Shown here one piece after another: positions 1 through 64,000 of a stretch of 64,000 nt of DNA (position 1 is the first letter of the stretch; every line of letters begins with the position of its first letter). The position numbers and the translations under genes are program-made. The DNA is taken from positions 39,869,032 through 39,933,031 of the forward strand of contig NC_068985.1 in the NCBI RefSeq assembly GCF_001194135.2. Direction: 5' to 3'. The notes under the pieces were generated by a model, which was given only the letters and a program-made list of their open reading frames with translations, ran no database searches and was not told the DNA's origin. The DNA comes from Octopus bimaculoides (taxonomy: Eukaryota).

Positions 1-59
1 ATATAAATATACATATATATAAAACATAATAAACTATGAATACACAAGATGTACCATAG

Positions 60-450
60 AATCATAGGAAGTCCAACAGAAAAAATGAAGATTTTGCATG
101 TAGCAAATGCATACAGGAAGAAAGCAATAAAAGCACGACGTTCGTATACAGAGTATGGTATTGCATGGAAGCAAAATAGAAGCACTGAATGCAGAAGGTG
201 TGTCAAGACTGGAAAGAAATGAGGGACCCTGTTTTGCAGGATGTGTAATGTCAGAGTGTGTGAATGACGGAACTGAAATGAGATGAGAGAAAAACTGGGT
301 ATAAAAGAAATCGGTCTAGTGTGCAAGACAAAAGGCAGTACTGTTATGGACATGTCACACATATTGAAGATGACAGTTGGATAAAGAAATACCAAGCAAC
401 CTTAGAGGAAGAAACCCACAGAAGAAGAAAAAATGGGGAAGAAGTAATGA
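60..450 (+). mobile_element. Degraded RTE LINE 3' fragment
   Basis: Diverged similarity to the RTE 3' coding segments at 2640-2960 and 22500-22850 in this window. Confidence 0.5.
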
Positions 451-1319
451 AAACTGTCTTAAGCAGTAGAACCTTACAAAGGAAATGACAAAGAACAACA
501 ACAAATGGTAAGGTACTGTGCTGGAAAAAACCCCATTCAGTCATGAAAATGCTGACATAAAATGATGATGATGCATAAAATACACATACATGGATATGAT
601 GCGTGTGCGCATGCATGCACACACACACACATACGCATCACTGTTGACACACCTCAGTTTGAGAATCTGATTCTATTTAATTTACCTATACCTATGTGTT
701 CTAAAATGGCTGCAAAACCTGCTTTTAACCTAAATAATCTCTAGCAACAAAGGTGTGAGAATTTAAGTATTTTTAGATAAAAAAGTTCCCTTGTCAGCTT
801 GCTTTCTTGCACTGATGTCGCCTTCTGTCTGGTTACTTTTAAAACAATTAGGTTCAACAAAGCATTTCTCCTTTAGAACAAATGATTGGATAAAGAAATA
901 ATAATATTAACTGTGTCATGCCATGTTCCTGCTATAGTGGGAAGAGGCTAAATATAATCTCTTCTGGATTATCATTAAAGTGTTAATGAACAACACACAT
1001 AGAAAAAGAAGATAAAATATTAATATAGACAACTGATCACATTGCAGCTTTGTGGTCAAGTGTGTTTATGTCTCATTGTTAATTGTATTCTCCATAGCTG
1101 TTGCTTATTTTTGTTTTTAACTGAAAAAAAAAGAAAGATTTCTTTGTAATGAAATGAGTGTGTGATGAACCCAGCACTTCATCTGGTAAACAAGGAGCTT
1201 AGACTCTTTACAGTAATTATTGATGATACTTATTCTTAGCTAGGGCAGGTGCAGAAAGGAAGAGGTTTGTCTATGCTTTACTGTGTGAAAACCAGAGACT
1301 TGAAGTGTTCCAAATTGCC

Positions 1320-2975
1320 AGACAGTGTGTTTGAGAGAATTGAGTTGTTGTGGGAGAGAAGTGTGTATGGACAGATAATGGTACACTTACTCTTAGTGAT
1401 CCCGAAAAGAAAGTGGTGTGGAAGAGCTACTATGAAAGGCTATTAAATATAGGGAATGAATGGGAGAAAGAGAATTTCCTTCATGTGAACCCAACAGAGG
1501 GATCAGATACCCTACTTGACAGCAGCATGCTAGATAACACAATTAAAGATATGAAGACAAAGAAGGCCCCTGGTGAGTGCTGAGATGCTTAAGATATCCG
1601 GTAGAGTTGGATCCAGTCTAGTCCCCAGTATAGTTAATCAGGTTATTTAGGAGAGTGTAATTCCTAGTGACTGGGGTAGCAGCATCATAGTCAGCTGCTA
1701 CAAGATAGAAGTTATTATAGAGGCACCAAATTGCTGGACCAGGTGATGAAAGTTGCAGAGTGAGTTATAGCCAATTTAATTAGGAACAAAATTAGATTAA
1801 TGAAATGCAGTTTGACTTTGTCCCGAGGGGAAGCACCACTGATGCCATTTTCATAGTCAAGTAACTGCAAGAGAAGTATTTAGCTAGGAACAAGCTATTG
1901 TATGTGGCACTTGTTTATCTAAAGAAAGCCTTCAACAGAGTAACTTGCTCTGTGATATGGTGATCTCTGAAGAAGCTAGAGGAAGATGAATGGCTTGTGA
2001 TAGAAGTACAGGACATGTACAGGGGTGCTGTTAGTAAGCCATGGGTACAGTGATGAAATTAGTGTCCTCAGCCTCTTCCTATTCAACATCCTTCAGACCA
2101 TAGCAGAGGAATTTAAGATTGGAAGCCCATGGGAATCACTATATGCTGATTATCTGGGCCACATAGCAGAATCTGTAACAGGATTAGAAAAGAAATTCCA
2201 GGTGTGGAAACAGAACTTGGTATCAAAGGGTCTTAAAGTTAACTTGGCAAAGACCAAGGTTGTAGTAAGCAAGAAAATGATTAGGACCCTCCAACCTTCA
2301 GATAAATGGCCCTGTTCAATATATAGGAAGAGTGTAGGCAGAAATTTCCTTTGGTGTACCCAGTACAAGCTAGGGACACATAAGAGGTGCAGTGGAATAG
2401 TAGGAATATTAACAGAGAAAGTAGTGTTGTATGTGGAAGATGTACAGAAGTCTTAAAGATCACAGATACATGGGAAAGTGATTTCCTCAAATGTCCCAGA
2501 GGCTCTCTGGAAGTTGTAGATAATTTCTGTTACCTAGGTGACCTGATTAGCAGTGGAGGAGGTTGTGCAGAAAGTGTAATTGATAGAATAAGAATAAGAT
2601 GAAGAAAGTTCAGAGAGCTTTTACCTGTATTGGCAAACAAAGGTCTCTCTCTCCAAGTAAAAGGAAGATTGTATGATGTATGTGTATGAAATGCAATGCT
2701 ACACTGTGGTGAGATATGGGCCCTGAATGCAGAAGGCATGTGAAGACTAGAGAGGAACAAAGCTGGTATACTTTGCTGGATGTGTAATGTCACTGTACAC
2801 ATGCAACAGAGCATTAGTGTATTAAGAGAAAAAATTAAACACAAGAGGAATTATATGCAGTGTGCAAGAGAGAAGACTGCACTGGTTTGGTCACATGATG
2901 CAGATGGATGAGGACAGTTGTATAAAGAAATGCTGCTCACTCACTTAAAGTGGAGGGAATTTGTGGAAGAGGGAG
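1320..2975 (+). mobile_element. RTE-clade LINE, reverse-transcriptase region (decayed)
   Basis: Frame-broken RT motifs (WKSYYERLLN, LYADYL, GLKVNLAKTK, CPWSIxRK zinc-knuckle region, LEVVDNFCYLGD, GLSLQVKGRLYD). Confidence 0.88.
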
Positions 2976-3094
2976 TCCCGGGGTTCTTTCTGATTTGGCG
3001 GGCGCCACTTTTTATTTATGTTTTATTTAGTGTGTTTTCTACCGAAACACTTAAAACTTAGAAAGATCCCCAAGGTGCCACATAAAAAATAATT

Positions 3095-3280
3095 GGTGTT
3101 GGTGCCATGTAAAAAGCACCCAGTACACTCTGTGAGGTAGTTGACGTTAGGAAGGGCGTCCAGCTGTAGAAACCAAGCCAAAACAGACTATGGAACCTGA
3201 TACGACCCTTGGCTTTGCCACTTCCTATCAAGCCGTCCAACTCATGCCAGCATGGAAAATAGACATTAAATGATGATGAT
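3095..3280 (+). mobile_element. RTE 3' tail / RTE-related SINE ending in (ATG)n
   Basis: Recurrent tail: aaaagcaccc...aggaagggcatccagctgtagaaac...catgccagcatggaaa...aaatgatgatgat. Confidence 0.85.
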
Positions 3281-3944
3281 AATGTGTGTGTGTGTGTGTG
3301 TGTGCACGCGCGCGTGTATTTATGTAGATATCAGTTGGCCAACTCCTGTGAAACTGTTCAATCGATGCCAGCGTGGAAAACAGACGTTTAAAGATGATGA
3401 TATGTATGTATGTATGTATGTATGCATGCATGTATGTGTACATATACACACGCAGTCACACAGACGAACATTTAAAGATTACACAAACACAAGACTTGCC
3501 AAACTTGTTCCAATCAACTTCATTCCTGTTGTTAAATTTTGGAATTTCCTTTGCAGTCGCTGCGGGTATACAGGGTCCTTCGAATTTACGTTGTCTTATA
3601 GATCTTTTTTCAATATTAGTACGTCAGCACTTTTCTTTCAATACTAGTTTGAAAAAAAAAAAGTCATAAATTGACATAACGAGTGGGATATTACATATAT
3701 AAAGTATATCATAAAAACTTACAACTCGTTTGAGAAAAATGCTGTGTCCACACATACTACTACGGTTTTATATAAATTTGATAAAAATAGTTCAATTGTA
3801 ATATTGATTTTTGACACGAAGTCACGAACTGAAGGACGGAAACAGCTGACGGTAAAATATTTTATCAACGGAGTTGACACTTTAAACCCTCAAAACTGAT
3901 AATTAAAGTTAGGTATTTAGTCCAATAATAATGATGATGATGAT

Positions 3945-4110
3945 GATTTCTAGCATAGGTACAAAGCCAGAAGTTTTGGGGTAAAAAAAAAAAAGTCGAT
4001 TAAATCGACCCCAGTACTTGAGTTCAGTTTATCAAACCCGAAAGGACGAAAAGAGGAGTTTGAACCCACGTAGAGATCCGTAATTAAGCACTACATTAGA
4101 CCACTCAACC
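3945..4110 (-). mobile_element. tRNA-derived SINE (degraded)
   Basis: Reverse-complement match to the SINE at 17621-17834 (gtcgattaaatcgaccccagtac). Confidence 0.65.
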
Positions 4111-5819
4111 GATTCAACCAACCACCACTATTATAATAAAGATTTCTTTTTCTTTTTGGCAAGTGAAACAAATACAAAACATTATAGAATAGTAACAGTA
4201 TTGTATATAGCCACAAAACTCGTTAAAATCACGCATCTATAAACACGTTACTTATGCAACACGCACAGAGAGGATTTTACGTTTTACTATGTCAAATGCA
4301 AACATCCAGAATTTTATTTATTAGATTAGGCTTGGGAATTACCGATAGGGTCATCGGATACTGGGGATGATGAAAAATCGCACCCTTAAATGTATCCTTG
4401 TGCTTGCCCCTGGTCGAAGTGCCCCGACTTGATTGCCGATCATCGTTGATCATGTTGCCAGGCACCCACAGTAGTTTAACTGATGGCTGGTGAGCATCTA
4501 GAATAATTCCGTGAACAAACATCTTAATTTGGCAAATCCCCATCAACAACGTTGCACACAAACACCTTAGAAAGAATATGGAGTAACATAAAAAGTAAAT
4601 ATCGAGTGATGCATAGAGTTTCCTTAATTTTTTTTCAGCGTGTCTATCAATAAGTCTTCAGCTGGCGTCATATACTCAAATATATTTATGGTCTTCATTC
4701 TAGGTCTTGAAATTACTATTCTATGCAATATTTTTTTAAGAAAGTTTTGGAAGCCTAGATTTTACGTACCTAAAATTTTAAGATCTGTGATTAAATGAAA
4801 ACTCTCAACTTCTCTGCATCATTGCAACTTTATATAAAACATTATATATGTACTTCACATGTCAAGTTTTACACAAATAAGCAATAAATGCATAAATAAA
4901 GCAATATAGACAATAGAAAGAAAGCTTATGGAACCGGTTTGTTTACGTCTACATTGACAAACAGGTTCTTAAAAAGCGGTAGTAAAAAGATGTAGGAATG
5001 AAACGGGCAATTTTACCGAAATCTTTTTCTCATTTGATTGATTACAAAGCTGTAAATTTAGCTTGATTGTCCATAGGAATATGTATATATGTGTTCGATG
5101 ACATCATTTAAATCCCCGTTATATCAATTATCTTTAGCACGTTAAGTGAAATTTTGTTTACACTCCTAAATCCGAATCTGTCAATAGCGACACATCAGTA
5201 TTCCTTAACTTTTCGCCTGCCATCGAATTTTGATAACGTTACTCCAATTATATATTGCTTTAATTAAGGCTCTTTACTCGATAATGAGTGGTACAAGGCT
5301 GTTTTGTTTTGTTTCGTTTTTCATTATTATTATTATTATTGGTGGTGGTGGTAAGTGCGTGGAATTTCTTTTATAGCAGAACACACACAAGCATAAGTGA
5401 AGAAAAAATTTAACAAGTGTAATAGCTAAGAGGTTTGTGAAAATATTATGCGAGATGTTAACAAGTATCTAAATGTAAGTAGTAAGTTAATCAATCAATC
5501 CGCTATAATAGTAAAGATCAACTCACTTTATTCTTTCATACTTTTCAGTAGCACCTGCGTATGCGTACGTCGTTACTGTTCATTGTACGGTGTATGCGAA
5601 ATTTGTCTTCCTATTAGTAACAATTTCCCATACACAAATAGTTTGACATGCACAATTTATTGGAAGTATGATTATATTTTATTTCTCCAACAAAGGGTTC
5701 TGCCCGATACATCTTCACTTTCACTACATTACTTTCTTTAATTTGGGAGTTTTATTAACGGACAATTTCCATTGATTTCTTGGGTTCTAATTTTTTTAGA
5801 GGAACTGGGGGTGGGATTT

Positions 5820-6180
5820 ACAAAATTTGTATCTGGGGCAAAATGAGTAATTTCTGATACCTCGTTATTTTTCTCCCCACCTGTTGGAAATTATTACATT
5901 GCAAGTATTGCATCATCGGGCCAGCATAATTGTTGTTGTTGAAGTTGAGAGAGTTTGAAACAATCAGATGACAAGTACTTCTTTTTCAAGAAATATTTTA
6001 ACTTTGACCCGATTGTAATTGAGGTTGCTAATAAAATATCTGGATAATTTTTGCTGTTTAACAATCAAGATTTTTTTCTCTGTTGGATTCCAGGTAAAAT
6101 TTTTTCCCCACACTAATGTCTAATTTGATAATTTTCAAAAAATGGTGTCTAAATTGGGGCAAAATGAGTAATGACTAATT
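5820..6180. mobile_element. Partial copy of the TIR DNA element at 48164-49080
   Basis: About 350 bp reverse-complement similarity to 48690-49070; GGGGCAAAATGAG motif at both ends. Confidence 0.7.
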
Positions 6181-6539
6181 TCTTCTCTTTAATTGCTTAG
6201 TGTGTAATTATATCAAGAAGATAGAAACTCCTGCAAATCGTGAAGAAGCTATATAGAATATTATATGAAGAGTTTTTAGATTATTTGAGTTCCGTTAATT
6301 TTATATCATGTGCCATTTTTCCATGACCCTCTTTCAATTTGATCTAGATATTTATTTGAATTAGCGTTCAACAATGATAAAACAGAAGCAATTAACTCTT
6401 TCATTATTAAATTCACATTGCTGCCATTATTTTGAAAACTAATATAGTTCTTACAAAAGAAAGACAAAGAAAAGAACAAAGTGAGAAAAAAGAAAATAAA
6501 TAGAAAAAAAAACGTCAATGCAGCACCAAGTGTTTCAAT

Positions 6540-7900
6540 TGGTTGCACATCACAAGGTTCAATGGAACCTACTGAAGCAAGCTGGCATGCTCACAGCATT
6601 ACCACAGGTGATGGCGAGGCTAAAGCATTGGAAAAGCCAAGGGCCCTCACCTGACACCTTGGTGAGGCAAGCTGCCAACGATGACAAGAACTTCGCTGTT
6701 AGTGGCCCTCTAAACATCTCAAACATCACAGGTTGGAAGAGATAGTTCACTGCCAAGTCCCGATACTTCAGCGTTTTGTTCCGTTTGGCTACAGAAGCAG
6801 TGAACCACCCATTTACCACAGCATCCAGGATGTGGGAGGGAGCAAAAGAGTCACAGACTGTGGCATCCCAGATGAGGCACCTACCACTAACTGAGAGACA
6901 GAGGGTAAGACCATCTGGTCTCATTCCATGACTTCTGGAAAGTTCCACTAGCTCCAGAACTAAGAGAATATTAATTCGAGCCAGAGCCCACTTAATGATT
7001 AGGTATAACTTGGTTTGACGAGCAAAGCAACCAACATTTAGGTGGTAAGACAGACCATAAATATTTGTGGGATCGAGGGCCCTACTACAGTGACATCTCA
7101 GTCTCCTACAGACGTCAACTAACAACTCTGAATATGATGGAGATGCAGTGCTCATCTAGACTGAGTAGACCTCCAATGTTAGCCACAAAAAAAGCATCAA
7201 TCCAGTCTCCTGAGAATTTTGCGCTAGCAGAAAGTAGGCGACACCTTGAAAATTGAACAGAATGATCAAGGAGAGAGGTGGCACCTGAATGCAGGTTATC
7301 CTATACTCTCTGCTTCCATCTATCCTCAACTGTAACAGGAACTGACAAACCTAGTTCTCTTCACTATAACAGAGCTTCAACCATCTCCCTGTTGGAATTA
7401 GGCCATGTTGGAAAGGAGAGGATGTGCCTACTAAAGAGGAGCAAGTGTAGATGGAGGGGAAAGAACAGGGAAGAGATAAAGATGAGTACTTGCGCAGACC
7501 CAGACACCCAAACTGTTTGGGCAAAGCAGCCTGGTTGCAGGACTCTAGGGAGAGTTTGACATTGACCAAGCATTCAAGTTCCCTGAAGGTTAGGTCATCA
7601 AAGCATTGGAAAGACGGTGAGAATCTATAAGAGGGACTAACTCTCAGAAAATACAGTAGCTTAGGAATTGAGAAGCAATTCCTAAGTATAAAAAAATACT
7701 TGATGGGGCTCACTTACCTCAAGATTTTTTAAAAGTTGTCCAAAGTTAGCCATTTTGGACAGATGAACTCGAAAGCTAGGTTAGTAATTGGGACTCGAAG
7801 GGAACTCCATGATGATGAAGGAGTTTGAATTTCTGATGCCAAAAGATGGATATTTGTGAGTAGGAGTCATTTCTCAAATGTAATTCTAGAACATTGAAGA
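6540..7900 (-). mobile_element. CRE-clade non-LTR retrotransposon relic (RT C-terminus + restriction-like endonuclease)
   Basis: FILRNCFSIPKLLYFLR, Q.ALP...G.LGLR, CRRxRCHC..ALD..N.YGLS, and RPDGLTL...GRCLIWDATVCDS...KYRDLA...FQPV.FE (PD-(D/E)xK RLE). Confidence 0.8.
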
Positions 7901-8269
7901 GGAGGATTTATCTTGTCTTGTCTCATGACTCATTTTGGCCCCACTAAATTTGTCTTTTATATGCTTAAAGAGAATGGAGATAATTTTCTAAAATAGTATT
8001 CAGATTATGGTATTTTTAATGCATTTAGAGAAGGTCATTTGCTTAACTGAAATAGTTTTTGTAAGGTAGTGAACATTTATATAAAATAATTTTTCATAAA
8101 GTTTCAAATGCAGTAAATCTTATTCATTATACCCCACCTGCTACTTATATTTCTGAGTGAAAGGAAGATTCAGACTTTGTATTGTAAGCCTCCAAACTAA
8201 TTATCCAATTTCTAGTGAGTTCAGTGCTGTTATACTCCTTCTGCATCTCTCTCACTCCCTCCCTCTTTT

Positions 8270-8560
8270 CTCTCTTTAATGATCACCCGCACGGTTTCTG
8301 TAAAGCTAGCGCTACTGTCCTCTGTCACTCAACAACAGGATTTTGCCTTGGAGAAATTTACTGAAAGCAATGCTGTCACCCTCAATGTCAGCAAATCTTT
8401 CAACTGTATCAAAATCTCTTTGGTCAATAGCTTCTGATCAGATTGCACTGTCACAGCATATGTTAATAGAGTGTCCCTTGGTCACTGACAATCTTTCCTG
8501 GCGAAAGTACATTCTTGACATAACCAGAACTTCATCCTAACGACTGTACCTACTCTTCAG
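8270..8560 (+). mobile_element. CR1/L2-type LINE RT relic
   Basis: ESNAVTLNVSKS...LVTDNLSWRKYILDITRTSS resembles W...N...FN..KT...LG.....L.W..HI..I. Confidence 0.55.
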
Positions 8561-11500
8561 AGGCAAAAGCTACTCCATTCTTCCCAATAATTCCGTTAAT
8601 TATTTTTGATGTTTAACAAAAATACTATTATTCTACATTTTGCTTTACATTTGAGTATATATCTTATCCTTTGCTCATAGTGTATTGAAAATGACTGCAT
8701 TTTTTTATTTTGATTTGCAGTCATTGGATTGAAAATAGCCCTGGACTGGGCACATGATGATATTAATATTCACTTTGAGTACTGTTTTAGACAGATTGTG
8801 GGCAGGGAGTGGTTGTACTAGCTTTGATAGGTTCTGACATAAAACATTAGTGAACATTTATGAATGTGAAGCTTTCAGCTTGTATCTGTTTTCAACTGTA
8901 AGAGTTAGTCAAACCCAGTAGAAAATGTCAGTAGATTTTTGCCTTTGTGAATAGTACATGACTAAATGGATGTGAGTGCATTTGTTATCCTCACATTAAG
9001 AACTGCTTTTAAGTAACATAATTAATTAATTTCAGGGGCTGTTTGCAAGAATATGAAAAATGCAACAGAAGCAGGGGTTGAGTTAGTGACTTGAGAATGG
9101 CTTTGGACTGCCAGTGACAGAAATGGCGGCTGAAGGAGAAGACAAAAAAAATTTGGACAAGTTTGCTCTTGGCAATGAATCTACCACTGATCTCAGGTCT
9201 GCACAAATGGAAAATAAAGATAACCCATTTACGGGTTACCTCAATTTTTTAAGGTAATCCATTTTTGCAATGCACTGGTAACAATCGGCTGAATAGCTTT
9301 GCATACATGTTTTTTTTTTCCATTCAAATTACTCATTCACCAGGTTAGTAAGTAATACTCCTGTCTGTAGTTTCAAATGTAATTTTATTGATGATATCTC
9401 TTGCATTTAATGTGTTTTTCCTATTTCTGCACATTCCAAATATATTTCTTTTTAACAAATCTCCCAAATTTCAAGTCCTAAAATCGAACCCTAAAATGAA
9501 TACCATTACTCCTTATTTACCAGTTTTTATTTGCAGATATGAATGATTGCTGGACTTTGTCACAAATAGCCACAGCTGTATAAGTGACCTCAACACCAGT
9601 TAAATAAATATCTTAGTTTTACAGTGTATATTGGCCAGTATATTTTGTCTTCATTTTTATTAACTTTTAAATGTTGTGATTTACTTTTGCTGTGTTGTAA
9701 ATAGCTATTTTCCAAATTTATAGTTTATAAAATAAATGATGTTTGCAAAGAAAAATGAGTTGTTCATTTTAAAGTTTTTTTCTGGCAGTTTCTACATGAT
9801 TTTTCAGATATTCCCATACACATGCCATGTAAACTGATGCTCATACACTCACATCTTCAAAATATATTTAGTATTGTTTCTGTTTAGCAGTGGGTGGTCC
9901 TCATTGGCTGTAAATTGAAACAATATTACATTTTTATTTTCAAATGCTGGGTGGGTGAGGCAGGAATCAGAGCAATTCATGCCAGGGATTTGGTGTAATG
10001 CTATGGAGAACATAAAGTGTGGCCATATAAATGTTTAATCATACATTAATTAACCCATCCTTGAATGTATTCCAGATCCAGATCAGGCATTTGACAATGT
10101 CAAGTCAGGTCGATATTGAGACTTCTCAAGTTGAACAACCATACATCAACCCAACTTCATTTCCATATCGATGTCACCTTGATGTGAATATGACATTGAG
10201 TCAATGTCAACCCAATGTAAGAGACCAAAATCTTACATCGGCCTAACCTCAAATTCATATTGGCCTGACATCAGGGAATATGTTGGCCCGATGTTGCGCC
10301 GTGTTGCAAAATGAGATTAGGCTGAAATCAAGCTGACACAATTTCTGATGTAGGGCCGATATAGGTAACAACATCAGTTTGATATTGGCCTGATATGGTT
10401 TTGCTGGCTGGGTAGTAGATTTTTGCTATTCTTGTTTATGTCTCCTCCAGCCTGGTGGGTGTTAACAAGGTTATGTAGAAAACGAATATGAAAATAAAAT
10501 GCACGCTAACGACCCGGGTGTGGGGTAGGGACTTTTAGAAAATTCACAAAATCCAATTTTCCGTCACAACTTCAGGTAAAATGGGTATATATATTGATTT
10601 TTGTTTATGAAATCCCACGTTTTTGGATATGGAGGATCTGATTCTGATAATAAATNNNNNNNNNNNNNNNNNNNNNNNNNNNNNNNNNNNNNNNNNNNNN
10701 NNNNNNNNNNNNNNNNNNNNNNNNNNNNNNNNNNNNNNNNNNNNNNNNNNNNNNNNNNNNNNNNNNNNNNNNNNNNNNNNNNNNNNNNNNNNNNNNNNNN
10801 NNNNNNNNNNNNNNNNNNNNNNNNNNNNNNNNNNNNNNNNNNNNNNNNNNNNNNNNNNNNNNNNNNNNNNNNNNNNNNNNNNNNNNNNNNNNNNNNNNNN
10901 NNNNNNNNNNNNNNNNNNNNNNNNNNNNNNNNNNNNNNNNNNNNNNNNNNNNNNNNNNNNNNNNNNNNNNNNNNNNNNNNNNNNNNNNNNNNNNNNNNNN
11001 NNNNNNNNNNNNNNNNNNNNNNNNNNNNNNNNNNNNNNNNNNNNNNNNNNNNNNNNNNNNNNNNNNNNNNNNNNNNNNNNNNNNNNNNNNNNNNNNNNNN
11101 NNNNNNNNNNNNNNNNNNNNNNNNNNNNNNNNNNNNNNNNNNNNNNNNNNNNNNNNNNNNNNNNNNNNNNNNNNNNNNNNNNNNNNNNNNNNNNNNNNNN
11201 NNNNNNNNNNNNNNNNNNNNNNNNNNNNNNNNNNNNNNNNNNNNNNNNNNNNNNNNNNNNNNNNNNNNNNNNNNNNNNNNNNNNNNNNNNNNNNNNNNNN
11301 NNNNNNNNNNNNAATAATGTAATCAATCTACTCACCTTTCTGCAAAGATTTCTTTCAGAGTAATTTCCCTTAGTAATATGACAAAGTAATTCATGTGAAA
11401 TTAAAGTAGGTTGTTTTTGGTTCTTTAACTTTTTTTAAAAACTTTTTTATGAATTTTTTTTTTCCCATCAGTCTACGTAGGAAAATACGGAGATTAAGAA

Positions 11501-11944
11501 TATGGGGATCTTTTCAATCTGACTGGCAGAATTTTTATTTAATTTTTTTTAACTAAACACTTTGAAACTTTGGATACTGGTAGAATGTGTCACATAGAAC
11601 AGGGTTTACTCTTAACGTTTTTGGCAAAATTTTGTATTTTAGTTCGTACATATAAACCTCTATTTCTGTGAAGTTCTTTTCACTATTCCATCTATTTCAT
11701 TACCATATAAACATAGTTTCGTCTTCCTCGCTGTTGTCTTAAAACAAACTTAAGTTCCTTCACGCGCATTTACTATTCGTCACCTATTCATTAATTCAAG
11801 TATGTCACATCGTCACTTATTTCGCTAATTTTGTCACAGATTGGCTGACCGAAAATTCTAAGATTTTTCAATTCTATTTCACTATTGTAAGCATTTGCTG
11901 TTTCATTAAATTATGTTATCCAAAATCCCAAAAGAATATTTTTC

Positions 11945-13850
11945 TCTCTCGTGTTCTATCCTTGACCAGCCTAACTCTGCCACCCGCCTCTGTCTCACTC
12001 TCGGTTTCGATAACCACTTGCTTCACCAACACTTCCCCTTCCTCCATCACCCCACCCTATAAAAAGTAGCGCACGCACTCGGATTCTGCTACTTCATTTT
12101 AATAACTCCACCGAAAGAATACGAATCCAGAAGATGCTCTTCTCTAATGTTGCTATATCGTGGTACACCCGCCCCACTACCACCTGTACCGAAAAGTCGC
12201 TATCCTCTGTCATCCTTTGGTTGTCTCCCATGAACACTTCTAAAGGCTTAACGTCATCCCCGCTCTTACTTAGAGTTTATCTCCTATGTAAGGTAGTGAT
12301 CATATGGCGCATAAAAATTATGGTGCAGTGTATGCAGCTTGAAGGCTATTGTTTGTTTATGAATTCTGCCAGATGCGAGCTTTCTTTTCAGGTACATGAC
12401 GCTGCTATCCCTCATCCCAGGGTCTCACGAGCCCACACTTCCCACACCCTCAGGGTTGGCACACTCAACGTGGGCACACTGAAAGGTAGGTCTGGTGAGA
12501 TTGTTGAGATGCTTGAACGGAGACGTATAGATTTGTGCTGCATCGACGAAAGTGGAGAGGAGGTTCCGCTAGGTTCCTCACAGGCAAAGAACACAGGTAC
12601 AAGATTTTCTGGGCAGGGAACACTAACAGGGTCGGGGGTGTGGGTATACTTCTTGCGGAGAAATGGGTTGATAAAGTAATTGAGGTAATCAGGGTATGCG
12701 ATAGAATACTTAAGATTAGATTCGTACTACATCATGAGTTAATAACCATTATCTCGGCCTATCCCCCTCAGCCGAGGCTACCTGATGGACAGAAAGACCG
12801 ATTTTATGACACCCTCTTGCAGACTACCTCGTTGACGAATGACAGGGACCTTTGCTTTGTGGCTGGTGATTTCAATGGACATGTTGGACAACATACAGGG
12901 GGCTTTCATTGTGTACATGGAGGCTATGGTTTTGGTTCCCGCAATGAGGAGGGAATCAGGCTGCTGGAGTTCTGCGATGCAAATGATCTTATGGTTTGCA
13001 ATACTAACTTCAGGAAACCTGCAAGTCACCTACAGATCTGCTAGACACACTAATCAAATTGACTACATCCTCGCCAGAAAAAGGGAAAGACGGCTGCTTA
13101 TAAATGCAAAACATTCCCAGGCAAAGAATGTAACCCACATGTGCCGGTGGCACGTGAAAAACAACATTCGAGCATGGTCGTTGCCAGTGCTGCCGGACTG
13201 GCTCCCGTGCAGGTAGCACGTAAAAAACACCTTTTAGGAGAGTGGGTTATATATCTTTAGATATACACCTAACTTTCCTACATTAAATTGGAAGAAAACT
13301 GAACGCAGAAACTCCAAACTGATTAACAACAACAAATATTTATTGTACGGTGGAAAATAAAACAGCTTCTAATTGTCCGGTTTTAGAGTAGCCTGAAATG
13401 TAGATGTACGGTTATTCGAGCTGGTGTCGTTATAGAGACAACTTGGTTCAACCACACTCAAATGGGAGAGCTTGCTTAGACGTCTTGCTTGGTCGCTGTC
13501 AGGCTTGGTAAGAGACAGTCTAATAGCGGGAACGCTTCGATGTTGAAACCCACGCATGCGTGGTTAAGGATTCAGTAATGGTGCCTATGCTTTTTGGCGC
13601 CAATATGACGTCACTACAACCTTTTGAGTATGGTCGTTGCCAGAATCACCTGACTGGCCCTCGTGCCGGTGGCACATAAAAGCACCCACTACACTCTCGG
13701 AGTGGTTGGCGTTAGGAAGGGCATCCAGCTGTAGAAACTTTGCCAGATCAGATTGGAGCCTGGTGCAGCCTTCTGGCTCGCCAGTCCTCAGTCAAACTGT
13801 CCAACCCATGCCGCCATGGAAAGCAGACGTTAAACGACGACGATGATGAT
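11945..13850 (+). mobile_element. Internally deleted RTE LINE (5'UTR + APE endonuclease joined to 3' tail), interrupted by a solo LTR
   Basis: LRVGTLNVGTLKG, GGVGIL, ISAYPPQ, GDFNGHVG, NxIDYIL endonuclease motifs; at about 13135 the sequence jumps straight into the 3' tail, which ends in (GAT)n. Confidence 0.88.
13234..13618 (-). mobile_element. Solo LTR (Gypsy-like)
   Basis: The minus-strand start TGTAGTGACGTCA is identical to the Gypsy LTR start at 55875; ACCTT duplication at 13229-13233 and 13619-13623 splits an RTE tail. Confidence 0.7.
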
Positions 13851-14729
13851 GGTGAAGTTATTTCATGTTAAAGTTGTCGTATTAGGGTAATTTTAACCAA
13901 TCAATGACGTGTATTCAGCTGAGGAAATTACTGCTGTTGTTTGCGAACAACTTCTGGATCCACTCCCCTAACAAAACCCTTCTTTAATAACCAGAGATGT
14001 TTTTATAGCAACATAGGTTTGCTGTATCAGAGTTTATTTGACGCCGCTAAATAACAACAAAAATATTACTGAGACAGACCAACGACGGAGCGTGTATGTG
14101 ATTGCATGACCTGCTAGAAAAAATAGCCAAATTTTTTTTATATACAGAATAGAAAAACCTCTATCCTGTGATATACACGTAGAGTCGATTATGTCTGGGT
14201 AGAAAGACGGAATGGTCACAGTTGGGACGTCTTTGATCATATCTATTCAATCAGATCCAACCTGGGACTAAACAAGTGAAGAAGGGAACGAGACGAGGCA
14301 ACGAGAGGCTTTACCTGGTCGCTCGAGTTGTTAGAAAGAGCTACCAAATCTTCCTGACAAAAGAAAAATGAAATTTTCGTCTTCAAGAAAAAAAAGAAAA
14401 TGCAAGTTTATATTATTTTAAAACGTTCGGTTAGGAATGTATTACTTCTAGAAAAAGATAAGACTAACTGGTCATAGCTGGAACGCCTTTTCTCACAAAT
14501 CCATTACAATCAGAGCTATCCTGTGGTTAAAGCAATATTCTTCACTGAATGATGAAGCAGCTAAAGTTAAAGAAAAATTGAAAGAATGAAAGACAGCAAG
14601 TATCCATATTCCAAATATTGGGATTCCCTTATAAAATAATATAAACTTGCATTATTATTTTTATTTTTTTGTCAAAAACGTTGAGATAAGTATCCTAAGA
14701 TTCAAAGTGTGTAGTTAAAAAAAAATTTA

Positions 14730-15421
14730 GATCTATTTTAAAACGGGGGCGCCAGTATTTTCTTAACGAAACACTAACGAAACACTTTGAAACTTGGGAC
14801 ACTGGTAGAATGTGTCATATAAAACATCTTTTACTCTTAGTCTTCTTAACAAAAAAACGTACATCGCAAGTTATTCCATGTTAAAGTTGTCGTATTTCTG
14901 TAATTTCAACCAATCACTGACGTCTATTCAGCTGAATAGAGTTACTGCTGGGCGGTCATAAAAATGTTATTCCCTGTGACATATTTCATCCGGTTTAATC
15001 GTAATTTATACGCATATATTGTTTATATAATAAATTACGCTGTGCGTNNNNNNNNNNNNNNNNNNNNNNNNNNNNNNNNNNNNNNNNNNNNNNNNNNNNN
15101 NNNNNNNNNNNNNNNNNNNNNNNNNNNNNNNNNNNNNNNNNNNNNNNNNNNNNNNNNNNNNNNNNNNNNNNNNNNNNNNNNNNNNNNNNNNNNNNNNNNN
15201 NNNNNNNNNNNNNNNNNNNNNNNNNNNNNNNNNNNNNNNNNNNNNNNNNNNNNNNGGCGCCCCCGTTTTAAAATAGATCCCAAAATAGATAAGTATACGA
15301 AGTTTGAAAGTCTTTCCGTACCAAAAACAGTACATAAAACATAAATGAAAACTGGCGCCCCCGTTTTAAAATAGATCCAAAAATTTTAATCTGTCGGTCA
15401 GATCTCTAACCCTAACCCTAA
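14730..15421. mobile_element. Inverted-repeat element spanning a gap, with (CCCTAA)n
   Basis: The 27 bp at 14730-14756 are the exact reverse complement of 15351-15377 (partial extra copy at 15256-15279); CTAACC repeats at 15406-15421; internal segments recur at 11552-11612 and 13860-13940. Confidence 0.6.
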
Positions 15422-15737
15422 CTAGTGTGCGCAGTAAAAAAATCTGATTAGAAACAATCAAGAATTTACAAACGATATTGTCGAGGTCCTCATATCATTA
15501 ATACTTGACTGTTAAGTTACCGCTCCTTGTCCCATCCCACTTGTAAGTTACCGCCCCTTGTATCGTCCAACGTGTTTGTTTACATAAGCGAGTGCTCGGT
15601 TTCAGTTTGTTTTATTTTTTAGTATAAAATATTTAAAAGTAGATGAATCTTTCTAATTTTTAGCATACTTCATTTATTTTTGTTATATTTCCCATTTTCA
15701 TAATATATTTTTATAATTATACGTCATTTTCTTTGCC

Positions 15738-15750
15738 ATGGAAGCTGGAG
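15738..15750 (+). CDS. ENGASE: ENGASE exon 1 (MEAG + 1 nt)
   Basis: gccATGg Kozak context followed by G|GTAAGT donor at 15751. The phase-1 intron matches exon 2 (G+CT=Ala). Assigned from signals and phase only. Confidence 0.7.
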
Positions 15751-16155
15751 GTAAGTTTTTTTTATCCCCATGATCTCGCAGGTCGACATTTGCATGGCAA
15801 TTAAATTAGCTATGTTGTGTCTGGGGAGAGTTATATTGTCTTATTTGTTTCTTCCAAAATTTTCGTTGCTTTTACAACTTTATCAATAGATGTTGACTCT
15901 CCCCGTTATTGGAACTGCATTCTTTTTTGTCTGTTTGTGTGCTTGTGTATGTCTGTATTCTGCATATTCATGTGTATGTGTGTGTGTGCGTTCGAGTGTG
16001 TTTATGTGTATGGGTTTGTATTGTTATGTACGTGCGTCTGTTATATTTTCCACTCTTTCATGTTCCTGTTATGCAACTTCTCTCACGCTACTGACGTGAG
16101 TTCTGTGGGCTGTCTATTGATAGTCTGCCAGACTTGTCCGTAGGGAGGCGCACCG

Positions 16156-16635
16156 GTCAAACTAAAGCGTTTGACCCGAGCTCAAAAGCGAAAAAAAAAA
16201 ATTAGTGCAATAGATGTAAAACAACTTGCTGGAAACGAATATGGAAAAAAAAATGCGCGCTCGCGAATGGGGTGGGTGGGGAGAGAGTTCGGAACATTCA
16301 CATTTTGAATGTTCCGAGACGCCTCACCGGAGCCAAGAAACAAAAGAAAAATAGTGTAATAGATGTAAAACAGCTTGCTCTGAACGAATATGAAAAAAAA
16401 AAAAAAAAACGCGCGCTTGCGAAGGGGAGTGGGGAGAGGACTCGGAACATTCACATCGTCAGTTCATGGCCTCTAAACTATAGTGTTTGACTCGAGCTCA
16501 AAAACGAAATAAAATTAGTGTAATAGGTGTAAAACAACTTGCTGGGAATGAATATGAAGAAAAAATGCGCACTCGCGAACGGGGGTGGGGGTGGGGAGAG
16601 GGCTCGGAACATTCAGGATGTGAATGTTCTGAGCC
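16156..16635. repeat. Three tandem ~155-bp units with internal hairpin
   Basis: Unit motif ...gatgtaaaacaacttgctgg..cgaatatg..aaaatgcgcgctcgcgaa.ggg...cggaacattca...tgaatgttccg is repeated 3 times; a related motif lies at 10480-10530. Confidence 0.8.
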
Positions 16636-16659
16636 TTGGAGTGTGAGTCAAAGTGAATT

Positions 16660-16930
16660 TTTTTAGTAGCTGATTGCACAACCATGGACACTGCCCTTAT
16701 GGATGCGTTGCAATTACTCTCTTGATAGAGCTTGGTGATCCTGACCATTGATCTTCTAGGATTTCTCTGCTCAACATTAATCTAAGAAGAACCGTTGACT
16801 CAGTTAAGTTCTTCCACTATCTCTTCACAATCCACCATTCTGCAGTCCCATGACAGCTGTTTCCCTGGCAGGGTTGCTGAACAGGTGCTATGCCTTGCCA
16901 AAGGGCAACTCATAATTATGCAGGGCACAG
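16660..16930 (-). mobile_element. LINE-like 3' fragment (RTE-type)
   Basis: GC-richer island resembling an RTE/BovB-type 3' end; recognised by pattern only. Confidence 0.4.
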
Positions 16931-17620
16931 TCGTCACATTCTGAGGTATTTTCAAAATACCCACATACCCACCCTTACATTTAAAATTATACTTAAAGCT
17001 GGAGTGTAGGCAGGGAAGGAAAGTGGGCACTAAACATATGTACCATCAGACATCATTATTACTTGTAACTTATATTTGTACATGTATACACACACACGCA
17101 CACTCTCTACACATGGATATCTTTTATCTTCTACTTTTTACTTGTTTCAGTCACTAGACTGCAGCCATGCTGGGGCACCTCCTTGAAGCATTTTTAGCTG
17201 AATGAATCGACCGTCCCTTCCCTCTGCCACAATCTATCCACGCATTAGTAAATACATACATATAGTAATGAAGTCTCGGTATTTGAAACTGAAGTTCTCC
17301 CCACAACATACAAACTTATCCAAACTCACCAACTTCGTTGCATAATACTTTTAGACCACCACCTTGGACGTTGCTATTTAAATATCAGTGTGTAAATAAT
17401 GTTTTAACAATTTCAATAAGTGTTGGAGACAACTCTGGACATGTTTCAGTATTATTAGGCTATGCTACTTCCCCATGTGAACTAGAGAATACTACTGTAT
17501 ATACCTAGGAATATTTTTTAGGTTGAGGCATTAAAAGACTAAGATTGAAATGTGTTCAGAGTTTTCTCCCATATTTAACTAAAATAATACTTGTTATCTT
17601 TTAATATTGTTTTTTCTCCA

Positions 17621-17834
17621 AGGCGGCGAACTGGCAGAAAAATTAGCACGCCGGGCGAAATGCTTAGCAGTATTTCGTCTGTCTTTACGTTCTCAGTTCA
17701 AATTCCGCCAAGGTCAATTTTGCCTTTAATCCTTTCGAAGTCAATAAATTAAGTACCAGTGCGTATTGGGTCGATCTAATCGACTGGCCCTCTTGCCCAA
17801 AATTTCTGGCTTTGTGCCTAGAGTAGAAAAGAAT
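17621..17834 (+). mobile_element. tRNA-derived SINE (full-length-like)
   Basis: ggcggcgaactggcaga...agttcaaattcc (B-box-like)...ctttgcctt..tcctttcg...aagtaccagt...gtgcctagagtagaaaaga; many copies in this window. Confidence 0.8.
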
Positions 17835-18539
17835 GTTGTTTTTTTTCTCACTACACATTTATTTCTAATTAGAGCGTTAATGATTACTAAATTATGTTAA
17901 CACTGTCTCAGCTGTGTAATAAACTTAACATGCTTAATGTCATAAGCCAAAAAAGTTTGATTGAAAATTACATTTGTAATAAGGAGAAATAAAGATTAGC
18001 TTAATGATCAGTACTAACCAAGAAAGGCAATGAAACATTCTAATTAAAATATATTTTTTTTAAATATGTGTGTGTGTGTGTGTGTATGCACATGTGTATG
18101 TGTGAAGTCATCATTGTCTGATAGATTAACTTCACTGAAGAGGTTTAATAATACTGAAATATGAATTTCCATACTATCAAGATTCACTACTCGTGGCATT
18201 CCCTAAGCCTATTTCTAGTTTACTAAAACTCCAGGGTTGTCTCGTTTAACTTTCTTTTAATGGCTCATTAATGCTAAGAATTCTTTCTTCTTGCATTAAC
18301 ATTTATTAACTCACTACATCAAATATGCTAACATCAGCCTTATCATTTATAAATTCATGCACAGTGTGTCCTTAGGTATTTTCTCCTTATACCATATATG
18401 GTTGACATAAATCTACACACAATATCTTACATATATTAATGAATATATGTATATACTAACAGCACACATACACACACACACACACACACTGCTTTATCAA
18501 GCAATGCACTTCTACTTCATTCTTGTATTTTCCTAACAG

Positions 18540-18720
18540 CTTATGAAAATGCACTTCCTATCTGTTCACCACTTACAACCCTACAGCAGTTACTAGAATG
18601 GACTCAAGGTTCTGACAGTGTATGTGTGTCCAAGCAGCCCCTGTTGCCTCGTATTTGCTATCCTAGCCGACCTCTCACCTTGGTCTGCCATGACATGATG
18701 TCAGGTTATTTAGAAGACAA
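18540..18720 (+). CDS. ENGASE: ENGASE exon 2
   Basis: ctaacAG acceptor; YENALPICSPLTTLQQLLEW...RPLTLVCHDMMSGYLED(K), the GH85 N-terminal CHDMxxGY motif; GTATGT donor. Confidence 0.93.
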
Positions 18721-19079
18721 GTATGTATGCATTTATTTATTTTTGTTTCTCTCTCACTTTGTTCATTGAATTTATAGCTCAGAGGTCAATAATTCATTTC
18801 TTTTTCTGATGCTTTTTAGAAGTTAGTCTGAGGAGGAGAGGCAGTGACCATGACCTTTGCAAGCTTCTTTGCTTCCCAGTTTGACCAATGCAGTTAATAT
18901 CCACTTTGAACATTGCTAAGTGTAAAACATTTGGAAAAGATATGGATGAGAGGATAATTCTGGACAGTTGATACTTCTGAAGAGAAAGGATTCAGCAAAA
19001 TGTTTGATGTGGGATCTGTGAGATGAAACACAGAAAGAGTGAGAGGGTTTTCAGCTAGTTGAGGGGAACAAATATTTAT

Positions 19080-19255
19080 TGTAGTGTAACCCAACGTGAC
19101 CCCTGATTGAGCAAACCAACCTATGATCAAAGGTGTTCCACTCTTTTGATATATTTATGACTACATTGTCTAATGTATCCTTCCATTTTTAAAATGAATG
19201 CATATTAGTTAAGGGAGGTTTGGCTGCTGTTTCTATTAGGTCAAGACTATATACT
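19080..19255 (-). mobile_element. SINE-like repeat (second family)
   Basis: The shared core (ctatgatcaaag...gcagccaaa...) recurs at 14140-14275, 23960-24170, 27090-27270, 54820-54990 and 59970-60240. Confidence 0.55.
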
Positions 19256-19759
19256 AGGTCCTTCATTAGATCATGAGAAAAAGAAGTTGTAGTAGCAGCA
19301 GCTAAGGACAAGGGATGAGATAGGGTATTTGAGGGTCAGATGTTTATACGGTGTTGATGAGGAACACTCTACCGAACAATAGGCAATAAATGTTCATGAG
19401 TACTCTGTCAACCTAGGTAATGGAAGCTCTCAACTACTTCTAGTTTTTCCCCTTGGCATTTGGTGGAGTCTATTTTCTGTATATTTCAGTGTTAATTGTA
19501 CCTGTGCAGTCAACCTCCGTGAAATTTGAATGTTAAGGATGTTAAGACAGACAATAAGGGTGTTAAGACAGACAAAATGCCACTAAATATTTTGTCTGCC
19601 ACACTAACAATTCTGTCAGTATACTGCCTTAATAATAATAGATTAGAATTTGTGTCAAATGGAGAAAAAGAGGAGCTTAGCATACAAGTTGTACTCACCA
19701 TCATAACCACCTCCACTGTCACTACTACACTGTGCTACCCTTTCATTTACTATACCTAG

Positions 19760-19908
19760 GTATCTTCAGAATGTTGTTAAAGAAGATGGTTATCGTTTCT
19801 TCAGTTGGCAGTATTTGGACTTGTTTGTGTACTTTAGTCACCACTTCATCACCATTCCACCAGTAGGCTGGGTGTCTTCAGCTCATTGTAACCGTGTTCC
19901 CATTCTAG
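19760..19908 (+). CDS. ENGASE: ENGASE exon 3
   Basis: YLQNVVKEDGYRFFSWQYLDLFVYFSHHFITIPPVGWVSSAHCNRVPIL(G), the GH85 FVYFSH..TIPP.GW motif; AG/GTAAGT. Confidence 0.95.
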
Positions 19909-20399
19909 GTAAGTCCAATCAACTGAATGCTAGTATCTATGTATCTTTCCTGTCATCTGATAAACTGAGAGTTAAACAGCAACTAAATATGTAGTTTGTG
20001 AAGCTAGACATCTTACTTAGTGCCTTTCTATTCTTGTAGAAAAAAATCAAAGCAAGTAAATCTGTTCTTACTCTTTGAAGGTATACAAGACAGATAACTG
20101 AATTATTAAAGTATTTGTTTATTTTCTCCGAGATCATGAGGTCAATTCCACTATGTGTACTCACTGAGTTTCTCACCAGAGCATTTTATTCTTTGTTATA
20201 ATTGTTAACATAGATCAGTAGGGCAGAGAAATCAGAAGCAGGTGTGGTTGTGCCTCCATCCAAATTTGAAACCACCGCCTCATAAATTCTGTATAAGCCC
20301 ATATGTAAAGCAAGACATTTCAGTCTTAAAACCAAAGCATTAAGTTGCATAATTATGAATTTGTAAAATTAAAAACACTTATATCTGTCCCCTCTATAC

Positions 20400-20835
20400 C
20401 TTAGATCTCTCAACTGACACAAAGCCACACCACCTCAGTACCACTCCCCACCTCCCAGTTGAGGGCTTTCTTTTGGTGACCTTGTTAGTACTGTTACCAC
20501 ATAAAAAGCACTGGGGATGTGTGTCACAAAAAGCATTAGTGATGGTGCCACATAAAAAAAAAACACCAGTGATGGTACCAACTAAAGAGCACTGGTATTG
20601 GTGCCATGTAAAAAGCAATGGTAATGGTGCCAGGTAAAAAGCACTGATGATGGTGCTACATGGAAAGCAGCCAGTACTTTCTGTAAAGTGGTTGGCATTA
20701 GGATGGGCATCCAGCTGTAGAAACCATGCCAAAATAGACAATGGAACCTGGTGTGACTCCTGGTCTTGCCAGCTCCTGTCAAACCACCCAACCCCAGCCA
20801 GCATGGAAAACGAATGTTAAATGATGATGATGAAA
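20400..20835 (+). mobile_element. RTE 3' tail with ~21-bp tandem expansion
   Basis: Repeats of tggtgccac(a/g)taaaaagcac followed by the canonical tail and (ATG)n. Confidence 0.8.
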
Positions 20836-20937
20836 GATTTATCTTTTAGTACAGATGTATCCCTGCAGGTTCTTATGCTTATGCTGTTTGCTCTTGATAC
20901 TAAAAACGTTCCCTACCACTATTTTGGTGTTGTGAAT

Positions 20938-21095
20938 AGGTATCACTACACTATCAAAGTATGTTATCTCATAGTACACTATCAAAATATGTTATCACTA
21001 CACTATCAAAGTATGTTATCTCATAGTACACTATCAAAATATGTTATCACTACACTATCAAAGTATGTTATCACTACACTATCAAAGCATGTTAT
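20938..21095. repeat. Minisatellite (23/28-bp units)
   Basis: Alternating tatcactacactatcaaagtatgt and tatctcatagtacactatcaaaatatgt units. Confidence 0.9.
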
Positions 21096-21235
21096 CTTGG
21101 AAAATTTCTCATCCTCTTAATATGATAAAACTTAAGCTAAGCCTTACCTTAAAATAAGAATGAGGTCTGTTTTCTTTTCTTTTTTTACATATGAAATCTT
21201 CTTCCCTCTGGACAATGGTTTACATCTTCTTTCAG

Positions 21236-21390
21236 GCACAGTGATTACTGAACACTCTGAAGGAGCTGAAATCTGTAAGCAGTTATTATATTCACAAGAA
21301 AGTTATGAAAATGCTGCACGAAAGTTAGTTGAAATAGCCAAGTTTTACAACTTTGATGGCTGGTTGCTAAACATTGAAAATGTTATCCAG
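21236..21390 (+). CDS. ENGASE: ENGASE exon 4 (catalytic N-x-E)
   Basis: GTVITEHSEG...YNFDGWLLNIENVIQ; FDGWLxNIEN carries the GH85 catalytic Asn and Glu; ttcAG / GTATGT. Confidence 0.96.
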
Positions 21391-21439
21391 GTATGTTACT
21401 CATGTCTGCTTAATTTGATTGTTTGAAGTCAGGAGTTGA

Positions 21440-21880
21440 TTGCTAACATCTATTCAGTTCAGTTCAGCTGTACTCATTTTGGCTTGTAATGACTCAGCTC
21501 TAAATATATTCAGCCTAACTAAGGTTGGTTTGTATTGGTTCAGTTCAAGTAGATCTGGATTGGCTGAGCCCAGGTTTGTATAGATTGGTTCAGATCAGAA
21601 TGGTTTTTTGGCTAAGTTGGCTTGGATTTATTAAGGCTGGCTTTGATTGATTGATTTCAATTTGGCTTTGGTTGGTTTACTCAGATTGGCTTTGAGTGGC
21701 TGGTTTTAATTGAACTCATCTCAAGTTGGCTTCTGATTGCTTACTCATGTTGGCTTTGATAGACTAAACTCAGGTCTGCTTGGATTCTGGATCAACACTA
21801 ATTGGTCTGGATTGGCTAATAATATCAGATTTGCTTGGATTAGCTCAGAATAGGTTGGCTTGGATTGGTTCAGTAAATTA
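21440..21880. repeat. Degenerate TTGG(C/A)T-type simple repeat
   Basis: Dense ttggct/ttggat/ttcag motifs. Confidence 0.6.
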
Positions 21881-22494
21881 CATGGGTTTTTACGGTGTAT
21901 ATATATATATGTATATATAAGGTTCGTTCAGTTAGAGGTTAAAATAACCGTCTAAGGGATAAAAGTATCCAAAATCCTACAGGTATATTACCTATATTTA
22001 AACATGGGCAAAACTGTTATGCTCATAAACTATAGGTAAAGCCAAGAATAAACAGGAGTTTATATGGAATCAATTTAAAGAAAACAGAAAATGGAGATAA
22101 CATTGATGAACAACAATTGGTTTGCATCAATTATTATTTATTAATAATTTACAAAAAGACTGCATCCCATCTAACAGCTGTTTCTGCTGCCAATTTTCTT
22201 TGGAATCACCATTATGATGCTACTTTCCTTCTTCTTTTCTTGTCTCTTCTTTTTATTTCTTTATTTTCCACTCTGATGAAGCTCCATGATTCAAATCGGT
22301 TTTATTACCAACTAGATAAATATTCTCTTAGCATCCTAATGGTAATTTCAAAGAACATTGGCAGCAGAAACAGTTCTTAGATGCGATGCAGTCTTTTTGT
22401 AAATTATTATTTAATAATAATTGATGCAAACCAATTGTTGTTCATCAATGTTATCTCCATTTTCTGTTTTCTTTATATATATATGTGTGCATGT

Positions 22495-23210
22495 GTGTTG
22501 GTAACAAAGGTTCTCTCCCTCAGAGTGAAAAGTTGACTGTATGATGCCTGTGTGTGAACAGCCATGCTCCATGGCAGTGACCACAGAGGATATGTGTAGG
22601 CTTAAAAGAAATGAAGCTGGTATGCTTTGCTGGATGTGCATTGTCAGTGTGCATGTACGAGAGAGTGTAAATGTCTTGAAAGAAAAACTGGGCATGAGAG
22701 GCATCAGATGTGGTGTGCAAGAGAGATGGATGCACTGATGTGATCATGTGATGCATATGGACAAGGACAGCTGTGTAAAGAAGTGCTGAGCTCTAACTGT
22801 GGAGGGTACCTATGGAAGAGGTAGACTTAGGAAGACATGGGATGAGGTGGCGAAGCACAATCTTTGAATGTTAGGCCTAACAGGGGTGATGAGAAGTGAC
22901 AGATGTTTGGCGATATGCTGTCCTTGAGAAGACTCATCAGGCAAATGAAATCATAGTCATGGCTTTTGCCAGTGTCATGTAAATGGCACCAATAGAATCA
23001 TAGTCATGGCCATTGCTGATGTCATATAAATGGCACTTGTGCTGGTGGCATGTAAAAAGCACCCATTACACTCTCGGAGTGGTTGGCGTTTGGAAGGGCA
23101 TCCAGCCAATAGAATCCATACCAAATCAGATTGGAACCTGGTGCAGCCCTCCAGCTTACCAGTTCCAGTCAAACTATTTAACCCATGCCAGCATGGAAAG
23201 TGGATGATCA
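22495..23210 (+). mobile_element. RTE LINE 3' fragment with tail
   Basis: GSLPQSEKLTV-like start, EAGMLCWMC, EKLGMRGIRCGVQERWMH followed by the canonical tail. Confidence 0.85.
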
Positions 23211-23399
23211 ATGATGGCTTAGCTGTACTCTACAAAAGTATAGAGAAGTAACCGATCGGATTAATGTAAAATTGCTTTTATTATAACTGAACATTAAAAC
23301 AAACATTAAGATTATACATGTGTGTGTGTATTTATGAATAAAGCTAAAATCCGTTTTGTGCCTACATGTTCATTAAGCTGCAGCTTATCTCAGTTTCTG

Positions 23400-23580
23400 A
23401 AACATGCGACTGATAACACAAGACCATGCTTGCAATGTTTGTATTCATTTTTAGCTGAGGGGACAGGAATAACATGAAACGAAGTGCCTTGTTCAAGGAT
23501 AAAATGCACCATCTGGTTCAAGAATTGAAACCATGAGTTATGATCTTGAGCCTAACACCCTGACCACTAGGCCATGTTCC
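23400..23580 (-). mobile_element. tRNA-derived SINE (degraded)
   Basis: Reverse complement reads catggcctagtggtcagggtgttaggctcaagatcata...ggtttcaattc (tRNA-like head). Confidence 0.55.
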
Positions 23581-24367
23581 TTCATACACACATGTACTAA
23601 CACACATGTGCACACACAGAATGTCACCACCTCTGTACATTTAAAGTCACTGTTGGTGTTGTTATGTAGATCCTTGTCAATCCTGCTCCAGCTGACATAT
23701 AACACATGGATAGCTGGTCAGATATACCACCCACAGATCCAACGCATTGTACACATGTACACCAGTGTTGTTATGATACATCCTTGCTGTGTTCTAACTG
23801 AGCAAACCAATAGCATATAAATAATTAACTGAACAACTGGATGCAACTCACAGATCCAATATTCCAGATATTCTGTGTTTCTCTCTGGGTAAGGACTAAC
23901 CATACTGTTTGTTATAGCATGCAGTAATTTCTCATGAAACACAGCCTTCTGCATATGTTGTATTTCTTCTGTTGTTTAGTCCCAGGCCTGTACCTAATTA
24001 AGCAGACTTATGATCAAAATCATACCAACCAAGAACATCTCAGTTTTTTTTTTAGCCATCATGTATGTAACATTACGTTAACTAAGGTAGTATTACATGT
24101 TTTTTAAGGAAGGGTGTGAATTAAAGAAGATTTGGTTGCTATTTCTATCTAATGGAAAAGCTACAGAGGAGGTTCCTTATCAGCTTGATGTCATAGTACC
24201 TGGTACTTCTCATAAGGGAGGAAAGTAAGGTGGACTTGAATAGTGTGTAATGGATGCCTCCAGAAATCTCACAACAAAACAAAATCAAAAACCTATCTTC
24301 ATTCTTTGATTCTATGCATTAATATTTAGTCATGTTCTTTTTTACATTTTTCACTTATGCTTGACAG

Positions 24368-24516
24368 TTAGAGGACATTCCAAAACTGGCGGGATTTGTT
24401 TCATGCCTCAGTACAATGATGTCAGATGCTATACCACATGCAAAGGTCATTTGGTATGATAGTGTCACGAAAGATGGCTTCTTGAATTGGCAGAACGAGC
24501 TTAATTTAAAGAATGA
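24368..24516 (+). CDS. ENGASE: ENGASE exon 5
   Basis: LEDIPKLAGF...KVIWYDSVTKDGFLNWQNELNLKN(E), the WYDSV..G.L.WQNELN motif; ttgacAG / GTAAGT. Confidence 0.95.
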
Positions 24517-24939
24517 GTAAGTGCAGAAGAGCCTTTTTTTGTTTTTTTTTGTTTTTTTCATTCACTCAGTTAGTAAATTCAGTTTACTACTACACAGTTT
24601 CTGGACAGTGGTTTATTCACCAGAAAGTATGTCACCTTTAGAATCAGCTGGATGAATTGAGAAAGTGCCCACTACCAATAAAAGAGCTTATTGTTTGTAA
24701 CCTCTCACTAGGTCTGTAAGCTACACCCTGAAACTATTGTTAGCTCAGTCTATCTAGCTTTAAACAGATATTGTAGGGAAACATAAGAATTTTAGAGACA
24801 CTAAGAACACTATTTAATTAACATGTTTTGAATATGGCCTCTTTTCAAATGTCTTTAAATTTTGGAGGAATTGTTTTTGCTTATGTTCTGTGAAGAAAAA
24901 GAACCATGCCACTATAAACTTATGCTTTATTCTTTCCAG

Positions 24940-25111
24940 ATTATTCTTTGACAAGTGTCATGGAATATTCCTGAATTATTGTTGGAACGAAGAGGGTCTA
25001 AAGAGAACCAAGAAAATTTGCACCCAGAAAGATCGTATGTATGATGTATTTGTTGGAATTGATGTCTTTGGACGTGGTTGTTATGGTGGTGGTGGTTACA
25101 GTTCAAACAAG
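24940..25111 (+). CDS. ENGASE: ENGASE exon 6
   Basis: LFFDKCHGIFLNYCW...YDVFVGIDVFGRGCYGGGGYSSNK; ttccAG / GTAAAT; phases consistent. Confidence 0.95.
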
Positions 25112-25897
25112 GTAAATATTACTGGAGAAGTGTAGTATGGCATCCTCAGTCCTTAGCTTATGGCTAATTCATTATTTAAAATGATATTTTGAATTACTGT
25201 TAAAAATAGTAAAATGGAAAGATAATATCTTTAGGCTAAGCATAAAATATGATAGCCCCAAAACATCTCTATAGTTGTCTTTTACCTCCCAACAAAGATC
25301 AATCTTACCTTACAATAAACGTGTAAATTATCTTTAAGAGATTAATTCCTAAATTATTGAAATTATCTCTCTTTTCTTAGAGAGTCAATAACAAGTGTTT
25401 CTACATTTTTGTTTTCTTTCTCCAACTAATGGAAATGTCATTTAAGAATATTTTTTTTACACACAAATCATCATAACTTACACACAAATCATCATAACTT
25501 AGTTTATTCAAATAACCTGTGTTTTATTGTAGATGTATAATCAAACTCTTAACTGTTTCACTCTATAAGTATCTATTCCAACTTAAAGAAACACATGACA
25601 TTTGTTCTGTACCCCCAAAAGGCATAACTTTTCTAATTTTGTGACCATCCTATTGCGCTCACTATCAGTATCTCAAATGTGGTGGAAACTGTTATAAATG
25701 GCCACTTCCTTTAACACTCTAAATTTTTCTCCCAGCTCAGTGACAATCAGTTTAGTTTCTATAAAATCATATCTACTGAAGACTTGCTCTCATTTGTAAC
25801 TTGCCAATGGTCTGGTCTGTGACCCTTAAACAATTTGGCTAAAGCAATGTTGTTGATGTTACATAAAAAAAATCAAGTTTTCAGTTAGGTTGCTTCT

Positions 25898-25920
25898 GGG
25901 TTAGGGTTAGGGTTAGGGTT
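25898..25920 (+). repeat. Interstitial (TTAGGG)n
   Basis: GGG(TTAGGG)3TT. Confidence 0.85.
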
Positions 25921-26599
25921 GCCACATTCTTCCTTTTGTATATAAATGACTTTCTCACACATTGTCTTATGCAAATGATATCACTCTGACTCTATATAGC
26001 CTTTCTATAGGCACCATTTATAAACAATCCATGGCACCTTGTGTTAACTCTTTTCCATATTTACACTGAAATTTACTGCACTCGTTTCAGTTAATCCTGA
26101 AAATAATGAAGAAATTATTAAAATAACTTTGTTGTTCTTAAGCTGATGTTTGGAATATAGATTAACATGAAATTTTGATGGAATATTTTAATTTAAATCA
26201 GTTTTAATACAAAAAGAACCAGGAGCAGATTCAGACAGGTTGGTATTAAAAGGATAAATCATGTGCCATTTCCATGAACAGAGATCTTTAAAACATCCCC
26301 AACAGGATATGACAACCTAGACTCATTGAAGAATACCATGACACGGTTATTATACATATTTAGGAAACATTTTTAGAACTCTTTGATTACAATTTTCCTC
26401 CTCATCAATACAACCTTCAAACTTTGCAAATGTTAGTTTTAACTATCTCTGATGTTTTCATAACAACTATAGATCAATAAAATGGCCAAAACTACATCTC
26501 AAAGACTAAGTTTCTTCTTTAGAGCTAGAAATTTATTTAAATACATACTATTGCAAACTTGCACAGAGTTCCAACAAGAACTACATTAAACTGTTCTCA

Positions 26600-26765
26600 C
26601 ATAGGTGCAGGAATAGCCTGTATTTAAGAAGCTTGCTTTGCAATCATATGGTTCTAGGCTTGATTCAACTGCATGTCAAGTGTCTTCTAAGTCCCAGTTA
26701 ACCAATGTCTTGCTAGTGGAATTTGGTTGATAGAAATTGTGCGAGAGTCTGTTATGTGTATATAC
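26600..26765 (+). mobile_element. tRNA-derived SINE (third family, degraded)
   Basis: taggtgcagga...catatggttctagg...caagtgtcttct; related inverted copies at 40890-41160 and 48010-48160. Confidence 0.6.
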
Positions 26766-27524
26766 ATTCACAAACACACACACACACGTACATGCATTTG
26801 TTGGTAATTGTATATCAATAAACCACTGAGACAAGTTGTGTCCCTATATAGCAAAAGGTAACTTAACCATTTAATAAACAATGACTAAAATAAGTATTGG
26901 AGTTGAGATGATCAAGTAAAACCTTTGAAGGTGATTCCCTAGCATGGTTGCAGTCCAGTGACTGAAAGCAATAAAAAGCTAAAGTTTATGTGAGGTGGTA
27001 CAGCTGCTATGACCATAACTGTGACAAAGTGTGTAAAGCCAAAGGGTACTGCTCCATTATGGAATAAAGAGTGTAATGCTGTTCTTATTGTTTAACTCCC
27101 ATACCAGCCCTGATTGAGTTGACCTATGATCAAAGATATTTCAATCATAACCATTCCATATTTCTGTATACTTGTGACTACCTTATCAATGTTTTGTTTT
27201 GTTTTTTTCACTATGGCAGGGTAAAATTTGAAGGATATTTGGTTTCTATTTCTTGTAGATCAATTAACCACATAAAGACTCTCTTATTGGCTCATAGCAA
27301 TGCTATAAAATTGATGAGTGTTTTAATAGCAAATGGTACTGAGTTTCACTCCTCCTATGGATATCATAGCTTGGAAAATGTCAATCTTTTACAAAGATTT
27401 GCTCTAGATACATACACTACTTAAAGAAAAACATGCATTGATACACTACTTGAAAACAGAAACCTTCATTAATGCCATTGTGTAACTTTACAAGTTATTG
27501 AACTTACCACATATACTTTTACAG

Positions 27525-27628
27525 GCTTTGAAAATAATTCGTGATGTAGGACTGTCAGCTGCTATTTTTGCCAATGGTTGGGTTTTTGAGTGCCAAAGTG
27601 TTAAAAACTTTCTTCAGAATGAAATCAG
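27525..27628 (+). CDS. ENGASE: ENGASE exon 7
   Basis: ALKIIRDVGLSAAIFANGWVFECQSVKNFLQNEI(R); ttttacAG / GTAAAA. Confidence 0.93.
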
Positions 27629-28764
27629 GTAAAAGAATTATGCCTGAAAGTATTATAAAATACTAGCAGAAAGACTGCCCTCCAGGCAGTTTTCTGCTCA
27701 ACACTTGATAATATTTTCACATTCAATTCCCAATTCTAATAATTTTTATGATATTTTACGTCTAATTATTTCTTTGTATAGTAGTGCTTACTTGCTTAGT
27801 AAATATTGTTTTCATTATTTTATCACAGTCATAATCTCTTTTTTTTAAACAAATATCAAGGTAGTCCAACTACGTTTAGTGTGCAAAAAAAAAATAGGAG
27901 CAATCTCAGAAATATTTTAATACCTATAGCACTGCTAAATGTTCTTTTTCTGTTGCATATTTTTTCGGATGCCCCATGTTGAATTGCAAAATTCTAATGT
28001 GATATTTGTGTAATAACAAAATCAAACCTGGAGTGTGTGTGTGTATTTATATTAGAGAGACAGTGTGTGTGTATGAGAGAGAGAGGGAGAGAAGGTGGGG
28101 AGAGAACATTGCAAACAATGAACAAATTAAACATGAAATGAAAAAATTGTATAAATAAGAGCTTGTTAAAAAGTGTCTTGTACTGAATATTTAAATTTGT
28201 GAACTTGAAATATTCAGTAATAAAAGAAAGTTCAGAAAGTAAATTTTCCTGTAAACGTCAATTTATAAAAAAAACTCACTTGCTTAGTAAATATTTATTT
28301 CAGTAATTTATGTTATTGTTGTAATATATCTCTACTTTAAACAAACTTCAAGATAACCCAACTAAGTTTAGTGTGCCAGAAATAGCAGTGATCACATAGT
28401 TATTATTGTAAGGCTTTTAGCATTCCAAACAGCCATACTAACAAAATCACTTAATATTTTTTTTTTAATTATACTGGTATATTAAAAAATGTTCATTTTA
28501 TCAAAAATATTCATTTCACTAACTCCAGAAAGCCTCAAAGTTATACTATTATTTTGTCTAATAGCATTCATTAATTCAATAAATAATTCTTTTACATTAC
28601 GTGTATAGAATAAACTATGGGTTTTTCAAATAGTGAATTAAAACTTCAAATGAAAACATTGAAATGAATATATATTAAATTATTATTAATGAAAATAGAG
28701 GCAAAAGAGAGTGAGAGACAGTTGCAAATGAATAGGAAAATTTTACCTGCAAGAAATCATCATC

Positions 28765-29460
28765 ATCATCATCATCGTTTAATGTCCGCTTTCCATACTA
28801 GCATGGGTTGGACGATTTGACTGAGGACTGGCGAACCAGATGGCTGCACCAGGCTCCAATCTGATCTGGCAGAGTTTCTACAGCTGGATGCCCTTCCTAA
28901 CGCCAACCACTCCGAGAGTGTAGTGGGTGCTTTTATGTGCCACCAGCACAAGGGCCAGTCAGGTGGTACTGGCAAGGGCCACGCTCAAATGGTGTTTTTT
29001 ACGTGCCACCTGCACAGGAGCCAGTCCAGCAGCACTGGCAGTGACCTCACTCAAATGTTTTTTCATGTGCCAGTAAGGCGATGCTGGTAACAATCACGCT
29101 CAAATGGTGCTTTTTATGTGCCACCGGCACGGAAGCCAGACAGCTGCACTGGCAATGATCATGCTCGGATGGTACTGTTAGCGCTCCACTGGCACGGGTG
29201 CCAGTCATCAAATTTGGTTTGATTTCGATTTCACTTGCCTCAACAGGTCTTCGCAAGCAGAGTTTAGTGTCCAATGAAGGAAAGGTACACATAAGTGGGC
29301 TGGCTACACCCCTGGCAAAGGCCACGGGTTATAGTCTCACTTGGTTTGCCGGGTCTTCTCACACACAGCATATTCCCAAAGGTCTCGGTCACTAGTCATT
29401 GCCTCGGTGAGGCCTAATGTTCGAAGGTCGTGGTTCACCACCTCATCCCAGGTCTTCCTG
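28765..29460 (-). mobile_element. RTE LINE 3' end, well preserved
   Basis: (CAT)n, then the reverse complement of the canonical tail and tandem gtgccacc units; ends in the aggaagacctgggatgaggtggtg RT C-terminus. Confidence 0.88.
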
Positions 29461-29691
29461 AGTTTATTAAACATTAAATACTCTGCAGTGAATGCAACAA
29501 ATATCTAAATTTGTGAAAAACTTGTAGTTCAAATATTCAATAAACTTCAAAAAGCAAAATTACAGGAAATTTCTTGGAACTTGAATTTATAAAATAATTT
29601 CCAGATGGTCAAGCCTTTAATAATTGCTTTCTTTTAGTAACTGTTTCATACCTAATTAATAAGCAGCTTTCTCCATTATAATATAGATATC

Positions 29692-32600
29692 TGTTATAAA
29701 TTATGGAATTTTAATAAGAGAAGGTTGTTCACCAATTTAGTAGGAGAGGTTGTTCAGTGTGAGAAAATGAAATTATCAAAATGTATATTTTTGGGGTTGA
29801 CATAACACAGATTTATTTAAAAGGAGGATAACATGGTGTAACAAATAAACAAAGGTAATTATGATTTTAACTTGCGTATAAGGATGTGTGCATTGATAGA
29901 AATAATGATCTGCTGGAGTGATGTTGGCAGAGAAGAGTTAGTTTACTAATAAGCAGTAAAAATCCAGGGGCAGAGGAATGCAGTACCAGTGTGTTGTTAC
30001 ACATGGATGAAATAGTTTGACTGCCCTGCAACAGATACCCTTCCCCCAGACTCTAGGTAGCCAGGGGTTGTAGCACGCTAAGAACACATTAAAATACAAA
30101 ACAATAGCAATTTGAACTTTATAAACAAAGAGGTTTTATGTGTGATAACAGGTCAGATATTGAGAGATATACTATATCTTTATTTACAATGTTTTCGATC
30201 GTAAGTTATAACAAATATTATTGTTTCTTAATTAAAAGCTATAATGATAATCTCGTTACTTATAATTTAATTATAAGTATTTATCACTAAGCATAACTGT
30301 TAGTTTAGGCTGCGTAAATGTTATGATGTATACATACCAAGACACTGAACGTGCGTTCATACGTACATGTATGTTGAAGATATAGATATTTTTTTGACCA
30401 TTACACATAAAAAAAATACAGTTTCATTAATATACAGAAATAAATTCAACAAGTTGAAAGAAACGAGAAGTAAAAGGAATTAAATTTCTACATTAATTTA
30501 TTATGTACATTTTAGGCATTTATAGAACAGTTAGAAATAAAGTCATTTCGTCGTAGAGAATTACGACTTAAATTTTATACTAACTAATATTGTCGGATTT
30601 GAGTATTGAACATGGCATAAATATTAGCCGATACTCAAGAGGGTGAGTGTCATGGATTTGAGTTACAACCCAACGATCACTTGAGTGAGTGTCGTGGATT
30701 TTAGTAGCAACCCAACAATCACTGGAGAGTTTACCGAAAATCAGGGTTTTTATAACTACTCATACACGAATCATAGAACCGTACCCTGCGAAAGACTTCT
30801 TCAACGAAGTTCAGAATTCGTATATGGGCAGTAATTTTCAACCAATGAGAAATCAATAATTTCTCATGTTTGGGCAAACGGACTTACATTCTCTCTCCGC
30901 CTCTTATGAGTTTGCTACAGAGGCATGCAAACAACAGTCTAGGTCTGGCAAAAAAAAATTACCAAGCAAAGTTCAAGATCAGAGAACGTCTGATAATGGG
31001 GAAAATGGTATAAGCAATATATTGAATATTCACAAACATATATGTAAGGATAAAAAGGAGTCCTGGAAAACAAAAACAAATGTATACAATAGTAAAAAGG
31101 AAGCTGAAGGAAGTTCTTCATAGCTTACTGTCCAGGAAGGTGGTCTCTATGAGACAGAGCAAGCAAAACCTGATGTGCAAATGTGATGGCAACTGTCCAG
31201 AAAACTGGAAATCACAGGATGTGAAAGTCAAAGTGTGAGAGTGCAATGTTAGCTGCTGAGAGATAAGCAGTGCCAAGATTTTGCCTGCAGTGACAAAAGA
31301 GTTTTAAATCTGCAAGAGCGGTGGGTTGCTTGCAGAAGCTGTTGGCTGCTAGGACATAAGCAGTGCCAAAAATGTGCCTGCAGGAGCAGTGAGTCACCTG
31401 CAGTGGCAAAAGAGTTTTAAATCTGCAAGAGTGGTGGGTCACTTGCAGAGACAAGAGCTTTAAGCCCACAAGAGTGGTTAATCGCTTGCAGAGGCTGACG
31501 GATTGTAAACTTGCAAGAGTGGTGAATTGCTTCCAGAGGCTGTATGAAGAATGCATTAAATACAGGAAGAATGAAACATGCAAAGAATAATGTGTAAGTG
31601 TAACTGCTGGAAGTACTGTGAAACAACACCGATTGAAAAGTCTGATGCAGTATCCCCCAGCGAAAGCTGTGCAAGATGAGGTGCTGAGTAGGGTACATGA
31701 GAATATGAAAAGATGCAAGAAAAATGCAACAAAATGAACAGAAAGAAATTGGAACAGAAAAGGTCATGGCAAGGCTGAAAAATGTGAAAGAAGAAACAGG
31801 AAAACATTGAATAAGTGTTCCAATGAATGCTGTTAAGAAATGCATGGTTGGTGAAAAACAACACATTTCAGGTTAAGAAGTTGTTTGAAGTGTCGTCCAT
31901 CTGTATGGTGCTCTGAGTGACTGAAATTTGCTGTATGAGACTACAAAGTTGGTTGCTGTACAAAAGATGTTGCAGGAATGATTTGAAATTAGTGTTGAAG
32001 CCATGGTACTGTTGGTGTGTATAGCTGTCAAAGGTCGAAGTCTGAATATTGTGGCAAGCGCAGTTGGTGTGCATAGCCATCAAAAGTCTGACCACATGGT
32101 TAATATTGCGGCGAAAAAAAGAATGTGAATAGCAAAAGAAAAAGTTTTAACAAGGTTGCCAAAAGTCGTAAGCCATGATTGACACAGCAAGTCAAAACTA
32201 AAATTGAAATTACTCCCTAGTGAGTTACATGCAAATCTCCAACGTCGGTTTTCTTTCTATATTTTTTGTTTTGCGAATAGTCCATTATGGAATATTCTAA
32301 CAGCAGGGTCACCAATTTAATAAGAAAGGATTGTTCACCAATTTAGTAGGAGAGGTTGTTCCTAGTGAGAAAATGTAATTATCAGAAGGCATTGTTTTGG
32401 GTTAACACAATGCAGATTTATTTAAAGGGAGGATAACACGGTGTAACAAATAAACAAAGGTAATTATGATTTTAACTTGTGTATAAGGATGTGTGCGTCG
32501 ATAGAAATAACAATCTGCTGGAGTGATGCTAGCAGAGAAAAGAGTTAGCTCACTAATAAGCAGTAAAAATCCATGTGTTGTGTGAAAGAGAAAATGCAAT

Positions 32601-32825
32601 AAGTTGTTTCCAAGTGAATGTATAAGTAACCAGTCAGTCTGGTGTTCCGTATGACCAAAGTCACTGGAAAGCTGATGATCGCATGTTAACCTTCCAGTGG
32701 CTAATGAAAGTTGTCATGTGGGAGTCATCATGTGCATTCCTCTGCTGCTAGCTTTTAAAGGGCAGAGGAATTCAGTACCAGTGTATTGTTACACAGGGGT
32801 AAAATAGTTTGACTGCCCTGCTACA
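29692..32825. mobile_element. LTR-like direct repeats (29692-30033 and ~32267-32825) flanking a degenerate internal region
   Basis: About 300 bp of direct similarity; both copies end ...ctgccctgc(a/t)aca; the right copy has a ~185-bp insertion; internal 40-50 bp tandem repeats. Confidence 0.6.
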
Positions 32826-33194
32826 AAATTAATATATTTTACCTTTGTTGACATCTCATAAAAGGACAAATTTTGGTAGTTTCAACAAATTTAGGTCTTC
32901 AAAATGTTTTTTCAACATCTAATAAAGTAATGAAATCATCAGTTTATCAAATTCTAACTGGTATAGATCTTCTCAAAATTACAAATTTTGATAAAGGAAT
33001 GAGATTCTTAAACTTCCAAATAAGGAAATGAACTCATAACAATTACAAATTCTAAGAGATCTGGATTCTCAATATTACATTTCCTTACTAAGGAAGTGAT
33101 ACAATGATAAATTTTGATATTGTATCATCCAAGTTTTTCTTTCTCAGTACTATGACTGGTTTAAGGTGATAATCTGCCAGAATTGTTACCAAGA

Positions 33195-33375
33195 AAAATG
33201 CTTAATGACATTTCATCCATCTTTATGTTCTGATTTTCAATTCTGCTTAAGTCAACTTTGCCTTTCATCCTTTTGGGCTTGATAAAATAAGTATCAGTTG
33301 AGTACTGGGGTCTGCGTAATCAACTTATCCTTCCCCTTAAATTGCTGGCCTTGGGCGAAAATTTGAAACCAATAT
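33195..33375 (+). mobile_element. tRNA-derived SINE
   Basis: Same family as 17621-17834. Confidence 0.7.
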
Positions 33376-33518
33376 TATGATTGAGTTACTATGACTCTCT
33401 ATATATCTGTGTCTGTCTGTCTCTCTCTCTCTCATTCTCTTAACAGGTTCAAATCATATCCTAGACTTCTGAAGATTTGTTGATGATAATATTTTTTGTG
33501 TTATATCTTTGTATTTAG

Positions 33519-33627
33519 GTTTTGGTCTCTGCTGCATCCCTTATGTTCAGTACATGGCCCATCTTCTTTGCCATTGTCAACTTCCTTCTGCCATGGCTAT
33601 GGACATAAATACTTTCTAAATGGAAAG
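33519..33627 (+). CDS. ENGASE: ENGASE exon 8
   Basis: FWSLLHPLCSVHGPSSLPLSTSFCHGYGHKYFLNGK (LP..TSFC.G.G motif); tttAG / GTAAGC. Confidence 0.92.
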
Positions 33628-34110
33628 GTAAGCTCTTTAATCTGTTTTCTTTAAACAGTTGAGTGACATAAAGAATCTTGAAAGTAGTCTTTTCCTATCT
33701 ACTGTTCTGATTTTTTGACTCCCACACATGAAAATGTGACCCACACTAGCTGCATCCATAGCCTCATACTGAATATATGCCCTCCACACATTAAATTCAC
33801 AGGAAGTGTCAATGTAACCAGAAGACAGCCTGTAAATAAATAAATAAAACTCAAAAATTTAAACATAATGTTACATCGCATGAAAAGCACCTTTATGCGA
33901 CCTAACAAGTCAACATACGCAATGTTTGTACTATTGTTCAAGAAACAAAATTACAAGCCAAACCCAAAACACTTCAGATCCCAAAATACACCCTGATATT
34001 TTTTTTTTTTTTTTTTTTTAAAGCAGGGAAAAGATGTAGGTTTTCACCTTGGAAAAATATTTTCCCTTCTCAATGCATTTTTGAATGAAAGAATATCTTT
34101 TCTTCCACAG

Positions 34111-34286
34111 TGCCTTTCCAATAAAGAATGGATCAGTATAGGAATGCAACAGATACAACAAGTCCAAACTTCTTTGAGCTTTAACGATGAAGTTTTTTCC
34201 CAAATGTATCAAGAGGATGGTTTTATTGGTGGTGGTTGCTTGAAAATTTTAAAACCAGTTCCAGGAAGTCAGAGTTACATGTGCAG
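34111..34286 (+). CDS. ENGASE: ENGASE exon 9
   Basis: CLSNKEWISIGMQQIQ...EDGFIGGGCLKI (compare W..LSAQEIQP and DAW.GGSSL); cttccacAG / GTAATA. Confidence 0.88.
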
Positions 34287-34574
34287 GTAATATCTTAAGC
34301 ATCCAGATAAAAGATATCTCACAAGTACCCCAATAACAGCTATTACATAAATGTTGAAGTTATAGACACCACATTGATTATAAGGTAATAGATATCACAT
34401 GATTGTTCAGTTGATATATATCATTGTGGTAGTTAAGAGGTGATGTACTGAATATCACACAAGGAAAACTTGTCAATTGTAATTCCCCACTTACCAGGGG
34501 TAAGTAAACCAAAAACCTAACAAATTATTTCTTTTAGCTTATTTTAAGTTTTGTTTTTGTTTTGTTTTTTTCTC

Positions 34575-34830
34575 AATTCATCATTGTTATTGTTTAGCAT
34601 GTTTTGCATGCTGGCATGAGTTGGACAATTTGACTGGAGACAATGAACAAGAGGAATGCACCAAGCTTCAAAGTCTGCTTTGGCACAGTTTCTATAGTTG
34701 GATGCCCATCCTAACACCAACTTCACAGAGTGTACTGGGTGCTTTTTACATGGCACCAGTGTGAGGTGGCAGCATAAGTAATGTGGAGTGTGGATAGTGT
34801 GCAAGAGATGCACAATATTAGGGACAGGGT
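34575..34830 (-). mobile_element. RTE 3' tail (degraded)
   Basis: Reverse complement of the canonical tail. Confidence 0.7.
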
Positions 34831-35773
34831 CATAAGTACAAAGGAGGATGAGCATAAGCAGTGGGAGAGTTTCAGTGGAAAATAAGATGGTAGGGAATGA
34901 AAATGAGATTGTGAGATGAAAAGTAAATGACTGTCATAGAGTTATACCAGCTGAGTGAATAGTCTCAGTGAAAAGAGTAGAGGGGTGGGTGTTATGAAGA
35001 TGAGTTGAGGAGCAGAGAGACATGTCAGGCAAAGATTCAGTCTCTAGCCCACAACTTATGTGAAATATGTCACTAACATGCAGGTTTTTTGTACACACAC
35101 ACACACCTCAGAAGTGTTCAAGTGACAGCTCATTCCTGGACATAACCATGTCCAAGTAACAGCTGTCACAGTAATGAAATTAAGTAGGCTTGAATTTTGA
35201 TTTAGTGGTACACAGTTTATCGATCCAAATGAGTAAGGTAGCAGTGGCAGAAGACACTGTGGGAGAATACAATACATTTGGTGAGTTAGGGGTTAAAGTA
35301 TTTTAATGAACGAAGGCTTGTTATTTAGTTGGGCAGGCTATTTTTGTATATGTCCTAGATGTTACAGTAAAGTCCTTGTTAAGAAGTAATGTGGTCATAT
35401 TTTGGAGTTGATATTTGATGGGTGAAGGAAAGTATATTTAATTTTACATTGTATAAATTCATCAAGCAATTGATATTAGGCATCAGGAAAACATTAAGCT
35501 TTTATGATAAAGTAATATGCAATGAAAAAAAGTAGTATATCCTCTGTGCAATTTCTCTCACTTTTATAACATTACAGAAACTGGATGGAAACTTAATCCT
35601 TATGAATCTCTGGAATTTATTGAAAAAATTAATTAATTCTGCAAATGGTGATTGAATTTAAGATAGGGTTTGATAGTTACAAGAGTTGCCTTTGATTAAG
35701 TATTAATTATACATTTCATTTGCTTGAACCATTAATGAATTCATACTGTATTTTATTTATTACAATCTTCCAG

Positions 35774-36028
35774 TATCTTCCATTGTAATGTGACAGTGAA
35801 TAAGAAATTATTAGTCAGTTATTGTGTGAAACCATTAATAGAACCCATCAGACAGGAGAGCCTGCAACTAACATTCACTAGAAAAGACGGTAAACAAACA
35901 AAAGTCATTTTTGTGGCAGGTTCACATTATTATCCAGTGGAACTTCAAAAGAGTGAAGTGAAGAGGATTCTTGAAAATGCAGATATCTGTCTTCTTCCTG
36001 AAAATGGATCCAATGGTTGGAAACAACA
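35774..36028 (+). CDS. ENGASE: ENGASE exon 10
   Basis: IFHCNVTVNKKLLVSYCVKP...ENGSNGWKQ(H); cttccAG / GTTAGT; phase 2 at both ends. Confidence 0.85.
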
Positions 36029-36402
36029 GTTAGTATAATATTGGCTTTACTGATATTTGTTTTCAGATTTTTAATTGTTCTTTGATATTTATCTTATATG
36101 CTTCAAAGGTACATTTGTGTGTAAATCTGATTTAAAAGAAAAATTCTTGTATGAGAAATAGTTTAAAAGTTAACATCATCATCATCATCATTTAAAGTCT
36201 ACTTGTTCATGCTCGCATGGGTCAGACAGGATATGTCAAGGCAGATTTTCTACAGTTGGTTACCCTTCCTGTCACCAACTCTCTCCTTTTTTTCAGCAAG
36301 GCAAAATTTCCCTATCGCAGGACATGGTAGATAGAAACTGAAGGAAGCTCTTTGTGTGTGTGTGGGTGTGTGTATGTGTATATGTGTGTGTGGGTGTGTG
36401 TA

Positions 36403-36435
<33 letters not shown>

Positions 36436-37167
36436 TGCATCTTAAAACAGCTTGAGAAATATAGGTTTTTCATGAATCAAAACTGATTGATGTAATAATT
36501 TAAATTACCTGTGTCATTCTTTTAAGTTACGATTTTCAGTACTCATCCACAAAAACTTCTATTGCTTTAGTTGTTCTAAGATCTGTACAAACATGGAATT
36601 ATGAATATGAAAATGATGTGTACATGTGTGTGTGTATTGGCATTATTATGTATAGGCATAAGAATAACAACAGATGGATAATGGTTCATTCACTGCAGCT
36701 GTTTCCAACGAATTTTTTAATTGATGAACAGAGGTATTGCATCATGTGAAATAAAAACGTTTTCTTCAGGTGAATATACACAAATTACACATTCAAACAT
36801 TCCAAACGTCACCAGTTTGTGCTACTTTATGATCGACTGACTAGTAATAGTCTATATATATATATATATATATATATACATACATATATATATCATAATC
36901 ATCAATTTTCAATGTTTACTTTTCCAGCTTACTTTGGTCAGACAAAATTAATTGAGATAGATTTTCTGCAGCCATATTCCAATACTCCCATCCTGTTGCC
37001 AATCCTCACCTGTTTCCAAATAAGATAATCTTTTTCTATGGATGGGCATATTTCATGGAAGATAAGAAATGAAGAACACCACTTTTGTGACAGTGACACC
37101 TATTTCTAACAGTATCAAGACAAGGAAACACAAACATATACACAGACACACATATATATGTGTGTAT

Positions 37168-37400
37168 CATCATCATCATCATCATCATCATCATCGTTTA
37201 ACATCCGCTTTCCATGCTAGCATGGGTTGGACGATTTGACTGAGGACTGGTGAAACCGGATGGCAACACCAGGCTCCAATCTGATTTGGCAGAGTTTCTA
37301 CAGCCGGATGCCCTTCCTAACGCCAACCACTCAGAGAGTGTAGTGGGTACTTTTACGTGTCACCCGCACGAAGGCCAGTCAGGCGGTACTGGCAACGGCC
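37168..37400 (-). mobile_element. RTE 3' tail, young copy
   Basis: Near-identical by eye to the reverse complement of 43415-43615; (CAT)n tail. Confidence 0.88.
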
Positions 37401-37402
37401 AG

Positions 37403-37435
<33 letters not shown>

Positions 37436-37688
37436 ACATACATACATACTACAAATTTCTCTGTTTCTTTCCACTAAATCCACTCTTGGACTAACACTAT
37501 AGTAGGTGCTATACTGAAACCATATCATTAGGAAATGAATTTCTTAACCATAATTATATATATAATTTCTGTAAAACATAATAGATAGTACTTTGAGGTA
37601 GAAATGACAATTTCAAAAGAAAACACCATTATTGATTTAAAAACAGTGCAGACTTTTTAAAGTTTTGGTTCTCTCCTCTCAATTTTAG

Positions 37689-37797
37689 TTATTTCTTGGT
37701 GGAAGAGAACAAACGTCCATGTCAACTGACTGATATCAGTATTGGATTATACCAGAAAACAATGGAACCTTTTGGCTTTCTACTTGGTCAAATTCAG
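37689..37797 (+). CDS. ENGASE: ENGASE exon 11
   Basis: (H)YFLVEENKRPCQLTDISIGLYQKTMEPFGFLLGQIQ (compare vertebrate WVQHCYE...RLGEIQ); ttttAG / GTAATA. Confidence 0.85.
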
Positions 37798-37804
37798 GTA
37801 ATAA

Positions 37805-38085
37805 TGGTTTCAAATTTTGCCACAAGGGCAGCAATTTTGGGGGAAGGGGATGATTCACTTTATATCGACCCCAGTGCACAACTAGTACTTATTTAATCGA
37901 CCCCAGTGCATAACTGATACTTATTTAATCGACCTCGGTGTGTAACTGGTACTTATTTAATCAACCTTGAAAGGATGAAAGGCAAAGTTGACCTCAGCAG
38001 AATTTGAACTTCGAACATGAAGAAAGATGAAATGCCACTAAGTATTTTGCCTGGTGTGCTAACGATTCTGCCAGTTCACTGCCTT
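37805..38085 (-). mobile_element. tRNA-derived SINE with internal triplication
   Basis: Same family as 17621; three tandem atcgacc..agtg...tacttatttaatc units. Confidence 0.75.
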
Positions 38086-38236
38086 AAATTCAGGTAATAA
38101 TAATAATAATAATTAATGTAAGTTTTGTTTTTTGTCATTATTACAAGAGTTAAGGCACAATAGCAAAGATCAACATTTCTGCATTCATAATCACTTGAAG
38201 TAAATAGTAAAATACATTACATCGATAACGTTGATA

Positions 38237-38454
38237 CAAGGGTGGGCTGAAAAGTTCCTGGCTTTTGGTTAAAGAAAATACAAGAAGATTGAATAATTTT
38301 AATTTTATTCAACATGTTCCCTTCTCAGATTCACACACTTATTGCAGTGGCCCTTCAGTTTTTCTAAGCCCTGCAAAAGAACTAGGAAGGTTGGATCTCC
38401 AACCAGACCTTTCCCAATACACTTCCATCCAGGAACTTTTGAAGCACCCTCTCG
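38237..38454. mobile_element. Mariner-type MITE
   Basis: Imperfect TIRs: CAAGGGTGGGCTGAAAAGTTCCTGG versus the reverse complement CGAGAGGGTGCTTCAAAAGTTCCTGG; TA on the left flank. Confidence 0.65.
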
Positions 38455-38455
38455 A

Positions 38456-38488
<33 letters not shown>

Positions 38489-38556
38489 ATTACATATACT
38501 CTTTTACTCTTTTACTTGTTTCAGTCATTTGACTGTGGCCATGCTGGAGCACCGCC

Positions 38557-38600
<44 letters not shown>

Positions 38601-39214
38601 TTCAAGGTGAATATGGTACTTAAGTTTAGGCACCAGAATTAAGTATGGTATTATCCATACAATTTCAAAATAAGGTGATTAAAATCAAAATAAGCAACAN
38701 NNNNNNNNNNNNNNNNNNNNNNNNNNNNNNNNNNNNNNNNNNNNNNNNNNNNNNNNNNNNNNNNNNNNNNNNNNNNNNNNNNNNNNNNNNNNNNNNNNNN
38801 NNNNNNNNNNNNNNNNNNNNNNNNNNNNNNNNNNNNNNNNNNNNNNNNNNNNNNNNNNNNNNNNNNNNNNNNNNNNNNNNNNNNNNNNNNNNNNNNNNNN
38901 NNNNNNNNNNNNNNNNNNNNNNNNNNNNNNNNNNNNNNNNNNNNNNNNNNNNNNNNNNNNNNNNNNNNNNNNNNNNNNNNNNNNNNNNNNNNNTTGACTT
39001 AGCCAGACCATACATTCTTCCTTTCTACTTGGAGAGTTTAAATGTAGTTATAAAAATATGTCCTTCTGTTGAAATGTAATTTCTGTAAATTTCTATATCT
39101 TTGTGCAGCTGAGGATTGCTCTGCATTTTAAATTTGATGTAATGTTCACATTGCTTAAATAAATGGAGTAGCATGAAACAATCGTACTTTGGATATCCTT
39201 GTTGCTTATTTTGA

Positions 39215-39255
<41 letters not shown>

Positions 39256-39404
39256 CTAAATATTTGTCCTTCCCTTATAGGGGATGAAGTGGAATTTATT
39301 TCTGACTATTGATTCATCATTTAAATCTTTATTGCTGAAGAATTCTATAAGTTGGTGGTGGCGGTTGAAGTGTTCAATATCAGATTTCAGTTCAATGAAA
39401 CGCA

Positions 39405-39525
39405 AAAGCTCAAATACTGCATTACCTTCCCAAACTGCAAAGAAAATTACATTGGCGAAACAAATAATTCCCTCTGCCAACATGCAAGAATCCGTATATG
39501 CCGGTGCATATAATTGGCATGGAAG
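39405..39525 (+). mobile_element. Penelope-like GIY-YIG endonuclease relic
   Basis: An untracked frame reads KLKYCITFPNCKENYIGETNNSLCQHARIR (compare IY.I.CxxC...YIGET...L..R). Confidence 0.65.
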
Positions 39526-40475
39526 CTATTAGTATGCCTGCTGATACAGAGGCTGTTTTAAATGATACTACGGTTGAAGTGGAGTAAGAAAATAACTGAC
39601 ATGAACATAACATACTTGATAATAGCCTTTAATAAATCTAATTTTTGTACCCCTATTAATTCATACTTAGCTTATATAAGACAATACCGGTATCTCCACA
39701 ACTTAAAATAATTCAATTTAATTAAATTAGTATATAGTTAACATGTTCTTTAACCTCAGTGCTCCCTTATTAAATACCAGTTAAATCCAATTGATCAATC
39801 TCCATAGATACCATCTAATAAGTTAATATTTAGATAAATAATATGTATAAATATTAAATTAATTCTATGCAATTTTCTTTTCCTCCCTTTATTGTGGTAA
39901 AATTTGGTATATACTCAAAAGTATTCAAAGAAGTTTTATCCTTTTGTTATAATACCATTCTTAATAATCTTCTTGACTACCCTAAATTTTAACTTTATAC
40001 AATATGACAATATTGTTTGAAATGATCTTTAGAAGTTACTTGATTTATCCCTTTCTTAAAGTGCTCTACCCTCCTGATATTAGCATTTATAAGGGCTTTT
40101 ATATAAGTAGCCCTTCTAATTAAGTACCCCTAAGAAACTATAAATATCATGTATGGAGTAACAATAACTTCTAAAACCTATAATATAACACTTAGTTTTA
40201 AAAAATTAGTTTAAAACTAGAATGTCCTAGTAGTTGTATGCTGTCAACTTAATGGCACAGTTCCATTTCTAGAATGTCCTATAACATCAATATTCCTTTA
40301 GCTTATACCAGGTATCAGTCTTTACTGATACTAGCTAGATAAGTAAATATATAATTTTTAGTTTAGTATATTTTGAATTATTATACATTTTCAGCCTGCC
40401 TGTCCCTTTTTTGCTTGTTTCTCAGAGCGTATTTATCAATTCCTATCTCACTGCCTACCTTCATTACTATTTCAG

Positions 40476-40790
40476 GTCATTCCTATCAATGAGTCTCAAA
40501 GATATTCTGTCAACATCACTGACTTACAAGCCAAACACATGGTTCATTTTCGGCAGATCATCATAGATTGGAACTGTACTGATTTGTCACTGGTACACTA
40601 CTACAACATTTATATTGCAATTTCAAATAAACAACCGGAACTTGTTGGACAGAGCATCACCTGCAAGCATGTGTACTCACTACAAGAGGAACAGCAGAGT
40701 TGCAATTTAACAGTAACTGTACAACCAGTGATGAGGAATGGCTGGGTGGCACCCATTAACAGTTGTTCTTTTGTGGAAGTTGAAGAGTAA
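40476..40790 (+). CDS. ENGASE: ENGASE exon 12 (terminal, FN3-like)
   Basis: VIPINESQ...IIIDWNC...YYNIY...VTVQPVMRNGWVAP...EVEE*. The 12 exons sum to 1887 nt = 628 aa + stop with no frameshift. Confidence 0.88.
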   Translation, partial: VIPINESQRYSVNITDLQAKHMVHFRQIIIDWNCTDLSLVHYYNIYIAISNKQPELVGQSITCKHVYSLQEEQQSCNLTVTVQPVMRNGWVAPINSCSFVEVEE

Positions 40791-42389
40791 TCTTTCAACT
40801 CCTAATATTTGTTTCTGTTTGTTAAAGCAAAAAGTTATTTTAAATGACTTTTATATCCATATGTTTTTATAGTCTTTCACTTGCTTCAGTCATTGCACTG
40901 CAGCCTTGCATGAGCCTCATACTTATTCTGTTTGTCTCTTTTGCTGAAATGCTAAATTACAGGGATGTAAATAAAACAACACTGGTTGTTAGATAACATG
41001 GACAGAAAGACACAGGTTTCTTCATTGTTTCTCTCCATCAAATTCCTTCACCTGGCATTGGTTGGCCCGGGACTATAGTAGATAATACTTGTCCAAGGAA
41101 TTGTGCAGAGGGACTAAACCTGCATCCACAAGGTTCCAATGTGAGCAGCTCACTATAAACAAATTGCTTAAGGGTCCAAACGTGCCACAAGCATATTGGA
41201 ACTGGCAATAACATTCTTTTTATACATGTCACTGCTTAGCGCTCCCACTCCATAATTTGTTTACAGTGAGCTGCCGATTGATGCTATCAGTCATTGTATG
41301 ATGACTAGGATAGAATGAGAGGGATAATCTCTCTTGTCAATTCACTGTTTGGTTTCTATGACTGAAGAGGAGATAACCACTCTAAAAATGCTAGCATCTC
41401 ACAGTCTGGGTAGGTGGCACTGCAAGCTGATTTAAGTGTATTTACACCATTTGACTACAGTGAGAAATTTTCTCCACGACAGAACAGTGAATAGCAAGTT
41501 TACAGGTTTGAACATGCCACAAGCATATTTGAACTGGTAATAACATTGCATTTATACACATCACTGTTTATCGCTCGCATTCCATAATTTCTTTTATTAC
41601 AGTATATGATCTGTCTACTCTCCCACAAGTATATAAAAAGAAATGTGAAGAGAACCTCTGCACTGTTGTTTGACTTTTGGATAAACAAAAATAACATCAT
41701 GAAGCAACTAGAAAGCTTTTGTAGCTACTCCAGCTACTAGAAATAACTACCATATTTCCTTCAAATTATCTTATTGTCTGAAAATAGTGGAACACAAAGA
41801 GAAATTGCACAATGTTTTCCTTGATACACTGTACTTGAACATCTTTGATCACAGAATTTGCAGACCAAGGCAAATCTGAAACTAAAGCATATTTTCATAT
41901 ATCTGACTGGCATCCATGCCAATGGCATGCAAAAAGCACTATTTCAGCGTGGCCAATGCAAGTGCCGCCTGACTGTCACCCATATTGGTGGCACATAAAA
42001 ATCACCATTCGAACGTAACCGAGTTCAACTTTGCCTTTCATCCTTTCAAAGTCAATAAAATAAGTACCAGTTGAGCACTGGGGTTGATGTAATCGACTTA
42101 CCTCCTTCCCCATAATTCCTAGCCATGTGCCAAAATTTGAAACCAATATTGACAATGACAAGCCCTTTAATGCCTTAGAGTTCATCTTGCAATCAGTTTT
42201 CACCACTTTGTTCCATATCATCTTAATTTTCCATCTTCCACATGTTCCATCCACCTTGATACTTCATCTATGTCATCTTATATATAAAACCACATTGCTG
42301 TCTCAAAACAGTCTTTTGCACATTACATTTGATTCCTGTGAGTTCATTTCTACTCCATCATTCATGCACATTTAACATTACATATCATT

Positions 42390-43616
42390 TCACTACCCGG
42401 TGCAAGCTATGGACACATAAGAGGTGCAGCAACATCAAAGGCAGGTTAACTAGCAAGTTAGTTTTTGTTTGTGGCAGATGTTCAGGTGCAATAAAGACTG
42501 CAAACAAACAGGAAACAACTTCTATCTCATTCCAGGGTGAAAAACTAGAGGTAGTCGATAGCTTCCGCTATCTGGGCGACCAAGTTAGTAGTGGGGGTGG
42601 GTGCGCTGAAAGTGTAGCTGCTAGAATAAGAATAGCCTGGGCAAAGTTTAGAGAGCTCTTACCCCTGCTGGCGACAAAGGGACTCTCACTCAGAGTAAAA
42701 GGCAGACTGTATGACGCATGCGTACGAACNNNNNNNNNNNNNNNNNNNNNNNNNNNNNNNNNNNNNNNNNNNNNNNNNNNNNNNNNNNNNNNNNNNNNNN
42801 NNNNNNNNNNNNNNNNNNNNNNNNNNNNNNNNNNNNNNNNNNNNNNNNNNNNNNNNNNNNNNNNNNNNNNNNNNNNNNNNNNNNNNNNNNNNNNNNNNNN
42901 NNNNNNNNNNNNNNNNNNNNNNNNNNNNNNNNNNNNNNNNNNNNNNNNNNNNNNNNNNNNNNNNNNNNNNNNNNNNNNNNNNNNNNNNNNNNNNNNNNNN
43001 NNNNNNNNNNNNNNNNNNNNNNNNNNNNNNNNNNNNNNNNNNNNNNNNNNNNNNNNNNNNNNNNNNNNNNNNNNNNNNNNNNNNNNNNNNNNNNNNNNNN
43101 NNNNNNNNNNNNNNNNNNNNNNNNNNNNNNNNNNNNNNNNNNNNNNNNNNNNNNNNNNNNNNNNNNNNNNNNNNNNNNNNNNNNNNNNNNNNNNNNNNNN
43201 NNNNNNNNNNNNNNNNNNNNNNNNNNNNNNNNNNNNNNNNNNNNNNNNNNNNNNNNNNNNNNNNNNNNNNNNNNNNNNNNNNNNNNNNNNNNNNNNNNNN
43301 NNNNNNNNNNNNNNNNNNNNNNNNNNNNNNNNNNNNNNNNNNNNNNNNNNNNNNNNNNNNNNNNNNNNNNNNNNNNNNNNNNNNNNATAAAAGACACCAT
43401 TTCGAGCGTGGCCGTTTTCGTGCGGGTGACACGTAAAAGCACCCACTACACTCTCTGAGTGGTTGGCGTTAGGAAGGGCATCCAGCTGTAGAAACTCTGC
43501 CAAATCAGACTGGAGCCTGGTGTTGCCATCCGGTTTCACCAGTCCTCAGTCAAATCGTCCAACCCATGCTAGCATGGAAAGCGGACGTTAAACGATGATG
43601 ATGATGATGATGATGA
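42390..43616 (+). mobile_element. RTE LINE 3' portion, young copy spanning a gap
   Basis: Open frame CKLWTHKRCS...FVCGRC...LEVVDSFRYLGDQ...AWAKFRELLPLL...LYDACVR, then the gap, then an intact tail with (GAT)n. Confidence 0.9.
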
Positions 43617-43795
43617 CAGCAAAACATGCTAGCTGCATTTCTTTCTAGTCTTAACAACATTATAAATGTTGTTTGTTCATTTAACATCCACTTTTCCACT
43701 TTAGCATCGCTAAGTCATAAACAAATAACTGGAAGTTATTTATATTTTATATTTTATCCAAGACAGATGCAGTTTTATATTACAACTTTGTTTTG

Positions 43796-44030
43796 AAGGC
43801 AGCAAGCTGGCAGAACTTTAGCATGCCAGGCAAAGTACTTAGCAGCATTTCTTTCAACTTTATGTTTTAAGTTCAAATGCCACTGGAGTTGACTTTGCCT
43901 TTCATCCTTTCAGGGTTGATAAAATAAATACCAGTTGAGCACTGGGGTCAAAGTAATTGACTTGCCACCAAAATTGCTTACCCTCTCCCTGAAATTGCTG
44001 ACCTTGTGCCAAAATCTCAAACCAATATCA
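43796..44030 (+). mobile_element. tRNA-derived SINE
   Basis: Same family as 17621-17834; other copies at 42020-42150, 47570-47760 (-), 49225-49460 and 49565-49750. Confidence 0.75.
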
Positions 44031-44530
44031 ACACTGTTTATGAATAATCCCAGGTGATTTGGATGAGTCATTTTACAGACATAATGCTCAAGTTTCTTTA
44101 CCCTTCAAAAACATTAAGAAAAACAGGAAAAAAAAATTTGAAATAGATAGAAAGTCTAAGAATTGAGGTGTTGGTATTACATTTATTCCTTCATTATAAA
44201 CATTTCAAAGCTATGTGGTTTAGACAAATTATAAATATAAATAATGAATTCATAGTATTACAACATATTACATGTGATCCATACTCATTTTGTCATACAT
44301 TTCTGTGTACTCTTTGATACAGTATTTACAGAAGTGCTGAGATAATTGCTTAAATTTCTGAATTCCCATTAATCTGATTTATATATATATACATATATAT
44401 ATATACATACACACATTCATATACATACATATATCATAGTTTCAGTTGTAGCCTTGTTGTTATCATCACTGTTGAATCTACTTGCAAACAAAATGAATAT
44501 GAATGGAACCAAAGTAATCTTCCACCGTAT

Positions 44531-45810
44531 TTACAATTTTAGGTTGATAGTTGACATATAAAACCCATCCTCTTGGCGGATTTTGTCTGTGGAACACAAA
44601 TATAAGTTGTCAACAACCTGCTCACCAAAATCACAGTTCATATATTGTTCATAGATGGAAGGATCAATCTGATTTGATTCAGTCAGCTTGCTAACTTGAC
44701 GAGTGAGTTTCATTATAGTCATATGGGGTACAAAATTCTTGTTTATGTCCGTCAACAATTTCTCTTCATAAAAGTAACATTTGAGTTTCTGAACAAGGTC
44801 TGTGAGTTCTTCTGGGATTTTGATGCAACCATAGACAACACGGTGGGAAAAATGGTAAATGTTTCTAATTCTAATTGGATTGCAGTCAGCAACTGTTTTA
44901 GAAAATTCCTCTTGTAGATTTTTTAACAAATTTGTAGCATCAGCAATTTGATGGGTGTGGTCAAGACGCAACATGCATAGTGTTAGATGCAGACAGACAG
45001 GTGGGATGAAACAGTCAAAGTAGGTTGGTTTACTCTTTAAGATATCTTCTTGCATCCATGCAACGGTTTTCAAGATTTCTTCATTAGTTATTCTCAATGC
45101 CACAAAAAAATTGGGCTGTGTAATTTTTGCACAGAATTCATCATCACAGAAAAAGTTGGGGTCACTTGGCATTTCATATCGAGAATCTGATTCAAAGACC
45201 AAATTTTCTTCCATATCATGTTTCAGTTGTTCTTCATAATTAGATACTATATCTGTTATTGTCATTTTACTTCCTGTTGAGCCAAAAACCAAATCAAGAC
45301 GCTGAACTTTATCCCAAACTTTTATTGTCTTGTATTTAAAATAGAATATTCTGTGTTTTGGAATGGCCAATGTATAATAATCAACTGATGAAATATCTTC
45401 CCAAGAAAAACTGTCAAAAGATTTCTCAATAATTCCCACAAAACGATCCATATAAGCAACAATAAAATCTTCAGATTTTAAGTTCTCATCCCATAGAATT
45501 CTAGAAATTACATCAGAAGCTGTTTTCATTGCTGGCTTCTTATCAATAATTTTATCTTCTTCATTTTTTAAACTTCGTTTTTTCTTTGAATGTTTTGCAG
45601 TTGGTTTACCTTTTTCTTTGACAGGCTCTGTTATATCATTTTGATTCTCTGTCACCCACTGAAGACAGGCACCAATCAAGTTCTGTATCATAGGGTTACC
45701 AACAAATTCCTCAGACTTTTCCATTAAATATTTTGATAGTTGTGAATTTTGAACATTTGTAAGAATGTTTGATGTTGGAATTATTGCAGGTACGACATCA
45801 GGATATTGCT
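44531..45810 (-). CDS. LENG9: LENG9-like RWD-MJ1316-2H protein, coding exon 2 (RWD C-half, MJ1316/DUF504, AKAP7-like 2H phosphoesterase)
   Basis: gttttatttgcAG acceptor gives KQYPDVVP...EEFVGNPMIQNL (RWD). MKTASDVISRILWD...Y.DRF.G...IPKHRIFYFKY...WDK..RLD..FGS is MJ1316. QPNFFVALRITN...HLTL...PHMT is a 2H domain. The ORF is intact; the symbol is by homology (LENG9-like). Confidence 0.88.
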
Positions 45811-46299
45811 CTGCAAATAAAACAGAAAACTCTTTAAAAAAGATAACAGAGTGATATTGAATAGAAGTATCGGACATGTCTTGTGGGATTACTGAAATAG
45901 CAACTAATCACTTTCTATTTATTCTCTTTCATTGAAGGGTATGTAGTATTGAGGCAGGTGGCTTATCCCAAGTGTTGAGTGGCAAGAGTATGACAGAGCG
46001 AGAGGAACAAGTGTCCTGCTGTAGAGGATATATATATATATGAGCATAGGAATATTGTAAATGAAAATGATTGAAGGTTGTCCAGGTAATAAACAAGCAA
46101 ACAAAATAGAGTGAAAAAACCCCAGAAAAGTAAAATTCAAATAGAGGACTAAGACAATGTAATAAGTTGTGTAGGAAAAGTAAATGGCCCTTCATCAAGG
46201 TTGAAGGAAGAAGAAAGAGAAAAAATATGGAGGATAAAAAAAAAGGCAAAAGGCAAGGTTCAAATAATATGAAAAGAGTAACAAACAATACAAATATCA

Positions 46300-46900
46300 T
46301 CACCATCATCATTTAGTGCTTGTATTCCATGCTAGCAAAGGTGTGGTTTGACAGGATTGCACAAGTCAGAGGACTGCATCAAGCTCCAGTGTCAGTTTTA
46401 AGTATGGTTTCTGCAGTTGGATGACTATTCTAATGCCAGTCACATTACAAAGTGTACTGGGTGCTTCTTCAGGTCACCAGTAATAATGAGGTTGGCAAGT
46501 AGCTCAAGACAAGACTCTTTCATCGAGGGGTATGTAGTACTGAGGCAGGTGGCTTATCCCAGGTGTTGAGTGGCAAGAGTATGATAGAAGGATAGGAACA
46601 GATGTCTTGCTGTAGAGGAGATATATGACTGTCCCAGCTGGAGAAGGAGAGAAGATGATGGCGATGGGATGTCAGGACATACCCTCAAGGTACATGAAGG
46701 TGAATGTAATGAGGATGGAGACAGAGGAACTGGTGAGGAGATATAGACAGAGAATCAGGTAAGTTCACGAGAGTGTGAGGTGAGCTATAGATGCTTATAG
46801 GTAGGTATATAGCTGATGGAATGAACAGAAACAGGGAAAGGAGCATGGTCAGTGGTGAATATTAGTTCTAGGGGAAGGAAATAGGAGGGGGACACCAAAA
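46300..46900 (-). mobile_element. RTE-tail-type repeat in the LENG9-like intron
   Basis: (CAT)n plus reverse-complement tail; 46525-46620 is duplicated at 45937-46030. Confidence 0.6.
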
Positions 46901-47045
46901 ACAAATGTTACAGCAAGAAAGAGTCGTTTATTTACTGTTAAAGATAAATATATATTTACAAAAATACATTAATGAAACTATAAGACATTTGACAAAAATA
47001 CACTCATTACAGACTTTTTTTGCATAAATTTTCTGTTATCCTTAC

Positions 47046-47217
47046 TTGTTAATTGAAATTTCAGTGACAAATTCTTTATTTGGAGCTGGATAGTAATAAT
47101 GTATGCAAAGTCTCCAACAGATTCTATTATTTTGCACTTTGATTCATGATGTTTCTTTAACTGAGAAATTTCTTCAGCCACACAGCCAAGAACTGCACCG
47201 GTTTGATCATCTGCCAT
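47046..47217 (-). CDS. LENG9-like RWD-MJ1316-2H protein, coding exon 1 (N-half of RWD)
   Basis: catccATGg start at 47217, 8 nt after a ttttcaaAG acceptor; MADDQTGAVLGCVAEEISQLKKHH...LSLKFQLT; A|GTAAGG donor at 47045, phase 1. Confidence 0.85.
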
Positions 47218-48163
47218 GGATGTCACTTTGAAAAGACAAGAGGAGCAAAAAAAAAAAATATCATAATAAAGAAGAAGTAAAAAGTAGATATTCTTTATCA
47301 GCTTTGATAAAGAATTTGGTCACAAACATATACACACACATGCATACATTCACACAAACACACATATGTACACAAACAGGGCAGTGAAAATATATAAAAA
47401 TTTTCAAGAATTTAGAATGTGATTTTACACTTTTGTTGAAATCTAAATGTCAATGTTGGAACTTTGCTTCACTGTTAAAAGCTAATTCCCCCTTTGGAGG
47501 AAGAACTGATAGTTCAAGGAACATATGCAGCAAAGAGTCTGCTTCATTGATGAGGTAATAATGGCTTCAAATTTTGGTACAAGACCAGTTGATTCGTGGG
47601 AGGGGATAAGTTGATTTCAGTGACCATAGTGTTGAACTGGTACTTATTTTATCAACCTCAAACAGATGAAAGGCAAAGTTGAACTCAGAATGTAAAGATG
47701 GATGAAATACTGCTAAGTGATTTACCTGGTGTGCTAATGATTCTGCCAGCTCATCCACTTTACTGATGAGGTAATAACAAAACCAAAACCTATCTAGAAA
47801 GGTTTTCATCCTTGCTAAAATAATATATTATCATCATTGTCTTAACGTCCACTTTTCTATACTTGCATGGGTTGGATGGAGTTTACTGAGGAAGATTTTC
47901 TGTGGCTGGATGCCCTTCATATCATTTAACTCATACCAAGACAAGACATGGCAACTCAAACACACACACATCTACCTATCTATCTAACTATCTATCTATC
48001 TATCATGAGAGGCTTTTAGTTTGTCTACCAAACCCACTCACATGGTTCCGATTGGCCCAGGTCTATAACAGAAGACACTTGCCCAAGAAGCCATACACTG
48101 GAACTGAGCCTAAAACCATGTGGTTGAGAACCAAGCTAATTCACCACACAGCCACTCCTGCAC

Positions 48164-49080
48164 ACAGGTGGGTGGGGCAAAATGAGGTGTTTTTACTGTA
48201 TTTTTGACTTCGAGACAAAATGTAATTTTTACAAATGTTCACTACCTTACAAAAATTATATTAGCTAAGCAAATGGCCTTCCCTAAATGCATTTAAACAT
48301 CATCTGATCATTATTTCAGCAAATTATTGCTGTTCTCTGTGGGCATACAAAAAACAAATTTGGTTGGGAAAAAATAAGTAGGACAAGACAGTGTAAATTT
48401 GCCGCTTCAGAAAACAGACTCATAGACATCAATATCCATCCTTAGACATCAGAAAGATCAGTGATCAAAAAAATAATTTAGATATCTAGGTGAAATAAAA
48501 GATCAAGGAAAAATTAACGAAACTCGATTAAATAAATAAATAAATATATATATATATATANNNNNNNNNNNNNNNNNNNNNNNNNNNNNNNNNNNNNNNN
48601 NNNNTATATATTCTCTATAGCTTCTTCACCACCTGCTCTTCGTGATATATTTACACACTATACAGTTAAACAGAAGAAATTATTGTAATTAGTTATTACT
48701 CATTTTACCCCATTCTAGACATCAATTTTTTGAAACTTGAAAATTATCAAATTAGACATTAGTGTGGGAAAAATTTGACTTGGAATCCAACAGAGAAAAG
48801 AATATTGACTGTTAAACACCAAAAAATTATCCAGATAACTTATTAGCAACCTCAATTACAATCAGGTTCAAAGTTGAGGAAAAGTTTCTTGAAAATAGAG
48901 AACCTGTCACCTGACTATATTTCAGACTCCCTCGACAACAACTACGCTGACCAGTTTTTACTCCTAAATATTATGTAGCAATACAAAACGATGATGCAAT
49001 ACTTGAAATGTAATGATTTCAAACAGGCAGGGAGTAAATAACAAGGAATCAGGTTACAAATTTTGCCCCACTCTCCTATG
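48164..49080. mobile_element. Non-autonomous TIR DNA transposon (pogo/Tc1-like, tentative)
   Basis: Left ACAGGTGGGTGGGGCAAAATG versus right reverse complement CATAGGAGAGTGGGGCAAAATT; partial second copy at 5820-6180. Confidence 0.6.
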
Positions 49081-50534
49081 CTTGAACGATTAAGAATTCA
49101 CAGTTCACTTCACAATCACTAGATCTCAAGTTCAACTCGCTTGAAGGCCACTTAGCCAAATGCCATTTTATATAATCTCAGGTTAACACATATTTCCTGA
49201 GTGTGACTATAGGGAGATTTTTGGAGGATTGGCAGAGCTGTTAGTGCGTCGGAGAAAATACTTTGTGGTACATATTCCTAAGTCGTTACGTTCGAAATGC
49301 AAGTCGCAGCGAAGTCAACTTTACCTCTCATCCTTTCAGGGCCAATAAAATAAAGTACTAGTCAAACACTGGAGTCAACGATATCGACAAATCCCTCTCC
49401 CTAAAATTGTTGGCCTTGTACTTAAATCAGAAATATTTTTTTGATTTAGGCACAAGGCCAGCAATCTTGGATCTCAACAGTCCAATCATATAAACATACA
49501 AAACTGATTTTTATTTTTATTTTAATTTCGAATTTATTTTCATTATCATTTCTTAAGCGAAAGACGGTGAACTGGCAAAAATCTTAAGCTAACTGGACAA
49601 AATGCTTGACGTTCTGAATTCAAATGCCACGAGGTCGACTTTGCTTTCATCCTTTCGGAGTGAATAAAATAAGTACTAGTTGAACAGTGGGATCGGGAGA
49701 AATCCACTTCCCCCTGCATGATATTGCTGGTCTTATGCCAAAATTTGAATCATTATTTCTTAAGCGATACAGACGGTAAACAGCATTTTATATTTTCACC
49801 TCTGATACGGTGCTTTTTGACAACTTTCCTTGCATCAATTGCTTTTCACTTCCTCACTTGAAATGTTTCTTATCAATCAAAATATTAAACGAAAGTGTAA
49901 ATGTAACAAATTCCCTACGATCTACGCTTCATTCGTTCAAACGTTTCTCAGAAAATTGGGGACAAAAACTGAAATGTTCCAGTATGTAGAAACAGGGTGG
50001 GAGTCGATGCCGTCTCACTTCACTTTTTTCCACAAATATTATTTTTCTCAACACTTAAAATACTAGAATTTTATCAAATTTATGCCTAGTAAAACAGAAA
50101 GCATTATTTCCTTAAAAACATTTGTGGGCCGTATTGTAGACATAAGATCTCAACAAATTAAGTCCACAGTTCAGTTTCACTTCAACATATACCTATTTTA
50201 CTTCACTTAGCCTAATAGCATGGAGAAAAGTATAATGCCGTTTGCGAATAGCTATGCTTTAATAATTCGGCTGTAATAACACTAGTGTGAAATAGTTTAG
50301 ATGTTTATGTGTGTACACACACGTATATATTGATGTTTATTTTCATGTCAAGTTATAATAAAAACCATTTTACATTAAAGGATTGCTCAATACTTTTGCA
50401 GAGTACATATTTATCATAATTTTACAAGAAAAGTTGTGACAAAAACTTCGAAGTTTCGGTTTGCTCGCCTCATCGGACAGTCCGATGAAGGCTAGCAGGT
50501 CGAAACTTCGAAGACGTTATCAGCGCTCTTAGTG

Positions 50535-50571
<37 letters not shown>

Positions 50572-51944
50572 CACACACACACAAACTTCCATAAAGAATA
50601 TTGTTTAACTCTTTTTTTTTTTTTTACCTGAGATCTCCGTTGGGGAGCAGCACTTTCTGTTATAGTTCAGGAACGAGACACTAATAATGTGGTTACAAGA
50701 GGAGTTGGTAAGCAACCGAGTTTTTTATTTATTTATATATACACATTGTTATTCAATCGTTACACACGATGTCGCAATAATACGATTTCGTGTATTGATC
50801 GAAATCATAAATAAATGAAAGTTATATTCAAGGCAGGTAACTCCCAATGACTTTTTTTTTCTCGCTTGAAAGTCTTATCGAAATTCGATATCATTCTCCA
50901 ACCAGAAAACAGCATCGCTGTTTATTGTCTTTTATTTTCCATAAACCTGTAACCATGTACGATTGTTAAGCATCCACACTATTAAAATATTATCGTGAAG
51001 CAAGGAAAGATCCTCTATGCAGTCATTCAAAATGCTTAAAATAGCAGAATTTCCCTCAGCTCTGGCCCGATCTTTAAAAAAAGAAAGCAAGGTGTAAATA
51101 GATACAGGCCTTATCTAACATTTCTGCATTTTAAAATAATTTAAGAATAGGAAATACTCAAGATGGAGGAAAGTCCCAATCCGGGAAGAATTTAACCAAA
51201 TATTTCTGGTTGTGATAGAATTTTCAGTGAAGACTGAGACTTTATTTACAACTCAAGAGTTGTAGATAAAGTCTACCACAGGTGTTCAACAAGAAATTGC
51301 AGGACTGTTTATCACATTCGAAAGCGTAATGTTTCCAAAAACATGCACCTAGATCTCTGGGAAATGCTTAAACTGTTCTCTTTGGAGCAACTTAGGTGCG
51401 GGATCATCTCAGGGTTTGTCCCAGGGAAAAAATCAAGCACGAACCGCAAATTGGAGTCGGCTGGCGATAAATGACTTAACCATTACCATTTGTTGAGGAA
51501 TATTTAGCTGATGTTTTTAACAGATAGAGTGACTACAGAGGCTATATGGGTTATGGAGGTGGGCGTAAAGCAAAAGTTATTCATTGAATCAATATAATTT
51601 ACGACATCCCAACAAATTCGCGGGTATGTTCTTATGCTAGAAATCATTTAGAGAGAGAGAGAGGAGTGTGTGTGAAGGAGAGAGAGTCACTCTTTGTGCT
51701 ACTGGTAATACGTAATCCAGTACAATATGTCACATGATCAGACCGACGGTGATTAAGCTGGCAACCCTACCAAAATTACTTGTTAAAAAAAATTAGTTTT
51801 CATTGGACAACCTGCGAGATAAAAAAACAAAGCTTGTGAAAGGGCTGGTGAACTTAGTAGAGTCAATGGCCATCCCATCCAACAGTTGGGAGTGAGTGAC
51901 CCAAGAGATCTCTCTGGGAGAAGGAAATTCCAAAATAACACACA

Positions 51945-52337
51945 CCTCATAAATAATGCAGTTTTATATACTTTTAGTTTTTATAAATTAAGATAAACAA
52001 TGTGCTATTTTAGTCTAAAATATACTCTCTTTCATTTTCTACAATGCACTTCCATCTATATGGTAAATTTGGAAGGCTCCTCTTCCAACATTCACTTGTC
52101 CGTGACGAAAAATACTCCTCCAGTACTGTTCTGACTTCGTCTACGGAATTCTTTTTTTCGTCCAAATAATTTTGAAGACTGAGTAATAAATGATAATCAG
52201 ATGAGGCAATGACCTGTGTATATGATGGGGGGGGGGCATCGTTCAAACTACTCCAACCTTTGGAATGTCATCTTCGTTGCCGAGCATTATCTTGATGGAG
52301 GAACAACTTTCGTCTTCAAACCAAAGATAATCGTTTT
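51945..52337 (-). mobile_element. Mariner transposase C-terminal relic
   Basis: RRKLFLHQDNAR (second catalytic D) and PPSYTQVIASSDYHLL (compare HPPYSPDLAPSDYHLF), LP.RW..IVEN..EY; the 5' part is lost in a gap. Confidence 0.85.
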
Positions 52338-52785
52338 NNNNNNNNNNNNNNNNNNNNNNNNNNNNNNNNNNNNNNNNNNNNNNNNNNNNNNNNNNNNNNN
52401 NNNNNNNNNNNNNNNNNNNNNNNNNNNNNNNNNNNNNNNNNNNNNNNNNNNNNNNNNNNNNNNNNNNNNNNNNNNNNNNNNNNNNNNNNNNNNNNNNNNN
52501 NNNNNNNNNNNNNNNNNNNNNNNNNNNNNNNNNNNNNNNNNNNNNNNNNNNNNNNNNNNNNNNNNNNNNNNNNNNNNNNNNNNNNNNNNNNNNNNNNNNN
52601 NNNNNNNNNNNNNNNNNNNNNNNNNNNNNNNNNNNNNNNNNNNNNNNNNNNNNNNNNNNNNNNNNNNNNNNNNNNNNNNNNNNNNNNNNNNNNNNNNNNN
52701 NNNNNNNNNNNNNNNNNNNNNNNNNNNNNNNNNNNNNNNNNNNNNNNNNNNNNNNNNNNNNNNNNNNNNNNNNNNNNNNNNNNNN

Positions 52786-52819
<34 letters not shown>

Positions 52820-53149
52820 TGCAAAATATTTGAATATTTCTTTAGTGTTATATCCTGCTGAATAAAATTGTTGCAAAGTAAAGCAAAATAAAGGTAGAGA
52901 TTTCATTTTAAGCAAATATTGCGATATTGTGTTTATCCAGCCCAAGGAAATACAAAAAGGCATATCACACGACTTGTAATAGGATAACAGATAAGCTAGA
53001 TATATAAATGCCTTACGATACTTCCGGAGTTACAAAATAAAATTGAAGAAAAAAAATCATATCGTAAAGCAACACAGAAAGGTATATGCTAAAATTTATT
53101 TTATTTGTTTAATCAGTTTAAATGTCCTTCGGCACTAAATTACTCTTCA

Positions 53150-53500
53150 TAGAGTGCCCCCAGAAATAAGTTTGTTTCATTTGCCAAGAAAATATTGCTG
53201 TGAAGAAGGTAGAAGTTATCAGATGACATTACATGAGGGACCATATTTCTGCTCCATAGAGGAAAACGGAGAGGACCGACGCGTTGAAGATGCAGAGCTC
53301 CGTCTTCCAGGAGATAGAGTCGTGACGCTAAAAGGGTTTCCATGGGGAGTGCATGATCCCGGCAGTCAGACTACGTCTGCAGTTGATTTCCGGAGTCAGG
53401 TCTCCATTTTTGGTGACTGTGAAGCCCAAATAAATGAAGGAACTGACAAATTCCACGACGTCAGGGCCAATATGGAGATCACACGGCAAAGTGGCACCTT
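53150..53500 (-). mobile_element. RTE-type RT C-terminal relic (distinct subfamily)
   Basis: VEFVSSFIYLGFTVTKNGDLTPEINCRR...ISWKTELCIFNASVLSVFLYGAEIWSL. Confidence 0.75.
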
Positions 53501-55454
53501 TCTTTTTCTTCAGAAATGATGTGAATTTAGTACTGGTTTCTTGTAAAACTGCAACTGCCTTCTGGTCTCTTGTAAAAATGCAACTGCCTTCATCTCGTCG
53601 CTGATCACATTGTAAAATCTTTAGCCAATATCTTTCAGGTTTTTAGAAATTGAAAAGTAAACTAAAAAGAAACCTAAAGTAGTTTCCCTTGTAAAACACA
53701 CGCCAAAGTAGCACTGACTATTTTCAATCCTTTCCTCTCCAGATTTAAAATAGTCTGGAATACCCTTCTCATTCACGTTTTTATTATAAACATCGATATA
53801 TAGATGCTCAAATTAAATAAAGTCGAACGGATGCGGTTTAAGAAAGATTTGATAAAGATATCAAGCTTGTTAAGTGACAACATAAAAGCTCCAATGTTGG
53901 TTATTTAGTATATAACTTTCATGTGTCCACTAATCGGTATTCCATTGTCAGTTCGTAAACGATGTTTGTATACGTGTAGAATATATTCAAAACAACAGAA
54001 GACCTTTGAGTAACAACAATTCATGCTTTGGAACTGACTTAGTGATTTGGTTTCCATTTCCGGCTGTCACCACCTCAAACAAATACTACGGTCATTTTGC
54101 ACCGTTGTCACGTGTGTTATTCTAATTTATTAAAGATTTTAATTAATGAAAGACTAGTTGGCTGTGAGTTTGCTCTTGCTAGCATTTAACTTAACCTTTG
54201 ATTTGTCCTTTACAGAATGAATTCTACCAGTTTAAAAACACATGCGTTATTGATTTTTTTCTCTTTATTGATATCCATTTATCTGCTTGCACGTATTTGA
54301 CTGCATAACGCATTATTCAATTGGTTTTGTAAAACACGAAAATAACAATGAATATTCTTACAAACAAAATTATGTAAACTTACCTTGAATTATGCTGAAA
54401 CTTAAGATCATATGCTATGTTTGAATTCTATCCTCTTCTTACTTGTAGCCTAAAACCATGTGCTGTGTAATTATTGCTGCATTATTCTACCAACTAAATC
54501 AGAAAGTGTTTATTTTTTTTATATGCAGAAAATAAAGGGGAAAAGTACATACTACATATTATTGTTGTTATCTCTACGAACAATTTCTTAATTTCCCACA
54601 GATACTTCTTGTAACTCTTGGTGAGGAAGGAATTCTATATACACATTATCGAGCGAAGGAACTGGTATAAAGAAAACATAATTAATGCTAGAAAAGTTGC
54701 TGATATTCGATGGGATATGTAATGGTAAAAGTTGCAAGTCTTCTCATAAATTTTTGACCTTGACTCTATTCAACAAGTCGAAAAAAACGTGTTTTTGTTC
54801 AAATTGATGGTTGAAATCAGTTTAGCACTAGATTAGCATTAATTGAGTAGTCCTGTGGTTAAAGACATTTCATCCACGACCATCTCGTCTTTTTCAAATA
54901 TAGTACATATAAGACTACATCATTATCTGACTCATCTTGAGACAGTAGTGTATGAATTGAGGGAAATTTAGCAACTACACAGAAGCTCACATCTGAAATA
55001 ACATTAAAAATTAAAATGTTTATTTTTCAATGCATTTCATAAGGTAATGTGTGGAACAGTTGTTCCTTACCTACAAACAAAAATCAGATTTCTTTCAAAG
55101 AAGCATGTATTAAAATTAATTATCGCTTTTTGGGGGTGGGGAGCTACTAGTAATTATCACAAGGTTTTATTTTCTTTCTCCAACTAAGAAAGAAATTTCA
55201 ATTTTTTTTTTCTACATAAACATTCAGTAGAGCACTCAACAACTCATACCATTTGCTTATTTGAATTATTCCCCATCCGAATTTATTTCTTTAAAAATCC
55301 TTGGCAACTGATCAAGTAAGTTAGAGTTGACACTTTTATACTGACGAGATACAGTAGAACGAAACCTGCTCATAATTGTCCCTTATCTGTTCAGATAAGC
55401 ATTTCTCCTCTTCTAAGCAAGTGTAAGATGTAAAATTGGTTGGCACTGGAAGGG

Positions 55455-57345
55455 TGCCACACAATTCCTTACATAAATGCTAGAGGAAAAATATCGGAAC
55501 AAGAAAACATCCGAACATAAAAACAATCCTTTTATTTTGTATGTACAAAAATTTACACCTTGGGACAATCAGTAGACAGGTCTGATGTGGAAGCAGCAAA
55601 GTCGGAGTTAATCATACTTTGTGAAGGCATTATTCACAGAAATTCAGCTACACAGAGCTGGTCAAATACCGATCAGCAGCAGAGGCGAATAGGAAGCTGC
55701 TGAGGACACGTCTGCATAGTTCAGCGGCTGCATCTCGAGTCCGAGATACAAGAGAACTCTGCTGCTGCTGCTGCTAGTTTTCTGCGCATGCGCATCAGGG
55801 ACCTTTCGGCAGGCCTTTCAGAAGGTTCCAATCCTGTGCATGCGTGCTGGAGACCCTCAAAATGACGTCACTACAAGGCTCCCCCTCGAGTGCGGAAGCA
55901 TGAAACAAGATTGTAGTGGCTCCAAAAAACAAGATGGCTACCGATCACCCAGAAGATGTGGCACACGATATGACAACTCAAATATCAATACAAAAAGAAA
56001 TAAACATACACAACAGTTTTTTTGTTTTTTTTACACAAAATGTTCAAGAGTAAAAAAAATGAAATGGGCCAAGAGAAAAAAAATGAATGTCAAANNNNNN
56101 NNNNNNNNNNNNNNNNNNNNNNNNNGTTGACAAAGGTGCATGTGTAGGTGATGGTGTTGCCAAAGGTGCATATGTAGGCTCAAAGGCGTGACAGTGGTGT
56201 CATCAAAAGATGTATACACCTCAAAATATGCCTTTTTAAGCCGATCTACAGAGACGGTCTCCGAACGACCATTCATCTCGATGGTAAAAACTTTGGGTGT
56301 GCGAGAAAGCACACGAAAGGTCCTTTATAAGGAGAAACAAGAGGTCCCTTGACAGAGTCACCTCGAACAAAAACATGCGACCAAGAGTTCATATCCGGTG
56401 GGACATGAGAGGGTGAAGATTGTTCCCGGGAAACCATGGGCAGAAGATTTGAAAAATACGTGCGAAGTCTGGCGACATAAGACACCGGATCATGGAGCTG
56501 TGAAGTGTCTGGCACCAACATCGTACTAGGCAATGCTAGTGTGGTACCATACAGTACCGCAGAAGAAAAACCCAGGTCTGCCTTGACAGCAGTACGACAA
56601 TCAAGAAGAACAATTGGCAGAAACTCAGTCCAAGACTGTGGATCTGAAAAGGCACGTAGAGCAGCCTTAAGCTGTCTATGGAACCGTTCAACTAATCCGT
56701 TTGAAGCTGGATGATAACTGGTCGTGCGAATGTGGTGCACACCTAGAATACGTGACAATTCACGAAATAAAGAGGCTTCAAACTGACGTCCACGATCAGT
56801 ACTTAATCTGGGCAGAACTCCGAAACGGGAAATCCAGTTAGAAACAAAAGCTCGAGCAACAGATTCAGCAGAAATATCTGCTATTGGAATGGCTTCTGAC
56901 CAACGGAAGAAGCGATCGACACGTGTTAAAAGATAAGAGAACCCGCGACTCACAGGCCATGGTCCAACCAGATCAATGTAGACATGGCGAAAACGGGCCT
57001 CCGTTGGAGGCAAGTGTCCAAGTGGGGCACGAATGTGCCGATGAATCTTGGACGGTTGGCACTTGGAGCAAGTGCGTGTCCAAGAGGTAATAGTGCGACG
57101 CATATTCGGTCAGAAAAACCGAGCAGTGATAAGCTTAAGGGTAGCAGCGATGTCAGGGTGTGATAAGTAGTGCAGTGTCTCAAACTCTGAGCGTTGATGA
57201 TTCTCAGGCACGAGTGGCCTGGGAGAACCAGTGGAAGTATCACAAAGAATAGTACCTTCAGCTGACGGAAGCAGAAGATAGGCAAACTGGCAACAGGAAA
57301 ACTTAGGCGAAGTTAAGTCTAACGATGCCAAAGGTGGTTGCTCAG
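55455..57345 (-). mobile_element. 5'-truncated Gypsy LTR retrotransposon (integrase, PPT, 3' LTR)
   Basis: LHYLSHP..CSKCQ zinc-finger region, HVYIDLVGP, DRFFRW, TDRGRQFE, YHPASNGLVERFHR core, GPxVxPYKGPF; PPT GAGGGGGAGCC precedes TGTAGTGACG at 55875; the LTR ends about 55455 (CA) and has AATAAA. Confidence 0.88.
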
Positions 57346-57587
57346 TAAATTAATTTAAGGAGTTTCTTCTTCTTTCGTTTTGTTGTTGTTGTTTGCGCAC
57401 AGCATTTTATGAGATAACTCTTTTATTTATTAGTTTTACATCAGCGGTACCCAACTTTTTTTACACACACGAACTGGTTCATGCATGTCGATTTTTCTAC
57501 GGACCAAGAGATCACGCACAAAAGAAAGTACAATAAAGTGCAAAGTATGTAATTTAATTAATACATACTTATTACATACATAATACA

Positions 57588-57954
57588 GTGGTTAGGGCAG
57601 CGGACTCGCGGTCATAGGATCGCGGTTTCGATTCCCAAACCGGGCGTTGTGAGTGTTTATTGAGCGAAAATACTTAAAGCACCACGAGGTCCCGGTAGGG
57701 GATGGTGGCGAACCCTGCTATACTCTTTCACCACAACTTTCTCTCACTCTTACTTCCTATTTCTGCTGTGCCTGTAATTCAAAGGGTCAGCCTTGTCACA
57801 CTGTGTCACGCTGAATATCCCCGAGAACTACGTTAAGGGTACACGTGTCTGTGGAGTGCTCAGCCACTTGCACGTTAATTTCACGAGCAGGCTGTTCCGT
57901 TGGTCGGATCAACTGGAACCCTCGACGTCGTAAGCGACGGTGTGCTAACAACAA
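57588..57954 (+). mobile_element. tRNA-derived SINE, well preserved
   Basis: Head gtggttagggcagcggactcgcggtc...GGTTTCGATTCCC (A/B boxes), CpG retained, (AAC)n tail. Confidence 0.75.
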
Positions 57955-58731
57955 TGCAGGCTATCTTTCGGCAGAAATCTATGATGTATTGAGTGAGAGA
58001 ATCTCATTATTTCATTTGCTAAACAGAGCTGAACAGTCAAACACACACTCGCACGTTGTCATGTACGACTGACGTCACTTACTTATTCCGAATCGTGTAG
58101 AAACACACTGCAAGCTGCCACAGTCAATAAAATATGAATACAGTTTACAAATTTGTTCCTTCTGTGCGGTCCGGTAGTTGGGGACTCTTGTTTTATATAG
58201 TTATCATATCTCACTATGTAGCCATTAAGTCAATGGTAAACGAAGAGATAGACAAAATCAAACGAAATAAATGCGGACAGTGATGACTTGTTTCCTTCTT
58301 TCTTTCAAATTATAATAATTGCAAGTCTGAATTTAACAAAGATAATTTACTGACGAGAAACAAGTTCTACCAGAAGAAGGGAAAAAAAACTCCTACATTT
58401 AGATTATGTTCCATGAATTACAAAATTTTTCTAACTATATTTGTTAGTCCGATTAGTAAATTGAGTATGAAACAAAAACAGTTACATGAACTCAATATTG
58501 TAGTGAAGGAAGTACCATTTCAAATATTTGCGTCGTGGTCATACATCACCTTAGCTTATAATTTATATTTCAGTGTTCTATGTTTAACGTGGTGGATATG
58601 GATATTTAAGGGAAGCAAAGTTCTTATACATTTCGTTTATTAAACTATCAAAGAAAAAATTGGTAATATGCGAGCACTAATACATAATATTTACTCTATA
58701 TATATCTTAATTTGTCCCCTTCATCATGTCT

Positions 58732-58802
58732 GCATCGGTGGTTCAGTGGTAGAATGCTCGCCTGCCACGCGGGCGGCCCGGGTTCGATTCCCGGCCGATG
58801 CA
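58732..58802 (+). tRNA. trnG-GCC: tRNA-Gly (anticodon GCC)
   Basis: 71 nt, GCATCGG...CCGATGC-A acceptor stem; A box (TGGTTCAGTGG) and B box (GGTTCGATTCC); anticodon loop CTGCCAC; T-run Pol III terminator just downstream. Confidence 0.97.
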
Positions 58803-59327
58803 ATTATTTTTTTATTTCACTTTACATTCAAATAATGACGTTAATATTGTGAATGAGTTCATTGTAACCATTTAGAACGCCTACGTATTTTAGTACACAT
58901 TTATGCTACTTATATAAACAATAATTCGCCGTTGTACACCTCAGTTCTGCTGCTGGATATACTAGTCTTTTGTCGAAATTATCTATCGATCGTCTGTCAT
59001 TTATGCATAATGAACTCACCACCTGCAGTTAACAAAAAGGCTAGTTAATTTCAACGCCAATAAATATTGTTTTTAATTTGACCCTGCCAGTTTATATCGA
59101 TTTTCCAACCTAACTCATATCAACACAGACCACCATTTCTAGTGACCTTCTATATTTGTAATATGTGTATGTATGTGGTAAGGTCACGCTACTAATTGTA
59201 ATTCCAACAAAAACAGCAGGATAAATCTATTCACGAAAAACGTGGGAGGAATGGTGTTAAGAATCTGACTAAGAATCCAATTAACAAGGGACTCAACTCA
59301 TAGAAAACGACTTCCTCCTCTCGAAAT

Positions 59328-59555
59328 ATGGCTGTCCAGTATATTTGCCGATATCCTGGTATCTTGTTAATTTCGGCAAGACCATTGTTAAACTTTACTC
59401 GAACTTTCCTACATAAACGTCAACTGACAAATACGAATTTATCCAAACTTTCCAAGATTTCGTTGACCAATGGCAAAGCTGGGAAACTGATGCAAGCCTA
59501 CGAAGAATTCATTGGTTTGTCTGATGTGAAAGCAGCACAGAGTAAGGTTATTGAA
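59328..59555 (+). CDS. CCDC51: CCDC51 (MITOK) exon 1
   Basis: aatATGg start; R/K/L/S-rich, acid-poor N-terminus resembling a mitochondrial presequence; YEEFIGLSDVKAAQSKVIE; GTGAGT donor, phase 0. Confidence 0.88.
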
Positions 59556-61419
59556 GTGAGTCACATAACTTCTGTCCTTTTTCCCGGTTATTACGCACCT
59601 TATCAGATAATTAACTACGTATTCTTCACGTCTATGAATCGCATGAACAGACAGAAACCAAGTTAAACTTTTTTCTCATCTACATGAAATAATCTACAGA
59701 GTTGTCATAATACCTTTTCGTCATTCTGCTGTTAAATTCTAAGGAAGTCGACATTGTATTTCCTTTTTCTTTTCTTTTTCGGGTTCAGTCGCCTACACAG
59801 TAATTGGTTTTGTTCCTTTCTTTTCAACAAAGATCTGACATATTACTTAAATTATCGTGTTCCTAACTTTGATCGGTTGATTTTTTAAAGTTATCTTTTA
59901 TTCCGTCTGTATTCACCGCCGGCAGCAGGTTGAGTTAAAATTTAACTTCACTAGTCCCACTCGAAATTGTAGTCCTAGATACAATATGACGGGGGGGGGG
60001 GAAGAACGATGGGAAGGTCTCGGCTGGAATGTCTCTGATTGTGGATCCGCAGGTTTAGGGATGATCCGGAGCTAATCAATAACATGCCAAAGGACACCTC
60101 TTAGTGATCTCTACATCTACTAGATATAACAGCCAAATCTTCCACATAGCATGTCCTATTTTCAATAAAGAAATGTACATTGGATGATGTAGTCCTCGAT
60201 ACACTATCTGAATAAAAGAAAAGATGGAACATCATTGATCATAGGTTATTATTCTTTCCCACACAATTTTTCACTGATCATCCCCTTCCTGTGCCATCAG
60301 TTATCTCTCCCGCTCCTCTGAGCTACATCTTAGACTTGTCATACCTTGTCTTTAACACCTCTCATATCTGCCATCATTCTTTCCAACCACTCATATATCT
60401 GCCATTGATGTTCCCTCACTGTTGTCACACCACTCACATTATGTATCTCTGACCTCCCTGTCACTATACATCATCTTGCACACCATCGCCCTATTTTTTT
60501 AAATCTATCTTCCTTCCTGAGCCACTTCTTTCTCTCTCACCTTACAATATTTCTTATTGACCATACCTCCACCTTTGTTCATCACTCTCTATATTCACCA
60601 CTTCCCTACCCTCTCCTTAACCATCTGTTATTCTTGTCTAACACACTTATGAAATGTTTACGTGTGTGTGTATTAATAAGATATAGTGGTACAAGAAGGC
60701 ACCAATCTTTGCTGGAAATAGCAGTCGATAATAATACAACGCTATGTAAAGCTTCACTGAAATATATACTGGTAAAGAAGTATGCAGGCAGCGAACTTAA
60801 AAAGTTTTCGTCTTACCTCAAGGAAGAACATCGTAAAAATGGACAATCCAGAATGGATAATCTAGGACCTGAGTTTCGGACTTTCCAAAATATGGTTGTT
60901 ATTGTAAATTTGATTAGTCCTCATCAGCTAGATTCACCTGTGATGAAATTTTAAAATATATATTTCAGTGAAGCTTTACATAATATCATATCGTTATTGA
61001 CTGTTATTTCCAGCAAACATTGGTACCTCTTTGCACCACTATTTCTCATTCTACCTTTACGGTGCTTTATTTGGCCAGAAAGTGATACTATTGTATTGCA
61101 ATTGTTAAAAATTTATGTGGATATATATATAATATCGTCATCATCATTGTTGTTGTTATCAATTTATGTCCACTTTCCATGCTGGCATGGGCTGGATGAA
61201 CTGGAGTAAGTTACCTTTACAGTTTGGTTTCTATACCTGATGCTCTTCTTTAAACGACCTATTGTACAGAGTGTATTGGATGCATTTTGTCATGGCACAA
61301 GTTCTGGAGACTAAAGGGATTATGTGCATATGTGTATATATGTATATGCATGTATATATATCAAACAGATGTGTTTTAATACTATTCCACAGCCATACCA
61401 ACAATCCAATAATACTAAT

Positions 61420-61536
61420 CCACACACATGTATGTGTGTGTGTGTGTATGCATGTATATATGTATGTATATATATATGTATGTGTATATATATGTATGTA
61501 TTTATGTGTATCTGTATGTATATATGTATGTGTGTT

Positions 61537-61579
<43 letters not shown>

Positions 61580-61734
61580 GTATGTGTATATATATGTATA
61601 TATATGTATGTGTATATATATGTATATATATGTATGTGTATGTATATGTATGTATATATGTATGTGTATGTGTATGTATATGTATGTATATATGTATGTG
61701 TATGTATATGTATGTATATATGTATGTGTATATG

Positions 61735-61765
<31 letters not shown>

Positions 61766-62010
61766 GCATATTTGTATGTGTATATGTATGTATATATATG
61801 TATGTATACATATATCTATGTGTGTGTATATATGTATNNNNNNNNNNNNNNNNNNNNNNNNNNNNNNNNNNNNNNNNNNNNNNNNNNNNNNNNNNNNNNN
61901 NNNNNNNNNNNNNNNNNNNNNNNNNNNNNNNNNNNNNNNNNNNNNNNNNNNNNNNNNNNTATATATATATTTATATGTATATATATATATGCAAAACACC
62001 CACACACATA
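61420..62010. repeat. Compound (TA)n/(TATG)n/(TG)n microsatellite in the CCDC51 intron
   Basis: Low-complexity sequence with an embedded gap. Confidence 0.95.
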
Positions 62011-62355
62011 TATAAACCGCTGTTAATTGATCACACCAAGCTTGAGGAAATTGTTATATCGATGAGGTCCAATATGACCAAAACATGTCTATAGCAGATC
62101 AAATTTTTCCCAAAGCATGTAAATTAGGTTTTGGAATTACCTTCCCTTTTTTTTGAAGGTATTAATAATTACTGTTAGGTTTTGGGTTTTTTTTTCCAAT
62201 TAAGAAGAGAATTTTTATCACCCTGTAACTATAATTCATGCTATTGGTCCACTTAAGTCGTTTCATTATTTCATTAATTTTTTAAAATTATGCTTGCAAT
62301 ATGTTGTCATTCAGCATAAACCTATCATAAATATACATATTCATCTCTTTTACAG

Positions 62356-63261
62356 TCTGAGAAAAATTTTTTGAAAATTCAAGAACAGCGCCGCCAAAAA
62401 AGTCATGAGCTTTTTGAAATTCAAATGAGTCTTCGGAAGATCAATGCTGAGCTGGAGAAGATAAACCGAGCCGATGATAAATACTTGGCATTGCTAACTC
62501 AAGAGCATGCAATCATACAGAGAGAGGCAAACTTAAACAATGATTTAAGCGATCTTGAAAAGCTAGAGAAGGAACATTTCACAGCTCTATCAATATCAGT
62601 ACGAGAAAGTCATGAAAAAGAACGTGCTCAATCTGAGAAAACCAAATATTGGTCTGTTATTGGTTCCATTATTGGTGCCTTGCTAGGTATAATTGGTACA
62701 ACCATAAACAACAAAATGAGAATGAATGAGTTACGTTCAATTGTGACCAAATCTACTGAAGAGGGGCAACAGCAAAGGGATTTAACAGAGAAGGTAATTG
62801 CTGCTTTAAAGAAACAATTGGCTTCAACAGAGGCTTTCATCTCTGAATTACATGGAGTATTGAAATCAAATGTGTTAACTCCAGCAACTCTCTCTAATAT
62901 GGGAGAACAATTTATTCATTACAATAAGGAACACTCTAAAGATTCAACTGCTGCTTTCTTAACTGGTAGCTCCCAAAAACTGGAGCAGCAAACTGCAGAG
63001 TTATTGACCTGCCTTAAACACCAGGACAAATACCTAACAATTGAACTGGCAGCCATTAAAGAACTCTTACAAAAAACTCATGTGGATGTAAACAAAGATG
63101 GCATTATCTATATTAACCCTGATATTGATCACCATCTTGAAGATAATAATCGGAAACTGGAACAACGCTTGAAATTGCACTCTTTAGCAACAGTGACTTT
63201 CATTTATGCAGCATTTGCTTTAACTCTGCCTGTACTGTATTCAATCTTTCGAGGGAACTGA
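62356..63261 (+). CDS. CCDC51: CCDC51 (MITOK) exon 2
   Basis: ttttacAG acceptor; coiled coil; SVRESHEKERAQSEKTKYWSVIGSIIGALLGIIGTT.NN..R..ELR matches the CCDC51 signature; C-terminal TM. Total 377 aa. Confidence 0.93.
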   Translation, partial: SEKNFLKIQEQRRQKSHELFEIQMSLRKINAELEKINRADDKYLALLTQEHAIIQREANLNNDLSDLEKLEKEHFTALSISVRESHEKERAQSEKTKYWSVIGSIIGALLGIIGTTINNKMRMNELRSIVTKSTEEGQQQRDLTEKVIAALKKQLASTEAFISELHGVLKSNVLTPATLSNMGEQFIHYNKEHSKDSTAAFLTGSSQKLEQQTAELLTCLKHQDKYLTIELAAIKELLQKTHVDVNKDGIIYINPDIDHHLEDNNRKLEQRLKLHSLATVTFIYAAFALTLPVLYSIFRGN

Positions 63262-64000
63262 ATCATTGTGATTTTTTAGAAGAAAAAAAAGAAAAAAATT
63301 CATGGTATGAATTTTATCTGAATCTGTGATAGCAAATTTTGTATCTACACAATGCCTTCCTGTTTTGTTTTTAATGATTTATTTGTGATTTCTCATATTT
63401 TCTTATAAGACTTGAGAGATTTGCTGATCATTTAAATTGTTATTTTCGTAGACTGATGTTGATATTGTAACATCATAGCAGCATCTACTAAGATATAAAG
63501 ATTAACAAATGAGGTGGGTGTGGGATTATATTGTATCTTTTTGATTAGCTATTGAAAGTTTCATTTTTGTATAAATCACTTGAACGATTTTTTTCAACAA
63601 TGATTGCATTTTCTGCTTCCAGGCACAAATGTAAAGATGTCTGCTTTTATTACATTGAGACCTTAAACTGATTCAAATTGACTGAACAATTTCTAATAAC
63701 CATTTCCATCTGACTCTCAATACACAAAAACTATAAATGACAAGACACCAAAACATTCTTCTGCCAATCACTATATTCTTCATTAATATTTTAAAAAATA
63801 AGAAATAAAATAGAAACCACTTTAAAAGATGAGGAAAACAATTTTGCGTAATGACATTGGAAAATTTCTTCGGAATGCTTTTAGCATGAAAAACATACAT
63901 TTAAGTGTAGGCTACTATACTTAATGTATCCTCATTCTGTTGTGTTAATCTGCACTTGTCAGCACAGTTCATAGTAATTTGTTTCAAACCATATGGTCTC

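Follow-up and report, generated by a model that had tools for sequence, protein, structure and literature searches.

This locus of Octopus bimaculoides raises the question of whether a protein joining an RWD domain, an MJ1316 domain and an AKAP7-like 2H phosphoesterase domain is peculiar to the octopus or belongs to a wider animal family, and what such a protein may do. The window, namely the whole stretch of 64,000 nucleotides that was analysed, provides all of the coordinates given here (Table 1). Joining of 47217..47046 to 45810..44531 on the minus strand gives a coding sequence of 1452 nt, in frame, for 483 amino acids, with a donor AA/GTAAGG lying directly after 47046 and an acceptor TTTGCAG directly before 45810. 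About 2e-9 open frames of 448 codons, the length open in the second exon, would be expected by chance in the window. The product is 100% identical to the O. bimaculoides entries RefSeq XP_014785061.1 and UniProt A0A0L8G291, which places the gene model in the public record, and the spliced frame proposed by an earlier reading of the letters alone (the sequence-only reading) is confirmed. A search of the window for a second LENG9-like or RWD-2H copy returned none.

Table 1. Features of the LENG9 locus, by position in the 64,000-nt window
Feature	Coordinates	Strand	Details and basis
Candidate alternative first coding exon	54384..54411	-	tblastn with O. sinensis isoform X1 N-terminus MILIFSIVQVTF; by homology
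Candidate non-coding 5' exon end	50628..50667	-	reads ...CSPTEIS, then G/GTAAAA; 5' boundary undefined; inferred
First coding exon	47046..47217	-	ATG at 47217; 172 coding nt, residues 1–57 plus one base; RWD helix 1 and strands 1–3
Intron	45811..47045	-	1235 nt, phase 1; within the RWD, just 5' of the YPxxxP motif
Second coding exon	44531..45810	-	1280 nt including stop TAA 44533–44531; remainder of RWD, linker, MJ1316 and 2H domain; sequence and tblastn
RWD domain	45638..47196, intron-interrupted	-	residues 8–115; Pfam, PDB profile, AlphaFold2, Foldseek
Lys-rich disordered linker	45536..45637	-	residues 116–149; AlphaFold2 pLDDT <50 for 119–149
MJ1316 domain	45263..45535	-	residues 150–240, followed by long helix 242–262
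AKAP7-like 2H phosphoesterase domain	44534..45130	-	residues 285–483; Pfam, PDB, Foldseek
Possible polyadenylation signal AATAAA	44182..44187	-	first one 3' of the stop, 343 nt on; pattern match only

All three of the domains previously proposed were recovered above their Pfam cut-offs and as confident AlphaFold2 folds, and the motifs quoted for them (YPDVVP, KHSKKKRSLK, HLTL and HMTI) were located in the translation. The model of the full protein had a mean pLDDT of 84.6, with three confident domains and predicted disorder at residues 119–149 and 262–284, and a pTM of 0.47, which gives no confidence to the mutual arrangement of the domains. The C-terminal domain matched AKAP7_NLS (PF10469) at residues 290–481 with 126.6 bits against a cut-off of 24.4, with pLDDT above 90 across most of 285–483. 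Both HxT motifs are intact, as had been claimed, HLTL at residues 332–335 (H332-L-T334 at 44989–44981) and HMTI at 420–423 (H420-M-T422 at 44725–44717), and their spacing of 88 residues fits the definition of the 2H superfamily, namely two H-phi-S/T-phi motifs about 80 residues apart (PMC8406329). The best PDB sequence match was AKAP7 (5jj2, E 7.7e-18), which aligned over the 2H domain only. Comparison with Foldseek gave a TMt of 0.84–0.87 to the AKAP18 central domain, with further matches to LigT, CPDases, viral phosphodiesterases and the phosphodiesterase domain of ASCC1 (TMt 0.75). The motif pair and the predicted fold together place this domain in the 2H superfamily.

The MJ1316 domain (PF04457, residues 152–225, 86.9 bits against a cut-off of 26.3) is the most conserved region of the protein. 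Identity between octopus and jellyfish is 71% for this domain, 30% for the 2H domain and 19% for the RWD, and 30 columns of MJ1316 are invariant across 19 diverse sequences. Its profile gave matches at chance level only against the PDB, with no solved homologue detectable by sequence, and so no structural analogy is drawn for it. MJ1316 is described as recognising RNA 2',3'-cyclic ends and as being fused to RNA-repair domains (PMC6514570); no relevant literature was found for the domain under DUF504, UPF0248 or PF04457 in the literature searched. In the linker that precedes it, KHSKKKRSLK (residues 130–139, at 45595–45566) contains a KKKR stretch which, by its pattern, may act as a nuclear localisation signal.

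The N-terminal domain scored 38.1 bits against RWD (PF05773, cut-off 22.8) at residues 14–104. It was modelled with a pLDDT of about 86–90 as one helix, four strands and two helices (H2–16, E21–27, E30–38, E43–49, E59–64, H69–85 and H92–110), with a Foldseek TMq of 0.81 to RNF25 (2dmf) and 0.75 to RWDD3 (4y1l_C). Its YPDVVP motif occupies residues 60–65 (45805–45788), Y60 and P61 being at least 90% conserved in the family alignment. Against the PDB, the profile matched RNF25 (3.7e-11) and RWDD1 (3.8e-10), then RWDD3 and GCN2 (3e-6). Outside LENG9, the nearest matches in an exhaustive HMMER search were RWDD1-type proteins (DFRP_C present in 24 of 42) and RNF25-type RING proteins; this search superseded one of a word-indexed protein database, in which the RWD-profile matches consisted of four exon-1 ORFs only. 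The RWDs of RNF25, RWDD1, GCN2 and RWDD3 have the same succession of helix, four strands and two helices and the same YPxxxP motif. However, in RNF25, RWDD1 and GCN2 the domain is joined to a RING, a kinase or DFRP, whereas in the octopus it is joined to a putative RNA-end enzyme. By sequence similarity, the GCN1-binding class (RNF25, RWDD1, GCN2) comes nearest to the octopus RWD.

The closest named relatives of the whole protein are entries designated LENG9 or LENG9-like by NCBI, including amphibian and amphioxus LENG9, the amphibian matches (about 1e-59 to 1e-62) spanning MJ1316 and 2H. The suggested kinship with LENG9 is thereby upheld, and on these alignments the octopus gene is an ordinary member of the family, a LENG9 orthologue. 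Vertebrate LENG9 shares with it the order of MJ1316 and AKAP7-like 2H, both HxT motifs and a Lys-rich segment before MJ1316; however, it carries a CCCH finger about 37–60 residues from the N-terminus and no RWD, and the octopus protein shows the reverse. The sequence-only reading took this to mean that an RWD had come to stand in place of the CCCH finger; this view did not hold, nor is the architecture rare. Pfam RWD is present in 36 of the 120 best matches, from molluscs, an annelid, nemerteans and tardigrades, and databases already list the form under "LENG9-like" or "RWD domain-containing protein". A jellyfish, two hemichordates, a crinoid and amphioxus have both domains in one protein, arranged RWD-CCCH-MJ1316-2H, which makes descent from an older four-domain protein by loss of CCCH the best reading of the octopus form. 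In cnidarian and deuterostome orthologues the finger lies where the octopus has its linker. A search of the octopus protein for C-x(7-9)-C-x(4-6)-C-x3-H and for a zf-CCCH Pfam match returned nothing, and a CCCH remnant in the linker was rejected on the empty pattern search. The presence of the finger varies across the LENG9 family: the other lophotrochozoan and tardigrade members that were examined lack it too, and the spider and flatworm entries list no CCCH family.

An AAA_33 P-loop kinase follows the 2H domain in the sponge Geodia (P0138), in coral (P0157) and in the relatives P0139 and P0199; the octopus protein carries no kinase module and ends with the 2H domain. The most parsimonious account of these predicted architectures is an ancestral metazoan LENG9 of the form RWD-CCCH-MJ1316-2H, with the C-terminal kinase in sponge and coral, from which CCCH was lost in octopus and other lophotrochozoans and RWD in vertebrates. 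The form with an N-terminal RWD is common among animals and probably ancestral, and it is not an octopus novelty. It had also been considered that the architecture might prove both common and characterised in invertebrate LENG9 orthologues; the match counts show the former, but no paper describing the RWD form or characterising LENG9 was present in the literature searched. The RWD-bearing octopus LENG9 is therefore an architectural variant that is catalogued in databases and undescribed in that literature, which likewise yielded no biochemical data on any protein of the family.

The kinase fusion invites comparison with Trl1, the healing module of which consists of a kinase and a 2H CPDase according to PMC7145591 and PMC5434554. 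By this analogy, the fusion in sponge and coral relatives supports a role in RNA end healing. Ends carrying a 2',3'-cyclic phosphate would be the expected target in Trl1 and CNPase, both of which pair a 2H domain with a P-loop kinase, and likewise in the LENG9 relatives. Unlike Trl1, the octopus protein has neither kinase nor ligase, and the kinase-2H order of Trl1 is reversed in the LENG9 relatives (2H, then kinase). The octopus 2H domain also belongs to the AKAP7 clade instead of the Trl1 CPD clade, a lone weak tRNA_lig_CPD match, below cut-off, occurring in Geodia. ASCC1 resembles the octopus protein in coupling a 2H domain to an RNA-binding module, but its accessory domain is KH and not MJ1316 plus RWD, and no sequence similarity between the two was detected by HMMER against the PDB.

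Taken together, the locus is read as the O. bimaculoides LENG9 orthologue, a modular phosphoesterase most likely acting on RNA or oligonucleotide termini, to which we give a probability of about 0.6. In such an enzyme MJ1316 would grip the RNA 3' end, predicted from the literature to be a 2',3'-cyclic-phosphate end, while the chemistry of the 2H domain, at a 2',3'-cyclic phosphate or a 2',5'-phosphodiester, would need no metal. The Lys-rich linker may contribute nuclear import, non-specific RNA contact or both, and the RWD, a non-catalytic E2-like module, would dock the enzyme on a protein partner. Since AKAP7 makes and does not remove 2',3'-cyclic ends (PMC8406329), the LENG9 chemistry could run in either direction.

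A product lacking the RWD, in which the RWD exon comes from another gene or from an artefact of the gene model, would leave the 448-aa ORF of exon 2, which has its own ATG, or a shorter MJ1316-2H protein. Many database entries indeed lack an RWD, but the short ones begin in translated intron just before the YP motif, marking them as exon-2-only ORF calls. Exon 2 by itself also encodes half an RWD, mRNA-sized contigs carry full RWD-MJ1316-2H ORFs (P0005 on the 2131-nt L001), and the same architecture is found repeatedly, across dozens of species and among RefSeq models; a fusion artefact was rejected on these grounds and is hardly credible. Nor is it at all likely that the 2H domain lacks catalysis and the protein serves as a scaffold or adaptor only, as AKAP7 is chiefly known to do, although many 2H proteins lack an assigned substrate and trypanosomatid mitoribosomes contain AKAP7_NLS-type proteins as structural subunits. 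None of 60 relatives, from cnidarians to chordates, departs from H332, T334, H420 or T422, which is hard to explain without catalysis. An active enzyme could instead be an AKAP7-like 2',5'-oligonucleotide phosphodiesterase that degrades 2-5A-type messengers and limits an OAS-like antiviral response, with MJ1316 binding the cyclic-phosphate product or the oligonucleotide. AKAP7/AKAP18 supplies the best family and the best structures for the 2H domain, the viral 2-5A phosphodiesterases rotavirus VP3 and MHV ns2 are among the structural matches, and 2-5A, the substrate shown for AKAP7, is cut by it to leave 2',3'-cyclic ends (PMC4161237, PMC8406329). AKAP7 and AKAP18 also have, like the octopus protein, two H-phi-T-phi motifs and a basic, NLS-like stretch upstream. 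However, the octopus protein is only about 24% identical to AKAP7, which has no RWD and possesses a PKA-RII binding helix, and MJ1316, which defines the LENG9 family and is under far stronger constraint than 2H, is absent from AKAP7. The kinase and CCCH fusions of the relatives also point to polynucleotide ends and not to a small messenger, and the 2-5A function is considered unlikely.

A further rival, which follows the sequence-only reading, would have the RWD tether the enzyme to GCN1 at collided ribosomes or to some other factor of ribosome stress or ubiquitin signalling; there MJ1316 and 2H would heal cleaved mRNA or tRNA ends and thereby couple RNA repair to translation surveillance. The affinity of the RWD to RNF25, RWDD1, RWDD3 and GCN2 in the profile comparison, and to RWDD1-type and RNF25-type proteins in the exhaustive search, favours this, as GCN2, RNF25, RWDD1 and IMPACT each bind GCN1 through the RWD (bioRxiv 10.64898/2026.04.27.721104). 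The same source predicts GCN2 D37 and RNF25 E30 as contacts of GCN1 R2312. The canonical E-x-E-A-L-x-S-I-Y-x-x-D/E-F is kept in deuterostome and cnidarian LENG9 RWDs, which retain D or E in the D37 column, whereas most lophotrochozoan LENG9 RWDs have Q or R there. As aligned, the octopus holds K27 (codon 47139–47137), N and E in the columns of GCN2 D37, E125 and E136, so that an acidic residue is retained at E136 only, and a GCN2 RWD mutant with reduced ability to compete carries D37K among its three substitutions. For the octopus, Lys27 at a predicted contact weakens the proposed tie to ribosome stress; however, RWDD1 itself has S in the D37 column, and the acidic contact is thus not a decisive test. 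On balance, docking of the octopus protein on GCN1 appears doubtful. Still more tentative is the extended proposal that the ancestral LENG9, with or without the kinase, was a GCN1-docked end-healing enzyme at collided ribosomes, uncoupled in vertebrates by loss of the RWD and rewired in lophotrochozoans such as the octopus through a changed RWD interface (Lys27) and loss of CCCH; if true, it would be a metazoan-wide link from translation surveillance to RNA repair.

With regard to the opening question, the octopus gene is a modest result, a correctly annotated orthologue and no lineage-specific invention. The family as a whole is of wider interest, LENG9 being a conserved animal gene that pairs a predicted reader of RNA cyclic ends with a 2H phosphoesterase. 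The apparently ancestral, RWD-bearing four-domain form and the sponge and coral kinase together give the testable hypothesis that LENG9 is a partner-recruited RNA end-healing enzyme. The recruiting partner may lie within the GCN1/ribosome-collision network, which is currently an active research field.

The description of the gene as two-exon stands for the coding sequence but not for the gene, as two candidate 5' exons with consensus donors were detected upstream, matching alternative N-termini annotated in O. sinensis and O. vulgaris. An acceptor-like polypyrimidine tract and AG at 47227–47226 lie 5' of the ATG, exactly at the point where the isoforms of these sister species diverge, and the exon carrying this ATG probably starts at 47225. 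The more distal candidate reads ATG ATC TTA AGT TTC AGC ATA ATT CAA G, then a donor GTAAGT, and if spliced onto 47225 would give MILSFSIIQ-V-TS-MADD...; no annotation of it was present in the O. bimaculoides sources examined. The nearer candidate bears a weak resemblance (E 0.006 over 13 aa) to an N-terminal extension of O. vulgaris, MEHNLNLESCSPTEIS, and has no in-frame ATG in O. bimaculoides. Given the acceptor-like site and both candidates, the gene probably extends to 54411 or further. A scan for sigma-70 promoters and terminators 5' of the ATG showed no enrichment, the model being of bacterial type and inapplicable to a eukaryote. The position of the coding intron is conserved in relatives, as short ORFs make up 79 of the 150 best RWD-profile matches, most of them stopping near profile positions 50–55, and one relative offers both a genomic ORF (P0228) and, for comparison, the mRNA-like contig that carries P0005. 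It should also be noted that the octopus intron holds two copies of a 112-nt direct repeat, at 45924–46035 and 46515–46626, which are 89% identical.

The octopus gene is real and was read correctly, and it is an ordinary orthologue in a so far unstudied family. The splice join 47046/45810 keeps the frame and yields 483 residues, and an open frame of 448 codons would be expected about 2e-9 times by chance in this window (36% G+C). The spliced protein is identical at every residue to XP_014785061.1 ("uncharacterized protein LOC106879860", O. bimaculoides RefSeq) and to UniProt A0A0L8G291 ("RWD domain-containing protein"), so the gene model and junction proposed by the sequence-only reading match the public model. 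Within the intron lies a 112-nt direct repeat in two copies (45924-46035 and 46515-46626, 89% identical), with no further copies elsewhere in the window.

Coordinates of the features in the window, with the protein domains of the LENG9-like gene in residues
Feature	Position	Strand	Evidence or remark
First coding segment	ATG 47217 to 47046, 172 nt	minus	ends at consensus donor AA|GTAAGG
Intron inside CDS	1235 nt	minus	3' end is polypyrimidine tract + TTTGCAG
Second coding segment	45810 to TAA 44533-44531	minus	sequence read
RWD	residues 14-104		Pfam 38.1 bits (curated cut-off 22.8)
MJ1316	residues 152-225		Pfam 86.9 bits (curated cut-off 26.3)
AKAP7_NLS	residues 290-481		Pfam 126.6 bits (curated cut-off 24.4)
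Candidate coding first exon	ATG 54411 to 54384, then GTAAGT	minus	homology-based inference
Candidate non-coding 5' exon	ends 50628 before GTAAAA	minus	resembles O. vulgaris extension ...CSPTEIS
tRNA-Gly(GCC) gene	58731-58803	plus	ARAGORN and Rfam (66.7 bits)
276-aa ORF, integrase core	56273-57103	minus	rve, 39.8 bits; upstream of LENG9-like gene
ORF fragments	2025-2456, 12134-13044	plus	weak reverse-transcriptase or endonuclease-RT similarity, below Pfam cut-offs
ORF fragment	42329-42729	plus	adjoins N gap; no Pfam match
296-aa ORF	62371-63261	plus	long coiled-coil-like region, two hydrophobic segments
Assembly gaps (runs of N), eight	10656-11312, 15048-15255, 38700-38993, 42730-43386, 48561-48604, 52338-52785, 56095-56125, 61838-61959
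Microsatellite-like tract, long	61262-62094		TG/TA-rich

The proposed RWD, MJ1316 and AKAP7-like 2H domains all score above their Pfam cut-offs and are confidently folded in a full-length AlphaFold2 model built on 60 relatives (mean pLDDT 84.6, three confident globular parts). Residues 119-149, the Lys-rich linker carrying the previously noted KHSKKKRSLK, and 262-284 are predicted to be disordered, and a pTM of 0.47 leaves undefined how the domains sit relative to one another. A structure search with the model superposed the 2H domain on the AKAP18/AKAP7 central domain (TMt 0.84-0.87), followed by trypanosomatid mitoribosomal AKAP7_NLS proteins, ASCC1 (0.75), LigT-type enzymes and viral 2-5A phosphodiesterases. 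Both HxT motifs named by the sequence-only reading are present (HLTL 332-335 and HMTI 420-423); their spacing of 88 residues places the domain within the 2H definition (PMC8406329). H332, T334, H420 and T422 are invariant in 60/60 aligned relatives, and these pairs argue for an active enzyme. Modelled alone, the RWD (pLDDT 85.9) shows the canonical succession of a helix, four strands and two more helices, with TMq values of 0.81 to RNF25 and 0.75 to RWDD3.

Sequence comparison identifies the gene as a LENG9 orthologue. Among the matches listed, the closest proteins were O. vulgaris "leukocyte receptor cluster member 9-like" (94% identity) and an Argonauta protein (71%), with dozens more from gastropods, bivalves, a chiton, the annelid Owenia, the nemerteans Lineus and Tubulanus, the brachiopod Lingula and two tardigrades, frequently named LENG9 or LENG9-like. 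Amphibian and amphioxus LENG9 match over MJ1316 and 2H at ~1e-59 to 1e-62. A precomputed Pfam RWD is present in 36 of the 120 matches listed, from molluscs, an annelid, nemerteans and tardigrades, so the form is common, and a local search found a degenerate RWD in several more relatives such as Lingula. The architecture is already in public annotation (UniProt "RWD domain-containing protein", RefSeq "LENG9-like"). In the literature searched, no paper mentions MJ1316 together with RWD, LENG9 has no meaningful mention with phosphoesterase or RWD, and no LENG9 function is reported, in keeping with its description as uncharacterised.

Vertebrate LENG9 (amphibian, lungfish) has a CCCH finger and no RWD, whereas the octopus protein has an RWD and a Lys-rich linker at the place of the finger. 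The suggestion that RWD stands in place of CCCH does not hold, as both coexist in one RWD-CCCH-MJ1316-2H polypeptide in the jellyfish Rhopilema, the hemichordates Glandiceps and Ptychodera, the crinoid Antedon, and Branchiostoma belcheri and B. lanceolatum (the latter annotated "LENG9"); Rhopilema P0105 served as query and the domain order of its matches was taken from Pfam scans with coordinates. In these relatives the finger occupies the exact place of the octopus linker. The urchin Diadema, Saccoglossus and the coral Montipora have an RWD without a confident CCCH, and in the amphibian and lungfish proteins the finger lies 37-60 residues from the N-terminus, leaving no room for an RWD. The parsimonious reading is that the eumetazoan ancestor had RWD-CCCH-MJ1316-2H, and that lophotrochozoans and tardigrades would have dropped CCCH, vertebrates the RWD, and spiders and flatworms both of them. 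The RWD-bearing form is a variant that databases list but that has gone undescribed; it appears to be ancestral and not to have arisen in invertebrates. A second mollusc paralogue, RWD-basic linker-2H without MJ1316, was found in Mya, Aplysia, Haliotis, Physella, Gigantopelta and Biomphalaria (related proteins P0217, P0245, P0256, P0292, P0317 and P0319), which indicates that RWD and 2H remain paired when MJ1316 is missing; the LOC number of the Gigantopelta copy differs by two from that of the full-length gene, and no such copy was found in the 64-kb window. A chiton (Liolophura) protein, P0003, carries two AKAP7-like 2H domains.

Between octopus and jellyfish, identity is 71% in MJ1316, 30% in 2H and 19% in RWD, and in a set of 19 diverse sequences 30 columns of MJ1316 never vary, many of these being polar (D, R, H, K, E, S). 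Because of this uneven conservation, MJ1316 looks like the functional core. It has been described as a domain for recognising RNA 2',3'-cyclic ends that many eukaryotes fuse to RNA-repair domains (PMC6514570); an MJ1316 profile picked up no solved homologue in the PDB. In the sponge Geodia (P0138), corals (including P0157) and other relatives (P0139 and P0199 also among these proteins), a C-terminal AAA_33 P-loop kinase, scoring at or near the Pfam cut-off, is added to MJ1316-2H. Such fusions are reminiscent of Trl1 and enzymes related to it, whose healing module pairs a kinase with a cyclic phosphodiesterase (PMC7145591, PMC5434554). The best explanation, with a probability of roughly 0.6, is that MJ1316 would grip the RNA 3' end, the 2H domain would act on a 2',3'-cyclic phosphate or 2',5' linkage, the basic linker would aid nuclear import or RNA contact, and the RWD would tether the enzyme to a partner. 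The chemistry in LENG9 may run in either direction, as AKAP7, which alone among its close 2H relatives has been characterised, cuts 2',5'-oligoadenylates to give cyclic ends (PMC4161237, PMC8406329). The finding is of moderate interest, mainly for a hypothesis open to test, namely that LENG9 would be recruited by a partner to heal RNA ends.

The partner may alternatively be GCN1, the RWD then linking the enzyme to ribosome stress as the sequence-only reading had it. This idea has a real basis, since a profile of 32 LENG9-type RWDs matched RNF25 (3.7e-11), RWDD1 (3.8e-10), RWDD3 (1.2e-8) and GCN2 (3e-6) in the PDB, and RWD-mediated GCN1 binding is reported alike for GCN2, RNF25, RWDD1 and IMPACT (bioRxiv 10.64898/2026.04.27.721104). 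An exhaustive RWD-profile search of 1.84 billion representatives returned 619 proteins at <=1e-3; among the 42 long non-LENG9-like matches, 24 carried DFRP_C (RWDD1 type) and three RING (RNF25 type). The matches also included P0284, a Logan contig protein with RWD fused to an Obg-like GTPase (MMR_HSR1 + YGR210-like_G4). In the same preprint, GCN1 R2312 is modelled touching GCN2 D37 and RNF25 E30, and a GCN2 D37K/E125K/E136K mutant competed more weakly (bioRxiv 10.64898/2026.04.27.721104). GCN2 numbering was checked against PDB 8t7t before the RWDs were aligned. At the D37 column, LENG9 RWDs of deuterostomes and cnidarians retain D or E, within a canonical E-A-L-x-S-I-Y-x-x-D/E-F motif, but the octopus has Lys27 and most lophotrochozoans Q or R, a comparison that rests on the alignment and in which RWDD1 too has no acidic residue. 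The E125 column is Asn in the octopus RWD and the E136 column Glu. A canonical GCN1 interface is thus plausible for the ancestral protein and would be altered in octopus. Given the dependence on alignment and the non-acidic RWDD1 column, the GCN1 link is lowered to an unlikely reading rather than dropped.

The CDS intron interrupts the RWD after "KFQLT". Short ORFs made up 79 of the 150 best matches in the exhaustive search, and most stop near profile positions 50-55; they look like ORFs of exon 1 alone and so suggest that the position of the intron is conserved. One relative reads ...KFQLTGESFF in a genomic ORF (P0228) versus ...KFQLTASYP in an mRNA-sized contig (protein P0005, contig L001). 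Database entries seemingly without RWD begin in translated intron sequence right before the YP motif; they were rejected as genuine short forms, being exon-2-only ORF calls.

The ATG is directly preceded by a long T-rich tract and an AG (47227-47226) that resemble an acceptor, and annotated O. sinensis and O. vulgaris isoforms share ...VTFMADD and split exactly at this point. The candidate coding first exon reads MILSFSIIQ versus MILIFSIVQ in O. sinensis X1, and the candidate segment ending at 50628 has no in-frame ATG. By homology, these indicate at least one upstream 5' exon, with the gene reaching ~54.4 kb. The assembly gap at 48561-48604 sits between the coding and candidate 5' exons.

Elsewhere in the window, the integrase ORF is a retroelement remnant, and the three ORF fragments are probably decayed LINE-type elements. 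The 296-aa ORF, with no Pfam match, may belong to a neighbouring gene as one of its exons. The TG/TA-rich tract yields spurious ORFs of 160-250 aa in several frames.
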